Assembly (NCBI GenBank): GCA_031416415.1 | Contig: JANOTP010000283.1 | Span: forward strand, 1 to 37,496 | Direction of reading: 5' to 3' | Source: Cytophagales bacterium | Lineage (GTDB): Bacteria > Bacteroidota > Bacteroidia > Cytophagales > Cytophagaceae | Length of the DNA stretch: 37,496 bases | Shown here: piece by piece, positions 1 to 37,496 of the stretch | Layout of the letters: every line of letters starts with the position of its first letter | Numbering within the stretch: the stretch's first letter is position 1 | Notes under the pieces: model-generated | What the model was told of the DNA's origin: nothing | Seen by the model: only the letters and a program-made list of their open reading frames with translations | Database searches by the model: none | Made by a program: the position numbers and the translations under genes

Positions 1-160
1 GTATTTGGTTTTTAAAATTGATAAATTAAAGATAAATACAACGATTTGGCTATGTGCAAACGCGAAACTTTACTGATTTCTATTGCCCAATTTGCCATAT
101 ACTAACCGTTGGCAGTAACCATAAAGACAGACACGTATCAAAAATCAAAACAGGAAGAAG

Positions 161-718
161 ATGAGCTACGACATATATTGCTATAAATCACGACTAGACA
201 GACCTGATTTAGAAGAAGCCCAAACTGCAATTGAAGTTGATGATGAAACAGAAACTATTTCTGACCCTGAAACAAAACAAAAAATTGTAAAAGCATTAAT
301 TGAATATAATCCAAGACTTGAAAGTTTTGATTTTGACTACCAAGAAATTGCTAAACTTCAAGGGATATCAATTGACGAAGCAAAAAAAGCATTTAGCCAT
401 ATTGAATTAAACACACCAGAAGGCGACCTTGCAACTCAAATTACAATATTTGACAACAATGTTTCGATCACTGTTCCATATTGGTATTCGGGAGACAAAG
501 CAACAGAAGTTTTTGATAAAATTTCTAATTATGCAAAAATTATTAGACAGGCAGTAGGTTATTTTGTCTACGACCCTCAAACAGACAAAGTATTTGACCC
601 ATTGACTGAAAATATATTTGGACTTGATGTTTATCAAAGTATGACAGGACAAGTTGAAAAAATGAAAACAGAACAATCACAAAAAATAGAGGAAAAACCT
701 TGGTGGAAATTTTGGTAA
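161..718 (+). CDS. hypothetical acidic protein (185 aa), first gene of a same-strand cassette
   Basis: Uninterrupted ORF in the track; acidic, no recognisable motifs; same strand and close spacing with downstream ORFs 739-3287. Confidence 0.5.
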   Translation: MSYDIYCYKSRLDRPDLEEAQTAIEVDDETETISDPETKQKIVKALIEYNPRLESFDFDYQEIAKLQGISIDEAKKAFSHIELNTPEGDLATQITIFDNNVSITVPYWYSGDKATEVFDKISNYAKIIRQAVGYFVYDPQTDKVFDPLTENIFGLDVYQSMTGQVEKMKTEQSQKIEEKPWWKFW

Positions 719-738
719 ACAGAAACAACAGGACAAGA

Positions 739-876
739 ATGGCTACTGCCAACATCGTATTCGTATTGGCAATGGTGGGGCTGACAGTTGCAAACTCAAC
801 ATTTGTAGTTCTATTAGGCATTTGTACAAATGCTGGACTAACGTTTTCCAAATGCCCCGCCATCGCCAATACTTAA
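739..876 (+). CDS. possible 45-aa hydrophobic small peptide (MATANIVFVLAMVGLTVANSTFVVLLGICTNAGLTFSKCPAIANT)
   Basis: Hand-translated ATG..TAA ORF below the track cutoff; TM-helix-like N-terminus, two Cys; sits between cassette genes on the same strand; local GC higher than surroundings. Confidence 0.3.
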   Translation: MATANIVFVLAMVGLTVANSTFVVLLGICTNAGLTFSKCPAIANT

Positions 877-919
877 ACCGTTACCTACAAGCTAAAAAAC
901 AGAAAGAAACTAAGAATTA

Positions 920-1963
920 ATGAAGAATGGAAAGCCTATATCGCTTAGACCAGTAATTTTAGGTGAAGCAGTTTCATTCCTTGAAACTGAAGGAATGGAA
1001 TGTTTAATTACTCAAAATGGTATCGTATCCCTTGTAAACGAATTAGTAAACTATCGAGAAGAAGGAAAGGACTTATTCCCCAATATATATATAGTAGATA
1101 GCATTGAATTGGTTCTTAAATCTTTACCTCTATCTCAACATTGTTATATAGGTCAAGGAGAAAAAACGAAAGAAACAATGTTAAGAGCGTTAAAAAAATG
1201 TGCGCCTCTTACTAAAGCCGACTGGTCAATATATATTCAACGAAACCTTGACAACTTTAGCTATGGTGTTTTTAGGGCAGGTACTTCCTTGTTATCAGTA
1301 ACTATTGAAGACTCCTTAATAAGGTATGGAACGGAGGAGATTAAAGTTATTTTGTTACATCAAATATCAGACAAACTAATTGAAATTAAAGGTGTGCAAA
1401 ATGAGCCTTTACTTATAAGTTTTGGAGGTAGAGAAGAAGCTAATAAATCACCCATTGAAAATCAAGACGAATTCATAAAAACAATAGTTAAAAATGTTGA
1501 TTGCAATCTAAAAGAGCAAACGTCAAATTTTTATATAAAAGTATTTAATGAAATTCTCAAAGTTGGCCATGGAACACTAGCATGTGTGATTAGTGGAAAC
1601 AAAAAAACAATACCCAAAAAGCTAGAAGATGGAATTATTTTAAAAGAAAGAATTAATATCCCACAAATTATTAAAGAATTATTAGCAAAAGATGACTTAC
1701 AAGCAAACTCTAAACTAAATGGTTTTTTTACAATTATTATAGGTATGATGGAAAGTGATGGCATAACAGTTTTCTCAGATACTGGAGATGTCGTTGCATA
1801 TAATGTTTTTATTAAACACCCCGACTCCATTGCCAAAACGAACACTTCAGGAGGCGCAAGAAGTAGAACATTCTTAACATTATGCCAACTAATAGGCAAA
1901 GGAATCGAATCTGTTTATATTCAATCACAAGATGGCAAAATAGAAATAAAAGATAATGAGTAA
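920..1963 (+). CDS. protein with C-terminal DisA_N/diadenylate-cyclase (DAC)-like domain, divergent motifs (DGI, RSR)
   Basis: C-terminal ~150 aa align by eye to the DAC domain of CdaA/DisA: VGHGTLACVIS ~ GALIVIE, ESDGITVFSDTGDVVAYNV ~ HDGAVIirgdrIvAAgc, TSGGARSRTFLTL..SVYIQSQDGKIEI ~ LGTRHRAALGLSE..IVVSEETGxISl. N-terminal 200 aa unknown and no TM helices, unlike canonical CdaA. Confidence 0.55.
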   Translation: MKNGKPISLRPVILGEAVSFLETEGMECLITQNGIVSLVNELVNYREEGKDLFPNIYIVDSIELVLKSLPLSQHCYIGQGEKTKETMLRALKKCAPLTKADWSIYIQRNLDNFSYGVFRAGTSLLSVTIEDSLIRYGTEEIKVILLHQISDKLIEIKGVQNEPLLISFGGREEANKSPIENQDEFIKTIVKNVDCNLKEQTSNFYIKVFNEILKVGHGTLACVISGNKKTIPKKLEDGIILKERINIPQIIKELLAKDDLQANSKLNGFFTIIIGMMESDGITVFSDTGDVVAYNVFIKHPDSIAKTNTSGGARSRTFLTLCQLIGKGIESVYIQSQDGKIEIKDNE

Positions 1964-3287
1964 CACAGAACTTGTAGTATGGCAAAACATTCCTTTGCCC
2001 ACTATACCAAAAGAAGTATCAAAAATTGAAGATTTAGTTACATACGGTGTACAACTTCAACTGAAAGATAAGAGACAAATTATCTCTGCTTTTAATAATA
2101 ATGCTTATGAAATGGTTTCAACTTATACTTGGACTAAAGCAATCACATCTCTCAAAAATCAATTAAGTAAAATGGGAGTGTCTTTTATTGCAGAAATGCT
2201 GGATAGACCTGACATAAATGAACATACTGACATTCAACAAGCTATTTCTGAATTTGAGGCAATACGTCTTGCTGAAGAATTTGGAGTGATTAGTGGCACC
2301 TCTGCCTTTAGATTGAAAAAGGCAATGGAAACGGTTACTCATTTCAATCAACCAGAACTTGAGGAAGATGAAGAAAGTGAAATGACTCAAGATGAAGCAC
2401 GAACAATTGTAAGAACTTGTATTCAAGGAATTTTAGGGTATAATAAAATTGAAGCTGCAATTGATTTTAAAAATTTTCGTATAGAATTAGAAGACCGTAC
2501 ACTTAACGCAGACAATCCTTATATTCTAAAACTTGTTCAAAGTCCTTACTTTTTTCATAGAACAGTAATTAGGATTTTACTTTCAATTGTTAAAACCTCA
2601 AATGGTGCTCAACTTGAAAATTCTCTGGCTAATTCAAATTTAATTATACCAATGTTATGGGGAAACTTACAACACCCTGAAAGATGGCAAATTGGGAGAA
2701 CATATTCTGAATTATTTACGAATGGTCAATCTATAGCAGCAAGTGGTCTAAAAAGAGTACTACTTAAGGTTAAAGGCTTTGATTTTGTTCCAGAGGATTT
2801 GCGCTCATCTTCATTTATAAAAGCTGCGAATGAAATTTTAACAGCTCATGAGGGAATGAATAATTTTTACAACGAACCGAAACCAGTGAGTACTTTATAT
2901 AATATGGGAAGCGTAATACCAACACCTGCTTTCCCTATTTGTATAACCGCTATTTTGTGTGTAAAACTTGGAAATGGCTATGGCGTATCGAATGCAGCAC
3001 AAGATATTGTAAATGATATTCTAAAAAACATATCTAAAGATAGATGGATTTATTTTTTTAAAGAATGTTTACAATATAATGATAGGATTCTATACAAGCT
3101 TAATTATGACAGGACATTAGATAGATGGTTAAGTTTATTCGATGAAACTTTAATTGACACTGTACTACTTGAAGTTCAAGAAAAGGACTTGATTAATCTT
3201 TTGAAATACACAAAAGACAAAGACAGAAACAGATTAATGAGGTTGGCTAGTCAAATGTATCAAAAAATTGGATACGCAAATAAATAG
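1956..3287 (+). CDS. hypothetical protein (443 aa), overlaps upstream gene by 8 nt (translationally coupled)
   Basis: Long ORF; start overlaps the stop of 920-1963; no recognisable domain. Confidence 0.7.
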   Translation: MSNTELVVWQNIPLPTIPKEVSKIEDLVTYGVQLQLKDKRQIISAFNNNAYEMVSTYTWTKAITSLKNQLSKMGVSFIAEMLDRPDINEHTDIQQAISEFEAIRLAEEFGVISGTSAFRLKKAMETVTHFNQPELEEDEESEMTQDEARTIVRTCIQGILGYNKIEAAIDFKNFRIELEDRTLNADNPYILKLVQSPYFFHRTVIRILLSIVKTSNGAQLENSLANSNLIIPMLWGNLQHPERWQIGRTYSELFTNGQSIAASGLKRVLLKVKGFDFVPEDLRSSSFIKAANEILTAHEGMNNFYNEPKPVSTLYNMGSVIPTPAFPICITAILCVKLGNGYGVSNAAQDIVNDILKNISKDRWIYFFKECLQYNDRILYKLNYDRTLDRWLSLFDETLIDTVLLEVQEKDLINLLKYTKDKDRNRLMRLASQMYQKIGYANK

Positions 3288-3360
3288 CCAGCAGGTAACA
3301 GCGTGTTGTGGTCAGTGCAGGTTTTCTGCTAGAGTAAACAGCGCAACTATTAATCTCCTG

Positions 3361-3392
3361 CTCGCGCAAGCATACGCTTGTGCCCTTTTTTA
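3361..3392 (+). terminator. rho-independent terminator for the cassette (GCGCAAGC-ATAC-GCTTGTGC + T6)
   Basis: GC-rich hairpin followed by cccttttttaa, directly downstream of the 443-aa ORF; a second hairpin TCAAGCGTAAGCTTGA follows. Confidence 0.6.
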
Positions 3393-3461
3393 ATTCAAGC
3401 GTAAGCTTGATACTCCGAAGGGACAATTCTGGTGCGACACCAGCCATGGCATTACGATTCT

Positions 3462-4229
3462 CTACAACTCAATCTCCACCATTACCGGAGCATGATCGGA
3501 ATGTTTGGCTTCCGAAAGAATCACACAACGTTTCAAACGGTCTCTCATTGGCTCTGTTACGACATGATAATCGATGCGCCAACCCAGATTACGTTCGCGT
3601 ATAGTTGGAAAACGTTGGCTCCACCAAGTATATTGATGTGGCTCTTGGTCAAAATGTCTGAAGGCATCAACGTATCCATTCGTAAAAAATTTCTCCATCC
3701 ACTCTCTTTCTTCTGGCAAATATCCAGAAGATTTGGCATTGGATTTAGGATTATGAATGTCAATAGGTTTATGACAAATGTTATAATCACCACAAATTAC
3801 CAAATTAGGTTTTTGCGCTCTCAGTTCATTGATGTATACATAAAAATCGTCCAACCATTTGTATTTAAAGCTTTGTCGTTCATTTCCACTTGTTCCTGAT
3901 GGCATATATACAGACATCACAGAGACAGTTCCAAAGTCTGCACGTATCACTCTTCCTTCAAAATCGTATACTGGTATTCCACAACCGATTTCCACATGAT
4001 CTGGTTTTATTTTTGTAAAAATAGCAGTACCACTATACCCTTTTTTTTCAGCAGGATTTAGAAAAATCTCATACCCCATTTCTTTAAACGCTGTCCAATC
4101 AACGTCCTTCTCTGTAGCCTTAATTTCTTGTAAACAAACAACGTCGGCATCTGTAGCTTTTAACCAATCTATAAATCCTTTTTTTATTGCGGCACGAAGA
4201 CCGTTTACGTTGTAAGTAATTATTTTCAT
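3462..4229 (-). CDS. xth: exodeoxyribonuclease III (AP endonuclease, ExoIII family)
   Basis: MKIITYNVNGLRAAIKKGF..VVCLQEIK..; full-length EEP-fold ExoIII-like sequence, 255 aa. Confidence 0.9.
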   Translation of the reverse strand: MKIITYNVNGLRAAIKKGFIDWLKATDADVVCLQEIKATEKDVDWTAFKEMGYEIFLNPAEKKGYSGTAIFTKIKPDHVEIGCGIPVYDFEGRVIRADFGTVSVMSVYMPSGTSGNERQSFKYKWLDDFYVYINELRAQKPNLVICGDYNICHKPIDIHNPKSNAKSSGYLPEEREWMEKFFTNGYVDAFRHFDQEPHQYTWWSQRFPTIRERNLGWRIDYHVVTEPMRDRLKRCVILSEAKHSDHAPVMVEIEL

Positions 4230-4268
4230 TTCTAACTTATTTTTTATTTTTTTAGAAACACAGTATAT

Positions 4269-4649
4269 TTATTCAAAAATTTCTTTTTCGAAATATTCTA
4301 CCACGTGCATCTGCAAAAATTTTTCTTGTTCTTCTACATTTAAATTTGGCACCTTTTTGCAATTTTTCCAATGCGGCCAACCGTCCTGATCCTGCGACTC
4401 TAGCTCATAATAGCCCGAATAACTTAAAATCTTACAAATTGCAATATGCATTAAATCTTGTTTCTGCTCTTTGGTAAATGTAAGTTGACCTTTCCCCAAT
4501 TCTTGAACACCAATCATAAAAAGTATGATATCCATATTAGGTTTTTTGCCCGTTAGTTGAATAAAATAGTAAACTACTTTCAACCATTTTTTTTCAAAAT
4601 CCTCTTCAATTATTATTTTAGGTTCGTTTTCTTCATTCTCCATAATCAT
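4269..4649 (-). CDS. hypothetical protein (126 aa)
   Basis: ORF only; acidic N-terminus. Confidence 0.5.
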   Translation of the reverse strand: MIMENEENEPKIIIEEDFEKKWLKVVYYFIQLTGKKPNMDIILFMIGVQELGKGQLTFTKEQKQDLMHIAICKILSYSGYYELESQDQDGWPHWKNCKKVPNLNVEEQEKFLQMHVVEYFEKEIFE

Positions 4650-4663
4650 TATTTATTATTTCC

Positions 4664-5125
4664 TTAACACCCCTTCATTTCAAATTCAATTTCTTTTTTT
4701 CTGTCGTCAGATTCTTTAAGGTATTCATGACCGCTTTTGATTTTCAAGTCTATTTGCGACAAACTTTTTTTAGCATCCTTCATTTTAGCAGCTTTTTCCG
4801 CCTTATCTGCCAATTTGATTCCTGTTTCACCATCTTTAAGTGCCTTTTGTGCCATGTCTAATGCTAGTTTCGCCTCTTCATTTGCGTCAGGACACTCTTT
4901 TGTTTTTTCTACATAACCTTTATATACTACTATGAGTTCTAAGGCTTTCGTTTTAACACTTTCGCAATTTTGACGTAATCTCTTGGCTTCTCCCTTTAGA
5001 TAATCGGTATTGGCAGAATCTTTCCCAATCATTTTTGGTTGAATTTTAACATCCTGAGCTATCAATTCTTGTCCACTCCAAAACAATAGGACCAGAACCA
5101 GAAGAATATTAATTTGTTTTTTAAT
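4664..5125 (-). CDS. secreted/periplasmic hypothetical protein, Lys/Ala-rich; likely start at MIKKQ (track ORF extends to 5137)
   Basis: Signal peptide MIKKQINILLVLVLLFWSGQELIAQD; low complexity. Confidence 0.55.
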   Translation of the reverse strand: MKKQINILLVLVLLFWSGQELIAQDVKIQPKMIGKDSANTDYLKGEAKRLRQNCESVKTKALELIVVYKGYVEKTKECPDANEEAKLALDMAQKALKDGETGIKLADKAEKAAKMKDAKKSLSQIDLKIKSGHEYLKESDDRKKEIEFEMKGC

Positions 5126-5160
5126 CATAGAAATCATTGTTTATCCCAATCAATCTAAAG

Positions 5161-5168
5161 TATATTTG
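5161..5168 (+). promoter_or_regulatory. Bacteroidetes-type -7 motif TATATTTG upstream of the 3-HAO gene
   Basis: Matches TAnnTTTG consensus ~65 nt upstream of ATG 5235; a second copy at 5226-5233 is too close to the ATG to serve it. Confidence 0.3.
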
Positions 5169-5234
5169 TTTGCAAGTATGCGCAATCGTTAATCTATACT
5201 TTATCTTCTGGTTAAAATTAGTAAATATATTTGT

Positions 5235-5762
5235 ATGTCAGTACTACGCCCCTTCAATATTAAAAAATGGATAGAAGAAAATCGTCATCTACTCAAGCCT
5301 CCCGTCGGAAACCAGCAGATATACAAGGGCAACGACGACTTCTTAGTCATGGTAGTAGGAGGACCCAACTCCAGAAAAGACTTTCATTACAACGAAGGCG
5401 AAGAGCTGTTTTATCAGTTAGAAGGAGATATCAACGTGCGCATTATAGAAGACAACAAGCAGGTGGACATCTCCATAAAAGAAGGCGATCTGTTCTTGCT
5501 TCCCGCTCGCACCGCCCATCTTCCTCAACGTAAAGCAAATACAATAGGTCTTGTCATAGAACGCTATAGAAATACAGCGGAAAAAGACGGTTGCATGTGG
5601 TTTTGTGAAAAATGCGACACTAAACTCTACGAAGAATTTTTTCAACTTACCGATATCGTAACGCAATTACCTATTGTTATGGAAAAATTTTATTCCTCAC
5701 TAGAGCATCGCACTTGTAAAAAATGCGGTGCTGTAATGGAACCTCCAATGAAACTAATTTAA
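5235..5762 (+). CDS. 3-hydroxyanthranilate 3,4-dioxygenase (cupin; kynurenine pathway to quinolinate/NAD)
   Basis: Typical 3-HAO sequence: ..WIEENRHLLKPPVGN..FHYNEGEELFYQLEGD..DLFLLPARTAHLPQR.. plus C-terminal Cys4 rubredoxin-like site (CEKC..CKKC). Confidence 0.85.
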   Translation: MSVLRPFNIKKWIEENRHLLKPPVGNQQIYKGNDDFLVMVVGGPNSRKDFHYNEGEELFYQLEGDINVRIIEDNKQVDISIKEGDLFLLPARTAHLPQRKANTIGLVIERYRNTAEKDGCMWFCEKCDTKLYEEFFQLTDIVTQLPIVMEKFYSSLEHRTCKKCGAVMEPPMKLI

Positions 5763-5860
5763 TAATTATTTGTTAGTTGTCACAAAAGCAAAACACTTTT
5801 ATGTATAAGTGTTTAAAAATTGCAAGTAACTAATTATCCATTACCTATATATTTTACAAA

Positions 5861-6874
5861 ATGAAAACAGGAGTATTGCTGGTAAATTTGGGAACCCCCG
5901 ACAGCACAAAAACATCGGATGTACGAAAATATTTAAGAGAATTTTTAATGGATTGGAGAGTCATCGATATTCCTTTTTTAAACCGATGGATGCTAGTCAA
6001 TTTAATTATCGCTCCTTTTCGTGCTCCTAAGTCGGGTCATGAATACAAAAAACTTTGGCAAGAAAAAGGTTCTCCTTTAAAATTTTATGGTCTTGAATTA
6101 CAAGAGCTACTTCAAAATACACTAGGCAATGACTATGTAGTTGGTTTCGGTATGCGATACCAAAACCCCAGCCTTGAAAAAGCAGTGGAAATTTTTAAAG
6201 GTAAAAGTATTGAGAAACTTATTGTAATTCCTTTATATCCCCAATACGCCTCTGCTTCCACTGGATCTTCGATTGAAGAGGTGATGAAGGTAATCGGTCA
6301 ATGGCAAATTATTCCTGAGCTAAAAATTATTAGTAATTTTTGTGACAATCCTTTATTTATAAAAGCCTTTGCAGAACTAGGGAAAAAATACTTAGCGAAA
6401 GAATCCTACGATCACATTATCTTTTCTTATCACGGTATTCCTGAAAGGCAAATTATAAAAGGTTCTGAAAAAAACCAGTGCCAACTTGGAGACTGTTGTA
6501 AAAATTATCACGCAAAGAACAAGTATTGTTATCGAGCCCAATGTTTTGAAACCACAAGGCTATTAGTAAAAGAACTTGGTTTGTCTGAAAATGATTACAC
6601 GATTTCCTTTCAATCAAGACTCGGTAAAACGCCTTGGATTAAACCTTACACGGACCATAAAATTGAGGCGTTGGCGAAAGCGGGCAAAAAGAAAATTCTG
6701 TTTTTCTCACCTTCTTTTGTAGCGGACTGTTTGGAAACGACAATTGAAGGTGGCGAAGAATACAAAGAACTCTTTGAAGAAAATGGCGGTCAACACTGGC
6801 AATTGGTTGAAAGTTTAAACACGAATGCTGCTTGGGTAGAATGTTTGAAAAACATGGTTTTGGAAAAACAATAG
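5861..6874 (+). CDS. hemH: ferrochelatase
   Basis: MKTGVLLVNLGTPDS..VRKYLREFL.D.RVIDIP..; full-length 337 aa. Confidence 0.9.
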   Translation: MKTGVLLVNLGTPDSTKTSDVRKYLREFLMDWRVIDIPFLNRWMLVNLIIAPFRAPKSGHEYKKLWQEKGSPLKFYGLELQELLQNTLGNDYVVGFGMRYQNPSLEKAVEIFKGKSIEKLIVIPLYPQYASASTGSSIEEVMKVIGQWQIIPELKIISNFCDNPLFIKAFAELGKKYLAKESYDHIIFSYHGIPERQIIKGSEKNQCQLGDCCKNYHAKNKYCYRAQCFETTRLLVKELGLSENDYTISFQSRLGKTPWIKPYTDHKIEALAKAGKKKILFFSPSFVADCLETTIEGGEEYKELFEENGGQHWQLVESLNTNAAWVECLKNMVLEKQ

Positions 6875-6962
6875 TAAACAGCTACACTATAAAGAATTAT
6901 AACCTTTGCAGGTTGAAATCGTATTAAAGTCTTATTATATTTTTAAACCTTAATAAACCCTT

Positions 6963-7478
6963 ATGAAAAAAAAACTATTACTTCTTTGTGTTGGAGTATT
7001 TTTGGTATTTTCGACACAGGCCCAGAATAAAAAAGCGGCCAAATACAACAACAAGATTATTGACATTCAGTACAAACTAGTACCTGATGTGGTAAATTTC
7101 TTCAAAGCATTTGAAGGAGGAAACCTTACAGATCTAAAATCCAAAAAAGAGATCCTTTCCAAAGATTTTAACGCAGCCATTGCGAAAGTAAAAAAAATGA
7201 AGGCTTTTGAAGGAGATATAGCATTAAGAGATGCGGCTCTAGAATGGTTTAATCTTTATAAAGGCAGTCTTGACGCAGAGTACAATCATATTATCGAGTT
7301 AGCATCAAAGCCTAAAGACAAACGTACTCCAGAAGACAAGGCTAAACTTCAGAAACTTTCAGATGAATTGATTGGTAAAGAAACCGAAATTGACCTTAAG
7401 TTTGAAGCCGCTCAAGTTACATTTTCCAAAAAACATGGATTGGAACTGAAAAGCTACGAGATTGGCCAAACTAATTAA
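6963..7478 (+). CDS. secreted hypothetical protein (171 aa)
   Basis: Signal peptide MKKKLLLLCVGVFLVFSTQAQ; Lys-rich. Confidence 0.55.
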   Translation: MKKKLLLLCVGVFLVFSTQAQNKKAAKYNNKIIDIQYKLVPDVVNFFKAFEGGNLTDLKSKKEILSKDFNAAIAKVKKMKAFEGDIALRDAALEWFNLYKGSLDAEYNHIIELASKPKDKRTPEDKAKLQKLSDELIGKETEIDLKFEAAQVTFSKKHGLELKSYEIGQTN

Positions 7479-7502
7479 TCTATAACCTTAGACCTTCAAA
7501 AC

Positions 7503-7634
7503 ATGAAAAAGACATATATCGCCTATATAATTATTCTACTATCCGCAATAACACTGGACTCTTGTGTGAGGGCCAATCCTCATTGTAAAAAAGCCCACAA
7601 AAACATTAAAAAACTTCACTTAAGTAACTGGTAA
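7503..7634 (+). CDS. possible 43-aa small lipoprotein-like peptide (MKKTYIAYIIILLSAITLDSCVRANPHCKKAHKNIKKLHLSNW)
   Basis: Hand-translated; signal-like N-terminus followed by Cys; immediately followed by a strong terminator. Confidence 0.3.
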   Translation: MKKTYIAYIIILLSAITLDSCVRANPHCKKAHKNIKKLHLSNW

Positions 7635-7655
7635 TTTTAGACCCTCAGAAAAAAA

Positions 7656-7684
7656 GGGAAGCGCCATGCTTCCCTTTTTTTTTA
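7656..7684 (+). terminator. rho-independent terminator GGGAAGCGCCATGCTTCCC + T9 (A-run upstream, so bidirectional-capable)
   Basis: Perfect 7-bp GC stem followed by a T-run. Confidence 0.7.
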
Positions 7685-7711
7685 TATTTTTTCGAATTTT
7701 CTTGATGTTGA

Positions 7712-7719
7712 TAACTTTG
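7712..7719 (+). promoter_or_regulatory. -7 motif TAACTTTG upstream of the LacI-family regulator
   Basis: TAnnTTTG match ~65 nt upstream of GTG start 7783. Confidence 0.25.
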
Positions 7720-7782
7720 TTTATTATTATTGCGGTAACGAAAACGATACAGAGATTCAATCAATTAACCTAAAGCCCAGCC

Positions 7783-8862
7783 GTGGATAAACCTATAGAG
7801 ATTTTTCAGACCAAAATCAGAATAAAAGATATTGCAGAACGCGCAAATGTTTCAGTAGGAACCGTAGATAGAGTACTTCACAACCGAGGAGAAGTAGCTC
7901 AAGAAACTAGAGATCTAATCAAGAAGATAATTGCAGAATTAGAATATAAGCCCAATATTATAGCAAGTGTTTTGGCTATGAAAAAGCCTTTCCGTATCGC
8001 CGTACTTATGCCCTTACCAACAGACCAAGATTCTTATTGGAAGTTACATCTTACAGGCATTGAGTTGGCAGTAAAAGAATTGAGCCATTTTGGCGTTTCC
8101 ATTCAAAAATACTTTTTTGAGATCACCAGCGAAGAATCTCTTCGACTACAATACGATCAGTTGCTGGAAAATAAACCAGATGCCGTTTTAATGGTTCCTG
8201 TATTCGCAACAGCAAATAAATATATTACCGATAAACTTATAGAAGAAAACATTCCATTTTCATTTATTGATACTACAACCGAAGGAGATGGTGAACTATC
8301 TTTCTTCGGCCAAAACTCCTACCAAAGTGGCTATTTAGCAGCCAAATTAATGAGTTATGGCGTCTCTAAAGAAACTACTGTCCTTATTATAAACGTGGGC
8401 TGTGATCAGTATAGTGGCCCACACCATGCCGAACGAATAAAAGGTTTTAAAGCTTATCTCAACGAAAACAATATTACCGAAACAAAAGTCCGTATTATTG
8501 ATATCCCTTCTACACAAGAACAGGATGTTAAAGCAGCTTTAACGTCCGCTTTTTTTGATTACTCTTTTGTTAGAGGATTATTTGTAACCGGCTATGAGGT
8601 ACATCGGGTAGCAAAATTTGTGGACGATAAAAAACTAGGAAACATTCGAATGATTGGATATGACCTGCTTGAAAGTAATATTCATTATCTGAAAAAAGGC
8701 ACCATCGATTTCCTAATCAGTCAAAAACCAGAAAACCAAGGATTCCGAGGCGTCATGAATTTGTTTAATACGCTCGTCTTAAAACAGCCTATTGCGCCTA
8801 AAATACCAATGCCTATTGACATAATTACCAGTGAAAATGTAGATTTTTATCTATATTTGTAG
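7783..8862 (+). CDS. LacI family transcriptional regulator (GTG start)
   Basis: N-terminal HTH IKDIAERANVSVGTVDRVLHNRGEV.. followed by a periplasmic-binding-protein-like sugar-binding core. Confidence 0.8.
   Translation: MDKPIEIFQTKIRIKDIAERANVSVGTVDRVLHNRGEVAQETRDLIKKIIAELEYKPNIIASVLAMKKPFRIAVLMPLPTDQDSYWKLHLTGIELAVKELSHFGVSIQKYFFEITSEESLRLQYDQLLENKPDAVLMVPVFATANKYITDKLIEENIPFSFIDTTTEGDGELSFFGQNSYQSGYLAAKLMSYGVSKETTVLIINVGCDQYSGPHHAERIKGFKAYLNENNITETKVRIIDIPSTQEQDVKAALTSAFFDYSFVRGLFVTGYEVHRVAKFVDDKKLGNIRMIGYDLLESNIHYLKKGTIDFLISQKPENQGFRGVMNLFNTLVLKQPIAPKIPMPIDIITSENVDFYLYL
8852..8859 (+). promoter_or_regulatory. -7 motif TATATTTG overlapping the 3' end of the LacI gene, ~27 nt upstream of ATG 8886
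   Basis: TAnnTTTG match. Confidence 0.3.
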
Positions 8863-8885
8863 CCTTACAAAAAACGCCAAACTTT

Positions 8886-9341
8886 ATGAAAAAAATAATA
8901 TTTGTTCTTGCCTTCACAACAGGTTTGTTGTACAATCAAACTATTTCTGCCCAACATACTGAAGCACATAAGCTTGACAAACAAATTGAACTGACCATGG
9001 ATACTGCCACTCACCACATGATGGCATTTATCCTTAATCAAGATACTACAGAGTATAAATTAGCTATTTCAACTGTTGAAAAAGCCAAAGTTATGACAAA
9101 AGAATACAAAGCTATGATTGCCAAAGAAAAAGGTCTTGGTGGAAGATCAGATGCTGAAGAAGCGGCATTCCTGGTGGAAGAGATAAATATGTATTACAAG
9201 CCAAAGTTGAAAGAAACAATAATGGCTGACAAAAAGAAAATTGAAAAATATAAATACAAAGGAAAAGTATATATGGTTGGTACTAAGTCTAAAACCTATT
9301 TAGATAGCTTTAGTGAATACCTTCCTAAAAACGAGAAATAA
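8886..9341 (+). CDS. secreted hypothetical protein (151 aa)
   Basis: Signal peptide MKKIIFVLAFTTGLLYNQTISAQ. Confidence 0.55.
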   Translation: MKKIIFVLAFTTGLLYNQTISAQHTEAHKLDKQIELTMDTATHHMMAFILNQDTTEYKLAISTVEKAKVMTKEYKAMIAKEKGLGGRSDAEEAAFLVEEINMYYKPKLKETIMADKKKIEKYKYKGKVYMVGTKSKTYLDSFSEYLPKNEK

Positions 9342-9392
9342 TCTTTTTTTGAAAAAAAAGCATTTTTTCCTTGAATTTTAGAACGCATTTAT

Positions 9393-9400
9393 TACTTTTG
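9393..9400 (+). promoter_or_regulatory. -7 motif TACTTTTG ~22 nt upstream of tRNA-Gly
   Basis: TAnnTTTG match at the expected distance from the mature tRNA 5' end. Confidence 0.35.
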
Positions 9401-9421
9401 CAATCCGTTTTAGAATATAAT

Positions 9422-9494
9422 GCGAAAGTAGCTCAGTTGGTAGAGCGCGACCTTGCCAAGGTCGAGGTCGCGGGTTCGAACCCCGTCTTTCGCT
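9422..9494 (+). tRNA. tRNA-Gly (anticodon GCC)
   Basis: Cloverleaf read by hand: GCGAAAG/CTTTCGC acceptor, D-arm GCTCAGTTGGTAGAGC, anticodon loop TTGCCAA, T-arm GCGGGTTCGAACCCCGT. Confidence 0.9.
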
Positions 9495-9608
9495 CAAAAG
9501 AAAGTTATTAGTTACAAGTTATTCGTTATTAGACTATTAAACTAAAAACAATAACGCTTAACTGATAACTTTTTTTAATGCTTCTCTGATAACGATTAGG
9601 AAGTAAAT

Positions 9609-9694
9609 GCCGGGATGGTGGAACTGGTAGACACGCAGGACTTAAAATCCTGTGACCCTTAAAGTCGTGCGGGTTCGATTCCCGCTCCTGGTAC
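9609..9694 (+). tRNA. tRNA-Leu (anticodon TAA), long variable arm
   Basis: GCCGGGA..TCCTGGT acceptor (two G-U pairs), anticodon arm CAGGA-CTTAAAA-TCCTG, variable hairpin, T-arm GCGGGTTCGATTCCCGC. Confidence 0.9.
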
Positions 9695-9698
9695 AATG

Positions 9699-9757
9699 CA
9701 GTCTGGAGTGTGAGTATTGAGGTTTTATTCTCAATACTCACACTCCAGACTTTTTTT
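9699..9757 (+). terminator. terminator of the tRNA pair: perfect 22-bp inverted repeat (AGTCTGGAGTGTGAGTATTGAG / CTCAATACTCACACTCCAGACT), 8-nt loop, T7
   Basis: Seen directly in sequence; unusually long perfect stem. Confidence 0.75.
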
Positions 9758-9831
9758 ATGACTTTAGTACTATGTAGGATATTTAGCCAATTGCTGGGGA
9801 AGATCACTCGAAATGAAGCAAAGCTTGGCCC

Positions 9832-10602
9832 TTAAGCCCAAACCTCCTGTATCGTTTCTCTAAACAACGCATTCAACTTTTGTGTCTCTGGGTGTGTATC
9901 TAAAATCCCAGATTTCAAATACAAAGCAAAATAATCTAATTGCTCTACAATGAATTTTTGTAGCGGTTCTATTCTTTTTTCCAAGCCTAATTCTTGTCCA
10001 GATTTCTTTTTGGCCAACAATACTTCAAGTTCTTGTAAAATAGATTTTTCTTTTACGAGTTCGTTAACTAAAATATCAAATTCCATTGGAGGAAAGGTTC
10101 CAAATTTTTCTATCCAAGCACAACATAAAAGCGGCCGAAGTACATAGAAATATTTTTTAATGCGCACCTCTTCGTTTTGCAAATAGTCTTTGTAATTGCC
10201 AGAAGCCATATGGAAATAATGGTTCAGACAAGCCTTTGGATTAAAATATTCTGTAGACAAAACCCGCAACTTTTCTGCTGTTTTATATTCTTCATGGTAT
10301 ACAATAGGACTGCGCAGCCATTCCATTAATGGAGGGTTGGATTTCCTAAACAACTTCAGCGCCTTTCGCAATTCCCAACCACTCAAGTCCAATTCGTTGG
10401 GCAACATTTCTTCCATAGAATCTTTCTGCTCATCAATAGACATATACCATTCAGGGCGCTGCACATAAATAAACCGAACATCCCAATCGCTGTTCACCGA
10501 TTCAAACCCCCAAGCACGACTGCCACTTTCAACTGCAAAAAGGATTTTTATATCTTTTCGGTTTTCGAGGTTTTTTAATTCTGATTGTATGTGGGTTTTC
10601 AT
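9832..10602 (-). CDS. Pol-beta superfamily nucleotidyltransferase (COG3541/PF10127-like predicted NTase), intact copy
   Basis: N-terminal GS..D.D motif: ILFAVESGSRAWGFESVNSDWDVRFIY; 256 aa. Confidence 0.75.
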   Translation of the reverse strand: MKTHIQSELKNLENRKDIKILFAVESGSRAWGFESVNSDWDVRFIYVQRPEWYMSIDEQKDSMEEMLPNELDLSGWELRKALKLFRKSNPPLMEWLRSPIVYHEEYKTAEKLRVLSTEYFNPKACLNHYFHMASGNYKDYLQNEEVRIKKYFYVLRPLLCCAWIEKFGTFPPMEFDILVNELVKEKSILQELEVLLAKKKSGQELGLEKRIEPLQKFIVEQLDYFALYLKSGILDTHPETQKLNALFRETIQEVWA

Positions 10603-10620
10603 TGTTTCGTTGTCAATAAA

Positions 10621-10850
10621 TTAATTTGTCTCGTCCTAAAATAAGTATTTCGCCCTTGTTGGTGCTTTTCACCAACAAGCTGTTTCTACGCAGCACTAAT
10701 GCCCTTTTCGTAAATGATTTTTTTTAATTTCGATGTTAATTTGTCTCGTCCTAAAATAAGTATTTCGCCCTTGTTGGTGCTTTTCACCAACAAGCTGTTT
10801 CTACGCAGCGCTAATGCCCTTTTCGTAAATGATTTTTTTTAATTTCGATG
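10621..10850. repeat. 115-bp direct tandem duplication (2 units) covering the flank plus the left end of the MITE-like element
   Basis: Units 10621-10735 and 10736-10850 are near-identical (ttaatttgtctcgtcctaaaataagtatttcgcccttgttggtgcttttcaccaacaagctgtttctacgcagc.ctaatgccc..). Confidence 0.85.
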
Positions 10851-10978
10851 TTAACCACGACCTACCTATTTTGTCAGAAAGAATAAGTTGAGTTTTATAA
10901 ATATTAAAAGCAAATAGATTGGTTACTTTGGAGTCACGAGCAACGCTTGTTGGTGAAAAGCACCAACAAGGGCGAAAA
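10764..10978. mobile_element. MITE-like ~215-bp element, copy 1; terminal inverted repeats are themselves hairpins (TTCGCCCTTGTTGGTGCTTTTCACCAACAAGC ... GCTTGTTGGTGAAAAGCACCAACAAGGGCGAA)
   Basis: Left and right ends are exact reverse complements; each end contains a 10-bp stem CTTGTTGGTG/CACCAACAAG; no ORF; second copy at 12918-13133. Confidence 0.6.
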
Positions 10979-10983
10979 TCGCT

Positions 10984-11259
10984 TTATAAATTATTATAGG
11001 TATTACTTTTAATTCTAAATGTAACTATTTGTTCTGCCCAAGAAATCTTTTCGGAAAAAGATTCATTTTCAAATTCAAAGTATTTTCTCTGAATTAGCTT
11101 TCCAATGTTTTCCGAAAGAATCCAATTTATGAGTTCTTTTGAATGCTCTGTCTTATCATAAAACCCTCTTATTTTATTCCTTTCAAAAAGCGCTATTTCT
11201 TCATTAACTATAAAGTTTGACAAATGTTTAATTGAAGCTTTAGATTCTGTAACCTCCAA
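10984..11259 (-). CDS. hypothetical small protein (91 aa)
   Basis: ORF only. Confidence 0.4.
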   Translation of the reverse strand: MEVTESKASIKHLSNFIVNEEIALFERNKIRGFYDKTEHSKELINWILSENIGKLIQRKYFEFENESFSEKISWAEQIVTFRIKSNTYNNL

Positions 11260-11729
11260 AGAATCAACAAATCATTAAATATAGGATAGAAATGAGCTAT
11301 TACTGCAAAATAATTCTGGAATTCGGATGCTGCTTTTTCACTTTCATCATATAACATACTTTCCCAAAGAACAATCATATATTCTTGAACCAGTTTTTGC
11401 TCCTCTTCCTTCCAATTTTTCCAACCTGCTAAGGAGAGTTTTTCAAATGCAATCCAAATTTCATAAGGACTTCTAAGTTCTGCTATAAGTTCGAATATTC
11501 TAGGCAAAAAATGTTTGTAATCCAATTCGTTGCCCCATGTCGTAATTGCTTTGCCTGTAAAACGCGATAAATCTTCGTCCGACAAATCTTTAAGTGATTT
11601 AGAAAACAATTCTTGATTCCATTTTTCCAAATCTCCATATAACGGACTTCCACTCATAGACAAATTACTATGATACTTTTCAAAGGTTTCATATAATTGA
11701 GCTATAATCTTTTCTATTTTGGAAGTCAT
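11208..11729 (-). CDS. hypothetical protein; probable start at MTSKIEKII (track ORF extends to 11768)
   Basis: ORF; the internal start removes the overlap with the upstream gene. Confidence 0.45.
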   Translation of the reverse strand: MTSKIEKIIAQLYETFEKYHSNLSMSGSPLYGDLEKWNQELFSKSLKDLSDEDLSRFTGKAITTWGNELDYKHFLPRIFELIAELRSPYEIWIAFEKLSLAGWKNWKEEEQKLVQEYMIVLWESMLYDESEKAASEFQNYFAVIAHFYPIFNDLLILWRLQNLKLQLNICQTL

Positions 11730-11752
11730 TATTAATATTGTATTGATATAGT

Positions 11753-12214
11753 TTAGGAAGGCAACCAACCTAATTCAAATTCTTTGATATAATTTTTTAG
11801 TTCTTCAACTCTGTTTATCCCATCTAAATCCATGCAAATTATTTTTAGGTTACCATGGTCTGCTGTCTCTGGTAAACAAGTTGCAAAAAAGCATTGCCAA
11901 AAAGTATCGGCTAATTTTTCATCATTGTGCCAAGTGGTCATTACTTCAATTTCATTATGATTTTCCATTGTCTCCATAACTACAATATTTTCGTCAAAAA
12001 GGTCATGAAGTTTTTCTCCGAATTGTCCGTGTCCTTTAAATTCTAAAATGTTTCTTGAAATTGATGTTCTTACAAACTTGTCAAACCTATTTGAATCAGG
12101 TTTATCGTTAGCAATTGCAAGACAAACCCAGTCATTATCGGGAAGTTCGTCCTCAAAGTTATTATAGTCTAACCAAAAAACCATTCTGTTAAAATATTTT
12201 CCTATTGGTATCAT
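11753..12214 (-). CDS. hypothetical protein (153 aa), acidic, immunity-protein-like size
   Basis: ORF only. Confidence 0.5.
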   Translation of the reverse strand: MIPIGKYFNRMVFWLDYNNFEDELPDNDWVCLAIANDKPDSNRFDKFVRTSISRNILEFKGHGQFGEKLHDLFDENIVVMETMENHNEIEVMTTWHNDEKLADTFWQCFFATCLPETADHGNLKIICMDLDGINRVEELKNYIKEFELGWLPS

Positions 12215-12466
12215 AATCTTCTTTTAAAATGCTACAATAAGGTTTAGAGCATTGCGTTCGGATGGGTTTCAAAGCAAAAATTGATAATAAGCGTTAAACT
12301 TGAATATAGAGATATAAGTTTACAAACAATCCCACCTGAAACAAAACCCGTGTTTTGTTCAGTTATTTTTTCCCTCTGACTCTTTAATTTTTTCAATTAT
12401 ATCAAGCCATGTAAGATTCTTTTCTAGAAATTTACCATATTCATCTAATAGAACTAATAATTTTAT

Positions 12467-12826
12467 TCAAATAAAGGTCAATCCATATCCAAGTTTCCAT
12501 ATTACTAATTGATCATTTACATATGGATCATTCCAAAGTGTTTTTAGTTTTTCTTGAATAATGCTTTCTTTCATTTCGTCAATTCCTTCAGCTAGTTTAA
12601 CTGTATCTCTCATTTGAATTTCTTTCATTTTATAAAGGTTTTCTCTAGCAAGTTTATCAATGATTATTGTAAAATTCTCCTCAAAATCTATAATTGCCTC
12701 AAGCTGTTCTTTTATATGTTCGATTTCGAATGGTTCTGATGTATGTGCTGCAATATTCCTTAATTTCCTATTAACGTTGAGTGCGCTATAAAATTTCGAG
12801 TCAATAAGTCGAAATGCATAAAGCAA
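12467..12826 (-). CDS. hypothetical protein (119 aa)
   Basis: ORF only. Confidence 0.45.
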   Translation of the reverse strand: MLYAFRLIDSKFYSALNVNRKLRNIAAHTSEPFEIEHIKEQLEAIIDFEENFTIIIDKLARENLYKMKEIQMRDTVKLAEGIDEMKESIIQEKLKTLWNDPYVNDQLVIWKLGYGLTFI

Positions 12827-12917
12827 TTCTATCTTACTTGATAGAGAACTTAATGTTCCTGGATAATCTAATAATTTGTTTTTATATCTTTTAGACTCAT
12901 CAGGTAGAATTAATTAT

Positions 12918-13133
12918 TTCGCACTTGTTGGTGCTTTTCACCAACAAGCTGTGTCTACGCAGCGCTAATGCCCTTTTCGTAAATGATTTTTTCTAATTTC
13001 GATTTTAACCACGACCTACCATTTTTGTCAGAAAGAATAAGTTGAGTTTTATAAATGTTGAAAGCGATTAGATTGGTTACTTTGAAGTAACGAGCAACGC
13101 TTGTTGGTGAAAAGCACCAACAAGGGCGAAAAA
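12918..13133. mobile_element. MITE-like element, copy 2 (one mismatch in the left TIR: GCAC instead of GCCC)
   Basis: ~90% identical to copy 1 across its full length, including both hairpin TIRs. Confidence 0.6.
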
Positions 13134-13136
13134 ACC

Positions 13137-13230
13137 CCCAAGCTCGGCTCCCACTTTCTACAGCATAAAGAATTTTTATATCTTTGCGGTTTTCGAGGTT
13201 TTTTAATTCTGATTGTATATGGGCTTTCAT
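13137..13230 (-). pseudogene. truncated 5' fragment (~31 codons) of a second copy of the nucleotidyltransferase gene, abutting the MITE-like element
   Basis: 13141-13233 is ~85% identical to 10508-10602 (MKAHIQSELKNLENRKDIKILYAVESGSRAWGF vs MKTHIQSELKNLENRKDIKILFAVESGSRAWGF). Homology stops exactly at the element's right end, and the 91-aa track ORF simply reads on into the repeat. Confidence 0.6.
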
Positions 13231-13349
13231 CGTTTCATATTAAATAATTAAAACCGTCTTTATACAAACCTCCAAGGTTTTGAAAACCTTGGAAGTTTCG
13301 TTGTTAACGATTCCAGCATGTCAGTTGAAAACAGCATCCAAGGAGCGAG

Positions 13350-14024
13350 CTAATAGCTAATTTTTAGAAGTTTGTCATTAACAATATATTTAATTTCGCC
13401 TGTTCCAATAATTCTAGAACCTTCTCTAAACTCAAACTCCATTCCTTCTTTCAAGCAACCCGCAAAATAGTCTGGTGATAACATTTTTATTTTTGCCTCA
13501 ACAGTGTCACCAGAGAAAACGGTTTCTTTACCAATAAAAGTTTGCTGGCCGGATGTCTGCATTTCCGTAAAATCAAACTTTAATTGTGGTCTGTATCCAT
13601 TGATTGCTGGTGTTTTTCTTCCCCCTTGTTCTGTTGTCAAGTATTGCAGTTTTGCAATAAAGTCAACCATTTTAAACTCTTCATTATAATAGCTCATAAC
13701 GCTATCAATTATTTTATCGAAGTCTGCTTGGTTACAAAATCTTATTGACGTGTCTAGAAGTTCCATTATTGAACTTCCCGCTTCTAATTGCCATGCGTTT
13801 TGTCCATTAAATTTTTTAGCATCAATTTTTTCAATTGTTAATGGCGTGCCAAAATATTCCTTTAGTTCTCTTATAAAATCTAGAATTTCTATTTGGTTAA
13901 AAGTTGGCCAATCATTCATTGCATCCAAAAACAGCGTTGCAATTTCTTTTAACTTATGTTCTTTAGTATCAATTTCAACTAACGTCCTTAGTGTCGAATT
14001 TGTTATGATATTATTACTGTCCAT
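13350..14024 (-). CDS. fusion protein: unknown N-terminal domain + C-terminal EF-Tu domain-3-like beta-barrel
   Basis: C-terminus KLQYLTTEQGGRKTPAINGYRPQLKFDFTEMQTSG...SGDTVEAKIKML..EFEFREGSRIIGTGEI aligns motif-for-motif with EF-Tu domain 3 (VYVLSKEEGGRHTPFFxGYRPQFYFRTTDVTG...PGDNxxMxVxLI..RFAIREGGRTVGAGVV). Confidence 0.65.
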   Translation of the reverse strand: MDSNNIITNSTLRTLVEIDTKEHKLKEIATLFLDAMNDWPTFNQIEILDFIRELKEYFGTPLTIEKIDAKKFNGQNAWQLEAGSSIMELLDTSIRFCNQADFDKIIDSVMSYYNEEFKMVDFIAKLQYLTTEQGGRKTPAINGYRPQLKFDFTEMQTSGQQTFIGKETVFSGDTVEAKIKMLSPDYFAGCLKEGMEFEFREGSRIIGTGEIKYIVNDKLLKISY

Positions 14025-14127
14025 TGTCTATGCCTCCTGATTATATTTGTATATGAGGAACTTATCAATCATCCCCTTCTTTGGTCTTTGGCGCCCGAAC
14101 TTTAGGTATTAGCCAGAAAAAGGACTA

Positions 14128-14487
14128 TTACGAAAGACCCTTCTGCGACGAAAGAATTGCTATAATGTGCTCAAGAAGATGAATGAATGTCGATTTTTCA
14201 AATAAGTTATTTAATCTGTCAGAAACAATGGTCTTCTCAACTACATTATTAAGTTTCCTAATAGCTCCCTCCAAATCCTCCACCAATTTAGTCCTGTCTA
14301 AATCCTTGCTTGCTGTTATAATGTCGATTGGCTCAAATGAAAAAGCCCCTATGCCGCAGCATTCCGCCATGCAAGATACTTCGAGTTTACCGAGGAAGTC
14401 GAAAGAAGTATTCAAAAGAACATCAACATCGAATAAATTTTTATCCGATGTATCCGGTTCTATCCATATAAAATTGTATTGTTCCAT
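14128..14487 (-). CDS. hypothetical protein (119 aa) with a CMAECCGIG Cys cluster
   Basis: ORF only. Confidence 0.45.
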   Translation of the reverse strand: MEQYNFIWIEPDTSDKNLFDVDVLLNTSFDFLGKLEVSCMAECCGIGAFSFEPIDIITASKDLDRTKLVEDLEGAIRKLNNVVEKTIVSDRLNNLFEKSTFIHLLEHIIAILSSQKGLS

Positions 14488-14612
14488 AGTTTCATTTTAT
14501 AAATAGTATTTTCAATCAAAATTGTAATCAAGCAATTTTTCAAAACCCTAGTATACCCTCTAACTATTTTACCTCCATAAGCGTAGTTTTTCCTATCAAA
14601 AACCACCTAATT

Positions 14613-14646
14613 AAACCACCAAGGCTTTTAATACCCTTGGTGGTTT
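14613..14646 (-). terminator. hairpin AAACCACCAAGG-N10-CCTTGGTGGTTT downstream of rtcB (probable terminator; a related copy lies at 13272-13292)
   Basis: Perfect 12-bp stem 19 nt after the rtcB stop; T5 follows ~11 nt later on the minus strand. Confidence 0.5.
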
Positions 14647-14664
14647 AATTTATCTACGAAGAAC

Positions 14665-16089
14665 CTAATCCTCCCTACTCCCATCATCGGCCATTCTTAC
14701 CATCTTCGGAATAAATTTCGCTACTACTTCGACCAAATCCGTTTGGGCTGCCATCACGGTATGGATATCTTTGTAGGCTCTTGGGGCTTCGTCTAGGCCG
14801 CCTCCAATAAGCGTTACGCCATGATCTTTCAATACCGATTTCATTTCTTCTGAGGTAATTGTTTTCTCGGCCATCGTTCTGCTCATTTGTCTCCCTGCAC
14901 CGTGCGAGGCGGAGTTCAAGGCATTTTCAACACCTTTTCCTCTTACTAGAAATCCTGGAGCAGTCATAGAACCTGGAATAATTCCCATCACGCCTTTGGC
15001 TGCTGGGGTTGCTCCTTTTCTATGAACAATCACTTCTTCGCCAAGATAGAGTTCTTTCCAAGCAAAATTATGATGGTTCTCCACTTTCGCCAATACTTGC
15101 GCACCAATTGCTTTCGTAAGTTTTTCGTGAATCACTTGATGACAAGCCGAAGCATATTCTCCTGCCAAATTCATGGCCATCCAATATTCCATTCCCTCTG
15201 CACTGTTCAAATCCATATAAGCCAATTGAGCCGCTTCTCTTGGGAGTGGACAAAGTTGTTTTGCCAATTTTGTATAATGCCCTGCGATCATAGCACCCAT
15301 TCCTCTAGAGCCCGAGTGTGTCAGCAAGGCCAAATATTTTCCTTTCGGAATATTCAATTCGACATCCGCTTTTTCTAATTCTATAATCCCCCATTCCACA
15401 AAGTGATTTCCTCCACCTGAAGAACCCAATTGCGAATAGGCTTTATCCTTCAAGGCTTTCACCATTGGATTGATTTTGAACACTTCATTTTCCAACACTT
15501 CATGATCTGCTTTGTATTGTCCATGAAACCCATGACCCGCACCAAATTTTGTATGGGCAATCAATTCTCTTTTATACTTACTTTCATTTTCAAGAAAATG
15601 ATCTGCAGAGATATCGTAGATGGACAAACACATTCTGCAACCGATATCAACACCCACACCATAAGGAATAATCGCATTTCTTGTGGCCAACACGCCACCA
15701 ATTGGAAGTCCATATCCTTGGTGCGCATCGGGCATCAAAGCTCCTGCCACTGAAACAGGCAGGCGAACGGCCATGTTCATTTGTTTTAATGCACCTTCTT
15801 CAATAAAGTCTGCTCCGTAAATTTTATAGGGTGCTGGCTCCTCTTTCAATTCAATTATTTTTTCTATTGTTCTTTCTGCTATCAGCGCTTCCGCTAAATT
15901 TTTCAATTGTGCGTTTTCTAAATAACCTTCTGGAGCCTCCACTACTTTTGACAAGATGCTTAGAATTTCTTCCTTGGAATTTTCATTACCCAATTCTACC
16001 GAGGCCTCCAAAGCTATTGCCATCACTGACGTTTGTGGGTATCCAAGTGAAATAAGTTCTGTTCCTGATATGGTTATTGTATTCATCAT
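14665..16089 (-). CDS. rtcB: RtcB family RNA 3'-phosphate/2',3'-cyclic phosphate ligase (tRNA-splicing ligase family), ~85-aa N-terminal extension
   Basis: ..LMPDAHQGYGLPIGGVLAT..GVGVDIGCRMC.. and the remaining RtcB His/Cys metal-site blocks (..NHHNF..); 474 aa. Confidence 0.9.
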   Translation of the reverse strand: MMNTITISGTELISLGYPQTSVMAIALEASVELGNENSKEEILSILSKVVEAPEGYLENAQLKNLAEALIAERTIEKIIELKEEPAPYKIYGADFIEEGALKQMNMAVRLPVSVAGALMPDAHQGYGLPIGGVLATRNAIIPYGVGVDIGCRMCLSIYDISADHFLENESKYKRELIAHTKFGAGHGFHGQYKADHEVLENEVFKINPMVKALKDKAYSQLGSSGGGNHFVEWGIIELEKADVELNIPKGKYLALLTHSGSRGMGAMIAGHYTKLAKQLCPLPREAAQLAYMDLNSAEGMEYWMAMNLAGEYASACHQVIHEKLTKAIGAQVLAKVENHHNFAWKELYLGEEVIVHRKGATPAAKGVMGIIPGSMTAPGFLVRGKGVENALNSASHGAGRQMSRTMAEKTITSEEMKSVLKDHGVTLIGGGLDEAPRAYKDIHTVMAAQTDLVEVVAKFIPKMVRMADDGSRED

Positions 16090-16142
16090 TTCGTTTTTAA
16101 ATTTACTTAAATTTTTAATCTAAGACTTTCTTTTTGCACTAA

Positions 16143-16200
16143 ATACTCAGGGCTAACTACTAACCCTCAGTAACCCCGATGGGATTCGAACCCATATTTC
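16143..16200 (-). ncRNA. candidate structured RNA element just upstream of rtcB: canonical tRNA T-arm (ATGGG-TTCGAAT-CCCAT) + acceptor-like CGGGGTT + 7-bp hairpin CTGAGGG-N11-CCCTCAG
   Basis: Exact T-loop consensus GTTCGAATC on the rtcB strand; cannot be folded into a full cloverleaf; GC-elevated ORF-free stretch 16090-16461. Confidence 0.3.
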
Positions 16201-16382
16201 TGCTGAAGCAGACAGCGGGCTGTAAATACGCTTCCCTACTTTTGTTTCCAATTTCGGTGCAACTGTAAACTTTGCTCGTTAGTCCGCGCAGGTCTAACGA
16301 GATAATCCACGCACTCCACGGTTCCGATTTTACCGCAGCTTTTCCTTTTAAGCTACAGGGTCAATTGTTGTCGTTTTAACAC

Positions 16383-16404
16383 CGCAGGCATCGGCCTGCG
16401 GTGG
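16383..16404 (-). other. GC-rich hairpin CCGCAGGC-CGAT-GCCTGCGG between the SPFH stop and the tRNA-like element (possible terminator or processing site)
   Basis: Perfect 8-bp GC stem; A8/T8 run 10 nt away. Confidence 0.35.
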
Positions 16405-16461
16405 TTGCTAACTTTTTTTTAATCTTTAACTAACTACTAATTACTCAGGACTCAATACTAT

Positions 16462-17565
16462 TTACTTCTTCTCAGGTACAAACAATTGTTTCAATTGCTC
16501 CACCACTTGAGAGTTTCCTCCCAATGAAATACTGTTGATTTTTTCCGCGATTTTCTCTACGTACTCCATCTCTTTCAATTTGAACAGCATTGCGTTATCT
16601 TCCATCAATTTTGCAGTGTTCAGCAAACTTCTGGTCGAAGCAGTTTCCTCTCTTCGCATGATGGTATTGGCTTGCGCTTTTTTCTCGGCTACCAACACTT
16701 GGTTCATAATTTCTTTCACATCGCCTGGCAATATGATGTCTTTTATCCCGCAAGCACTCAACGCAACACCCATTCCCTCCGCTTTTTCTTTTACCGCTTC
16801 CAAAATAATTGGCGCTACCGATTCTTTTCGGTCCAACAATTCATCGAGCGTCAACGAGCCAATGACGGCACGAATAGAAAGCTGAATAAGGGTATACAAT
16901 TGTTTCTCATAGTCCTTATTTTCAAGCAATGCTTTTTCAATATCCGAAACTTTGTATTGTGCATGGAAATTTAATCGTATCGCTGCTTTGTCTTTTGTAA
17001 GCAATTCTTGTCCAGAAATTTCCATGGACACCAATCGTGTATCGGCTTTCAACACCGTCATCACAACTGGATTTTTCCAGAAATAATACACCCCAGGACC
17101 AAGCATTCGTTCGAATTTTCCTTCTACAAATAACAAACCTTTCTCATAAGACTCTACCACATAAACGCGCACGTAGTTTAGAATTTCTTTTCTTACCAAC
17201 GTAAGTTTATCAATCGCTTCAGTAATTTCTGGTTTGCTAATATCGGCGATTACGAATTCGTGTTTAATCACACCGTTCCAAAACGCATAGCGTCCAGCAG
17301 TAAGCACATTTTTGAAAACACCGTTTTCATAATGCAAGGCAAGTTCGTTGTCTTTCACTTCAACTGAATTCAATAAGGCTGCTAATGCTTCGTCTTTCAA
17401 GAGAATACCAAGGTCAAAAGGAGCTTGGAAGGCTTTTGTCATATCGTATTCCAAAACAGATTCGTTTGGTAGCACCCAAAAAACTCCGTTGGTAATTACT
17501 CTATTATAAGCACCATTTTTAACTACTAATCCTACTGTGTAGGCATTCACTCTTTTACGTAACAT
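16462..17565 (-). CDS. SPFH/band-7 (stomatin/prohibitin-like) domain protein
   Basis: 367 aa; band-7-like core with a C-terminal coiled region ..KEIMNQVLVAEKKAQANTIMRREETA.. Confidence 0.65.
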   Translation of the reverse strand: MLRKRVNAYTVGLVVKNGAYNRVITNGVFWVLPNESVLEYDMTKAFQAPFDLGILLKDEALAALLNSVEVKDNELALHYENGVFKNVLTAGRYAFWNGVIKHEFVIADISKPEITEAIDKLTLVRKEILNYVRVYVVESYEKGLLFVEGKFERMLGPGVYYFWKNPVVMTVLKADTRLVSMEISGQELLTKDKAAIRLNFHAQYKVSDIEKALLENKDYEKQLYTLIQLSIRAVIGSLTLDELLDRKESVAPIILEAVKEKAEGMGVALSACGIKDIILPGDVKEIMNQVLVAEKKAQANTIMRREETASTRSLLNTAKLMEDNAMLFKLKEMEYVEKIAEKINSISLGGNSQVVEQLKQLFVPEKK

Positions 17566-17902
17566 ACTTGTATAATTTAATTTTTAAAACTTTTATTCTT
17601 TTTAATAAAACAAAGCGAAACAATTCTTCCACTTTCGAGGAGCATGATTTTAGCAAAAACGCTAGAACTGGTTTTTATAACGATACTTCTCTCTGGTCTA
17701 TCTCTTCCCTCCTTAGCGTTACAGGAGGGAAGAAGCGGCTTTCTGAAGTTTCCTTTTTATAAAAAGCAGGCCTTTTTATTGTTGCGGTATCCACTATACT
17801 TCAAACGATTGCAGAATTGTTTTTTGTCCGAAGACCAAACCGAACTGCTTTCGCTTTGTTTTTTCAGGTACACCTTTTTAAAGAAGTGGTGCGCTTCGGA
17901 AT

Positions 17903-17985
17903 ATGGAGTGTTAGTCCATAGTCTGCTACTCTACCAACTGAGTTATCCTGTCTCTCGACACGAGTGGGATTCGAACCCACGACCC
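17903..17985 (-). ncRNA. candidate ncRNA module: circularly permuted tRNA-like structure (T-arm, then acceptor stem capped by a GAGA tetraloop, then D-arm, then anticodon-like hairpin), Y-RNA (YrlA)-like tRNA mimic
   Basis: Minus strand 5'-GTGGGTTCGAATCCCAC-TCGTGTC-GAGA-GACAGGA-TA-ACTCAGTTGGTAGAGT-AGCAGACT-ATGGACTAACACTCCAT-3'; TCGTGTC/GACAGGA pair 6 of 7 bp; lies in an 850-nt ORF-free stretch. Confidence 0.35.
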
Positions 17986-18252
17986 ACAGGGTGGTGAACA
18001 ACCTTTCACTTACACAAGCAGCATACAATTTTTACATCGCACTACTGGGCTATTCAGAAACCCAAATCCGGTCTTGGCAAACTACTCGCTGTCCGCGCTT
18101 TCTTGTCTTTCGACAAGGAAGATCTTTTGCTCCCCAACTGGCGAACGGAATATTTTCAATGAATGATTTATCTTATTTAATCCTATCATTCAATCAGCTA
18201 AATCATTGTAAAGAACGTTTTCTTTTTGTTGACGATTCAAAATAACAAGGCC

Positions 18253-18273
18253 AGTACGCAGACTATTTGCGTA
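18253..18273. promoter_or_regulatory. operator-like imperfect palindrome gTACGCAgaCTATTTGCGTAg, upstream of the WYL regulator
   Basis: Shares the 12-mer CTATTTGCGTAG (reverse complement CTACGCAAATAG) with the site at 18353-18373. Confidence 0.4.
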
Positions 18274-18352
18274 GTAAAAAACTAATTTAAAATAACTTAT
18301 AATTATTTGACTAACAATTAAATAAATTGAAAAATAAATACACAAATTTTTT

Positions 18353-18373
18353 CTACGCAAATAGATTGCGTAG
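18353..18373. promoter_or_regulatory. operator-like palindrome CTACGCAAATAGATTGCGTAG, 42 nt upstream of the WYL regulator start
   Basis: 8-bp perfect arms CTACGCAA/TTGCGTAG; second member of the pair 100 bp from the first. Confidence 0.4.
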
Positions 18374-18414
18374 TTCGACTTTTCTTTTGATCTTGTTCTG
18401 CTAAAATAAAGCTT

Positions 18415-19425
18415 ATGCCGATAAATAAACAAGCGCTCATTCGTTACAAAGTCATTGACCAATGTTTACAAAACCGACAACGCAAATGGTCTTTGGAAGA
18501 TCTAGTGGAAGCCTGCTCTGAAGCGCTCTATGAATTTGAGGGTATAAAGAAAGGAGTAAGTTTACGCACCGTGCAACTAGATATACAAACCATGCGCAGT
18601 GAAAAGCTTGGCTACAATGCTCCGATTATAGTAGTAGAGAAAAAATATTATTCTTACGAAGACAAAAATTACAGCATTTCAAAAATTCCACTCTCCAAAC
18701 AAGACTTAGGAATGCTTACAGAAGTGGTAGGACTTTTGAAACAATTGAAAGGACTAAATTATTTTGAAGAAATGAGTGGCATGATTGCCAAGTTGGAAGA
18801 CAAAGTAATAACACAAAAAACTCAAGGCCGATCAACGATTGATTTTGAAAAAAACGAATTGTTGAAAGGGCTTGAGTTTATAGATCCTTTGCACAAAGCC
18901 ATTTTAAATGAAACGACCGTTCAAATTACCTATCAATCCTTCAAAGCACGCAACGCATCTGATGTTATTTTTTACCCCTATCTATTAAAGGAATACAGAA
19001 ATCGATGGTTTGTTTTTGGGATGACTAGAAGGGGCAAAGCCTTACAAAACCTTGCCCTCGACCGTATCGTGGAAGTGCACGAATTGCCAAACATAACGCC
19101 AGACCCACCAACTGCAGAGATTGAAAATTATTATGCAGACGTTATAGGCGTTACCAAATCACTGGGTCAAAAAGCTTCTACGGTGGTGTTGAGTGTAGAC
19201 AAAGCTACTATTCCTTATGTTCTAACAAAACCACTTCATGCTTCGCAAACCATTTTAAAAGAACCAACCGAAGAAGGGCATACATTGATAAGTATAAATG
19301 TTGTTTTAAACTTTGAATTGGAAAGGGAGATTTTGGGTTTTGGAGAAAAGGTAAAAGTTTTAGCGCCTAGGATTTTAGTGAAGAGTATTAAGAAACGGTT
19401 GGAAGAGGCGGTTGGAAAGTATTAG
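18415..19425 (+). CDS. WYL-domain transcriptional regulator (HTH-WYL-WCX architecture)
   Basis: N-terminal HTH (ALIRYKVIDQCLQN); central WYL signature FYPYLLKEYRNRWFVFG; 336 aa, typical length. Confidence 0.75.
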   Translation: MPINKQALIRYKVIDQCLQNRQRKWSLEDLVEACSEALYEFEGIKKGVSLRTVQLDIQTMRSEKLGYNAPIIVVEKKYYSYEDKNYSISKIPLSKQDLGMLTEVVGLLKQLKGLNYFEEMSGMIAKLEDKVITQKTQGRSTIDFEKNELLKGLEFIDPLHKAILNETTVQITYQSFKARNASDVIFYPYLLKEYRNRWFVFGMTRRGKALQNLALDRIVEVHELPNITPDPPTAEIENYYADVIGVTKSLGQKASTVVLSVDKATIPYVLTKPLHASQTILKEPTEEGHTLISINVVLNFELEREILGFGEKVKVLAPRILVKSIKKRLEEAVGKY

Positions 19426-19619
19426 TAAAGCGTAGTTTATTGTTCCATGCTGGGTAGACTTCACCTATCATAGAGCATTTTTATAAAAACTACACTCGCT
19501 GGCAAGTCTCTAGACTTGTGCCAGCTGGTAAAAATAATCAATAATATTTTCCTGCCTTTGTACTCCGTAGTCTGTAAGTCACAGACTACGGAATAAAATA
19601 CATTATTTTCAGCAAACAG

Positions 19620-21161
19620 TTAAAACCCTATTTTACCTATCTTATATTTCTTGCCCCTTATAGACAACACTAAATATTCACTTTTGGATAAGTATTGAGA
19701 TGTAATAGGTTTGAATATTGTTTTACCATCCGTGTCTTTGGCTTCAAACATTGATAATTTTTCAAGTTCTCCTGCTTTATTAATTGAGACCATTACCGTT
19801 ATAGCATCTTTAGCATTAGATAATGCATATAGTTTTTCTGGGTCAGCTTCGTCTATATTTTTTTTATGATCGTTGTACAAAACATAAATCATATCATCCT
19901 TCATGGCATACATATACGAAAAATAAGTTGGCGAACCACTTCTTTGTAATTTGGGAATTTTGACTTTCCATAAAATCTCTCCTGTAGCTGAAAATTTTAT
20001 GCCCATTATGTGGTTGTAATTATAAACAGTTGTCGTAGTTGTGTGCCCTGATGAATTGGTAGAAGTATATACTTGTACATAATATTGTTCCGCCATAATA
20101 ATAGTGTTCCCCTCCTCATCAATATCCATGTGGTCGATTGAATAATTATATAATTCTTTTCCTTTTGAAGCTTTTTTTGCACTTATGAATAAACTCAAAA
20201 AATCAACATCAAAAGGTTTTACTTTCTGTGTAATAATTGACTTTGTTGAAGGATTTATTTTCATATAAAAAGCTCCTTTAAGAGAATTTTCAGATTTTTC
20301 GGAATAGAATCCTGCAGCAATAATATTCCCTTCTTTATCAGGTCTAATGGCTATTCCAGATGCATAAGCGTCGCCAATATCTGGCTTAAACTCTTTTATT
20401 TCTTTCGTAGAATAAAAATAAGTGATCAACGTATAATAAAAACCAGGCTCTCCTTTTTCTCTTTCTTTTCTTGGTATTTTAACCTTCCCCAATATGTGCA
20501 AATTAGCATCATTGTCTATTACATATTTCTCTATTTCAAAATTCTTAGAACTGTAAGGAAGTGTTAATCGGTTTTCCCAAATAAGATTTAAATTCTGATC
20601 CAACGCTTTAAAATAATAGGATTCCTCCTCGTTTTTATCTTCCTTTAGATCAGAAGACAAAAGAATTTTTGTAGTATCGAACGATGTTCTAAACGAAATA
20701 TTTGGCGCGCTTCTTCCTTGCTCAGGCATTTCCATGAGTACTTTAGATTCAGCACCAACCTCTCCATTTTTTGAAATTGTATTAGCCAATAAATATTTTA
20801 CCTTTTCTTTATTATCCCAAAAAGTGGTAAATAAATAAAATTGATTAGCAATTTTATTAGCGGTAAAATACGCTACCTCATTATTATGAAATCTAACAAT
20901 AAGTTCTTTGCTGAAAATTTGTTTTAGGTTGTTATCGTATCGCTCCATTACTCCTGTATTTGTCCCAGCAGACATATAGGAGAGTGTATTTGCATAAACG
21001 ACATTAAACCCATCCGCATCTCTCGATAGGACATCAGTGAACGAAAGCGTTTTGCTTTTTTCCATTTCATCCGTCCAGGTAATCGCTACCTTGCTGTTTT
21101 GGGAAAATACAAAAGGGGAAATAAGAAGTGAAAATACTCCAATGAGTAACTGTTTTTTCAT
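19620..21161 (-). CDS. secreted hypothetical protein (513 aa), probably beta-rich
   Basis: Signal peptide MKKQLLIGVFSLLISPFVFSQ. Confidence 0.6.
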   Translation of the reverse strand: MKKQLLIGVFSLLISPFVFSQNSKVAITWTDEMEKSKTLSFTDVLSRDADGFNVVYANTLSYMSAGTNTGVMERYDNNLKQIFSKELIVRFHNNEVAYFTANKIANQFYLFTTFWDNKEKVKYLLANTISKNGEVGAESKVLMEMPEQGRSAPNISFRTSFDTTKILLSSDLKEDKNEEESYYFKALDQNLNLIWENRLTLPYSSKNFEIEKYVIDNDANLHILGKVKIPRKEREKGEPGFYYTLITYFYSTKEIKEFKPDIGDAYASGIAIRPDKEGNIIAAGFYSEKSENSLKGAFYMKINPSTKSIITQKVKPFDVDFLSLFISAKKASKGKELYNYSIDHMDIDEEGNTIIMAEQYYVQVYTSTNSSGHTTTTTVYNYNHIMGIKFSATGEILWKVKIPKLQRSGSPTYFSYMYAMKDDMIYVLYNDHKKNIDEADPEKLYALSNAKDAITVMVSINKAGELEKLSMFEAKDTDGKTIFKPITSQYLSKSEYLVLSIRGKKYKIGKIGF

Positions 21162-21342
21162 AGCTAAAATGTTTCAAGGTGAAAGTATAATTCGAATATA
21201 GAAAATAGAAATCAACTTGACAAATAAAATAAATAGCCTAATACATTGTCCCCCTTGTGCGGCTGGCTTTGTACTAGCGGAGGGGGACAGCTACGTTGGA
21301 CTAAAATAAGTTTAAGCTCTAAGGTTGATAGCTGGCGTTCGA

Positions 21343-21381
21343 CATAACCATAGAATAAAATATTTTTATTCTATGGTTATG
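21343..21381. terminator. perfect 18-bp AT-rich palindrome CATAACCATAGAATAAAA-TAT-TTTTATTCTATGGTTATG, terminator of aspS
   Basis: Directly downstream of the aspS stop; symmetric A/T runs. Confidence 0.55.
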
Positions 21382-21400
21382 AAAACTGATATAGATTCAT

Positions 21401-23161
21401 TTATTTCTTCATCACTTCCTTCACCGCAATACTCAACTCATCCAATTGTTTTTCAGAAATTGTAGAAGGAGAATCAATCATCACGTCGCGACCGGCGTTG
21501 TTTTTTGGAAAGGCGATAAAATCTCTTATTGAATCGGAACCACCAAACAATGAACATAAACGATCAAAACCGAATGCTAGTCCACCGTGTGGAGGAGCGC
21601 CATATTCGAAGGCTTCCATGATGAAACCAAATTGATGTTTCGCTTCTTCATCGCTAAAGCCTAACATGCTAAACATTTTTGCTTGAAGCGCTTTATTGAA
21701 AATACGAATAGAACCACCACCTATTTCAACACCATTTATTACTAAGTCGTAAGCATTCGCCCTTACCGCTGCTGGATTGGTTTCTAGCATCTCCATGTCT
21801 TCTGGTTTTGGAGAAGTGAAAGGATGATGCATAGCGAAAAATCTTTTTTCTTCTTCGTTGTATTCAAACAATGGGAAATCAACTACCCAATGGGCGGAAT
21901 ATTTATCTTTGTCACGCAGACCAAGTCTGGTGCCCATTTCAAGACGAAGCTCACTAAGTTGTTTGCGCGCATCGTTTGCCGAACCGCTGATTACTAAAAT
22001 TAAATCGCCAGGTTTAGCATTAAATTTCGCTGCCCAAGATTTTAAATCTTCTTGAGAATAAAATTTATCTACAGAAGATTTTAATGTGCCATCTGCTTCG
22101 TAACGCATATAAATAAGGCCTTTTGCCCCTATCTGCGGACGTTTCATCCATTCGGTCAATTCGTCTAATTGTTTTCTGGTATACGAGGCACAACCTTCTG
22201 CACAAATTCCCAATACTAATTCTGTACTGTCGAATACTACAAAACCTTTTCCTTTGGCTACATCATTCATTTCTACAAATTTCATTTCGAAACGAATGTC
22301 TGGCTTGTCGTTACCATAATACTTCATGGCATCGGCATAGGTCATGTGGGGAAGCTTAGGAAGATCTAATTTTTTTACTGTTTTAAATAAGTGACGAATT
22401 AATCCTTCAAACATATTTAAAATATCTTCCTGAGTGATGAACGACATTTCACAGTCGATCTGTGTAAACTCTGGTTGACGGTCTGCACGTAAGTCTTCGT
22501 CGCGGAAACATTTTACGATTTGGTAGTAACGGTCAAAACCTGCCACCATCAACAATTGTTTGAAGGTCTGTGGCGATTGCGGTAAAGCATAAAACTCCCC
22601 TGGATTCATACGGGAAGGGACCACAAAATCACGTGCACCTTCGGGTGTTGACTTTATAAGTACTGGCGTTTCTACTTCAATAAAACTTTGTCCATCAAGA
22701 TAATTTCTTGTTTCTTTTGCCACCTGATGACGCAGCTCAAGATTTTTTCGAACGATATCACGACGAAGATCGAGATAACGGTATTTCATGCGGATCTCAT
22801 CACCCCCGTCCGTTTTGTCTTCAATAATAAAGGGAGGTAGTTTTGCAGAATTTAGAATTTCAATTTCTGATATTCTAATTTCAATATAACCAGTTGGTAT
22901 TTTATCATTTTTAGAAATACGTTCTACTACAAGCCCGCTCGCTTTTATAACAAATTCTCTACCCAGTTTCCTTGCAGCAGCCAATGTAGCAGCATCGGTT
23001 TTTCCTTCTTCCAAAAGAAGCTGTGTTATACCATAACGATCGCGCAGATCAATATACACCATACCGCCGATGTCACGTATTTTGGCTACCCAACCGCAAA
23101 GTACAACGGGTGTATTTATATCTGAAATTCTTAATTGTCCGCAATGGTGTGTTCTAAGCAT
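21401..23161 (-). CDS. aspS: aspartate--tRNA ligase (start taken at [11 protein letters not shown]; track ORF extends to a GTG at 23188)
   Basis: Class II aaRS motifs; N-terminus matches AspRS MRTHYCGELR..; 586/595 aa. Confidence 0.9.
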
Positions 23162-23187
23162 AATCCTAACTATTTTGTAAAAGGTCA

Positions 23188-23195
23188 CAAATATA
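23188..23195 (-). promoter_or_regulatory. -7 motif TATATTTG (minus strand) 27 nt upstream of the aspS ATG
   Basis: TAnnTTTG match; supports the shorter aspS start. Confidence 0.3.
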
Positions 23196-23215
23196 GTGAA
23201 TAGAAGAATATTTCT

Positions 23216-23223
23216 TAAATTTG
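23216..23223 (+). promoter_or_regulatory. -7 motif TAAATTTG upstream of the YebC-family gene
   Basis: TAnnTTTG match 37 nt upstream of ATG 23260. Confidence 0.3.
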
Positions 23224-23259
23224 AAGATTAATATACTTTAGGAAACGAATTTAATACGC

Positions 23260-23970
23260 ATGGGAAGAATATTTGAAACAAGAAAGCATACCATGATGGC
23301 CCGCTTTGATAAAATGGCCAAAGCTTTTACAAGAATAGGAAGGGAAATTGCTATTTCCGTCAAATCAAACGGTCCTCTTCCTGAAAACAATCCCCGTTTG
23401 CGTACCCTAATGCAAAATGCTAAGGGCGTTAACATGCCCAAAGATAGAATTGAAGCTGCTATAAAAAGGGCTTCAAGTAAAGAAGAAAAAGATTTTGAGG
23501 AGGTGATTTACGAGGGTTATGGTCCTTACGGTGTGGCACTTCTCTTCGAAACAGCTACCGATAATATTTTTCGTACTGTAGCAGATATTCGTGCTATTCT
23601 ATCGCGTGGAGGAGGATCTTTAGGCAAAACAGGCTCACTAGATTTTATCTTTACTAGAAAAGGGGTGTTTAAATTCTTAAAAGAAAACAGAGATATTGAT
23701 GAATTAGAGCTTGAATTGATTGATTTTGGTGCTGACGATGTGGCGATTTCTGCTGAAGGCGATGTTTATATATATTGCGCTTTCCAAGACTTTGGAAAAA
23801 TGCAAAAAGCTCTTGAAGACAAGGGAATAAACATTATAAGTGCTGACCTACAACGAATTCCTAACTCTTATACAGAAGTTACTGCAGAACAAGAAGAGGA
23901 AATACTTCTTCTCATAGAAAAATTTGAGCAGTACGATGATATACAGGTCGTTTACCATAACATGAAATAA
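23260..23970 (+). CDS. YebC/PmpR family DNA-binding transcriptional regulator
   Basis: MGRIFETRKHTMMARFDKMAKAFTRIGREI..; 236 aa, family-typical. Confidence 0.85.
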   Translation: MGRIFETRKHTMMARFDKMAKAFTRIGREIAISVKSNGPLPENNPRLRTLMQNAKGVNMPKDRIEAAIKRASSKEEKDFEEVIYEGYGPYGVALLFETATDNIFRTVADIRAILSRGGGSLGKTGSLDFIFTRKGVFKFLKENRDIDELELELIDFGADDVAISAEGDVYIYCAFQDFGKMQKALEDKGINIISADLQRIPNSYTEVTAEQEEEILLLIEKFEQYDDIQVVYHNMK

Positions 23971-24112
23971 GTTTACTGTTATATAATCCTTGTTCCAACA
24001 ACTATTAACATTTCTAAGAAGATTTTAAAAAACAAATTGTTAATTTTGACACTAAGCCACTTTTCTACTAAAGCAGGGCTTTTAATTTTTATTCACCTTA
24101 AATAGTTATACG

Positions 24113-24532
24113 ATGGGATTTATTAAAGAATTTAAAGAGTTTGCCATGAAAGGCAATGTTGTCGACCTTGCAGTCGGTGTTATCATTGGTGGAGCTTTTG
24201 GTAAAATTGTATCTTCTATGGTAAACGATATTATAATGCCTCCCATAAGTCTAGTACTTGGTGACAAAGGATTTACAGAACTTTTTTATGCACTAAACGG
24301 AAAAGTTTATCCCAATCTTATAGCAGCTAAAGCAGATGGTGCACCAATATTAGCCTACGGAAGTTTTATTCAAACCGTGATAGATTTTACTATTCTTGCC
24401 ATCATTATTTTTTTAATGATAAAAGGAATTAACTCAATGAAGAAAAAAGAAGAAGTGGCAGCAGCAGTAGACCCTGAGCCAACGACAAGTGAGAAACTTT
24501 TAATGGAAATAAGAGACTCTTTAAAAAAATAA
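24113..24532 (+). CDS. mscL: large-conductance mechanosensitive channel
   Basis: [41 protein letters not shown].. matches MscL. Confidence 0.9.
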
Positions 24533-24556
24533 TTTACAGTAGAAATCTTTAACAAA

Positions 24557-25591
24557 ATGAAAAATTTATTATTAAATCTAACACTCTTTGTAGCAACATT
24601 CTCTTTTGCTTACAGTCAAGATTCTACTGCCACAAAAGATACTTTATATTGGCACAGAGGAACAACTCTTGCTGTGAATCTAGCACAAACTAGTCTTACC
24701 AACTGGAATGCTGGCGGGCAAAATTCTATTGCGTATAACGCGCTTTGTAACTCTTTTTTAAATTATGAAAAAGACAAACTAGTTTACAGCAATTCTTTAA
24801 CATTAGCTTTTGGACAAGCAAATCTTGCCGATAAAGGCTGGAGAAAAACAGACGATCGTTTGTATTATATAAGTAAGCTGTCGTACAAGAAATCTGAAAA
24901 ATTACGCTACACGATTTATTTAGATTTTCTTACTCAATTTGCTGATGGATTTAATTACATACAAAGTGTTTCCAATCCAAATGAAGATACTGCTGTGTTA
25001 GTTTCAAGATTTATGTCAAGAGGCTACAGCACACTGGCAATAGGCGCTGAATACACACCAACGAAAGGTTTATTTATTTTCTTCTCTCCTCTTTCTATGA
25101 AATCTACTTTTGTAGGTTACCAGCCTTTTGCAAATGCTGGAGCTTTTGGAGTGAGGCCTGAATACATTGATAAAAATTCAGGAAATAGAATTGCAGGTAA
25201 AAATACGTTGTTTGAACCAGGAGCTTTATTGGATATAGTTTACAATAAAGATTTTACTAAAAATATTGCATTTCAAACAAAATTATCATTGTTCTGGGCA
25301 TATATGAGAAAAGCTTATGAGATTGATGGCGCAGGTATTTTACAAAATGAAACCTATGTTTTTAACAAAAATGTAGATGTAATGTGGGATCTATCCTTAG
25401 TAATGAAAGTTTCAAAATACATCACTGCAAGTATTACTACTTCACTTATTTATGACGATGACATAAAAGTATTAAGATCCAAATATGCAAACGATCCAAC
25501 AAATCCAAAAGCTATTGGTCCTGCTATACAATTCAAACAAGTATTAGGAATTGGATTACAAGCTACATTTAAGTCTAAATACACACTGTAG
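24557..25591 (+). CDS. putative outer-membrane (beta-barrel-like) protein with signal peptide
   Basis: Signal peptide; alternating amphipathic beta-strand pattern; ends in an aromatic residue. Confidence 0.5.
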   Translation: MKNLLLNLTLFVATFSFAYSQDSTATKDTLYWHRGTTLAVNLAQTSLTNWNAGGQNSIAYNALCNSFLNYEKDKLVYSNSLTLAFGQANLADKGWRKTDDRLYYISKLSYKKSEKLRYTIYLDFLTQFADGFNYIQSVSNPNEDTAVLVSRFMSRGYSTLAIGAEYTPTKGLFIFFSPLSMKSTFVGYQPFANAGAFGVRPEYIDKNSGNRIAGKNTLFEPGALLDIVYNKDFTKNIAFQTKLSLFWAYMRKAYEIDGAGILQNETYVFNKNVDVMWDLSLVMKVSKYITASITTSLIYDDDIKVLRSKYANDPTNPKAIGPAIQFKQVLGIGLQATFKSKYTL

Positions 25592-25625
25592 ATATTGTAA
25601 TTAATTTAATACATATTCAGAAGAA

Positions 25626-25668
25626 AAGGAGTTAGCTATTAAACTAATAGCTAACTCCTTTTTATTTT
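25626..25668. terminator. bidirectional terminator AAAGGAGTTAGCTATT-AAAC-TAATAGCTAACTCCTTT + T-run between convergent genes
   Basis: Perfect 16-bp stem flanked by A/T runs. Confidence 0.7.
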
Positions 25669-25763
25669 TGCCCACACAACTAAGTAGGCACAATCCAAAA
25701 ACTAAGACAACTAACTTAATTGATAATGGAGAAAAGCTATCTCCACTATCAATTAAAGAATTT

Positions 25764-26681
25764 TTAGTTAGTTTCATTATGTACAACTTTATAAGCAACT
25801 ACTCTATTTTTGAAAAAAGTAGGTACAAGTAACGTGCTAGTTGCTGGAATAAACTCGATGTCAGCAGAATTTATTTTGTCCGCTTTTGTATCCAATACTA
25901 TATTTTTTGTACCGTCTGGCTCAACTAGAAATACAGTTCCATTCCAATCAGAAACTATATAATGACCAATTTTCCCAAAGTAAGCGATACCATCTCCAGC
26001 AGCTACTTCTGTTGCTATTCCCGTAATGGATTTAGTAGTTAGATCAATCGATTTAAAATCATTACTTCCATAAGAAGCCAATAATATTCTATTTTTTTCA
26101 ACCAACAAACCGTTTGGATTTTTTAACTCTTTATCTAGCCATGTGCTAATTTTCCCGTTAATTAACGTATGAATTTTATTACTTTCAGAATCAGAAAAAT
26201 AAACAGTCCCTAGAGAATCTATTGTAATATCATTTAAAAATTTTGCTCCTTTTACTTCGTAGGTTTTTATAATTTTACCTTTTTCAATATCTATTTCGAC
26301 AAGCTTTGTAATGTCCGTGACATATAGTTTGTTTCCAAAAATACCCAGACCTTTAGGGGCATCAAGTCCTTTTACCCATTCAAGCGTTTCGATCTTTCCA
26401 TCAACGGTTAGTTTAGAAATAAAGCCATTTTTATCTTTATCCGTAGGCACCCCATTTATATTAGAAACATAAATAATATTTCTTGTTTGGTCAAACAAAA
26501 CAGATTCTGGGGTTCTCAATAAAGTGTCCGTTGTCCAAGTTTGAGTTACACTAACAGCAGGTAGTACGATACTGTCTTTCACGACAACAACTGAGTCATT
26601 TTTAGAATTGTCTTTGTTATCAGTACCACAGGAAGCCATAAGGATTATGGCGCAAATAAACAGTGAATAAATTTTGAACAT
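25764..26681 (-). CDS. lipoprotein, beta-propeller-like (SMP-30/gluconolactonase/LRE- or NHL-like repeats)
   Basis: Lipobox MASCG; repeated ..G.IYV.D.. blades. Confidence 0.5.
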   Translation of the reverse strand: MFKIYSLFICAIILMASCGTDNKDNSKNDSVVVVKDSIVLPAVSVTQTWTTDTLLRTPESVLFDQTRNIIYVSNINGVPTDKDKNGFISKLTVDGKIETLEWVKGLDAPKGLGIFGNKLYVTDITKLVEIDIEKGKIIKTYEVKGAKFLNDITIDSLGTVYFSDSESNKIHTLINGKISTWLDKELKNPNGLLVEKNRILLASYGSNDFKSIDLTTKSITGIATEVAAGDGIAYFGKIGHYIVSDWNGTVFLVEPDGTKNIVLDTKADKINSADIEFIPATSTLLVPTFFKNRVVAYKVVHNETN

Positions 26682-26858
26682 AGTTATACGTTTTTAAAAG
26701 TGGTAATTATAAAAGGAGTTAATAATGATTATTTTAATACTCTAAACTAGTAAAAATAAGTTACAGTTAAAAAATTTATTGTTTAAGCAAGGTTATAATT
26801 TTGTTAAAAAATAAAATTTGCTTTTAGACGAGCCTCCTTCCGTAAGCTCGTCTAACAA

Positions 26859-27935
26859 TTATTTAATGATTCTAGCAGATAGTGTATTGTTTCCAGCTAT
26901 TACTACTAAGGTATAAACACCAGTTTGTAAGTTATCAAGTCCCCCAAGATTTAATTCGTTATAACCGTCATTGCTAATCGTAGAGTGTTGGTATACGGTA
27001 TTGCCTCTCATGTCTATAATGCTTATTTCTAAAGTTACTTCTATTGAAGTGTTAAAGCTTATAAGGACTGATGTCTCAAAAGGGTTAGCGCTCATAATTG
27101 TTAGGCCTTCTTTTACAATGTTACTTAAAGAAATAACTTGAGAATATGCAACAGTGCCATTTAGGTCTAGTTGTTTCAAACGATAGTAAAGAGTGCCTTT
27201 TACTGTTACATCTGTAAAGCTATATTCAGTAGTATTTTCTGTAGTGCCTTGACCATTTACATTGCCTATTGCTGTGAATATTTTTCCATCAACGCTTTTC
27301 TCTATAATGAATCCTGAATTATTTTCTTCTGATGCAGTAACCCAGTTTAATACATTTCCAATAACTTCGTTTTTTCCAGTAAAAGAAAGTAGTTCAACAG
27401 GTAGAGGTGTGTAGTTATAATAAGCACCATAAACTCTAAGCGCTTTTTCTTCTTCTTTGTTATCTCTAGTATTCATTTCAATACCTATTCCGTTAAAAAC
27501 ATTTTTTGAGAAGAATGAGATTAAATATTTTCCGCTAGTACCTATTTGTGAAATTGTAGTGTTATCACCCGTAATACTATCTTTATTAGAAATATTATTT
27601 AAAAGAGTATAAAATTCTATATTCTGAATATCTGTTTTAGTAAGAACACTCATATCTGTGCTGCTGATAATAAAATTAATTTCTGTACTAGCGCTCTGTG
27701 TAGTTGTAAAAAAAAGATTTTGATAACTATAAGAAGCATTTTTAGCAGAACCAGCTACTTTAATAGTAGAATAATCTGTCATGTCAGCACCTACTGCTTT
27801 AGAAGAGTTACTTACACTACAACTTTTGCAAGAAGCACTAGTACCATTTAGTTCGCTTGATGGATAAGCTGTTTGTCCAAAAGCAGTTTGGATGGTTGTA
27901 AGAGCGATGATAAAGATGTGTGTTAAGTTTTTCAT
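26859..27935 (-). CDS. secreted protein with T9SS C-terminal sorting domain (type A CTD); start taken at MKNLTHIF (track ORF extends to 27983)
   Basis: Signal peptide; C-terminal ~80 aa ..GVYTLVVIAGNNTLSARIIK typical of por_Secre_tail. Confidence 0.7.
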   Translation of the reverse strand: MKNLTHIFIIALTTIQTAFGQTAYPSSELNGTSASCKSCSVSNSSKAVGADMTDYSTIKVAGSAKNASYSYQNLFFTTTQSASTEINFIISSTDMSVLTKTDIQNIEFYTLLNNISNKDSITGDNTTISQIGTSGKYLISFFSKNVFNGIGIEMNTRDNKEEEKALRVYGAYYNYTPLPVELLSFTGKNEVIGNVLNWVTASEENNSGFIIEKSVDGKIFTAIGNVNGQGTTENTTEYSFTDVTVKGTLYYRLKQLDLNGTVAYSQVISLSNIVKEGLTIMSANPFETSVLISFNTSIEVTLEISIIDMRGNTVYQHSTISNDGYNELNLGGLDNLQTGVYTLVVIAGNNTLSARIIK

Positions 27936-28402
27936 AATATCTTTGTTTATATAAGATTTAACGAGTAGCAGACAGAAACCCAATTTAATTTAGCCGGTTA
28001 ACCTTACCTTGTCGTTAAGTGAAGCTATCTGCTCGATGAATGGGAAAGTAGTGCTATCGTACAAAAGCAAATCTATACGTAGATTTTCCTTTATTAAAAT
28101 TTCTATAATCTATAAACAGTTGATTATTTGATATTTATAAGGCATTGGTTTTTATTCAAAACAGTAACAATAGACTAGTACTTTCACCATAGCAAATGGA
28201 CCATACAGATTAAATCGGTTGTGATAAATTTCCACAACCTCTCTTGGTATAAAAAATTCATTCTTAACTATTTTTATAATACCATATAAAAGGTTTACTT
28301 ACAACAGAGAATAAAATTTTATCTTTAAATTGTTGTAGCAACAATTAATTTTTAACAAACCAAATAAAACAATCAATTCAAATTCGTCTCAAAAAAATCT
28401 AT

Positions 28403-28789
28403 ATGAAAAAAGAAAAAATATTTTACTGGACCGCAACAATCTTTATATTCTTATTTGAAGGAGTAATGCCTGCTCTTACTTCACATACCGAAATGGCAAA
28501 AGAAGGAGTTAGGCATCTTGGATATCCCGATTATTTTAGTACAATGTTAATGGTATTTAAAGTAGTAGGTACATTAGCACTGCTTATCCCTCAAGTGCCA
28601 AAGAGAGTTAAGGAGTGGGCTTATGCTGGCTTTGCTATAGATTTCATTGCTGCCGCAGTAAGCCACTGTGTAGTGGATGGTTTTACAATTTTAAGTTTTT
28701 TCCCTCTTGTTATCTTTGCTATTCTGATTGTATCTTATATTTACTATCACAAATTACAAGCGGCGAATGGACTAAAAAGTGTCTCTTAA
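28403..28789 (+). CDS. DoxX-like small membrane protein
   Basis: 128 aa, 4 predicted TM helices, DoxX-like pattern. Confidence 0.5.
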   Translation: MKKEKIFYWTATIFIFLFEGVMPALTSHTEMAKEGVRHLGYPDYFSTMLMVFKVVGTLALLIPQVPKRVKEWAYAGFAIDFIAAAVSHCVVDGFTILSFFPLVIFAILIVSYIYYHKLQAANGLKSVS

Positions 28790-28869
28790 TAAAATACCTG
28801 TAGTATGCTTTATAGATGGCTTTTCAAAAAAGTCATCTATAAAGTATTTTTATAAATTTTTACAGTTGA

Positions 28870-29259
28870 TTAGTTATTATAAGACTCAACCTGAACTTGT
28901 TCAATTTTGTGTTTAATAAGTTCTTCAAATAATATAATAGATTCTTGCATGTCTTCGTCACCTTTTTCAAAATACCAAACAATAGAAAGTTGGCTATTTG
29001 ATTTATTTAGGAGCACAAGTGACTCTAAAAGGTCAAGAAGATATTTGGCACTGGCAGTATTAAAATATTTTAACTTAACAGACAAGGTGGTTTTTGTCGA
29101 TGGACTTAGCAAGTAGCCTTCTATCCAGCTTTTAAGAATCTGATAAATAGGTTTAGGATCTTCTTCGCATGAAACGCCAAATATATGCAGAATTCCTTCT
29201 GGTGAAAATTTTACACCTACTGATTTAGAGGTGCTTGGAATTATTTCTAAAAGGTCCAT
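28870..29259 (-). CDS. DUF1987 (SiaC-like) protein
   Basis: 129 aa; ..LKYFNTASAKYLLDLLESL.. and C-terminal ..WYFEKGDEDMQE.. match the DUF1987/SiaC signature. Confidence 0.55.
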   Translation of the reverse strand: MDLLEIIPSTSKSVGVKFSPEGILHIFGVSCEEDPKPIYQILKSWIEGYLLSPSTKTTLSVKLKYFNTASAKYLLDLLESLVLLNKSNSQLSIVWYFEKGDEDMQESIILFEELIKHKIEQVQVESYNN

Positions 29260-29516
29260 TCTATAAATTAGTTATTCCTAAATGTAAATAAATAACAACG
29301 AAATACAATTCATTTTTTTTGAAAAGCAACGTGTCTTATTGTTAAAGACATTTGTTTTTGGTTTAGATCAAGTACTTACAACAGTAGTTTTTTCACTAAA
29401 CAAATATGGTTTTTTATCTTTATCTTTATCAAAACTACCTTACAAAACAGTCAAGATTGATACTACTTTCAATGGCTTTACAAAAAACGGTTTTTGTTTC
29501 TTAACTTACTGAGTAG

Positions 29517-30347
29517 ATGTATTCAATAATAGACATAGAAACAACTGGTGGCCGGCTTGAAACGGATCGCATCACAGAGATTGCAATTGTAGTGCACGAT
29601 GGTAAGAAAGTGGTTAATTCATATAGTACGCTTATTAATCCTGAATGTTCTATTCCCTATTCCATTACAAGACTTACGGGCATTAGTAATGAGATGGTTC
29701 GTAATGCGCCAAAATTTTTTGAAGTAGCTAAAAATATTCTTGAATTAATAAAGGGAACAACCTTTGTTGCGCATAATGTACGTTTTGATTATAGTTTTGT
29801 GAAAGAAGCATATAAAACCTTAGGGTATGACTTTAATTCAGAAATGCTTTGTACTGTGCGTTTAAGTAGATATACCTTTCCTGGGTTGGCCTCTTATAGC
29901 TTAGGTAAATTATGTGCAAGTTTAGGAATTCGTGCTGAGAATAGTCACAGAGCAATGGGAGATGCACAAGCAACAGTACTACTTTTTGATAGAATTCTTT
30001 CTCAAAATCCTTTATTACTTGAAAAAAAGCTACTAGAGAAAAAGGTAAATTTAATAGCGATTCCTCCTTTATTAGAAAAATCAGTTTATGAAACTATTCC
30101 CGAAGGAAAAATTGGTGTATATTATTTTCATGATTGTTCAGGAGAAGTTATTTATATAGGGAAGAGTAAGGATATAAAAAAACGTATTATGCAGCATTTT
30201 GCGCTCAATGGAAAAAAGTCTACTCTGTCTACTATTCCTAAAGCTGAAATTGCTGATATAAGTATTTTAGAAACAGAAAGTGAACTCATCGCCGTCATGG
30301 TAGAATCCGATGAAATTAAAAAATTGCGCCCAAAATATAATAGTTAG
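29517..30347 (+). CDS. DnaQ-like 3'-5' exonuclease domain fused to a C-terminal GIY-YIG nuclease domain
   Basis: Exo I motif IIDIETTG, ..HNVRFDYSF.., ..HRAMGDAQAT..; C-terminal GVYYFHDCSGEVIYIGKSKDIKKRIMQH = GIY-YIG. Confidence 0.75.
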   Translation: MYSIIDIETTGGRLETDRITEIAIVVHDGKKVVNSYSTLINPECSIPYSITRLTGISNEMVRNAPKFFEVAKNILELIKGTTFVAHNVRFDYSFVKEAYKTLGYDFNSEMLCTVRLSRYTFPGLASYSLGKLCASLGIRAENSHRAMGDAQATVLLFDRILSQNPLLLEKKLLEKKVNLIAIPPLLEKSVYETIPEGKIGVYYFHDCSGEVIYIGKSKDIKKRIMQHFALNGKKSTLSTIPKAEIADISILETESELIAVMVESDEIKKLRPKYNS

Positions 30348-30358
30348 TCTGAAGAAAT

Positions 30359-31180
30359 TTATTTTACAAAGCCTTTATTGATGGCATAGGTAACAAGTTC
30401 TGCTGTATTTTTTTTGTCTGATTTCCCCAACATATTCTGACGATGTGTATTCACCGTATTTTCACTTATAAATAAAAGTTGTGCTATTTCACTACTAGAC
30501 TTTCCCTTACAAAGTAGTTGAAGTATTTCAAGCTCTCTTTTTGTAAAAGAAAAATTTTGTTCTAAAGAACTAAAGCTAGCAGCGTATTCATGCTGATAAA
30601 TATTGTTCTCGTCTTTTTTTGCTACTATAAAATCTACGTCTGTATCTTTTTTTACATGTGTGACATCTGACATAAAAAGTAGAGTAAGCAACGGAAAACC
30701 TTCTTCATCTATTTCGATAACATTTAGCTGTTGCATGAACCAAACAATAGACTTGTCTTTTTTTACAAATTGAAAAGTAGCCGTAAACCTGAATTTCTTA
30801 ATTTCTTTATTAGTCGAATGTTTTTTGAAATGTTCAAATAGAACTGGGAAGATTTGATTGTTATATATTTCAGCATGTTTGGGAAGAAAAGTAGACAATA
30901 CATTTGCCATGCCATTAGGCCCTTCAACAAGAGTTGAACTATAGCCGGTAATAGCTTCAAAATTGTCACTTAAAAATTCATAACCCATGTTTACATTATT
31001 GAATACTCCAACTATAGCGGGAGAATGTTTTAGCAATTCATTGAATTGTGGATTTTCAAATAATTCAAATTTTTTAGATTCAGAACGATGTTTTTCAAAA
31101 TAACTTTCAGGGATAAATTTTTCAACTGTTTCAAGAAAGTGATTGTAGAAATTTTCTGGATCTTTATTGATTTTTGTCAT
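30359..31180 (-). CDS. LuxR-family transcriptional regulator with N-terminal sensory (PAS-like) region
   Basis: C-terminal HTH ..TKRELEILQLLCKGKSSSEIAQLLFISENTVNTHRQNM.. Confidence 0.7.
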   Translation of the reverse strand: MTKINKDPENFYNHFLETVEKFIPESYFEKHRSESKKFELFENPQFNELLKHSPAIVGVFNNVNMGYEFLSDNFEAITGYSSTLVEGPNGMANVLSTFLPKHAEIYNNQIFPVLFEHFKKHSTNKEIKKFRFTATFQFVKKDKSIVWFMQQLNVIEIDEEGFPLLTLLFMSDVTHVKKDTDVDFIVAKKDENNIYQHEYAASFSSLEQNFSFTKRELEILQLLCKGKSSSEIAQLLFISENTVNTHRQNMLGKSDKKNTAELVTYAINKGFVK

Positions 31181-31515
31181 TTCTGAGAGAAAATAAGTTA
31201 TTGGAGGTAACTAAAACCGATCTAAATATACTGAAATATCACTATGTTTTCCCGAGCATTTAAATGTTAATATTGTACTATAATCTCTCAATCAGCATAT
31301 TTTTATTATTATTAATTATAAACCGCTGAAATTCTTTGTCTTTTGAAGACGCGACTGACTATCCCCCTATCACACAAAAAATAACCTGATTTCTGTTTTG
31401 ACACACTTTTTTAATTTAGTTACTTCTGGTGATTTGTAATTTTTCAATAATACATAGAATTAATTAAGCTATTTTATTACTTTAGTAACTTATATATTAA
31501 ACCATTATCAAACAC

Positions 31516-32490
31516 ATGAAAAAAATATTTTATCTCTTGGCTTCCATAGTGATGTCTGGATTTCTGATCTCTTGTGGAGGTGGGGCTGATAAAGCTACAC
31601 TACTTTCAGATTCTACAAGTGTAGATACTACAACTAAAGTTCTTAAAGACAACGGGAATGGATTATTTGCCTTAGTAATTAACGATCTATATTTTGAAAT
31701 CGACGCTACAAATGCTGGTCGTATTAGTGCGTTTTCTTTAGGTGGCAAAAATATATTAAGTGGCAAAAATATTAATGCCACCAATTGGGGAACATCACTT
31801 TGGCCAAGCCCACAGAGTGCTTGGGGATGGCCACCTTCAAAAGAATTAGATGTAAAACCTTACAAAATAAGCAATCGTTCTGACAATTTGATAGAAGTGG
31901 AATCTGAAAAAGATTCTCTTTTAGGTTTCGTTTTCAAAAAACAGTATAGCGCAATCTTGATCGATTCTTCTGTCGTGGTTACCTATACAATCATAAATAA
32001 ATCAGATAAAAAACAGTCCGTAGCTCCGTGGGAAATAAGCCGTGTAGCTTCTGGTGGGCTTACGCTATACCCTACAGGTAAGGGAGCAAAACAAAATCTA
32101 CTTTCAAAACTTATGGTTGACGAAGACGGTATAACTTGGTTTGATTATGATTCCTCAAAAATGAATTTCAAACCTAGCGATGTACCTAAACTAATACATG
32201 ACGGTGCAGAAGGCTGGATGGCTCAAGTAAGTGGAGACATCGTGTTAATAAAATCATTTGCAGATGTAACACCAGAAAAAACTGCTCCCGGTGAAGGGGA
32301 AATTGAATTTTATGCAAATCCAGACAAATCTTATATTGAAATAGAACAACAGGGAGAATATACTGCACTTGAGCCAGGTAAGGAATTGCAGTGGCAAGTT
32401 AAATGGTATTTAAGAAAACTTCCTGCAGGTATAAAAGCTGAAATTGGAAACAAAGAGTTAGCAGCCTTTATTCGAGCAACTATAAAATAA
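31516..32490 (+). CDS. hypothetical lipoprotein (324 aa)
   Basis: Lipobox LISCGGG. Confidence 0.55.
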   Translation: MKKIFYLLASIVMSGFLISCGGGADKATLLSDSTSVDTTTKVLKDNGNGLFALVINDLYFEIDATNAGRISAFSLGGKNILSGKNINATNWGTSLWPSPQSAWGWPPSKELDVKPYKISNRSDNLIEVESEKDSLLGFVFKKQYSAILIDSSVVVTYTIINKSDKKQSVAPWEISRVASGGLTLYPTGKGAKQNLLSKLMVDEDGITWFDYDSSKMNFKPSDVPKLIHDGAEGWMAQVSGDIVLIKSFADVTPEKTAPGEGEIEFYANPDKSYIEIEQQGEYTALEPGKELQWQVKWYLRKLPAGIKAEIGNKELAAFIRATIK

Positions 32491-32506
32491 AAATTAAAAA
32501 AAATCT

Positions 32507-32545
32507 AAGCCCACAAGATGAATTTTCTTGTGGGCTTTTTTGTTT
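32507..32545 (+). terminator. rho-independent terminator AAGCCCACAAG-N10-CTTGTGGGCTT + T6
   Basis: Seen in sequence. Confidence 0.7.
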
Positions 32546-32582
32546 TAGGCCTTATTCATTTATATTTAACAAAACGTTTTCT

Positions 32583-33242
32583 ATGGCAAGAGAAAAAATA
32601 ATTCCTTTTCTAAAAAAACTAAAATACAATAACAATAAAGAATGGTTTGATAAAAATCGTTCAGAATATCAATTGTTACGGGAAGAATTGATTGATTTGA
32701 TTGCTGAGATTGTAAAAAAATACGGTAAGATTGATTCTGCAATAGAATCTACAGATGCTCGAAAAGCAATTTTTCGAATAAACCGTGATATTCGTTTCTC
32801 TAAAGATAAAGCACCTTATAAAAATAATATGGGAGGCTATATGGCCGATGGTGGAAAAAAGTCTTCCAAAGCGGGTTATTATTTACATCTTGAACCTGGC
32901 AATTGCTTTTTAGCAGGAGGAGTATGGATGCCCGAGGCAGAGCAGTTAAAAAAAATCCGTCAAGAAGTAGACTATAACGGAAAAGAATTAGTAAAAATAA
33001 TAAAAGCAAAAGAATTTCAAACACTCTTTGGTGGGCTTAGCGAAGAAGATAAACTCACAAGAGTGCCAAAAGATTTTGATCCTGAAAGTGAATTTGCGGA
33101 ATTTTTAAAATTAAAAAGTTTTGTAGTTGTACACGGATTTGAAGACAAACTAATCACTGATCCAAAATTTGTAGACTATTGTACAAAAGTTTTTAAAGGC
33201 ATGTTTTCATTTAACAAATTTTTAAACGTAGCGATTGACTAA
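32583..33242 (+). CDS. DUF2461 (TIGR02453) family protein
   Basis: ..NNNKEWFDKNRSEY.. and ..RINRDIRFSKDKAPYK.. signature. Confidence 0.65.
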   Translation: MAREKIIPFLKKLKYNNNKEWFDKNRSEYQLLREELIDLIAEIVKKYGKIDSAIESTDARKAIFRINRDIRFSKDKAPYKNNMGGYMADGGKKSSKAGYYLHLEPGNCFLAGGVWMPEAEQLKKIRQEVDYNGKELVKIIKAKEFQTLFGGLSEEDKLTRVPKDFDPESEFAEFLKLKSFVVVHGFEDKLITDPKFVDYCTKVFKGMFSFNKFLNVAID

Positions 33243-34063
33243 TGAAGATTACTAAAATAAGTGTTTTGGGATGCGGCTGGCTTGGCTTGCCATTGGCAGA
33301 GGATTTAATTAAAAAAGGTTATAAAGTAAAAGGAAGCACTACTACCGAATCTAAATTAGACAAGTTTCTACAAAAGGGGATTTATCCCTATTTCTTAAAC
33401 CTTACCCCTATTGTACAAGCCCGAGACATTAAGGGTTTTATGGATTCAGAACTTATTATCATAAACATTCCACCTGGTACTCGTACCCGTTCCGCTCTCT
33501 TTCATATTGAACAAATGCAAAACCTTTTGCCTCACTTGGAAAAAAGTTCTGCCAAAAACATTATTTATATTAGCTCTACTTCAGTATATCCTGATTTGAA
33601 TAGAGAAGTAAAAGAAGAAGACGTCACGGAGGTTTCTCAGGCAGAAAATAAAACCTTGGCCACTGCCGAAAAAATGATAAGAGAAATACCTGGCAAACAA
33701 ACTACCATCCTTCGCTGTGGTGGATTAACGGGTTATGACAGATTGTTAATTAGACATTTTGCTGGACGAAAAAACCTTACTATTGGAGAGGAACCGTTAA
33801 ACCTAATTCACCGTGACGATGTAATAGGAATTATTGAAGCCATAATAGAACAAGGAAAATGGGGAGAAACCTATAATATTTGTTCTCCTCTTCACCCTTT
33901 AAAAAAAGATTTTTACAAAGAACTTGCCGATCGATTTGGATACGATCAACCTGAGTTTATAGCACCTGAAAAACAGTTATTTAAGATAGTTTCGACCTCA
34001 AAATTGTCATCCGAACTTAACTATACTTTTAAGTACCCTGATCCTATGAAATACAGCTATTAA
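33242..34063 (+). CDS. NAD(P)-binding Rossmann-fold protein (SDR/NAD-dependent epimerase family)
   Basis: N-terminal ISVLGCGWLGLPLA glycine-rich motif; start overlaps the upstream stop. Confidence 0.6.
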   Translation: MKITKISVLGCGWLGLPLAEDLIKKGYKVKGSTTTESKLDKFLQKGIYPYFLNLTPIVQARDIKGFMDSELIIINIPPGTRTRSALFHIEQMQNLLPHLEKSSAKNIIYISSTSVYPDLNREVKEEDVTEVSQAENKTLATAEKMIREIPGKQTTILRCGGLTGYDRLLIRHFAGRKNLTIGEEPLNLIHRDDVIGIIEAIIEQGKWGETYNICSPLHPLKKDFYKELADRFGYDQPEFIAPEKQLFKIVSTSKLSSELNYTFKYPDPMKYSY

Positions 34064-34088
34064 TACTAGATTTTGGATTATTTTTTTG

Positions 34089-34096
34089 TAAATTTG
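34089..34096 (+). promoter_or_regulatory. -7 motif TAAATTTG upstream of aspartate kinase
   Basis: TAnnTTTG match 33 nt upstream of the ATG. Confidence 0.3.
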
Positions 34097-34128
34097 CAGC
34101 CCTAATTAAAAATTAAAAATATCAACTA

Positions 34129-35460
34129 ATGAAGGTATTAAAATTTGGTGGAACCTCGGTTGGAAAACCTGAGAGAATGCACTCCATAGCAAAGCTCATC
34201 TCTGACAAAGATCAAAAAATAGTAGTTCTTTCAGCTGTGTCTGGAACTACCAACGCCTTAGTAGATATTTCTGCTAAGTTTACCAAAGGTGATAAGCCAG
34301 CTGGGCTTCAAGCTATTGAAAGTCTATTTAAACCCATGTATTATGATTTTGTAGACGCACTATACACAACCGAATCTGGAAAAACTAAAGGCAAAGCAGT
34401 AATTGACTTTCATTACAATAATTTGAAAGGATATGCCGAAAAAGCTTTTGGCGAAAAAGAAACGAAAGAAGTATTGGCGGAAGGAGAATTGATTTCTACG
34501 AAAATGTTTCAGGAATACTTACAAGAACAAGGCTACAAGTCTCTTCTACTTCCGGCATTAGATTTTATGAAAACCGATGAAGATAGTGAACCAATACTTG
34601 GATACATAGAAGAAAATTTAACTGCTATTCTTGCAAAAAACGCTGATGTTCATTTATATGTAACACAAGGATATATTTGTAGGAATGCTGAAGGAGATAT
34701 CGACAATTTAAAACGTGGAGGATCTGACTATACAGGAACGCTAATCGGTGCGGCTATTCGTTCAGAAGAAATCCAAATCTGGACCGATATTGATGGCATG
34801 CACAACAATGATCCAAGAATTGTAAAAAACACTTTTCCGATTCCAGAAATATCATTTGATGAAGCAGCAGAACTAGCTTATTTCGGCGCAAAAATTTTAC
34901 ACCCAACCTGTATTCGTCCTGCACACGAAAGAAATGTTCCGGTTCGATTATTAAATACAATGCAACCAGAACAAAAGGGTACTGTAATTAATAGTAAACC
35001 TTCCGACAGAGAATTCACAGCTATTGCAGCCAAAGACGACATTATTGCTATCAAAATAAGATCAGGTAGAATGTTGAACGCATACGGATTTTTAAGAAAA
35101 GTATTTGAAGTTTTTGAAAAATACAAAACACCCGTTGATATGATCACCACCTCAGAAGTGGCTTTGTCTCTTACCATAGACGACGATAAAAATTTAGATA
35201 AAATACTTGCGGAATTAAAAGATTTCTCAATTGTAGAAGTAGATAAAAATCAAACAATCGTTTGTATTGTTGGCTGTTTTGGACAAGAAAAAACAGGTAT
35301 ATCTAGTAAAATATTTGAATCTCTTTCTTCTGTTCCTTTAAGAATGATTTCTTATGGCGGTAGCAATTCCAATATTTCCGTTTTAATAAATGGCGAGCAC
35401 AAAGTGGAAGCCTTGAAAGCGCTGAATGAAGGCTTATTCCAACAAGTGTTGATTAAATAA
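34129..35460 (+). CDS. aspartate kinase (monofunctional, ACT domains at the C-terminus)
   Basis: MKVLKFGGTSVG..; 443 aa. Confidence 0.85.
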   Translation: MKVLKFGGTSVGKPERMHSIAKLISDKDQKIVVLSAVSGTTNALVDISAKFTKGDKPAGLQAIESLFKPMYYDFVDALYTTESGKTKGKAVIDFHYNNLKGYAEKAFGEKETKEVLAEGELISTKMFQEYLQEQGYKSLLLPALDFMKTDEDSEPILGYIEENLTAILAKNADVHLYVTQGYICRNAEGDIDNLKRGGSDYTGTLIGAAIRSEEIQIWTDIDGMHNNDPRIVKNTFPIPEISFDEAAELAYFGAKILHPTCIRPAHERNVPVRLLNTMQPEQKGTVINSKPSDREFTAIAAKDDIIAIKIRSGRMLNAYGFLRKVFEVFEKYKTPVDMITTSEVALSLTIDDDKNLDKILAELKDFSIVEVDKNQTIVCIVGCFGQEKTGISSKIFESLSSVPLRMISYGGSNSNISVLINGEHKVEALKALNEGLFQQVLIK

Positions 35461-35508
35461 AATTTAAAAAAACCATAGCGTACATAAAAACGTTTTTTGG
35501 CTACACAA

Positions 35509-35557
35509 GTAATGCTATTCAACTAAAAACAACTTAGTTGAATAGCATTACTTTTTT
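35509..35557 (+). terminator. rho-independent terminator GTAATGCTATTCAACTAA-N6-TTAGTTGAATAGCATTAC + T6
   Basis: Perfect 18-bp stem + T-run. Confidence 0.75.
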
Positions 35558-35610
35558 ATTAAATAACTACTAGGTAGCCTCTAGAGTCCAAACTAATCTG
35601 AGCCCCACCT

Positions 35611-36147
35611 TTATACTTTTAATTTTCCTTCGATTGAATCGTCTAAGGTTTTACCAAGAGCAGCACCAATAAGCATTTTTATACCCGCTACAGCGTTGCC
35701 ATGCTTTGTATCCCAATAATATCCCTTTGACGGCTTGATCTTTATTACCGTAATACGAGGATCGTCTTGTCCCTCTGTAAACCATGTTTTTAAAATAGGT
35801 TGCCAAAGTTCATTTATTTTTTCTTGGTTTTTAGAAATAACAGCTTTGCCTGAAAGATAAAGAAAGTCAGAATGAGGAGAGCCTTGAAAGTACAACTCCA
35901 CCTTTGGGTCTACGCTAATTTCTTTATTCTTATAACTATCTTCTGCGCTCAAAAACCATAGATTACCTTCTTCATCTACTTTTTGAACACTCATAGGACG
36001 TACTCCATTAGAAGGTCCTTTCTCCACATTGGTATTAAAAAAACACGAAGGACTTTTATCAATAATCTCTTTGATTTTTTTCACCGCTTCTTCATGAATT
36101 AAATTTTCCTGATTTTCTTCCGATTGGTTTTTATTTATGCTATCCAT
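35611..36147 (-). CDS. general stress protein 26 / pyridoxamine 5'-phosphate oxidase-like FMN-binding split-barrel protein
   Basis: 178 aa; ..GVRPMSVQKVDEEGNLWFLS.. pattern. Confidence 0.65.
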   Translation of the reverse strand: MDSINKNQSEENQENLIHEEAVKKIKEIIDKSPSCFFNTNVEKGPSNGVRPMSVQKVDEEGNLWFLSAEDSYKNKEISVDPKVELYFQGSPHSDFLYLSGKAVISKNQEKINELWQPILKTWFTEGQDDPRITVIKIKPSKGYYWDTKHGNAVAGIKMLIGAALGKTLDDSIEGKLKV

Positions 36148-36338
36148 AAAACTACTTTTATTATTTTTATAAAGTTGTCAAAATTAACCTCGTTAAACGT
36201 TATACTCTTCATCCTCTTTTTTATATTATTCTCACCTATTTACCTCAAAATTATGTTAACACTACGTTAACTTTTGTTATGTTATATAATTTCTTTAGAT
36301 TAGTAAACAGCGTAAGAATCATAGAAGAAAGTCGTATC

Positions 36339-37430
36339 ATGAAAAAATTAATTTTTTCAATTTTAACATTGAGCTGTATACTCTTTTTTAGTTTGAAATC
36401 ACAGTCTCAAAAAGTATATTCTATAGGAGTTACTAATCTCTTAGGTAAAAACGTTAATAAAACATCGGATCGTGAATTTGGATCTACTCATCCTAATGGA
36501 ATCGAAATTTATTACCATCGCTGGCACGACGGGGCTAAACATTGGGAAAAAGTATACAACTATCCCCATACTGGATGGGCACTAGCTTGGATTGATCATA
36601 GAAACAATACACTAGGACATTCTTTCGTTTTGAACAGATATTTAGATTGTGTTTTTTGGCGAAAAAAATCGTTCGAATGTTATTTAAAACTTTCCCAAGG
36701 AATTATGTTTTCAACTACTATTTATAAAAATAATAGCTCTTCAAAAAATGAATTTAACAATGCCATAAGCCAAAGAATAAATTTTTCAGAACAACTTGGA
36801 CTAGGAGTATATTTTTATCCCATAAACTATTTGACCCTAAATCTCGGCGCTACTATTAACCATTTTTCTAACGGTGCCCATTCACAGCCAAACGACGGCT
36901 TGAACCTATTGTGCTTCAATGTAGGACTAGCTTATACTTCAGCCCGTAAGCCAATAACTTTTAATAAAAATCCAGAAACGATTACTGAAAATAGAAGCGT
37001 AAAAGTAAACATAAATTTTGCTGGTGGTTATAAGCAACTAACCCCTGAAAATGAAAAAAAATATCCCCTTGCTACACTAAATGTTTACGTTGACAAAAAA
37101 ATAGCTAGAGTAAGTGCTTTAAATCTTGGGGCAGATCTTTTTTTAAATTATGGTGTTAAATATTCTGTTGCTAATAATGCTAAATATAAAGGAGCTGATT
37201 TCAAACGAATGGGGATAGTTTTTGGACATGAACTTTTTATTAACAAAATTGCACTCCTCACACAAGTTGGTCACCATGTATATAGCCCTTACCCGTCTCT
37301 TTCTAATTTCTACCAGAAAGTTGGTTTAAAATACTATTTAACGGATAACCTCTTTATTGGATTTACACTACGCTCGTTTAGGTTTAGTATATCTGATGAA
37401 ATTGCTTGGGGAATTGGAGTAAGGCTATAG
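36339..37430 (+). CDS. PagL-like acyloxyacyl hydrolase / lipid A deacylase family outer-membrane protein; start taken at MKKLIFSIL (track ORF from 36279)
   Basis: Signal peptide; beta-barrel pattern; INHFSNGAHSQPNDGLN resembles the PagL His/Ser motif. Confidence 0.45.
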   Translation: MKKLIFSILTLSCILFFSLKSQSQKVYSIGVTNLLGKNVNKTSDREFGSTHPNGIEIYYHRWHDGAKHWEKVYNYPHTGWALAWIDHRNNTLGHSFVLNRYLDCVFWRKKSFECYLKLSQGIMFSTTIYKNNSSSKNEFNNAISQRINFSEQLGLGVYFYPINYLTLNLGATINHFSNGAHSQPNDGLNLLCFNVGLAYTSARKPITFNKNPETITENRSVKVNINFAGGYKQLTPENEKKYPLATLNVYVDKKIARVSALNLGADLFLNYGVKYSVANNAKYKGADFKRMGIVFGHELFINKIALLTQVGHHVYSPYPSLSNFYQKVGLKYYLTDNLFIGFTLRSFRFSISDEIAWGIGVRL

Positions 37431-37496
37431 TTTCAAAATTTAACAACAGATCTATAAATATAAAAGAGTTAATCACAATTTTTCTTATTTTTAACT

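What the first reader, a model, noticed from the sequence alone, without database searches (positions are those of the whole stretch)
161..3287. Four-ORF same-strand cassette containing a divergent DAC (diadenylate-cyclase/DisA_N)-like domain protein
The cassette is a 185-aa acidic protein, a 45-aa hydrophobic micro-ORF, a 347-aa protein and an 8-nt-overlapping 443-aa protein. A terminator lies at 3361-3392. The 347-aa protein has a C-terminal ~150 aa that follow the DAC-domain block pattern (G.GTLaCVIs, sDGItVfsdtGdVvAyn, sGGARSRTflT, SvYIQSQdGKIEI). The catalytic DGA and RHR motifs are altered to DGI and RSR, and it lacks the TM region of CdaA. The partner protein has no recognisable domain. 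The cassette could be an uncharacterised nucleotide-signalling module or a nucleotide-binding module, possibly a defence-like one.
Basis: inference. Interest (0 to 1): 0.65.

Follow-up and report, generated by a model that had tools for sequence, protein, structure and literature searches.

The report
Two-gene DAC-like candidate phage-defence module
Two overlapping genes, one carrying a very divergent copy of the enzyme fold that makes cyclic di-AMP and the other an unannotated helical partner, always travel together across many bacterial phyla, mostly in mobile elements and defence islands, so they look like an undescribed anti-phage signalling system.

Summary
The real unit has two genes, not four: A (920-1963, 347 aa) and B (1956-3287, 443 aa). 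They overlap by 8 nt, and a terminator follows at 3364-3392. The 185-aa ORF and the 45-aa micro-ORF appear in none of about 60 related loci.

- **B:** all-helical and unannotated. Its N-terminal part appears derived from a HEPN domain, but the Rx4-6H motif is lost. Distant stand-alone relatives on plasmids keep that motif.
- **Synteny:** A is directly upstream of B in all 58 loci where both could be seen, across at least six phyla, plasmids and prophages.
- **Context:** neighbours include restriction-modification, CBASS, pAgo-SIR2, Dsr2 and integrases.
- **Variants:** some add a small membrane protein (SLATT_5, a CBASS-type 2TM protein or a new family) or a ~1050-aa SIR2 protein. One replaces A with a caspase-like domain fused to B.

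Best reading: a third, undescribed class of DAC-containing anti-phage module. No function has been tested.

The parts
876..919 (+). Short 5' leader of gene A. This is the only upstream sequence shared with the closest related loci.
   Evidence: blastn: 80% identity over 876-940 to L001, L002, L008 and L009. Nothing further upstream is shared with them.
920..1963 (+). Gene A, 347 aa: an N-terminal domain of unknown fold plus a C-terminal DAC-fold domain. It has no transmembrane segment.
   Evidence: ORF. Homologues: 207. The family has 727 clusters at 50% identity, nearly all about 345 aa. AF2 model pLDDT 88.5.
920..1435 (+). A N-terminal alpha/beta domain (residues 1-172). Family-invariant residues are E47 E48 K92 G116, within the YxEEG and ALKKCAPL motifs. 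Inferred to be a regulatory or sensor domain.
1502..1960 (+). A C-terminal DAC-fold domain (residues ~195-347). Motif residues are H217-G218 (nt 1568-1573), D280-G281 (nt 1757-1762), G311-G312-A-R314-S-R316 (nt 1850-1867) and S336-Q-D338-G339 (nt 1925-1936).
1956..1963 (+). 8-nt overlap (ATGAGTAA) between the end of A and the start of B, which suggests translational coupling.
   Evidence: Sequence. The two genes overlap or are separated by only a few bases to about 30 nt in essentially all related loci.
1956..3287 (+). Gene B, 443 aa: an all-alpha protein that is the constant partner of A and is more conserved than A.
   Evidence: ORF. Homologues: 1056. AF2 model is all-helical, pLDDT 75, pTM 0.47. 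B is 38-50% identical across phyla where A is 27-46%.
2061..2450 (+). B N-terminal helical bundle (residues ~36-165), probably HEPN-derived. The position of the canonical Rx4-6H motif reads 'ETVTHF' here, so the arginine is lost.
2775..2879 (+). The most conserved stretch of B: G274-F-D-F-V-P-E-D-L-R-S284, specific to the subtype that pairs with A or with the caspase-like domain, and A297-H298-x-G-x-N-N303-F-Y-N-E307-P, shared by the whole superfamily. Inferred to be an interaction or ligand site.
   Evidence: Alignments A4 and A7. The first motif lies in a low-confidence loop of the model, residues 255-283.
3364..3392 (+). Intrinsic-terminator-like hairpin (GCGCAAGC-ATAC-GCTTGTGC) followed by a T-run. 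This is the end of the operon.
   Evidence: The next gene (3462-4229) lies on the opposite strand.

Best explanation
A and B form a self-contained, horizontally mobile two-gene conflict module, most likely anti-phage and acting by abortive infection.

- **Role of A (inferred).** A is a nucleotide-signal synthase. Its C-terminal DAC-fold domain keeps the core residues of the stretches corresponding to the DAC motifs (the D-G of DGA, G-G-x-R-x-R in place of GTRHR, and S-x-D). By analogy with other DAC domains, two copies would need to pair head-to-head to join two NTPs. Its N-terminal domain would control that activity.
- **Role of B (inferred).** B is the constant partner and probable hub of the system. 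It descends from stand-alone HEPN proteins but has lost the HEPN catalytic arginine. I therefore read it as a sensor, regulator or signal receptor rather than an RNase.
- **Output step.** In some lineages a visible effector is added: a small membrane protein (SLATT_5, a CBASS-type 2TM protein or a new 3-TM family) or a ~1050-aa SIR2 protein. In the two-gene form found in this window the killing or arrest step is unknown. It could be B itself or a host pathway that responds to the nucleotide.

Shown here: the fold of A, residue conservation, strict synteny, patchy cross-phylum distribution, location in mobile elements and defence islands, and the swapping of accessory genes.

Inferred only: enzymatic activity, the product, which protein senses infection, and whether signalling is switched on by infection (as in CBASS) or is constitutive and monitored (as in Panoptes).
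For: **Fold and active-site residues of A**
- Across a family alignment at 23-52% identity, H217 G218 D280 G281 G311 R314 G339 are invariant and G312 R316 S336 Q337 D338 are near-invariant.
- The D-to-R spacing is 34 residues, against 32 in B. subtilis CdaA (D171GA, R203HR).
- The active immune DAC PanS carries DGF and GGR, and mutating them abolishes synthesis.

**Linkage of A and B**
- B is directly downstream of A in all 34 loci of the first set.
- In the reciprocal scan seeded on B, A is upstream in all 25 metagenome loci with room.
- Apart from a ~1050-aa SIR2 gene in three closely related loci, no third gene recurred next to the pair in the first 31 loci.
- Hosts span Bacteroidota, Pseudomonadota, Acidobacteriota, Actinomycetota, Thermodesulfovibrionales and Binatia, plus plasmids and prophage-like contigs.

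**Neighbourhoods**
- Conjugative-element tra genes, a SIR2 protein and a type I restriction-modification (RM) system.
- A PLD-helicase, an HNH protein and a methyltransferase with an ATPase.
- pAgo-SIR2.
- Type III CBASS, AbiE and an integrase.
- Integrases, insertion sequences and a group II intron.
- In L029 the pair lies between a homologue of the type I RM methylase HsdM and the restriction subunit HsdR. In L034 a Dsr2 gene lies downstream.
- A patatin plus nucleotidyltransferase pair.
- ImmA/IrrE, AimR and a type II RM system in the prophage-like contigs.

**Effector swapping directly after B**
- SLATT_5, Pfam E 5.8e-24.
- A CBASS-type 2TM effector, PADLOC E 1.6e-9.
- A conserved 204-aa 3-TM family in at least nine loci.
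- A ~1050-aa SIR2 protein next to A-B, and also next to a caspase-B fusion that lacks A.
Against: - No experiment of any kind supports the model.
- No sequence model recognises the DAC domain. Pfam DisA_N gives no hit, even at E 10, in 37 members, and the best PDB sequence hit has E 0.04.
- The His of RHR is not conserved and the Ala of DGA is replaced by I, V or L, so A could bind rather than synthesise a nucleotide.
- The two-gene form in this window has no recognisable effector or nucleotide-receptor domain.
- Three of about ten well-annotated contexts, including this window, sit among housekeeping genes.
- No enrichment statistic against a genomic background was computed.
- Many Bacteroidota are thought to have their own c-di-AMP synthase (from memory, not checked here). 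A c-di-AMP immune signal would then risk cross-talk. PanS was never found together with a housekeeping DAC.
Confidence: 0.55

Rival explanations
1. Decoy or guard system of the Panoptes, PanDA or Panoptoo kind. A constantly makes a cyclic nucleotide that keeps B, or the appended membrane or SIR2 effector, switched off. Phage sponge or nuclease proteins that remove cyclic nucleotides release the effector. This is a sub-model of the best explanation with the opposite signalling logic.
For: - The only mechanistically studied stand-alone DAC defence systems work this way.
- Those systems often lie next to CBASS. A-B lies next to a patatin plus nucleotidyltransferase pair and 2 kb from a type III CBASS.
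- 2TM-type proteins follow B in some loci.
Against: - A is not a minimal DAC. It carries a conserved 170-residue N-terminal domain, which suggests regulated rather than constitutive activity.
- The partner in the window is a soluble helical protein, not a 2TM beta-barrel.
- Only 2 of about 60 loci were seen next to CBASS.
Confidence: 0.15
2. Toxin-antitoxin-like pair in which A covalently nucleotidylates B, or a target of B. The analogy is the MNT antitoxin AMPylating its HEPN toxin. No diffusible signal is involved.
For: - B is HEPN-derived.
- The MNT-HEPN precedent (abstract of PMC7641770, listed).
- The genes overlap tightly and are strictly paired.
- The module occurs on plasmids next to other toxin-antitoxin genes.
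Against: - B has lost the HEPN catalytic arginine, so it is unlikely to be an RNase toxin that needs neutralising.
- Stand-alone relatives that keep Rx6H exist without any A-like gene.
- As far as I know, no DAC-fold enzyme modifies a protein.
- The appended membrane and SIR2 genes fit a signalling system better.
Confidence: 0.1
3. A is a pseudo-enzyme. Its DAC-fold pocket binds a nucleotide, either a phage- or stress-derived signal or ATP, and acts as the sensor that regulates B.
For: - Both canonical motifs are altered: DGA to DG[IVL], and RHR to R-x-R with a variable middle residue.
- Every sequence model for DAC fails to detect the domain.
- A degenerate DAC-like domain without catalytic residues has a precedent in the DACNH domain of CdaG.
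Against: - The residues retained are the ones shown to matter in the active PanS: D, G, G and R.
- The acidic residue two positions after the conserved Ser (D338) is also kept. From memory, not checked here, it corresponds to the metal-binding Glu of CdaA.
- Invariance of eleven positions across 23-52% identity suggests catalysis, although a binding site could be equally constrained.
Confidence: 0.12
4. Not immunity. A is a housekeeping or stress-related c-di-AMP cyclase with an unusual regulator B, or the pair is a maintenance or addiction function of a mobile element.
For: - In the window and in L036 and L037 the pair sits among ordinary metabolic genes.
- DAC enzymes are classically homeostatic.
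- Distant B relatives sit on small plasmids beside resolvases.
Against: - The distribution across phyla is patchy, and close relatives of the window's genes occur in several genera and orders of Bacteroidota.
- There is no conserved link to potassium or osmolyte transporters, cell-wall genes or DNA-repair genes.
- The pair repeatedly lies next to restriction, CBASS, pAgo, Dsr2 and SIR2 genes and in prophage lysogeny regions.
- Accessory slots are filled by classical abortive-infection effectors.
Confidence: 0.08

Closest known systems
Panoptoo / PanDA (PanS minimal DAC plus PanE 2TM-beta effector; bioRxiv 10.64898/2026.08.10.743927 and 10.64898/2026.08.10.743972)
   Same: - A DAC-fold protein in a small operon found in defence islands, sometimes next to CBASS.
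- Non-canonical motifs: PanS has DGF and GGR, A has DG[IVL] and GGAR.
- Some A-B variants are followed by a 2TM-type membrane protein.
   Different: - PanS is about 150 aa, is DAC-only and is found by Pfam DisA_N. A is 347 aa, has an extra conserved N-terminal domain and is invisible to Pfam.
- The obligatory partner here is a 443-aa soluble helical protein, not a 2TM beta-barrel.
- The product and the signalling logic are unknown.
CBASS-DAC / DS-2 / Liu-DS2 (CdaG-family DAC: DACNG + DACNH + DAC, ~550-575 aa; PMC13092281, PMC13069673)
   Same: A multi-domain DAC protein with uncharacterised N-terminal domain(s), associated with defence and validated in that case as needed for immunity.
   Different: - There is no DACNG or DACNH match.
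- There is no CD-NTase or patatin gene in the operon.
- The length and the partner differ.
Canonical diadenylate cyclases CdaA, DisA, CdaS and CdaM
   Same: - The same order and spacing of the GAL-like, DG, G-x-R-x-R and S-x-acidic stretches.
   Different: - No transmembrane segment, no DisA helix-hairpin-helix domain and no CdaS-type N-terminus.
- No link to glmM or cdaR.
- The His of RHR and the Ala of DGA are not kept.
- The genes are accessory and mobile rather than core.
HEPN-domain abortive-infection and toxin proteins (for example HepT/MntA, RnlA, AbiV, ApeA)
   Same: - B's best structural matches are HEPN domains.
- B's distant stand-alone relatives carry a canonical R-N-x5-H motif at the homologous position and sit on plasmids.
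   Different: - B itself lacks the Rx4-6H arginine.
- B has a large extra C-terminal region with its own invariant AHxGxNNFYNEP motif.
- No HEPN sequence model matches it.
SLATT and 2TM effectors of nucleotide-signalling conflict systems (the Pfam description of SLATT_5 reads 'SMODS and SLOG-associating 2TM effector domain family 5')
   Same: A SLATT_5 protein and a CBASS-type 2TM protein occupy the slot directly after B in two proteobacterial loci.
   Different: - Neither is present in the window or in any Bacteroidota locus examined.
- The commonest third gene (204 aa, 3 TM) shows no detectable similarity to either.

Membership tests
DAC domain (DisA_N, PF02457 / PROSITE DAC profile) | Mixed alpha/beta DAC fold | tested here: met
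   [not shown]
DAC domain (DisA_N, PF02457 / PROSITE DAC profile) | Match to the curated sequence model above its threshold | tested here: not met
   No DisA_N hit, even at E <= 10, for the window protein or any of 37 family members. NCBIfam finds nothing. The family profile against the PDB gives only CdaS at E 0.04. One member is labelled 'DAC domain-containing protein' by UniRef, so another profile does reach part of the family.
DAC domain (DisA_N, PF02457 / PROSITE DAC profile) | DGA motif | tested here: inconclusive
   D280 and G281 are invariant. The third position is I, V or L, never A. Active PanS has DGF.
DAC domain (DisA_N, PF02457 / PROSITE DAC profile) | RHR motif | tested here: not met
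   R314 is invariant and R316 near-invariant, but the middle residue varies (S, R, K, T, D, L and others). Active PanS has GGR, so a strict RHR is not required for activity.
DAC domain (DisA_N, PF02457 / PROSITE DAC profile) | Synthesis of c-di-AMP or another cyclic dinucleotide by a head-to-head dimer | not testable with these tools
   This needs biochemistry. No multimer modelling was available.
Panoptoo / PanDA | Minimal (~150 aa) DAC-only synthase | tested here: not met
   A is 347 aa with a conserved N-terminal domain of about 170 residues.
Panoptoo / PanDA | Operonic 2TM beta-barrel (S2TM-beta) effector | tested here: not met
   B is all-helical with no convincing transmembrane segment. 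It has no PADLOC or Pfam effector hit.
CBASS-DAC (CdaG family) | DACNG and DACNH domains before the DAC domain, in an operon with a CD-NTase and an effector | tested here: not met
   No Pfam hit of any kind in A. The operon contains only A and B.
CdaA | N-terminal transmembrane helices and the cdaA-cdaR-glmM neighbourhood | tested here: not met
   No transmembrane segment. Apart from a ~1050-aa SIR2 gene in three closely related loci, no third gene recurred next to the pair in the first 31 loci.
HEPN superfamily (protein B) | Four-helix up-down HEPN bundle | tested here: inconclusive
   [not shown]
HEPN superfamily (protein B) | Conserved Rx4-6H catalytic motif | tested here: not met
   A-associated B proteins read E-x-[VIL]-x-H-[FY] at the position where stand-alone relatives read R-N-x5-H. 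The one Rx5H in the window protein (R84-H90) has a non-conserved His.
MNT-HEPN toxin-antitoxin | Polymerase-beta-fold minimal nucleotidyltransferase partner | tested here: not met
   [not shown]
Known or candidate defence systems in PADLOC-DB 2.0.0 | Match to any of its 5027 models | tested here: not met
   No hit for A, B, the 185-aa ORF or the micro-ORF at E <= 10.

The most novel reading that the evidence does not exclude
A-B is a third, previously unseen class of immune DAC system. A would make a nucleotide signal, possibly not c-di-AMP, because many host phyla are thought to use c-di-AMP for homeostasis. B would represent a new sensor or hub superfamily that evolved from stand-alone HEPN abortive-infection proteins by losing its RNase site and recruiting interchangeable outputs: a DAC cyclase, a caspase-like protease, SIR2, or SLATT/2TM pores.

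A further possibility is that the two-gene form needs no dedicated effector in hosts that use c-di-AMP, because a burst of the signal would itself shut down potassium and osmolyte uptake, whereas some proteobacterial hosts add a membrane effector.
Probability: 0.35. Interest if true: 0.85.

Novelty: new variant of a known kind. Interest (0 to 1): 0.7.

Why it matters
- **Timing.** DAC domains were linked to immunity only in 2025-2026. The August 2026 survey that searched defence islands by Pfam signature reported two classes, a minimal PanS-type DAC and the CdaG-type DAC attached to CBASS. A parallel homology-seeded survey highlighted the same two.
- **What this family adds.** The family (at least 727 clusters at 50% identity, at least six phyla, plasmids and prophages) is invisible to Pfam, so a Pfam-based survey would miss it. 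Current counts of nucleotide-signalling defence may therefore be too low.
- **Testable handles.** The module is only 2.4 kb, and the point mutants to try are clear (D280, R314, D338 in A; H298, N303, E307 in B).
- **Natural variants.** Variants with and without visible effectors can be compared directly to learn how a DAC signal is read out.
- **HEPN evolution.** The B superfamily may show how a HEPN toxin is turned into a regulator.

Tried and rejected
1. **Four-gene cassette: rejected.** The 185-aa ORF and the micro-ORF are absent from all related loci.
2. **Internal duplication (N-domain of A as a second, degenerate DAC): no sequence support.** hhalign probability is 0.5%.
3. **Informative fusions of A: none.** The longer family members (P0277, P0337, P0282, P0359) have low-complexity, high-GC extensions with no significant Pfam domain.
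4. **Non-coding RNA or tRNA in 1-4000: none**. The promoter scan was below the shuffled expectation.
5. **Sequence-level annotation of B: nothing.** Neither Pfam on 22 members nor a profile search against the PDB gave a hit.
6. **Common origin of the three kinds of third-gene membrane protein: not supported**.
7. **B in sequenced phage genomes: no match**. Prophage-like IMG/VR contigs do carry A-B.
8. **Prior literature.** Text searches by DAC, HEPN and defence terms and by RefSeq accessions found no description of this pair. Galperin's 2023 census of DAC architectures is not in the library, so I could not check whether this architecture is one of its 22 families.
9. **AlphaFold database fold search:** the library was unavailable.


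Full report
**1. What is in the window**

- ORFs lie at 161-718 (185 aa), 920-1963 (347 aa, called A here) and 1956-3287 (443 aa, called B), all on the + strand.
- A 45-aa ATG ORF lies at 739-876.
- A and B overlap by the 8 nt ATGAGTAA.
- A hairpin plus T-run lies at 3364-3392.
- From 3462 onward the ORFs include one on the opposite strand, and no further homologue of the module's accessory genes was seen. I did not annotate these ORFs.
- The window is a complete 37,496-nt contig, so nothing is known to the left of position 1.
- Pfam, NCBIfam and PADLOC give no significant hit for any of the four ORFs.

**2. The unit has two genes**

- A has 207 word-indexed homologues and B has 1056.
- I fetched seven loci by exact protein look-up and 27 by a scan of one genome per species. 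In all 34, tblastn finds B directly downstream of A on the same strand. A's identity to the window protein ranges from 89% down to 27%.
- A reciprocal metagenome scan seeded only on a proteobacterial B alignment returned 27 loci. A lies directly upstream in all 25 that have room.
- The 185-aa protein matches none of these loci and is a singleton cluster.
- Only about 45 nt upstream of A are shared with the nearest relatives.
- Clustering of all neighbouring ORFs in the first 31 loci found no other gene recurring next to the pair, apart from a SIR2 gene in three closely related loci.
- The micro-ORF and the 185-aa ORF are therefore neighbours, or in the micro-ORF's case possibly not a gene at all.

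**3. Protein A**

- *Model.* An AlphaFold2 model built on 37 homologues is confident (pLDDT 88.5, pTM 0.83).
- *Sequence level.* The relationship is almost invisible. Pfam DisA_N gives no hit, even at E 10, in 37 members. The family profile's best PDB match is CdaS at E 0.04, aligning HGtLiaV with HGALIVV. UniRef labels one member 'DAC domain-containing protein'.
- *Family size.* An exhaustive HMMER search finds 727 clusters at 50% identity (621 at E <= 1e-10). Nearly all of the 150 best-scoring are 335-360 aa and match end to end.
- *Conserved residues.* In a 51-sequence alignment at 23-52% identity, the invariant residues of the C-terminal half are H217 G218, D280 G281, G311 R314 and G339. 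G312, R316, S336, Q337 and D338 are near-invariant. These lie in the stretches corresponding to the DAC motifs.
- *Spacing.* D-to-R is 34 residues, against 32 in B. subtilis CdaA (D171GA, R203HR).
- *Altered motifs.* The Ala of DGA and the His of RHR are not kept. The experimentally active immune DAC PanS has DGF and GGR, and mutating those motifs kills synthesis. The altered motifs therefore do not argue for inactivity.
- *N-terminal domain.* Residues 1-172 form an alpha/beta domain with its own invariant residues (E47 E48 K92 G116). It has no sequence or structural relative that I could find and no detectable similarity to the DAC half.

**4. Protein B**

- *Conservation.* B is more conserved than A. 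Between the window and Vibrio, B is 43% identical and A is 30%.
- *Model.* It is all-helical and of moderate confidence (pLDDT 75, pTM 0.47). The most conserved motif, GFDFVPEDLRS, lies in a low-confidence loop.
- *Independent support for HEPN.* tblastn against plasmids finds distant relatives (16-22% identity). An hhalign test of the C. perfringens one gave probability 98.8%, E 9e-17. They are stand-alone genes of about 470 aa on plasmids of Clostridium perfringens, Acinetobacter, Bacillus, Streptomyces and Pantoea, with no annotated A-like gene beside them. All five carry IRDMRN[YWH]ASAAHPN, a canonical HEPN R-N-x5-H, at the position where every A-associated B reads E-x-[VIL]-x-H-[FY].
- *Interpretation.* I read B as a HEPN-derived protein that has lost its catalytic arginine. 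This is an inference from alignments at low identity.
- *Shared residues.* Invariant across the whole superfamily are W59, L66, C155, N226, W235, G274, H298, N303, E307, P322 and A348. They include the AHxGxNNFYNEP motif, whose function is unknown.

**5. Distribution and context**

- *Hosts.* Bacteroidota of several orders, Pseudomonadota (Vibrio, Marinobacter, Methylobacter, Chromatiaceae, Craterilacuibacter, Agrobacterium), Acidobacteriota, Cellulomonas, Thermodesulfovibrionales and Binatia.
- *Plasmids.* The pair is on plasmids of Spirosoma, Vibrio and Agrobacterium.
- *Prophage-like contigs.* Three contigs carry it. One has ImmA/IrrE just upstream and a terminase gene 4 kb downstream. Another has a type II restriction-modification (RM) system on one side and AimR on the other. 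AimR suggests a Bacillus-type phage; this host inference is mine.
- *Neighbours elsewhere.*
  - Conjugative-element tra genes, a 1052-aa SIR2 protein and a type I RM system.
  - A PLD-helicase, an HNH protein and a methyltransferase with an ATPase.
  - pAgo-SIR2 and a Schlafen-like helicase.
  - Type III CBASS, AbiE and an integrase.
  - Integrases, an IS91-family element, a group II intron and a YobI ATPase.
  - Insertion between a homologue of the type I RM methylase HsdM and the restriction subunit HsdR, and a Dsr2 gene.
  - A patatin plus nucleotidyltransferase pair.
- *Exceptions.* In three well-annotated cases, including this window, the pair sits alone among housekeeping genes.
- *Limit.* I did not compute an enrichment statistic.

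**6. Variants that bear on mechanism**

- In proteobacterial loci the slot directly after B is often filled by a small membrane protein:
  - SLATT_5 in Craterilacuibacter (Pfam E 5.8e-24).
  - A CBASS-type 2TM effector in Marinobacter (PADLOC E 1.6e-9).
  - A new family of about 204 aa with three predicted transmembrane segments, in at least nine loci from Vibrio, Pseudoalteromonas and marine metagenomes. Members are 35-47% identical to each other.
- The three kinds show no detectable mutual similarity.
- None of about 20 Bacteroidota loci has such a gene.
- A ~1050-aa SIR2_2 protein follows B by 29-53 nt in three Bacteroidota loci. Its full-length homologue (28% identity, E 1e-110) precedes, by 39 nt, a 694-aa protein in a prophage-like contig. 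In that protein a caspase-like Peptidase_C14 domain (AGHG, DACHSG) is fused to a B domain of the A-associated subtype, and no A gene is present.
- B therefore keeps company with four classical abortive-infection outputs: membrane proteins, SIR2, a caspase-like protease and, ancestrally, its own HEPN site. The DAC-like A is the commonest partner.

**7. Mechanism**

- *Best-supported reading (confidence about 0.55 for the specifics, about 0.8 for 'a conflict or defence module of some kind').* A is a regulated nucleotide-signal synthase. B is the sensor, regulator or receptor hub. The output is a dedicated effector where one is present, and is unknown in the two-gene form of this window.
- *Not decided by my data.* Whether infection switches A on (CBASS logic) or A runs constantly and its loss is sensed (Panoptes, PanDA or Panoptoo logic). 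The large conserved N-domain of A leans towards regulation.
- *Rivals.* Covalent nucleotidylation of B (MNT-HEPN logic), a non-catalytic nucleotide-binding A, and a non-immune role.
- *Open point.* PanS was never found in genomes that have a housekeeping DAC. From memory, and not checked here, Bacteroidota generally have one. If so, A either stays tightly off or makes a different nucleotide.

**8. Comparison with what is known**

- Described defence-associated DACs are the minimal PanS (about 150 aa, with a 2TM beta-barrel partner) and CdaG/DS-2C (DACNG-DACNH-DAC, about 550-575 aa, attached to CBASS).
- A-B shares the fold and the genomic habitat with them, but fails the defining architecture of both.
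- It is also absent from PADLOC 2.0.0, NCBIfam release 20 and RefSeq product names, where all members seen are 'hypothetical protein'.
- I found no paper describing it. I could not read Galperin's 2023 catalogue of 22 DAC architectures.

**9. Verdict**

- The DAC-like call is right at the level of fold.
- The cassette has two genes, not four.
- The defence-like interpretation is well supported by context but untested.
- I rate it a new variant of a known kind (DAC-based immune signalling), with interest 0.7.

Noticed in passing
window 161-718 (+): 185-aa acidic ORF at the contig edge. It is a singleton cluster in a 15-billion-protein collection, has no Pfam, NCBIfam or PADLOC hit, and is absent from every related A-B locus. 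Its function and reality as a gene are unknown.
   Followed up: partly
window 739-876 (+); L017 10841-10936: 45-aa hydrophobic micro-ORF between the 185-aa ORF and A. It is not conserved upstream of A elsewhere. One weak DNA and tblastx match (77% over 60 nt) falls in an unrelated part of locus L017. There is no Rfam or tRNA hit.
   Followed up: partly
L074 7194-9278 (IMG/VR UViG 2788500236_000002): A single 694-aa ORF fuses a caspase-like Peptidase_C14 domain (Pfam E 1.4e-13; AGHG and DACHSG motifs) to a B-type domain of the A-associated subtype. No A gene is present.
   Followed up: partly
L001 12397-15555, L008 2471-5629, L011 2865-6023; L074 4018-7155: A ~1050-aa SIR2_2 protein lies 29-53 nt after B in three Bacteroidota loci. 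Its full-length homologue (28% identity, E 1e-110) lies 39 nt before the caspase-B fusion. It may be a facultative NADase effector of these systems. Its other domains were not examined.
   Followed up: partly
L031 12326-12940, L032, L038, L041, L042, L061, L067 3225-3839, L068 8001-8633, L069 8001-8600: A new family of about 204 aa with three predicted transmembrane segments (motifs MKYxIPxW, KEYxSxRxY, IDLxxHFWN) directly follows B in Vibrio, Pseudoalteromonas and marine metagenome loci. It has only 25 clusters, no annotation and no detectable similarity to SLATT_5 or CBASS 2TM proteins. One distant member (P0408) stands alone without A-B.
   Followed up: yes
L065 3863-5281, L066 3800-5200, L071 2794-4212, L072 2752-4206, L073 2452-3867: Stand-alone B-like proteins of about 470 aa with a canonical HEPN R-N-x5-H motif sit on plasmids of C. 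perfringens, Acinetobacter, Bacillus, Streptomyces and Pantoea, often beside resolvase and toxin-antitoxin genes. All are annotated 'hypothetical protein'. They may be an unrecognised single-gene HEPN abortive-infection family.
   Followed up: partly
L029 6777-15706: A-B lies between a homologue of the type I restriction-modification methylase HsdM (with two unannotated ORFs after it) and the restriction subunit HsdR (PADLOC REase_I, E 4.5e-184) in a Chromatiaceae MAG.
   Followed up: partly
L079 2746-7332 (Agrobacterium pAtCG920); L006 14335-18531: A-B is divergently adjacent to a patatin-like phospholipase plus nucleotidyltransferase pair that looks like CBASS. On the Spirosoma plasmid it lies 2 kb from a type III CBASS (SMODS, HORMA, AAA, SAVED).
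   Followed up: no
window 971-1001 (+): A 12-bp terminator-like hairpin inside the coding sequence of A, with only 3 GC pairs. The number of such sites in the region matches the shuffled expectation, so it is probably chance.
   Followed up: no
P0277, P0337, P0282, P0359: A-family members of 433-606 aa from high-GC sources carry Pro/Ala/Arg-rich low-complexity extensions. These are most likely mis-called starts or read-through rather than real domain fusions.
   Followed up: yes

Follow-up and report, generated by a model that had tools for sequence, protein, structure and literature searches.

A putative inverted REP doublet of a Bacteroidota-wide, RAYT-associated hairpin family within an RNA-repair operon of a Cytophagales bacterium

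A non-coding repeat of 215 nt, present twice in the 37.5-kb window (the whole stretch of DNA that was analysed, 37,496 nucleotides of a contig of a Cytophagales bacterium), is very probably an inverted doublet of REP sequences resembling a REPIN or BIME. The REP family to which it would belong is spread across the Bacteroidota and is the cognate repeat of a lineage of RAYT (TnpA_REP) proteins. This identification follows from RAYT loci of other genomes that are bracketed by the same hairpins, together with the entry of a Runella REP in the literature. Judging by protein motifs, protein length and this Runella entry, the best fit for the RAYT lineage appears to be subclass 2.6 as defined by Quentin et al. 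(2018), which equals group 5. The doublet appears to have the layout of a RAYT locus ('REPtron') in which a non-coding spacer of 149 nt takes the place of the gene, with the feet of the REPs directed outwards as they are around RAYT genes. The first-pass annotation of this DNA had described the element as MITE-like and had proposed a non-autonomous transposon or a REP-like recombination element among its possible identities; these two proposals agree well with ends that are REP hairpins of the RAYT family, arranged as in a RAYT locus without the gene.

Architecture of the element

Both copies have a length of 215 nt and run from TTTCGCCC to GGGCGAAA. The size of about 215 bp given at first is thereby retained, while the limits given with it (10764-10978 and 12918-13133) are corrected to start and end one base earlier. 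Copy 1 (10763-10977) consists of a left REP (10763-10795), a spacer of 149 nt (10796-10944) and a right REP (10945-10977); copy 2 (12917-13131) has its left REP at 12917-12949, with one mismatch, and its right REP at 13099-13131. Neither copy is assigned to a strand. A repeat search and alignment showed the copies to be 94% identical without gaps (13 mismatches), and this similarity ends at the outer feet, the flanks being unrelated on both sides.

Each terminus is an inverted repeat of 33 nt that holds a hairpin. The ends had been described as exact reverse complements, each containing a perfect stem of 10 bp, and this was found to be correct: complementarity is 100% over the 33 nt in copy 1, and in copy 2 the left arm has a single change (TTTCGCAC). 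The hairpin itself is 25 nt long, CTTGTTGGTG-CTTTT-CACCAACAAG, with a perfect 10-bp stem and a 5-nt loop. It occurs five times in the 37.5-kb window, against 0.00 occurrences expected from 100 shuffles, and all five lie within 10655-13124. A complete REP comprises this stem and loop together with an unpaired, conserved 5' foot, formed by a run of pyrimidines followed by CGCC. The left REP of copy 1, with its GCC foot and T-rich loop, is in '+' orientation and the right REP is inverted.

No ORF of note was present inside the element in the ORF list, and it thus lacks coding capacity, as was originally stated. Reading of the sequence flanking both copies (ataagta before and atcgc after copy 1; ttaatta before and aaaccc after copy 2) likewise upheld the remark that no clear target-site duplication is visible, none being present at either copy.

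Folding of the element as single-stranded DNA or as RNA gave z values of -8.5 and -9.4 relative to shuffled sequences. Only the two termini pair, the 149-nt spacer being neither strongly structured nor self-complementary; the strong z values arise because the two ends pair with each other, and this pairing is the sole source of the signal. The first-pass annotation had also offered a small structured RNA gene as an explanation. Such a gene, or a terminator or insulator module whose function would lie in the RNA and not in DNA mobility, could account for the folding values and for plus-strand hairpins that a consensus scan found to be weakly terminator-like (the terminator and promoter scans were otherwise uninformative), and it has a precedent in the REPs of E. 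coli, which are known to influence mRNA stability and termination (PMC3733652). It is nevertheless a very improbable identity for the element, as the fold signal comes entirely from end-to-end pairing, the spacer is not conserved between genomes, and the hairpins are not followed by a T-run on the minus strand, which carries the neighbouring genes. Moreover, no Rfam family was matched: the only hit in 10400-13400 was Hammerhead_HH9, at a chance-level 19.8 bits against a gathering score of 52, and a search with the whole window returned two tRNAs only. The proposal of an RNA gene is without support, given the missing Rfam match and the unconserved spacer; a secondary side effect of the doublets on the mRNA of the operon is possible.

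The hairpin family and its RAYT gene in other genomes

When one genome per species was scanned with the stem fixed (CTTGTTGGTG-N5-CACCAACAAG) and the loop free, the number of eight-kb blocks containing the stem pattern was at least 118, and these blocks belonged to about 71 assemblies. The hosts of the matches listed belong to the Cytophagales, Chitinophagales, Sphingobacteriales and Flavobacteriales. From these matches, 257 hairpins were oriented by loop composition and yielded the consensus yyyCGCC, CTTGTTGGTG, TTCTT, CACCAACAAG. The GCC foot, which was absent from the query, is unpaired and is kept in 92-95% of these 257 hairpins, with pyrimidines before it; it differs from the canonical 5' GT[AG]G foot and from CGTC. 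Changes at the outermost pair of the stem are compensatory among the matches listed (C-G 203, T-A 24, G-C 9, A-T 5, other 16), and the position next outward is unpaired. The hairpins of the matches listed are located mostly outside genes, 28% of them falling within stop-free frames of 120 codons or more, versus 81% of random 25-mers.

The hairpin is multi-copy in other genomes, for example that of Chryseolinea serpens (at least eight blocks). Within a genome the sequence on the inner (3') side is common to the copies and the sequence beyond the foot differs, which places the boundary of the element at the foot. Gene-less '+-' doublets with a spacing of approximately 100-190 bp are the commonest arrangement among the matches listed (29 cases). 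Their spacers are common to the copies within one genome, with differing flanks, and are specific to each genome. Runs of several '+' hairpins are also common, including runs that adjoin RAYT genes (L005, L101 and L123). At L056:4237-6370, eight REPs of the same orientation follow one another with a period of approximately 283-350 bp and with both flanks conserved; arrays of same-orientation REPs were also seen in L069, L116, L027, L085 and L096, and other loci have spacings of 32-170 bp. Tandem amplification of units composed of a REP and its flank seems to be a habit of this hairpin family, like the 115-bp duplication of the window described below.

An identical 25-mer with a TTCTT loop recurs in about 71 species genomes of four orders among the matches listed (L001-L118), a breadth that is a lower bound and a uniformity that is partly due to locus selection, since the stem was fixed in the query. 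Despite this identical 25-mer, pairwise identity among the bracketed RAYTs amounts to only 25-65%. As REPs are usually species-specific, the conservation (or horizontal spread) of one 25-mer is unusual, and the presence of one exact REP hairpin across four orders of the Bacteroidota raises the rather remote possibility of a host-level function of the RAYT-REP system rather than selfish spread. That a GCC-footed hairpin is conserved so broadly, in at least about 71 species genomes, is notable in itself. REP hairpins were also encountered in MAGs labelled as other phyla, namely Bifidobacterium (L001 and L026) and Acidobacteria (L040). These may be due to mis-binning, and the hairpin of L040, which is without the GCC foot, may possibly be a chance match.

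The variant of the window, with a CTTTT loop, had no further instance among the species-genome matches listed or in a metagenome scan with the 25-mer of the window. A second metagenome scan, in which the foot was included and the loop left free, recovered 20 loci of the general hairpin family, and the spacer of the window was present in none of these 20. No matches to the stem pattern were obtained in 2.9 million viral contigs, and the 215-bp element had no match among phage or plasmid records.

All-against-all clustering of 1364 ORFs from 118 of the loci listed identified as the most recurrent family, present in 14 loci, HUH/Y1 proteins of approximately 170-180 aa with the motifs NH(F/I/L)H and YIHxNP; this is the only gene family that recurs beside the hairpin among the matches listed. 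Nine of twelve tested members passed the 80-bit cut-off of the NCBIfam model for the REP-associated tyrosine transposase (NF047646) with 82-93 bits, the remaining three scoring 62-77 bits. Matches to Pfam Y1_Tnp were weak (17-28 bits) and those to the NCBIfam IS200 model remained below 20 bits (cut-off 55). A profile of the family aligned with TnpA_REP of E. coli (PDB accession no. 4ER8, E = 6e-7) over a region spanning the HuH and Y motifs.

Among the genome and metagenome loci listed, thirteen RAYT segments have a '+' hairpin to their left and a '-' hairpin to their right, each no more than 400 bp away, and this bracketing is independent of the strand of the RAYT gene. The remaining segments are mostly cut by the ends of their loci and have the expected hairpin on the surviving side. 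The element of the window has the same bracketed layout, with 149 nt replacing the RAYT gene. The closest case is a metagenome contig of 34% G+C (L136) with a RAYT located between TTTCGCCCTTGTTGGTG and CACCAACAAGGGCGAAA: its ends are TTTCGCCCTTGTTGGTG-TTTTT-CACCAACAAG and an inverted copy finishing in GGGCGAAA, so that feet (TTTCGCC and GGCGAAA ends) and stems are identical to those of the window and the loop alone differs. In a further locus (L097:4969-5365), 372 bp separate a REP(+) from a REP(-), and all that is left of a RAYT between them is an N-terminal relic of 59 aa. This locus is a deletion intermediate, standing between the complete RAYT locus and the empty doublet. The series from the full RAYT locus with identical ends (L136) through the truncated intermediate (L097) to the gene-less doublet is worth keeping. 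A cognate transposase with matching ends, as called for in the first-pass annotation, was found in other genomes (the 13 bracketed segments, L136 in particular) and not in the window, where tblastn with nine RAYTs gave only noise (E of 0.29 or higher).

We infer that the doublet could be mobilised in trans by a RAYT from what is described for TnpA_REP of E. coli, S. maltophilia and Marinomonas (PMC8266576). A RAYT whose gene lies in another part of the source genome would bind the hairpins on single-stranded DNA and would cut next to the foot, and the doublet would then be copied or moved without target-site duplication. The cognate enzyme being a single-strand transposase of the HUH/Y1 type and not a DDE transposase, the missing target-site duplication is expected.

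The same observations bear on two other origins by transposition. In a classical MITE, a deletion derivative of a DDE insertion sequence, the 33-bp terminal inverted repeats would be the binding sites of the transposase. The small size of the element, its long and perfect terminal inverted repeats and its lack of coding capacity all suit this description, but target-site duplications are absent, each 'repeat' is a hairpin whose single-stranded foot is conserved and whose stem shows compensatory changes, and the only recurrent bracketed gene is the HUH/Y1 RAYT, with no DDE transposase recurring next to the hairpins in the 138 loci listed. A MITE in this DDE sense is highly improbable. Still less credible is a palindrome-associated transposable element (PATE) derived from an insertion sequence of the IS200/IS605 group with a class 1 TnpA. 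Although hairpin ends, the absence of a target duplication and an enzyme family of the HUH type are common to both, the left and right subterminal hairpins of IS200/IS605 elements differ and are on the same strand, whereas the ends of the window element are exact inverted copies; the associated proteins, furthermore, score far higher with the RAYT model (62-93 bits) than with Y1_Tnp or IS200. The inverted REP doublet of a RAYT lineage is kept as the very probable identity of the element.

Duplication and rearrangement within the RNA-repair operon

The contig, which the window covers from end to end, is chromosomal DNA of the Bacteroidota and encodes AspRS, ferrochelatase, MscL, YebC and proteins with a Por_Secre_tail domain. 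It carries an RNA-repair operon on the minus strand, comprising genes for a Band_7 protein (16462-17565), RtcB (14665-16089), a DUF6331 protein (14128-14487), an EFTu_D3-like protein (13350-14024) and, beyond the doublet region, RlaP (9832-10602), after which tRNA-Leu and tRNA-Gly are located on the plus strand. The gene of a WYL regulator (18415-19425) is divergent from the operon. Between the doublets lies a minus-strand segment of 1.9 kb (10978-12916) with small ORFs: one for a DUF7684 protein (11753-12214), probably frameshifted ORFs at 10984-11768 and one at 12467-12826. No transposase is encoded in this segment, and PADLOC and Pfam gave nothing further on its ORFs.

In relatives (L141), RlaP is located directly after RtcB. 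Compared with L141, the window has approximately 4 kb of extra genes between the two (13350-14487 and 10978-12916), encoding the DUF6331 and EFTu_D3-like proteins, the apparently frameshifted ORFs and the DUF7684 protein, which is 80% identical to longer homologues of 232 aa. The UniRef name of such a 232-aa homologue (P0132) begins with 'Barstar (barnase inhibitor) d...', a hint that genes of an immunity type may be accumulating within the RNA-repair operon. When the genes between the doublets were tested for usual flanking by REPs, no REP hairpins were identified near the homologues of the DUF7684 ORF in L144-L146. Two palindromes that are unrelated in sequence to the REP were also observed, a perfect one with 22-bp arms directly after tRNA-Leu (9700-9751) and one with 16-bp arms after the EFTu_D3-like gene (13266-13298); both are probably terminators.

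Copy 1 is preceded by an extra tandem unit (10621-10735, no strand assigned), consisting of 28 nt of left flank, a left REP (10648-10680) and 55 nt of spacer, so that the order of the cluster is REP(+) REP(+) REP(-). The tandem duplication of 115 bp reported initially (10621-10735 and 10736-10850) was recovered by Tandem Repeats Finder, with a period of 115, 2.0 copies and 99% matches over 10621-10854. Its junction is a TTAA microhomology, at which the extra left half would have been produced by a later tandem duplication.

Copy 2 is adjoined by a relic of the 5' end of RlaP (13132-13259, minus strand), composed of 29 nt of upstream sequence and codons 1-33, and this relic breaks off exactly where the doublet ends on its outer side. 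The corresponding 5' segment of the intact gene (10504-10631, minus strand) is 84% identical to the relic. Over the 99 coding nucleotides the two differ by eight synonymous and two non-synonymous changes; as these differences are mostly synonymous, the relic derives from a diverged, once functional allele. A contig of a related strain (L143), the RlaP of which is 93% identical, is uninterrupted across the breakpoint, and its upstream region resembles that of the relic (13231-13269) and not that of the intact gene. The position of the break at the doublet and the continuity of L143 indicate that the block 10632-13131 is an insertion or a replacement with REP doublets at its borders. On this reading of the sequence, the two doublets appear to border a rearranged block of approximately 2.5 kb that interrupts an older allele of RlaP, and the duplicated 5' end of RlaP may have come about by allelic replacement, by Campbell-type integration or by another route. 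That a doublet ends to the base at the breakpoint of a truncated gene is of help in annotating rearrangements and contig breaks in MAGs of the Bacteroidota.

An assembly chimera was considered as the origin of the junction between relic and REP and was set aside as the main explanation, since chimeric joins arise within shared k-mers and this junction is without homology. Exact look-ups with proteins of the window yielded no record for RlaP, and those with RtcB and the EFTu_D3-like protein pointed solely to a 3.2-kb contig from an independent short-read assembly of the same organism (L119; Logan SRR20217189). This contig is identical to 13189-16348 and ends inside the RlaP relic, where long exact words match the 5' end of the intact gene; repeats at this locus thus fragment assemblies.

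It may be asked whether the block that starts with the first REP(+) (10648) and finishes with the last REP(-) (13131), approximately 2.5 kb with DUF7684-type and other small genes, entered codon 33 of RlaP as a single unit bounded by REPs. This is unlikely; if true, it would mean that passenger genes enclosed by inverted REPs, in the position in which the RAYT gene itself sits, can be mobilised by enzymes of the RAYT type.

Another explanation of the locus is that the repeats are purely local products, the two copies and the partial third having been generated by segmental or tandem duplication when the rearrangement broke up RlaP, and that the element lacks mobility in this genome or has lost it. 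All five hairpins of the 37.5-kb contig lie within 2.5 kb, for which local duplication alone could account; the 115-bp tandem duplication and the 128-bp duplicated 5' end of RlaP are evidence of local duplication and recombination at this very locus, and no RAYT is present within the window. The similarity of the copies, however, stops at the ends of the 215-bp unit, beyond which the flanks are unrelated, and the copies differ from each other by 6%, compared with 1% for the tandem units. With the hairpin family dispersed across many genomes and tied to RAYT genes, a purely local origin is considered unlikely. It concerns activity in the source genome and leaves the identity of the element as a REP doublet unchanged.

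Comparison with known systems

The hairpin and its class of transposase are already present in the literature, and a single locus matters little; the set of loci serves instead as a worked example for a poorly described RAYT subclass of the Bacteroidota. Subclass 2.6 of TnpA_REP corresponds to group 5 of Bertels et al. (2017), occurs mostly in Bacteroidetes and is characterised by the motifs NH[LIV]H, WQ and YIH[QN]NP and a median length of 179 aa (Quentin et al. 2018, BMC Genomics 19:475, PMC6006769). The REPs of this subclass are without GT[AG]G according to the same authors, and the GCC foot therefore fits subclass 2.6 and not the canonical definition of a REP. It has been described by Bertels et al. 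(2017) that 16-mers flanking group 5 RAYTs occur approximately 31 times per replicon. Folded single-stranded REPs are cleaved and rejoined in vitro by three TnpA_REP enzymes (Corneloup et al. 2021, PMC8266576), those of E. coli, S. maltophilia and Marinomonas, which belong to subclasses other than 2.6. The present loci offer a defined pair of substrate and enzyme for the question of how, in the absence of a GTAG guide motif, a RAYT recognises its REP and cuts it.

The closest known relative is the REP of Runella slithyformis, GCCGTTGTTGGTGTTATCACCAACAACC, which is listed for the subclass 2.6 protein AEI49282.1 in Additional file 2 of Quentin et al. (2018, PMC6006769). A full-text search of the literature for the hairpin sequence returned no paper, the sequence being present only in this supplementary table. 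The Runella REP and those of the window have in common the GCC foot, a stem of TTGTTGGTG and CACCAACAA, a short T-rich loop, the absence of a GT[AG]G foot and a host belonging to the Bacteroidota. The likeness extends to the REPtron of subclass 2.6, as the same hairpins flank, in inverted orientation, a RAYT of approximately 170-180 aa in other genomes. They differ in that no RAYT lies between the hairpins of the window, in the outermost pair (C-G in the window and G-C in Runella) and in the loop (CTTTT, 5 nt, versus TTAT). In that publication the hairpin is given for one genome and the structures of subclass 2.6 are termed 'atypical'; gene-less doublets and the breadth of distribution of the hairpin are not described in it (PMC6006769).

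Classical bacterial MITEs such as Correia elements and Nezha resemble the window element in size, in terminal inverted repeats and in the absence of coding capacity, but they have target-site duplications and originate from DDE transposons, whereas the window element has neither feature. The BIMEs of E. coli are similar in that their REPs, alternating or repeated in orientation, form extragenic clusters which often lie between the genes of an operon and are prone to local duplication. Their REP and foot are unrelated to those described here, their palindromes are imperfect and contain a bulge, and their linkers are short defined motifs.

REPINs (Bertels and Rainey 2011, PLoS Genet 7:e1002132) are likewise made up of two inverted REPs in a doublet that is conserved as a unit; they too are non-autonomous, with mobilisation in trans by a single-copy RAYT presumed. 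Those described to date belong to group 2 and 3 RAYTs of the Gammaproteobacteria and possess GTAG-type feet and shorter spacers, the whole forming one long hairpin, whereas the doublet of the window has a 149-nt spacer without self-pairing and would be paired with RAYTs of the NHxH / YIHxNP type, which fit subclass 2.6 (group 5).

Follow-up and report, generated by a model that had tools for sequence, protein, structure and literature searches.

We report that the window, a 37,496-nucleotide stretch of DNA from a Cytophagales bacterium, contains a real and widely conserved Bacteroidota RNA-repair operon, as judged from sequence comparison. It brings together the RNA ligase RtcB, a soluble SPFH/Band-7 protein and two tRNA-mimic RNAs, and lies beside a WYL-domain regulator. 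Most comparisons draw on 80 related Bacteroidota loci anchored on Band-7, and from such comparisons we infer what the operon does. A preliminary description of this DNA had proposed an RtcB operon with tRNA-mimic RNAs, no nearby Rsr and a divergent WYL gene, all of which stands, and none of its refutation tests that sequence can decide went against it; its view of the module as undescribed, and the part it gave to an EF-Tu-domain-3-like neighbor, do not.

The three main protein-coding genes lie where that description had placed them. RtcB (14665-16089, minus strand; 474 aa; Pfam RtcB E=3e-82, residues 105-464) has an N-terminal extension of ~100 aa. It is preceded by the gene for the SPFH/Band-7 (“slipin”) protein (16462-17565, minus strand; 367 aa; Pfam Band_7 E=2.1e-35), and the divergent gene encodes a WYL-WCX transcription regulator (18415-19425, plus strand; 336 aa; Pfam WYL E=7.7e-12, WCX E=6.3e-11). 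RtcB is encoded on the same strand as Band-7 and downstream of it in ~55 of the 80 loci. The other 25 have no RtcB within 6 kb of Band-7 (some of these contigs end early), so the RNA and Band-7 may act as a pair without RtcB. Right after the rtcB stop codon, a near-perfect 17-bp hairpin followed by GGUGGUUUUUG (14609-14650, minus strand) is a likely terminator; this hairpin also drew spurious Rfam matches (psRNA14, mir-3012).

Another component is the RlaP nucleotidyltransferase (9832-10602, minus strand; Pfam RlaP E=1.1e-90). In closer relatives, rlaP is the usual gene immediately 3′ of rtcB, and the window protein shares 64% identity with its counterpart in locus L082, which comes directly after RtcB. 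Inserted small ORFs have pushed the window rlaP ~4 kb from rtcB. The first ~120 nt of rlaP are duplicated around 13132-13230. Of the neighbors from which a tRNA-centered theme had been read, the nucleotidyltransferase is thus a genuine partner. The EF-Tu-domain-3-like gene lends no support to the theme: it lies, together with a DUF6331 gene, within the insertion that separates rtcB from rlaP, and neither gene occurs in any of the 80 related loci. As had been stated for Rsr/TROVE and RtcR, a Pfam scan of the window ORFs, covering all but about a dozen of <400 aa in its right-hand third (28403-33242 and 35611-37430), identified no TROVE/Rsr, RtcR, RtcA or archease. A TROVE/Rsr gene is present in only one of the 80 related loci.

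The tightest linkage within the system is that of the tRNA-like RNA with Band-7, which fits an RNA-protein partnership. We found no transmembrane segment in the Band-7 protein (maximum 19-residue hydropathy of 1.29). Its AF2 model, of moderate confidence (pLDDT 74, pTM 0.46), places three beta units at the N-terminus, together with an SPFH domain and a long helix, and the best Foldseek matches are stomatin, HflK/C and prohibitin. The protein has no membrane anchor, and its predicted SPFH-plus-long-helix build is that of ring- or cage-forming SPFH proteins.

The 849-nt spacer upstream of Band-7 (17566-18414) encodes a conserved, composite structured RNA with a tRNA-like module, here termed the “up” RNA (17750-18165, minus strand; ~416 nt, both ends approximate; G+C 0.435). 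It is conserved at the DNA level in ~55 loci (nhmmer), and at least 73 of the 80 have a tRNA-like T-arm motif 300-620 nt ahead of Band-7. In three of the remaining loci, a tRNA-Tyr-like gene sits directly upstream of Band-7 in its stead. Its 5′ part consists of three hairpins; a permuted tRNA module resembling YrlA, a hairpin that mimics an anticodon arm and a pseudoknot come next, and a 3′ domain completes the RNA. The 5′ hairpins (18019-18121, minus strand; 18121-18098, 18067-18044 and 18044-18019) show compensatory changes at 17 of 24 pairs (RNAalifold, 23 sequences).

A circularly permuted tRNA-like module had been noticed in this spacer, and the alignments bear it out at 17989-17923 (minus strand). 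Within a closing stem (CTGT/GCAG) follow a T-arm (17980-17964), a closed acceptor hairpin (17963-17946) and a D-arm (17945-17927). Across 67 sequences, 95.6% of the cells are paired, versus 74.3% in shuffled alignments, with 298 compensatory cells versus 80; none of 500 shuffles matched the observed value, and slid controls were 43-49% paired. The Rfam check that had been proposed returned a YrlA match to the module (36.4 bits, E=2e-5) that falls below the gathering score of 69, and no model reaches its gathering score in either this spacer or the one between Band-7 and rtcB (16090-16461). ARAGORN calls no tRNA in either of them.

The anticodon-arm mimic (17903-17919, minus strand) has a 5-bp stem (ATGGA/TCCAT) and a 7-nt loop (CUAACAC), and the hairpin occurs in 64 of 71 loci. 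Loop position 2 is U in 58 of these 64 and position 6 is a purine in 59, whereas 31 different middle triplets occur. An H-type pseudoknot follows (17871-17897, minus strand), in which the loop of the hairpin GAAG-CGCACCA-CTTC pairs through CACC with GGTG beyond an A-rich linker. In 87% of 71 loci, 4 nt or more of the loop can pair with the segment that follows, versus 20% when unrelated loops were cross-paired; 43 distinct paired segments occur. In most relatives the anticodon arm belongs to a second tRNA-like module, which has been lost from the window's “up” RNA. This module 2 is ordered as T-arm, acceptor, D-arm and anticodon arm, with a single nucleotide between the last two, and it scores above the gathering score of the Rfam tRNA model in loci L007, L045 and L079. 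Terminator-like hairpins lie between the “up” RNA and Band-7 in only 26 of 74 loci; the “up” RNA could therefore be a separate transcript or a processed leader.

The second conserved structured RNA, the tRNA-like “mid” RNA (16170-16362, minus strand; 193 nt), lies in the 372-nt spacer between Band-7 and rtcB (16090-16461). The preliminary description had singled out this spacer as GC-elevated and carrying a T-arm, and both features are present: its G+C is 0.41 (0.48 in the RNA core) versus 0.344 for the 37.5-kb window, and the T-arm ATGGG-TTCGAAT-CCCAT is at 16195-16179. The tRNA skeleton also includes a 7-bp acceptor stem, a D-arm with GG and a 4-bp stem at the anticodon position, and a structured insertion of ~125 nt occupies the variable region. 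In 11 sequences, compensatory changes affect 29 of 43 pairs, and 95.3% of cells are paired (77.1% shuffled; slid controls 35-46%). A covariance-model search scored the seeds at 170-214 bits and added two homologues, for a total of 13 of 82 sequences; ordinary tRNAs reach 15-32 bits against the whole model. Depending on the locus, the “mid” RNA separates Band-7 from rtcB, precedes the “up” RNA or heads a tRNA array, and so behaves like an independent gene. Such arrays, of 10-20 same-strand tRNA genes, recur in related loci. Contrary to the earlier claim, neither spacer is strictly ORF-free, since mechanical ORFs of 90-117 aa overlap both; these have no full-length relatives in the related loci.

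The WYL regulator has only a faint N-terminal HTH match (HTH_11, E=0.12), below significance, and weak similarity to solved WYL proteins (E about 0.003). Homologues with 47-63% identity are divergent from and upstream of Band-7 in 30 of the 80 loci, and synteny, which had been suggested as a check, extends to closer relatives. When retrieval was anchored on WYL instead, RtcB, RlaP, Band-7 or tRNA clusters again adjoined it. The two related palindromes previously noted upstream of WYL are both TACGCA-N7-TGCGTA, one preceding the WYL start codon by ~43 nt (18354-18372) and the other at 18255-18273. The pattern YRCGCA-N7-TGCGYR has just these two matches in 37.5 kb (0.00 expected by chance), and 22 of 29 WYL-bearing loci carry it at ~40 nt from the start of the WYL gene. 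A second copy, at a distance of ~100 bp, is also present in the nearest relatives (L006, L007, L079 and L082). L087 and L089 have one copy between WYL and rtcB and another, 5 kb away, that precedes the tRNA-like RNA and Band-7 by ~150 nt. The palindrome flanks a Gln-Lys-Phe-Asp-Asn tRNA cluster in L084 and rlaP in L092; across contigs other than that of the window, it precedes separate rtcB, Band-7, rlaP and tRNA units. Because it marks two separate units in some contigs, it behaves like a regulon operator, and these distributions support the two palindromes as the putative operator of the WYL regulator. The centre of the second lies ~25 nt upstream of an invariant TTTG (four-way alignment A7) within TTATTTTG (18238-18245, minus strand), which we infer to be a Bacteroidetes-type -7 promoter element of the RNA-Band-7-rtcB unit.

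We consider this locus to be, with somewhat better than even probability, a Bacteroidota version of an RNA-repair module made of Band-7/SPFH, tRNA-like RNA and RtcB (plus RlaP), in which a WYL regulator takes the place that RtcR has in enterobacteria and pseudomonads. The WYL protein would bind both palindromes, one overlapping the promoter of the WYL gene and the other overlapping that of the operon at its -33 region, and binding of a nucleic-acid damage product by the WYL domain would change its activity. Transcription would then yield both RNAs, the ~416-nt composite and the 193-nt tRNA-like one, along with the SPFH protein and RtcB. The SPFH protein may oligomerize and bind the tRNA-mimic RNAs, like Ro60 with Y RNA, and the resulting ribonucleoprotein may recruit or present broken tRNAs or rRNA to RtcB (and RlaP where present) for end healing and ligation.

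An alternative that we regard as possible but distinctly less probable is that the RNAs, above all the anticodon-arm hairpin, are bait for anticodon nucleases or other ribotoxins. They would either soak up the toxin or, once cleaved, signal the WYL switch, with RtcB resealing both the bait and cellular tRNAs. Conserved loop positions 2 and 6 around a variable triplet would be expected if shape rather than decoding matters or if the triplet diversifies under conflict, but free drift of an unconstrained triplet would give equal variability. The tRNA arrays and the operator beside the L084 tRNA cluster fit a bait role, and there are precedents: YrlA has been proposed as a competitive inhibitor of anticodon nuclease (Hughes et al., PMC7790460) and array tRNAs as sponges (Santamaria-Gomez et al., PMC8421152). 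However, Salmonella YrlA remained uncut where tRNAs were cleaved (PMC7790460), the window RNA has lost the second module that bears the anticodon arm in most relatives, and a bait role would not account for the RNA being linked more closely to the SPFH protein than to anything else. We give a still smaller chance to the tRNA-like elements being cis-acting processing or stability signals of the operon mRNA with no trans-acting role as partners of proteins, whether RNase P/RNase Z cuts separate and stabilize the cistrons or an attenuator gates read-through into Band-7 and rtcB. The RNAs do lie on the coding strand, in the 5′ leader and intercistronic spacer, 26 loci have the terminator-like hairpins, and YrlA of M. 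smegmatis is an RNase P substrate that receives CCA (PMC4201824). Yet a processing signal needs far less than 400 nt of RNA containing a pseudoknot, a mimic of the anticodon arm and unpaired blocks that do not vary, and the changing sites of the “mid” RNA are those of an independent gene.

It is highly improbable that module 2 is matured into a working tRNA, with RtcB joining the variable-region ends and RNase P/RNase Z opening the acceptor loop. Module 2 contains all the arms of a tRNA in a permuted arrangement, passes the tRNA gathering score in the three loci named above and is encoded with a ligase, but we identified neither cleavage sites nor bulge-helix-bulge motifs. Furthermore, many of the “anticodons” are normally unused (e.g., AAC, AAA, ACG), the window RNA lacks this module, the conserved flanking domains would have no explanation, and the idea is purely an analogy with the permuted tRNA genes that red algae have. 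Finally, the silence of ARAGORN and the tRNA arrays of related loci might suggest functionless remnants of a former array. We give this reading almost no credence, as it is contradicted by the covariation: every helix is maintained by compensatory changes across 67 and 11 sequences, reaching into distant relatives, and the parts that are not tRNA-like (5′ hairpins, pseudoknot, 125-nt insertion) are conserved as well.

The WYL regulators PafBC, DriD, BrxR and CapW have a (w)HTH-WYL-WCX build and are encoded divergently beside the stress or defense genes that they control, with a palindrome in the shared intergenic region; DriD and PafBC bind single-stranded DNA as their ligand. The window protein resembles them in domain build, divergent layout and intergenic palindrome, but its putative target is an RNA-repair and tRNA regulon, and it is only marginally similar in sequence to WYL proteins of known structure. 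In Anabaena PCC 7120, a single repressor, TrcR, governs a long tRNA array together with rtcB, a slipin operon and a gene for an AAA ATPase, which respond to translational stress (PMC10272220, PMC8421152). Both systems place a short DNA motif at several promoters, and the gene families dispersed in Anabaena are physically clustered in the Bacteroidota loci. TrcR, however, belongs to the ribbon-helix-helix class and binds direct repeats, whereas the window WYL protein is paired with a palindrome, and no tRNA-mimic RNA has been reported for the TrcR regulon.

The P. aeruginosa rtc locus also unites an SPFH gene (PaFlo8; PMC13086221), rtcB and rlaP (PMC12776372) in one RNA-repair locus; it is under RtcR and includes RtcA, neither of which turned up among the scanned window ORFs. 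The rsr-yrlBA-rtcBA operon of Salmonella (Chen et al., 2014; PMC4201824) likewise encodes a permuted-tRNA-core RNA (YrlA, RF02553) on the same strand upstream of rtcB. Its expression is inducible, as is presumed for the window operon. The Y-RNA-like character once proposed for the window RNA is only partial: it has the permuted core in common with YrlA (T-arm, closed acceptor stem, D-arm), but relatives match only positions 23-88 of the 114 in the model, leaving the flanks, including the terminal stem, unmatched, and the window score of 36 bits is well under the gathering score. The Salmonella operon also has Rsr, RtcA and the CARF-sigma54 activator RtcR, in contrast to the window, with its WYL regulator and neither Rsr nor RtcA among the scanned ORFs.

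The closest precedent is the module predicted by Burroughs and Aravind in 2016. As relayed in a 2018 preprint (10.1101/312249), they predicted an association of RtcB with Band-7 and a “band-7-associated tRNA”, and remarked that YrlA in some cases neighbors Band-7. The core association is thus not undescribed. In the predicted module, as in the window, RtcB adjoins Band-7 and a tRNA-like non-coding RNA, a YrlA-type RNA at times lies by Band-7 instead of Rsr, and RlaP is a frequent partner. Against the prediction as summarized there, the Band-7 RNA of the window is a composite of ~416 nt rather than a simple tRNA look-alike, a 193-nt tRNA-like RNA with a 125-nt insertion is added between Band-7 and rtcB, and regulation falls to a WYL protein that has a defined putative operator. 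Relative to that summary, four features appear to be additions: the exchange of RtcR for WYL, the composite build of the RNA, its hypervariable “anticodon” and the link with tRNA arrays.

Pfam placed the three principal genes of the locus where the preliminary description had put them. An RtcB ligase gene (14665-16089, minus strand; Pfam RtcB E=3e-82) adjoins a Band_7/SPFH gene on the same strand (16462-17565; Band_7 E=2e-35), and a gene with WYL and WCX domains lies on the plus strand (18415-19425; WYL 7.7e-12, WCX 6.3e-11). The nucleotidyltransferase gene at 9832-10602 is the orthologue of the rlaP genes of relatives. The coding strand of the operon also has two non-coding stretches, one of which (16090-16461, 372 nt) carries the T-arm ATGGG-TTCGAAT-CCCAT at 16195-16179; in the other (17566-18414, 849 nt), a T-arm, a closed acceptor hairpin and a D-arm follow in that order at 17989-17923. 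The G+C content of their RNA cores is 0.48 and 0.435, respectively, compared with 0.344 window-wide. Both stretches had been called ORF-free, which does not hold for the upstream one, as mechanical ORFs of 90-117 aa overlap it. These ORFs were rejected as genes because they have only short partial tblastn matches and no full-length relatives.

We compared the window with 80 related loci from distinct species, in which the Band-7 protein is 57-66% identical. Its family is large and well conserved in Bacteroidota, and is named "slipin" in source annotations. RtcB is encoded downstream of Band-7 on the same strand in ~55 of the 80 loci, a WYL homologue lies divergently upstream of Band-7 in 30, and RlaP is close to RtcB in about a dozen. 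Closer relatives (72-79% identity) have the order WYL, a divergent gap of 0.9-1.3 kb, Band-7, RtcB and RlaP, so the proposed synteny of WYL, non-coding RNA, SPFH and rtcB recurs in other genomes. The cultured Chryseolinea serpens DSM 24574 (L011) has the WYL gene, both RNAs, the candidate operator, the soluble SPFH protein and RtcB, and further cultured carriers of the Band-7/RNA core are Chitinophaga pinensis, C. filiformis, Pseudochryseolinea flava, Fulvivirga marina and Roseivirga seohaensis. There is no sign of the system being phage-borne, since Band-7 relatives were missing from the viral contigs searched.

The absence of Rsr/TROVE and RtcR, also noted previously, stands for the scanned window ORFs, a set to which about a dozen ORFs of less than 400 aa in the right-hand third of the window do not belong; RtcA and archease were likewise not found in this set. 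In a departure from YrlA (RF02553), a same-strand Rsr/TROVE gene within 4 kb was found neither among these ORFs nor in the related Band-7 loci, with one exception in 80. In this locus, L013, the TROVE/Rsr gene (7333-8844) is placed between Band-7 and RtcB; Band-7 and Rsr are therefore able to share one operon. ORFs of ~430-500 aa that follow Band-7 in two other related loci (L040 and L024) were considered as diverged TROVE genes and rejected on examination.

Residues 1-104 of RtcB form an N-terminal extension of ~100 residues outside the Pfam RtcB domain, for which no significant family match was obtained. The tblastn matches in related loci cover nearly the full length, which suggests that the extension is retained. 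Directly 3' of the rtcB stop is a near-perfect 17-bp hairpin (14609-14650), followed on the minus strand by GGUGGUUUUUG, that is likely a terminator; Rfam matches of psRNA14 and mir-3012 to this hairpin are spurious.

At Rfam gathering scores nothing was found in either non-coding stretch, and the window and 11 related loci gave ordinary tRNAs only. ARAGORN predicted no tRNA and no tmRNA in either stretch. With E up to 10 over the region, the Rfam matches beyond YrlA, the tRNA model and the tmRNA T-loop were just chance hairpin matches (psRNA14, mir-3012 and others). The tmRNA model (RF00023) matched with its T-loop alone at 16 bits, the tRNA model (RF00005) scored 17.1 bits, below 29 bits, on the 'mid' RNA between Band-7 and rtcB, and Pedo-repair (RF01715), a motif of Bacteroidota, gave no match. 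The suggested likeness to YrlA was borne out in part: its model matched 17989-17923 with 36.4 bits (E=2e-5), a value below the gathering score of 69.

The match falls in the composite RNA upstream of Band-7 (~416 nt, 17750-18165, minus strand), which has the same permuted tRNA-like domain as YrlA, with T-arm, closed acceptor stem, D-arm and closing stem. Five relatives scored 29-37 bits and matched model positions 23-88 of 114 only; thus, the composite RNA is without the YrlA flanks, including the terminal stem. The Rsr-binding element of YrlA consists of this stem and the 5' motif GNCGAAN0-1G (PMC4201824). The element was not found in the composite RNA, as the terminal stems in the window have mismatches in the YrlA alignment. 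The sequence GTCGAAAG is present in the window as the loop of hairpin 1 and is unconserved in relatives.

Conservation of the upstream stretch is detectable at the DNA level in ~55 loci (nhmmer), and a T-arm motif occurs 300-620 nt upstream of Band-7 in 73 of 80. As a 200-nt MAFFT alignment of all 74 sequences contained too many gaps for RNAalifold, the composite RNA was analysed domain by domain. The 5' domain (18121-18019) consists of three hairpins, with compensatory changes in 17 of 24 pairs (23 sequences). The YrlA-like module (17989-17923) comprises a 4-bp closing stem, the T-arm, the closed acceptor hairpin and the D-arm. Across 67 sequences, its cells are 95.6% paired, compared with 74.3% in shuffles, and compensatory cells number 298 vs 80; none of 500 shuffles reached the observed values, and slid controls were 43-49% paired.

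The module is followed by a hairpin at 17919-17903 with a 5-bp stem and the 7-nt loop CUAACAC. In the 64 loci with the hairpin, loop position 2 is U in 58, position 6 is a purine in 59, and the middle triplet takes 31 different values. By its sequence pattern this putative element is an anticodon-arm mimic. Further on, a GAAG-loop-CTTC hairpin has a loop complementary to a segment 5-9 nt downstream. Complementarity of at least 4 nt occurs in 87% of 71 loci, vs 20% when unrelated loops are cross-paired, and is realized in 43 distinct paired segments, a pattern from which we assign a predicted H-type pseudoknot. The 3' domain ends at the conserved GGATACCG (17792-17785), and just 26 of 74 loci have terminator-like hairpins 3' of the composite RNA. 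A second module of T-arm, acceptor and D-arm is present in 50 of 71 relatives. There the anticodon arm comes one nucleotide after the second D-arm, so that the second module makes a complete permuted tRNA. The window and its relative L082 have a single module plus the anticodon arm.

The 'mid' RNA is a discrete 193-nt element (16362-16170) with homologues in ten further loci found by nhmmer and two more found by covariance model. Its site varies: some loci have it in the spacer between Band-7 and rtcB, others immediately 5' of the composite RNA or at the start of a tRNA array. RNAalifold gave a fold of 43 pairs, 29 of them with compensatory changes (11 sequences); paired cells reach 95.3%, compared with 77.1% in shuffles and 35-46% in slid controls. 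The fold stacks an acceptor stem of 7 bp on the T-arm and has a D-arm that contains GG. At the anticodon position is a 4-bp stem closed by a loop of 11-19 nt, and within the variable region a structured insertion of ~125 nt that includes invariant unpaired blocks. When the insertion is skipped, ordinary tRNAs of the arrays can be aligned over the full length of the 'mid' covariance model with 15-32 bits, which confirms the tRNA skeleton. The tRNA-like segments are conserved in relatives, with covariation in both RNAs, and these data contradict a reading of the segments as decayed pseudo-tRNAs.

Two related palindromes had been reported upstream of the WYL gene. Both are present (18255-18273 and 18354-18372), share the half-sites TACGCA-N7-TGCGTA, and are the window's only matches to YRCGCA-N7-TGCGYR (chance expectation, 0.00). 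Of 29 loci with a WYL gene, 22 have the palindrome ~40 nt from the start codon of that gene, and the window and its nearest relatives have two copies, separated by ~100 bp. The copy at 18255-18273 is centred ~25 nt upstream of an invariant TTTG that we infer to be the Bacteroidetes -7 box. Anchoring the retrieval on WYL gave 13 metagenomic loci. Among these, rtcB is directly divergent from WYL in L085-L087 and L089, and the WYL neighbour is rlaP in L092 and a Gln-Lys-Phe-Asp-Asn tRNA cluster in L084. In L087 and L089, a second palindrome lies ~150 nt upstream of a tRNA-like RNA and Band-7, 5 kb away. Because second copies also front the tRNA-like RNA and Band-7, the palindrome behaves like the operator of a small regulon, and its distribution makes it the candidate WYL operator. 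For an N-terminal HTH, the WYL protein gave only a non-significant match (HTH_11, E=0.12). In the related locus L005 (3369-5111, minus strand), the WYL-WCX frame seems to run on into a C-terminal PhyH-type dioxygenase domain (580 aa), which could be a real fusion or an ORF-calling artefact.

A scan for sigma-70 promoters and terminators told us little, which was to be expected in Bacteroidota. The motif GTTCTTTGAA, which reads GTTCTTTACA in the window (18196-18215), is conserved a short way 3' of the putative -7 box, at aligned positions in L082, L006, L007, L011, L045 and L031, and may serve as a processing site or belong to the promoter. In other loci it lies between a tRNA-Tyr-like gene and the composite RNA, and in the window an extra ~40 nt follow it.

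The SPFH protein has no hydrophobic segment (maximum 19-residue hydropathy 1.29). In its AlphaFold model (pLDDT 74), three beta units at the N terminus precede an alpha/beta SPFH domain and a helix of 65 residues. In Foldseek its nearest solved structures are stomatin, HflK/C, prohibitin, QmcA, erlin and flotillin, each of which forms a ring or cage. The protein plausibly assembles into a soluble oligomer. Major vault protein, considered for its build of beta repeats, SPFH domain and helix, did not appear in the top 50 matches.

The window departs from its relatives in one respect, as ~4 kb of small ORFs (10603-14664) part rtcB from the orthologous rlaP. They include DUF6331, an EF-Tu-domain-3-like protein, a 5' rlaP fragment, DUF7684 and two ORFs without assignment. 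The first ~120 nt of rlaP (10480-10602) are duplicated around 13132-13230 (87% identity over 121 nt), and the region also has two copies of upstream sequence, one inverted (40 nt) and one direct (59 nt). The EF-Tu-domain-3-like, DUF6331 and DUF7684 genes, like the other inserted ORFs, occur in none of the 80 related loci and were rejected as parts of the system; this absence and the 17-bp hairpin after the rtcB stop are why we treat the ORFs as an insertion outside it. The tRNA-centred theme once drawn from these neighbours therefore loses the EF-Tu-domain-3-like gene and keeps the nucleotidyltransferase RlaP, a recognized RtcB partner. Beside rlaP, and convergent with it, are ordinary plus-strand genes for tRNA-Gly(GCC) (9422-9495) and tRNA-Leu(UAA) (9609-9694) that look like housekeeping genes.

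Many related loci have further tRNA genes. Some 10-20 tRNA genes form an array on the same strand, 2-4 kb upstream of Band-7 or sometimes downstream, in ~20 of the first 60 loci scanned (for example, L013 1332-2564, L023 643-2180, L029 457-2023, L031 4396-8664 and L060 4280-8635); no array is found near the operon in the window. Between the tRNA array and the composite RNA, ~30-35 loci, mostly of Chitinophagaceae (e.g., L035 4358-5434, L070 4882-5367), have a conserved same-strand gene pair for an AAA ATPase (~358 aa) and an RNase-H-like protein of PF04308 (~161 aa); the window lacks this pair. Genes resembling tRNA-Tyr(GUA) (L002 5302-5387, L014 5250-5335, L017 5887-5971, L019 ~5885-5970, L020 5887-5971) are often directly upstream of the composite RNA, and of Band-7 itself in L017, L019 and L020. 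They are probably the "b7a-tRNA", a simple form that the window lacks. Positions 8-9 are CG instead of the usual U8, the D-stem has 5 bp, and AC rather than CCA follows the acceptor stem, features shared by the array tRNA-Tyr genes and missing from a distant tRNA-Tyr in L010.

With gene identity and conservation established, the best-supported account of the locus, which extends to binding, ligand and function by inference, is a WYL-controlled RNA-repair operon in which SPFH-bound tRNA mimics would aid RtcB and RlaP. The soluble SPFH oligomer would bind the tRNA-mimic RNAs as Ro60 binds Y RNA, and the complex would help RtcB and RlaP to act on broken tRNA or rRNA. The RNAs could alternatively be a cis-acting leader, a permuted pre-tRNA, or a decoy or sensor for anticodon nucleases. 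We give little credence to an elaboration of the last of these, in which the SPFH protein and the modular RNA would form a cage-like bait and sensor particle. The anticodon-arm mimic, with its triplet differing between genomes, would be the surface offered to toxins, and its cleavage product would be the WYL ligand. WYL would then activate a regulon of rtcB, rlaP and the particle itself, to which many genomes would add a reserve array of 10-20 tRNA genes.

The substrates of bacterial RtcB and the role of Y-RNA-like tRNA mimics are standing questions in the field, and the Band-7 branch has been a purely computational prediction since 2016. The prediction is now concrete, with two RNAs of defined structure and approximate ends, a candidate operator, a regulator, and a soluble SPFH protein from a class that is not known to act with RNA. 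If this protein binds these RNAs, a membrane-organizing family would gain a cytoplasmic, RNA-centred role paralleling that of Ro60 and Y RNA. The linkage to tRNA arrays and the parallel with a translational-stress regulon of Anabaena suggest a widespread response that replaces and repairs the tRNA pool.

The module had been presented as undescribed. Its core association is known as a prediction: 10.1101/312249 recounts that Burroughs and Aravind (2016) placed RtcB beside a Band-7 protein and a predicted "band-7-associated tRNA", with YrlA occasionally adjoining Band-7. Other precedents are RlaP, the SPFH gene within the RtcR-controlled rtc locus of P. aeruginosa (PMC13086221), and the Anabaena repressor TrcR, whose targets are rtcB, a slipin operon, a tRNA array and an AAA ATPase gene (PMC10272220, PMC8421152); an AAA ATPase gene is also part of many of the Bacteroidota loci. 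Unlike the RtcR-controlled rtcBA operon, neither the CARF-sigma54 activator RtcR nor RtcA was found among the scanned window ORFs, and the regulator here has the WYL and WCX domains of HTH-WYL-WCX proteins. The window shares with the system predicted in 2016 an RtcB-family ligase, an adjacent same-strand Band-7 gene and a tRNA-like RNA, and differs in having two such RNAs, both supported by covariation. The WYL regulator with its candidate operator, the architecture of the composite RNA, the variable anticodon-arm mimic and the 193-nt tRNA-like RNA appear to be additions to that system.

Follow-up and report, generated by a model that had tools for sequence, protein, structure and literature searches.

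The window, the whole stretch of 37,496 nucleotides of Cytophagales DNA analysed here, carries on its minus strand a run of tRNA-type arms in which the T-arm precedes the D-arm, upstream of the genes for an SPFH/Band-7 protein and the RNA ligase RtcB. The locus raises the question of whether these arms are the debris of a tRNA gene, part of a Y RNA or a tRNA mimic of another kind, and of what such an RNA would do beside an RNA repair operon. Bacterial RtcB operons are widespread, and their substrates and RNA cofactors are poorly defined. The permuted tRNA-like domain used here for comparison is that of YrlA, which carries, near its 5' end, the motif GNCGAAN0-1G that is thought to contact Ro; according to Chen et al. 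(2014, PMC4201824), nearly all YrlA genes share a strand with rsr and lie no more than about 4 kb from it. In the Salmonella rsr-yrlBA-rtcBA operon, yrlA and yrlB are co-transcribed (PMC7790460).

The permuted unit

The element mimics a tRNA in circularly permuted form: its T-arm, loop-capped acceptor stem and D-arm are arranged around a four-way junction, and a closing helix of 4–5 bp stands in for the anticodon stem (Table 1). The unit has the full set of nucleotides required for the tRNA L-shape. In tRNA numbering it carries U8, A14, G15, G18, G19, A21, G46, C48, T54, T55, C56 and A58. Inspection of the minus strand shows all the parts listed by the first-pass annotation (the T-arm, the acceptor hairpin with six of seven pairs, the TA dinucleotide, the D-arm and a last hairpin). 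The closing helix and the GGGTC variable loop had been missed there. The last hairpin is free, resembles an anticodon arm and lies 3 nt downstream of the unit.

No ordinary tRNA is found at the site by ARAGORN or by Rfam at the gathering threshold, and neither ARAGORN nor the Rfam tRNA model yields a cloverleaf in normal gene order, in agreement with the earlier statement that this is not a tRNA gene; in the whole window, ARAGORN places two ordinary tRNA genes, both elsewhere, and Rfam at its gathering threshold concurs. ARAGORN finds no tmRNA at the site, and the Rfam tmRNA model matches an 18-nt T-arm only. When the surrounding 1 kb was compared with Rfam at permissive settings, the single meaningful match was to YrlA (RF02553; 18012–17895, minus strand; 36.4 bits, E = 4.4e-6), the model aligning strongly across the tRNA-like core and poorly across the outer stem. 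The search with Y-RNA and tRNA covariance models that had been proposed at the outset returns YrlA, at a score below threshold, and no tRNA. Folded as a single sequence, the 200 nt that surround the unit give no significant result by themselves (z = -1.5), and the evidence for the unit therefore comes from comparison.

Table 1. Features of the permuted tRNA-like locus, in window coordinates
Feature	Position	Strand	Details and basis
Permuted tRNA-like unit	17922..17990	minus	sequence, Rfam YrlA match, alignment, R1 covariance model
Closing helix of unit	17990-17986, 17926-17922	minus	CTGT 17989-17986 with GCAG 17926-17923
tRNA-type variable loop	17985-17981	minus	GGGTC, directly 5' of T-arm
T-arm	17980-17964	minus	GTGGG/TTCGAAT/CCCAC
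Capped acceptor-like hairpin	17963-17946	minus	TCGTGTC-GAGA-GACAGGA; 6/7 pairs, third is G.G
U8/A9	17945-17944	minus	TA
D-arm	17943-17928	minus	ACTC/AGTTGGTA/GAGT
A26 of unit	17927	minus	
Anticodon-arm-like hairpin	17919..17903	minus	ATGGA/CTAACAC/TCCAT; comparison with two-unit relatives
5' structured domain	17991..18128 (about)	minus	three hairpins, including GGGTTTCTGAATAGCCC and AGTGC-hairpin-GTATGCTGCTT
H-type pseudoknot	17871..17897	minus	comparison across loci
Pseudoknot S1	17897-17894, 17886-17883	minus	GAAG with CTTC; 94.5% paired across loci
Pseudoknot S2	17891-17888, 17874-17871	minus	loop CACC with GGTG over A-rich linker
3' structured domain	17607..17862	minus	long-range helix AAAACAAAGCGAAA 17862-17849 with TTTCGCTTTGTTTT 17620-17607
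Palindrome 1	18353..18373	not assigned	CTACGCAAT-CTA-TTTGCGTAG; conserved in L081, L083
Palindrome 2	18254..18274	not assigned	CTACGCA-AATAGTC-TGCGTAC; conserved in L081, L083, L087, L088
Bacteroidota-type -7 box (candidate)	18238..18245	minus	TTATTTTG; TTTG block conserved in relatives
SPFH/Band-7 (slipin) gene	16462..17565	minus	367 aa
Second tRNA-like RNA, normal arm order	16172..16362	minus	acceptor GACCCTG/CGGGGTT, D-arm 16353-16337, T-arm 16195-16179
RtcB RNA ligase gene	14665..16089	minus	474 aa; Pfam PF01139, E 3e-82
RlaP nucleotidyltransferase gene, full-length	9832..10602	minus	tblastn with L081 RlaP: 64% identity, 256 aa
WYL/WCX-domain regulator gene, divergent	18415..19425	plus	Pfam PF13280, PF25583

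Conservation and covariation

Homologues of the Band-7 protein (~65% identity) number in the thousands in Bacteroidota. A Band-7 genome scan provided 80 species-representative loci (Cytophagales, Chitinophagales and others) of at least 542 confirmed species-level matches, to which six closer metagenomic relatives were added. In nearly all loci, a simple parser places a permuted unit on the Band-7 strand and 350–660 nt upstream of that gene. Sixty-seven orthologous units were picked for alignment by a parser that requires pairing; 92% of the cells are paired, a figure inflated by that requirement, as compared to 43–51% when the 3' partners are slid. Compensatory changes are present at 19 of the 21 base pairs and in all four helices of the unit, and none of 500 shuffles reached the observed covariation. 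The Levitt pair 15:48, which the parser ignores, also covaries (CG in 52 units, UA in 7 and AU in 2), with nine double changes against 1.4 expected and, again, 0/500 shuffles at the observed value. Conservation is complete or no lower than 90% at U8, A14, G18/19, A21, T54, T55, C56 and A58.

With the covariance model built from the 67-unit alignment (R1), 69 of the 80 loci give a match of at least 58 bits; among these are loci whose unit-1 sequences were outside the seed (L013, L018, L035, L036, L069 and L080). Eight further loci score 36–57 bits, and the upstream sequence is absent in two. The window unit, itself a member of the seed, scores 77.8 bits. L017, L019 and L020 have no permuted unit; a tRNA-Tyr-like gene with its arms in normal order lies ~50 nt ahead of Band-7 in its stead, and the unit can thus be dispensed with or replaced. 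Among relatives, the acceptor stem is 5 to 8 bp long; the GNRA cap that the first-pass annotation had singled out is present in the window (GAGA) and is not conserved elsewhere in the family. The fold of the unit is conserved, and the unit is strictly linked to, and co-oriented with, the Band-7 and RtcB genes.

These data bear directly on the view that the arms are what is left, without function, of a tRNA gene after rearrangement or decay. A rearrangement could in principle put two canonical arms in the wrong order, but the permuted order occupies the same position in at least 69 of 80 species from several Bacteroidota orders, and compensatory changes are seen in every helix and in the tertiary pair. 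This conservation and covariation refute the remnant, to which we attach next to no probability; chance is ruled out on the same grounds of conserved position, compensatory changes and the 15:48 pair. The first-pass annotation had proposed a tRNA-like domain that is circularly permuted and capped at its acceptor stem, had argued against simple decay and had named a remnant lacking conservation as the finding that would overturn it. The alignment and covariation bear out the proposal, and the module, which lies beside rtcB, is conserved in related Bacteroidota.

Relationship to YrlA

The order of the unit (variable loop, T-arm, capped acceptor-like stem, D-arm) is that of YrlA, the tRNA tertiary nucleotides are shared, including the covarying 15:48 pair, and the unit is encoded in an RtcB repair operon. 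It could accordingly be a genuine Y RNA, an orthologue of YrlA binding a Ro60/Rsr protein whose gene lies elsewhere in the genome: YrlA is its best Rfam match, the topology and tertiary signature are as described for YrlA (PMC4201824), and it shares linkage to rtcB with the Salmonella RNAs. However, the score of 36.4 bits is below the 69-bit gathering score of RF02553, a threshold reached by none of 13 related loci. The Ro motif is absent from the window and occurs in 1 of 64 loci, which is at chance level (1.3 expected by shuffling). There is no long 5'/3' terminal stem; the flanks of the short closing helix fold as separate domains. No TROVE/Ro gene was found among the ~20 of 46 window ORFs of at least 100 aa that were scanned with Pfam, including all those of at least 400 aa, nor does TROVE/Ro form a recurrent ORF cluster in the 80 loci with 5-kb flanks, whereas YrlA is usually within 4 kb of rsr (PMC4201824). 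The unit differs from YrlA further in being paired with SPFH/Band-7 and embedded in an RNA of ~650 nt, most relatives having two tandem units and a complete anticodon arm.

As the Rfam threshold, Ro motif, terminal stem and TROVE linkage all fail, we do not file the unit as a Y RNA, and we regard YrlA orthology as improbable. The unit would be better described as built like the YrlA effector domain and, judging from motif, stem, neighbourhood and score, as probably independent of Ro. The likeness to Y RNAs suggested by the first-pass annotation holds for the topology, with YrlA the closest curated family, and does not extend to the long Ro-binding stem, the Ro motif or a nearby TROVE gene. The long closing stem that was expected in place of the anticodon stem is a helix of only 4–5 bp, and the flanks predicted to form it are otherwise engaged, the 5' flank as a separate domain and the 3' flank in the anticodon-like hairpin and the pseudoknot.

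A scan of viral contigs for the T-arm...D-arm pattern retrieved mostly tandem tRNA genes. L129, L146 and L157, all viral, hold true permuted units with long closing stems; these resemble phage YrlA and are uninformative on the Band-7-linked family.

Tandem units and the anticodon-type arm

The number of units per locus ranges from one to three, with two in tandem in ~60 of the 80 loci and three in L049; the window, L081, L083, L085, L087 and L088 are among the single-unit loci. In two-unit relatives, unit 1 is closed by a short helix. Unit 2 starts 9–17 nt after unit 1 and lacks a closing helix (R1 covers model positions 12–66 only), and a complete anticodon-type arm is located one nucleotide 3' of it. 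Set against these relatives, the single-unit loci have lost the T-arm, acceptor and D-arm of unit 2 and kept the anticodon-type arm, and the window hairpin corresponds to the anticodon arm of unit 2.

A perfectly paired 5-bp arm is present in 67 of 75 loci, and 50 of the 67 have a 7-nt loop. The 50 loops retain Y32 (47), U33 (43), R37 (45) and A38 (42), and contain 26 different middle triplets, which drift even between near-identical strains. With the loop residues kept and the triplet free, the arm is a generic mimic of an anticodon loop without a conserved anticodon; the last hairpin of the first-pass annotation is reinterpreted accordingly.

A normal-order tRNA running from D-arm 1 to T-arm 2 of two-unit relatives was considered and rejected. 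The Rfam tRNA model gives marginal scores (30–38 bits), each acceptor hairpin pairs with itself and covaries, and the outer strands of L065 are not complementary when compared by eye.

In the permuted tRNA genes of Cyanidioschyzon merolae, and in two-piece tmRNA genes, the 3' half lies upstream and a linker caps the acceptor ends, and the products mature to functional RNAs with free CCA ends. If the present locus were a permuted tRNA gene of the C. merolae kind, its transcript would be ligated or circularised by RtcB and opened at the acceptor loop into a working tRNA. The 3' half does precede the 5' half, the ligase of the pathway is encoded next to the unit, two-unit relatives have the complete anticodon arm, and the YrlA of M. 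smegmatis is cleaved by RNase P and gains CCA (PMC4201824). Against this, the closing helix of the window unit carries no anticodon loop, the acceptor is 5–8 bp long and not a fixed 7, the cap contains neither an encoded CCA nor a discriminator, and the triplets drift freely. We consider a permuted tRNA gene very improbable.

The leader RNA

The permuted unit is one domain of a multi-domain structured RNA of ~650 nt located between the WYL regulator and the Band-7–RtcB–RlaP genes. The non-coding gap of 849 nt (17566–18414) folds at z = -4.9 relative to shuffled sequence. From 5' to 3', the leader contains a 5' domain, one to three permuted units, the anticodon-like arm, an A-rich H-type pseudoknot and a 3' domain of ~250 nt. 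As structure is conserved on both sides of the unit, the unit is one domain of an RNA that fills the space from the putative promoter to the start codon. In the 5' domain, RNAalifold predicts 24 pairs from 20 sequences, 17 of them with compensatory changes, and the core is conserved across the family. In the pseudoknot, the S2 loop and tail of the same locus are complementary over at least four bases in 97% of loci, as compared to 33% when the tails of other loci are used. As an alternative, the 3' strand of the pseudoknot (UGGUG) was considered as a partner for CCACC, which immediately precedes the unit on its 5' side. This pairing was rejected; in four loci compared by eye the loop covaries with S2, whereas the 5' flank does not. 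The long-range helix of the 3' domain has a complementarity score of 9.9 within loci and 7.1 across loci, and its strands covary family-wide. Its partner strand is ~240 nt downstream, and the domain ends ~42 nt before the Band-7 ATG in the window (20–50 nt in the family). Some 650 nt of strongly structured RNA escape current Rfam-based annotation.

The -7 box candidate (Table 1) would place a putative transcription start near 18230. Both palindromes have the form CTACGCA-N7-TGCGTAG, and palindrome 2 is located just upstream of the putative leader promoter. Their sequences would fit operators, palindrome 1 being a candidate operator of the divergent WYL regulator. No obvious second promoter before Band-7 was seen in the leader. 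A sigma-70 promoter and terminator scan, which is ill-suited to Bacteroidota, gave one 'terminator' that is a hairpin of the 5' domain on the wrong strand.

Neighbouring genes

The Band-7 protein has two N-terminal β-repeats, and no predicted membrane anchor was seen. It is modelled as a soluble protein composed of the β-repeats, the SPFH domain and a long helix, and it weakly resembles the major vault protein. Proteins of the SPFH family assemble into rings or cages. A block of ~4 kb is inserted between rtcB and the RlaP gene and starts with a second copy of 33 aa from the RlaP N-terminus. The divergent WYL arrangement is the same in L081, L083, L085 and L087. Clustering of ORFs of at least 120 aa from the 80 loci gave Band-7 (80), RtcB (51), an RNaseH_like and AAA-ATPase pair (32) and WYL/WCX (31), with RlaP also recurrent.

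The second tRNA-like RNA, between the Band-7 and rtcB genes, has its arms in normal order, with ~140 nt replacing the anticodon arm. It is near-invariant in five relatives, its acceptor shows covariation, and it matches no Rfam family.

Proposed role

On balance, we lean towards the RNA being a tRNA-mimic cofactor or scaffold partner of the Band-7–RtcB–RlaP repair module. In favour of a partner role, the structured RNA is continuous up to the Band-7 start codon. For its expression, processing, protein partners and scaffold role we infer the following. The leader RNA would be transcribed with the operon from a WYL-controlled promoter, for which yrlA and yrlB of Salmonella offer a parallel. Its tRNA-shaped, end-capped handle would be a recognition site for proteins that act on tRNA (RtcB, RlaP, modification enzymes or tRNA-damaging nucleases), and the RNA may be organised on an oligomeric SPFH/Band-7 scaffold. 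The assembly would then be a Ro-independent counterpart of Ro–YrlA. Given the acceptor length of 5–8 bp, enzymes that gauge the dimensions of tRNA, RNase P among them, would not necessarily recognise the RNA.

The same features could serve a cis-acting sentinel or decoy, in which the mimic and the anticodon-like loop would bait the anticodon or tRNA nucleases against which RtcB acts. If the leader were cut, or the nuclease titrated, the stability or translation of the Band-7–RtcB mRNA might change or, by conjecture, the fragments might be sensed by the WYL protein. The RNA is the 5' leader of the operon, its 3' domain ending ~40 nt before the ATG, and the loop keeps the anticodon-loop residues around a free triplet. 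Damaged tRNA fragments induce the Salmonella rtc operon, and YrlA has been suggested as a possible competitive inhibitor of an anticodon nuclease (Hughes et al. 2020, PMC7790460).

Substitution rates between close relatives also bear on this. The window and L085/L087 have Band-7 proteins that are 99% identical, and differ at 15.5% of 4-fold sites and at ~5% of the leader overall. In the acceptor hairpin, 10 of 18 positions differ and yet remain paired, and in the anticodon-like loop 2–4 of 7 differ, so that both outpace the 4-fold sites. A rough binomial estimate for the hairpin excess is ~1e-4, for a comparison chosen post hoc in which paired changes are not independent events. Since the hairpin and the loop evolve faster than the synonymous proxy, a decoy or sensor fits at least as well as a scaffold. 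Counting against the sentinel, about half of the loci have RNaseH_like and AAA-ATPase genes upstream instead of WYL. We hold the sentinel to be possible, though on the unlikely side.

A more far-reaching and rather doubtful proposal is that the ~650-nt RNA represents a previously uncurated class which, with the vault-like SPFH protein and RtcB, might form a Ro-independent ribonucleoprotein that baits or senses tRNA nucleases, its anticodon-like loop and acceptor cap being under diversifying pressure.

Whichever role applies, a YrlA-type tRNA mimic is kept here without Ro, is coupled to an SPFH scaffold protein and is very common in Bacteroidota. Its carriers include cultured organisms, among them Chryseolinea serpens DSM 24574 (L011), Chitinophaga filiformis DSM 527 (L066), Niastella caeni and Fulvivirga marina, and the covariation-supported map of the RNA makes the scaffold, decoy and sensor roles testable, together with the signal sensed by the WYL regulator and the cytoplasmic role of the SPFH protein.

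Comparison with known systems

The general idea of a Band-7-linked RNA of the YrlA type was already published as a prediction in 2016. According to the 2018 preprint of Wang et al. (bioRxiv 10.1101/312249), Burroughs and Aravind (2016, NAR 44:8525) proposed Band-7 and tRNA-like RNAs as RtcB cofactors, and YrlA 'occasionally' adjoins Band-7 in that bioinformatic work. The preprint also describes the band 7-associated tRNA or b7a-tRNA, a predicted and strongly tRNA-like RNA found beside RtcB and a Band-7 protein in some bacteria, and gives the Band-7-associated RNAs as predictions without experimental validation as of 2018. A literature search for later work on b7a-tRNA found none beyond this preprint. 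The present unit shares with b7a-tRNA the presence of a tRNA-like non-coding RNA beside an SPFH/Band-7 gene and RtcB. It differs in that b7a-tRNA, as the preprint presents it, resembles authentic tRNA, whereas the window unit is permuted and is not called by ARAGORN. Normal-order tRNA-like genes do occur near the unit, as the tRNA-Tyr-like gene in relatives and as the RNA at 16362–16172 in the window.

Measured against the idea as relayed in the preprint, three points appear to be additional. The permuted unit is the rule in Bacteroidota and not an occasional feature; two units in tandem, together with an entire anticodon arm, are usual, within a long structured leader that has a pseudoknot and two further domains; and the Bacteroidota unit is, by the tests done, independent of Ro.

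The permuted tRNA genes of C. merolae and the two-piece tmRNA genes share with the unit a tRNA-like fold whose 3' half precedes its 5' half. The window family differs in having no encoded CCA, no tag ORF and an acceptor of variable length, the window unit has no loop on its closing helix, and no feature points to aminoacylation. For the protein component, the closest parallel is the vault, in which the major vault protein is associated with vault RNA; vaults and SPFH cages share with the present system an SPFH-fold scaffold protein that has N-terminal β-repeats and a long C-terminal helix and is tied genetically to a small structured RNA.

A second tRNA-like RNA

Besides the leader RNA that precedes the Band-7, RtcB and RlaP genes, the window contains a second tRNA-like RNA, with its arms in the normal order. 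The acceptor stem is 7 bp long (GACCCTG/CGGGGTT), the D-arm is formed by GCTT/AAAAGGAAA/AGCT and the T-arm by ATGGG/TTCGAAT/CCCAT; there is no encoded CCA, and the anticodon-arm position is taken by a structured insert of about 140 nt. The RNA is nearly invariant across the window and the related loci L083, L085, L087 and L088, with covariation in the acceptor stem and one internal hairpin. It is also found in L002, L011, L013, L014 and L064, with the L014 copy being a minimal version that lacks the insert. It matched no Rfam family.

Coordinates of the features discussed (L numbers denote related loci)
Feature	Location	Strand	Position or source
Second tRNA-like RNA, normal arm order	window 16172-16362	minus	between Band-7 and rtcB
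Insert, about 4 kb	window 10603-14664		between rtcB and intact RlaP gene (10602-9832)
RlaP N-terminus duplicate, 33 aa	window 13132-13230		start of insert
Pseudoknot	window 17871-17897
Anticodon-like loop	window 17908-17914		leader RNA
Acceptor hairpin	window 17946-17963		leader RNA
tRNA-Tyr(GTA)-like gene	L002 4302-4387; L005 4259-4344; L014 4250-4335; L017 4887-4971		ARAGORN
Marginal Rfam tRNA matches	L068 4587-4650; L014 4558-4618; L055 4500-4561; L023 4512-4573		tandem units
tRNA gene arrays	L013 332-1564; L060 3280-7635; L070 2804-3862; L080 929-2620; also L043, L023, L055, L065
RNaseH_like (PF04308) and AAA/STAND-like ATPase genes	L035 3358-4434; L048 2636-3124; ~30 other Chitinophagales loci
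Permuted tRNA-like units, viral contigs	L129 1153-1225; L146 2122-2195; L157 2336-2408

Variable sites in the leader RNA

Two elements of the leader are hotspots of change. When the window is compared with L085 and L087, 10 of the 18 positions of the acceptor hairpin differ with pairing kept, and the anticodon-like loop differs at two to four of its seven positions. The remainder of the leader diverges by ~5%; for the 4-fold synonymous sites of Band-7 the figure is 15.5%. Both hotspots might result from recombination or diversifying selection.

Gene neighbourhood

In some relatives, ARAGORN predicts a tRNA-Tyr(GTA) of 85–86 nt immediately upstream of the leader; in L017, L019 and L020, such an element takes the place of the leader. 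This gene may be the published tRNA associated with Band-7 (b7a-tRNA; Burroughs and Aravind 2016). The window has none at the corresponding position. In the tandem permuted units of L068, L014, L055 and L023, the Rfam tRNA model gives marginal matches (30–38 bits, threshold 29) running from D-arm 1 to T-arm 2, which may surface as odd tRNAs or pseudogenes in the output of annotation pipelines.

Many of the repair loci have arrays of 6–20 tightly spaced tRNA genes, representing many anticodons, as same-strand neighbours, which suggests a linked 'spare tRNA' set. At 32 loci, genes for an RNaseH_like protein and an AAA/STAND-like ATPase lie upstream of the leader and co-oriented with it; these loci appear to belong mostly to Chitinophagales and not to the Cytophagales and window-group loci in which the divergent WYL regulator occurs.

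The insert between rtcB and RlaP encodes DUF6331, DUF7684, a protein of 224 aa that matches EF-Tu domain 3, and other ORFs. As it opens with a duplicate of the RlaP N-terminus, the arrangement suggests an insertion with target duplication.

Comparison with known systems

The pseudoknot consists of P1 (4–5 bp), a loop of 7 nt, an A-rich linker and P2 (4–5 bp). It shares this topology with preQ1-I riboswitches and other H-type pseudoknots that are compact and A-rich; the Rfam PreQ1 model gave no match to it. The permuted units in phage contigs are enclosed by long complementary flanks, the classic architecture of the bacterial Y RNA YrlA, whereas those of Bacteroidota have a short closing helix.
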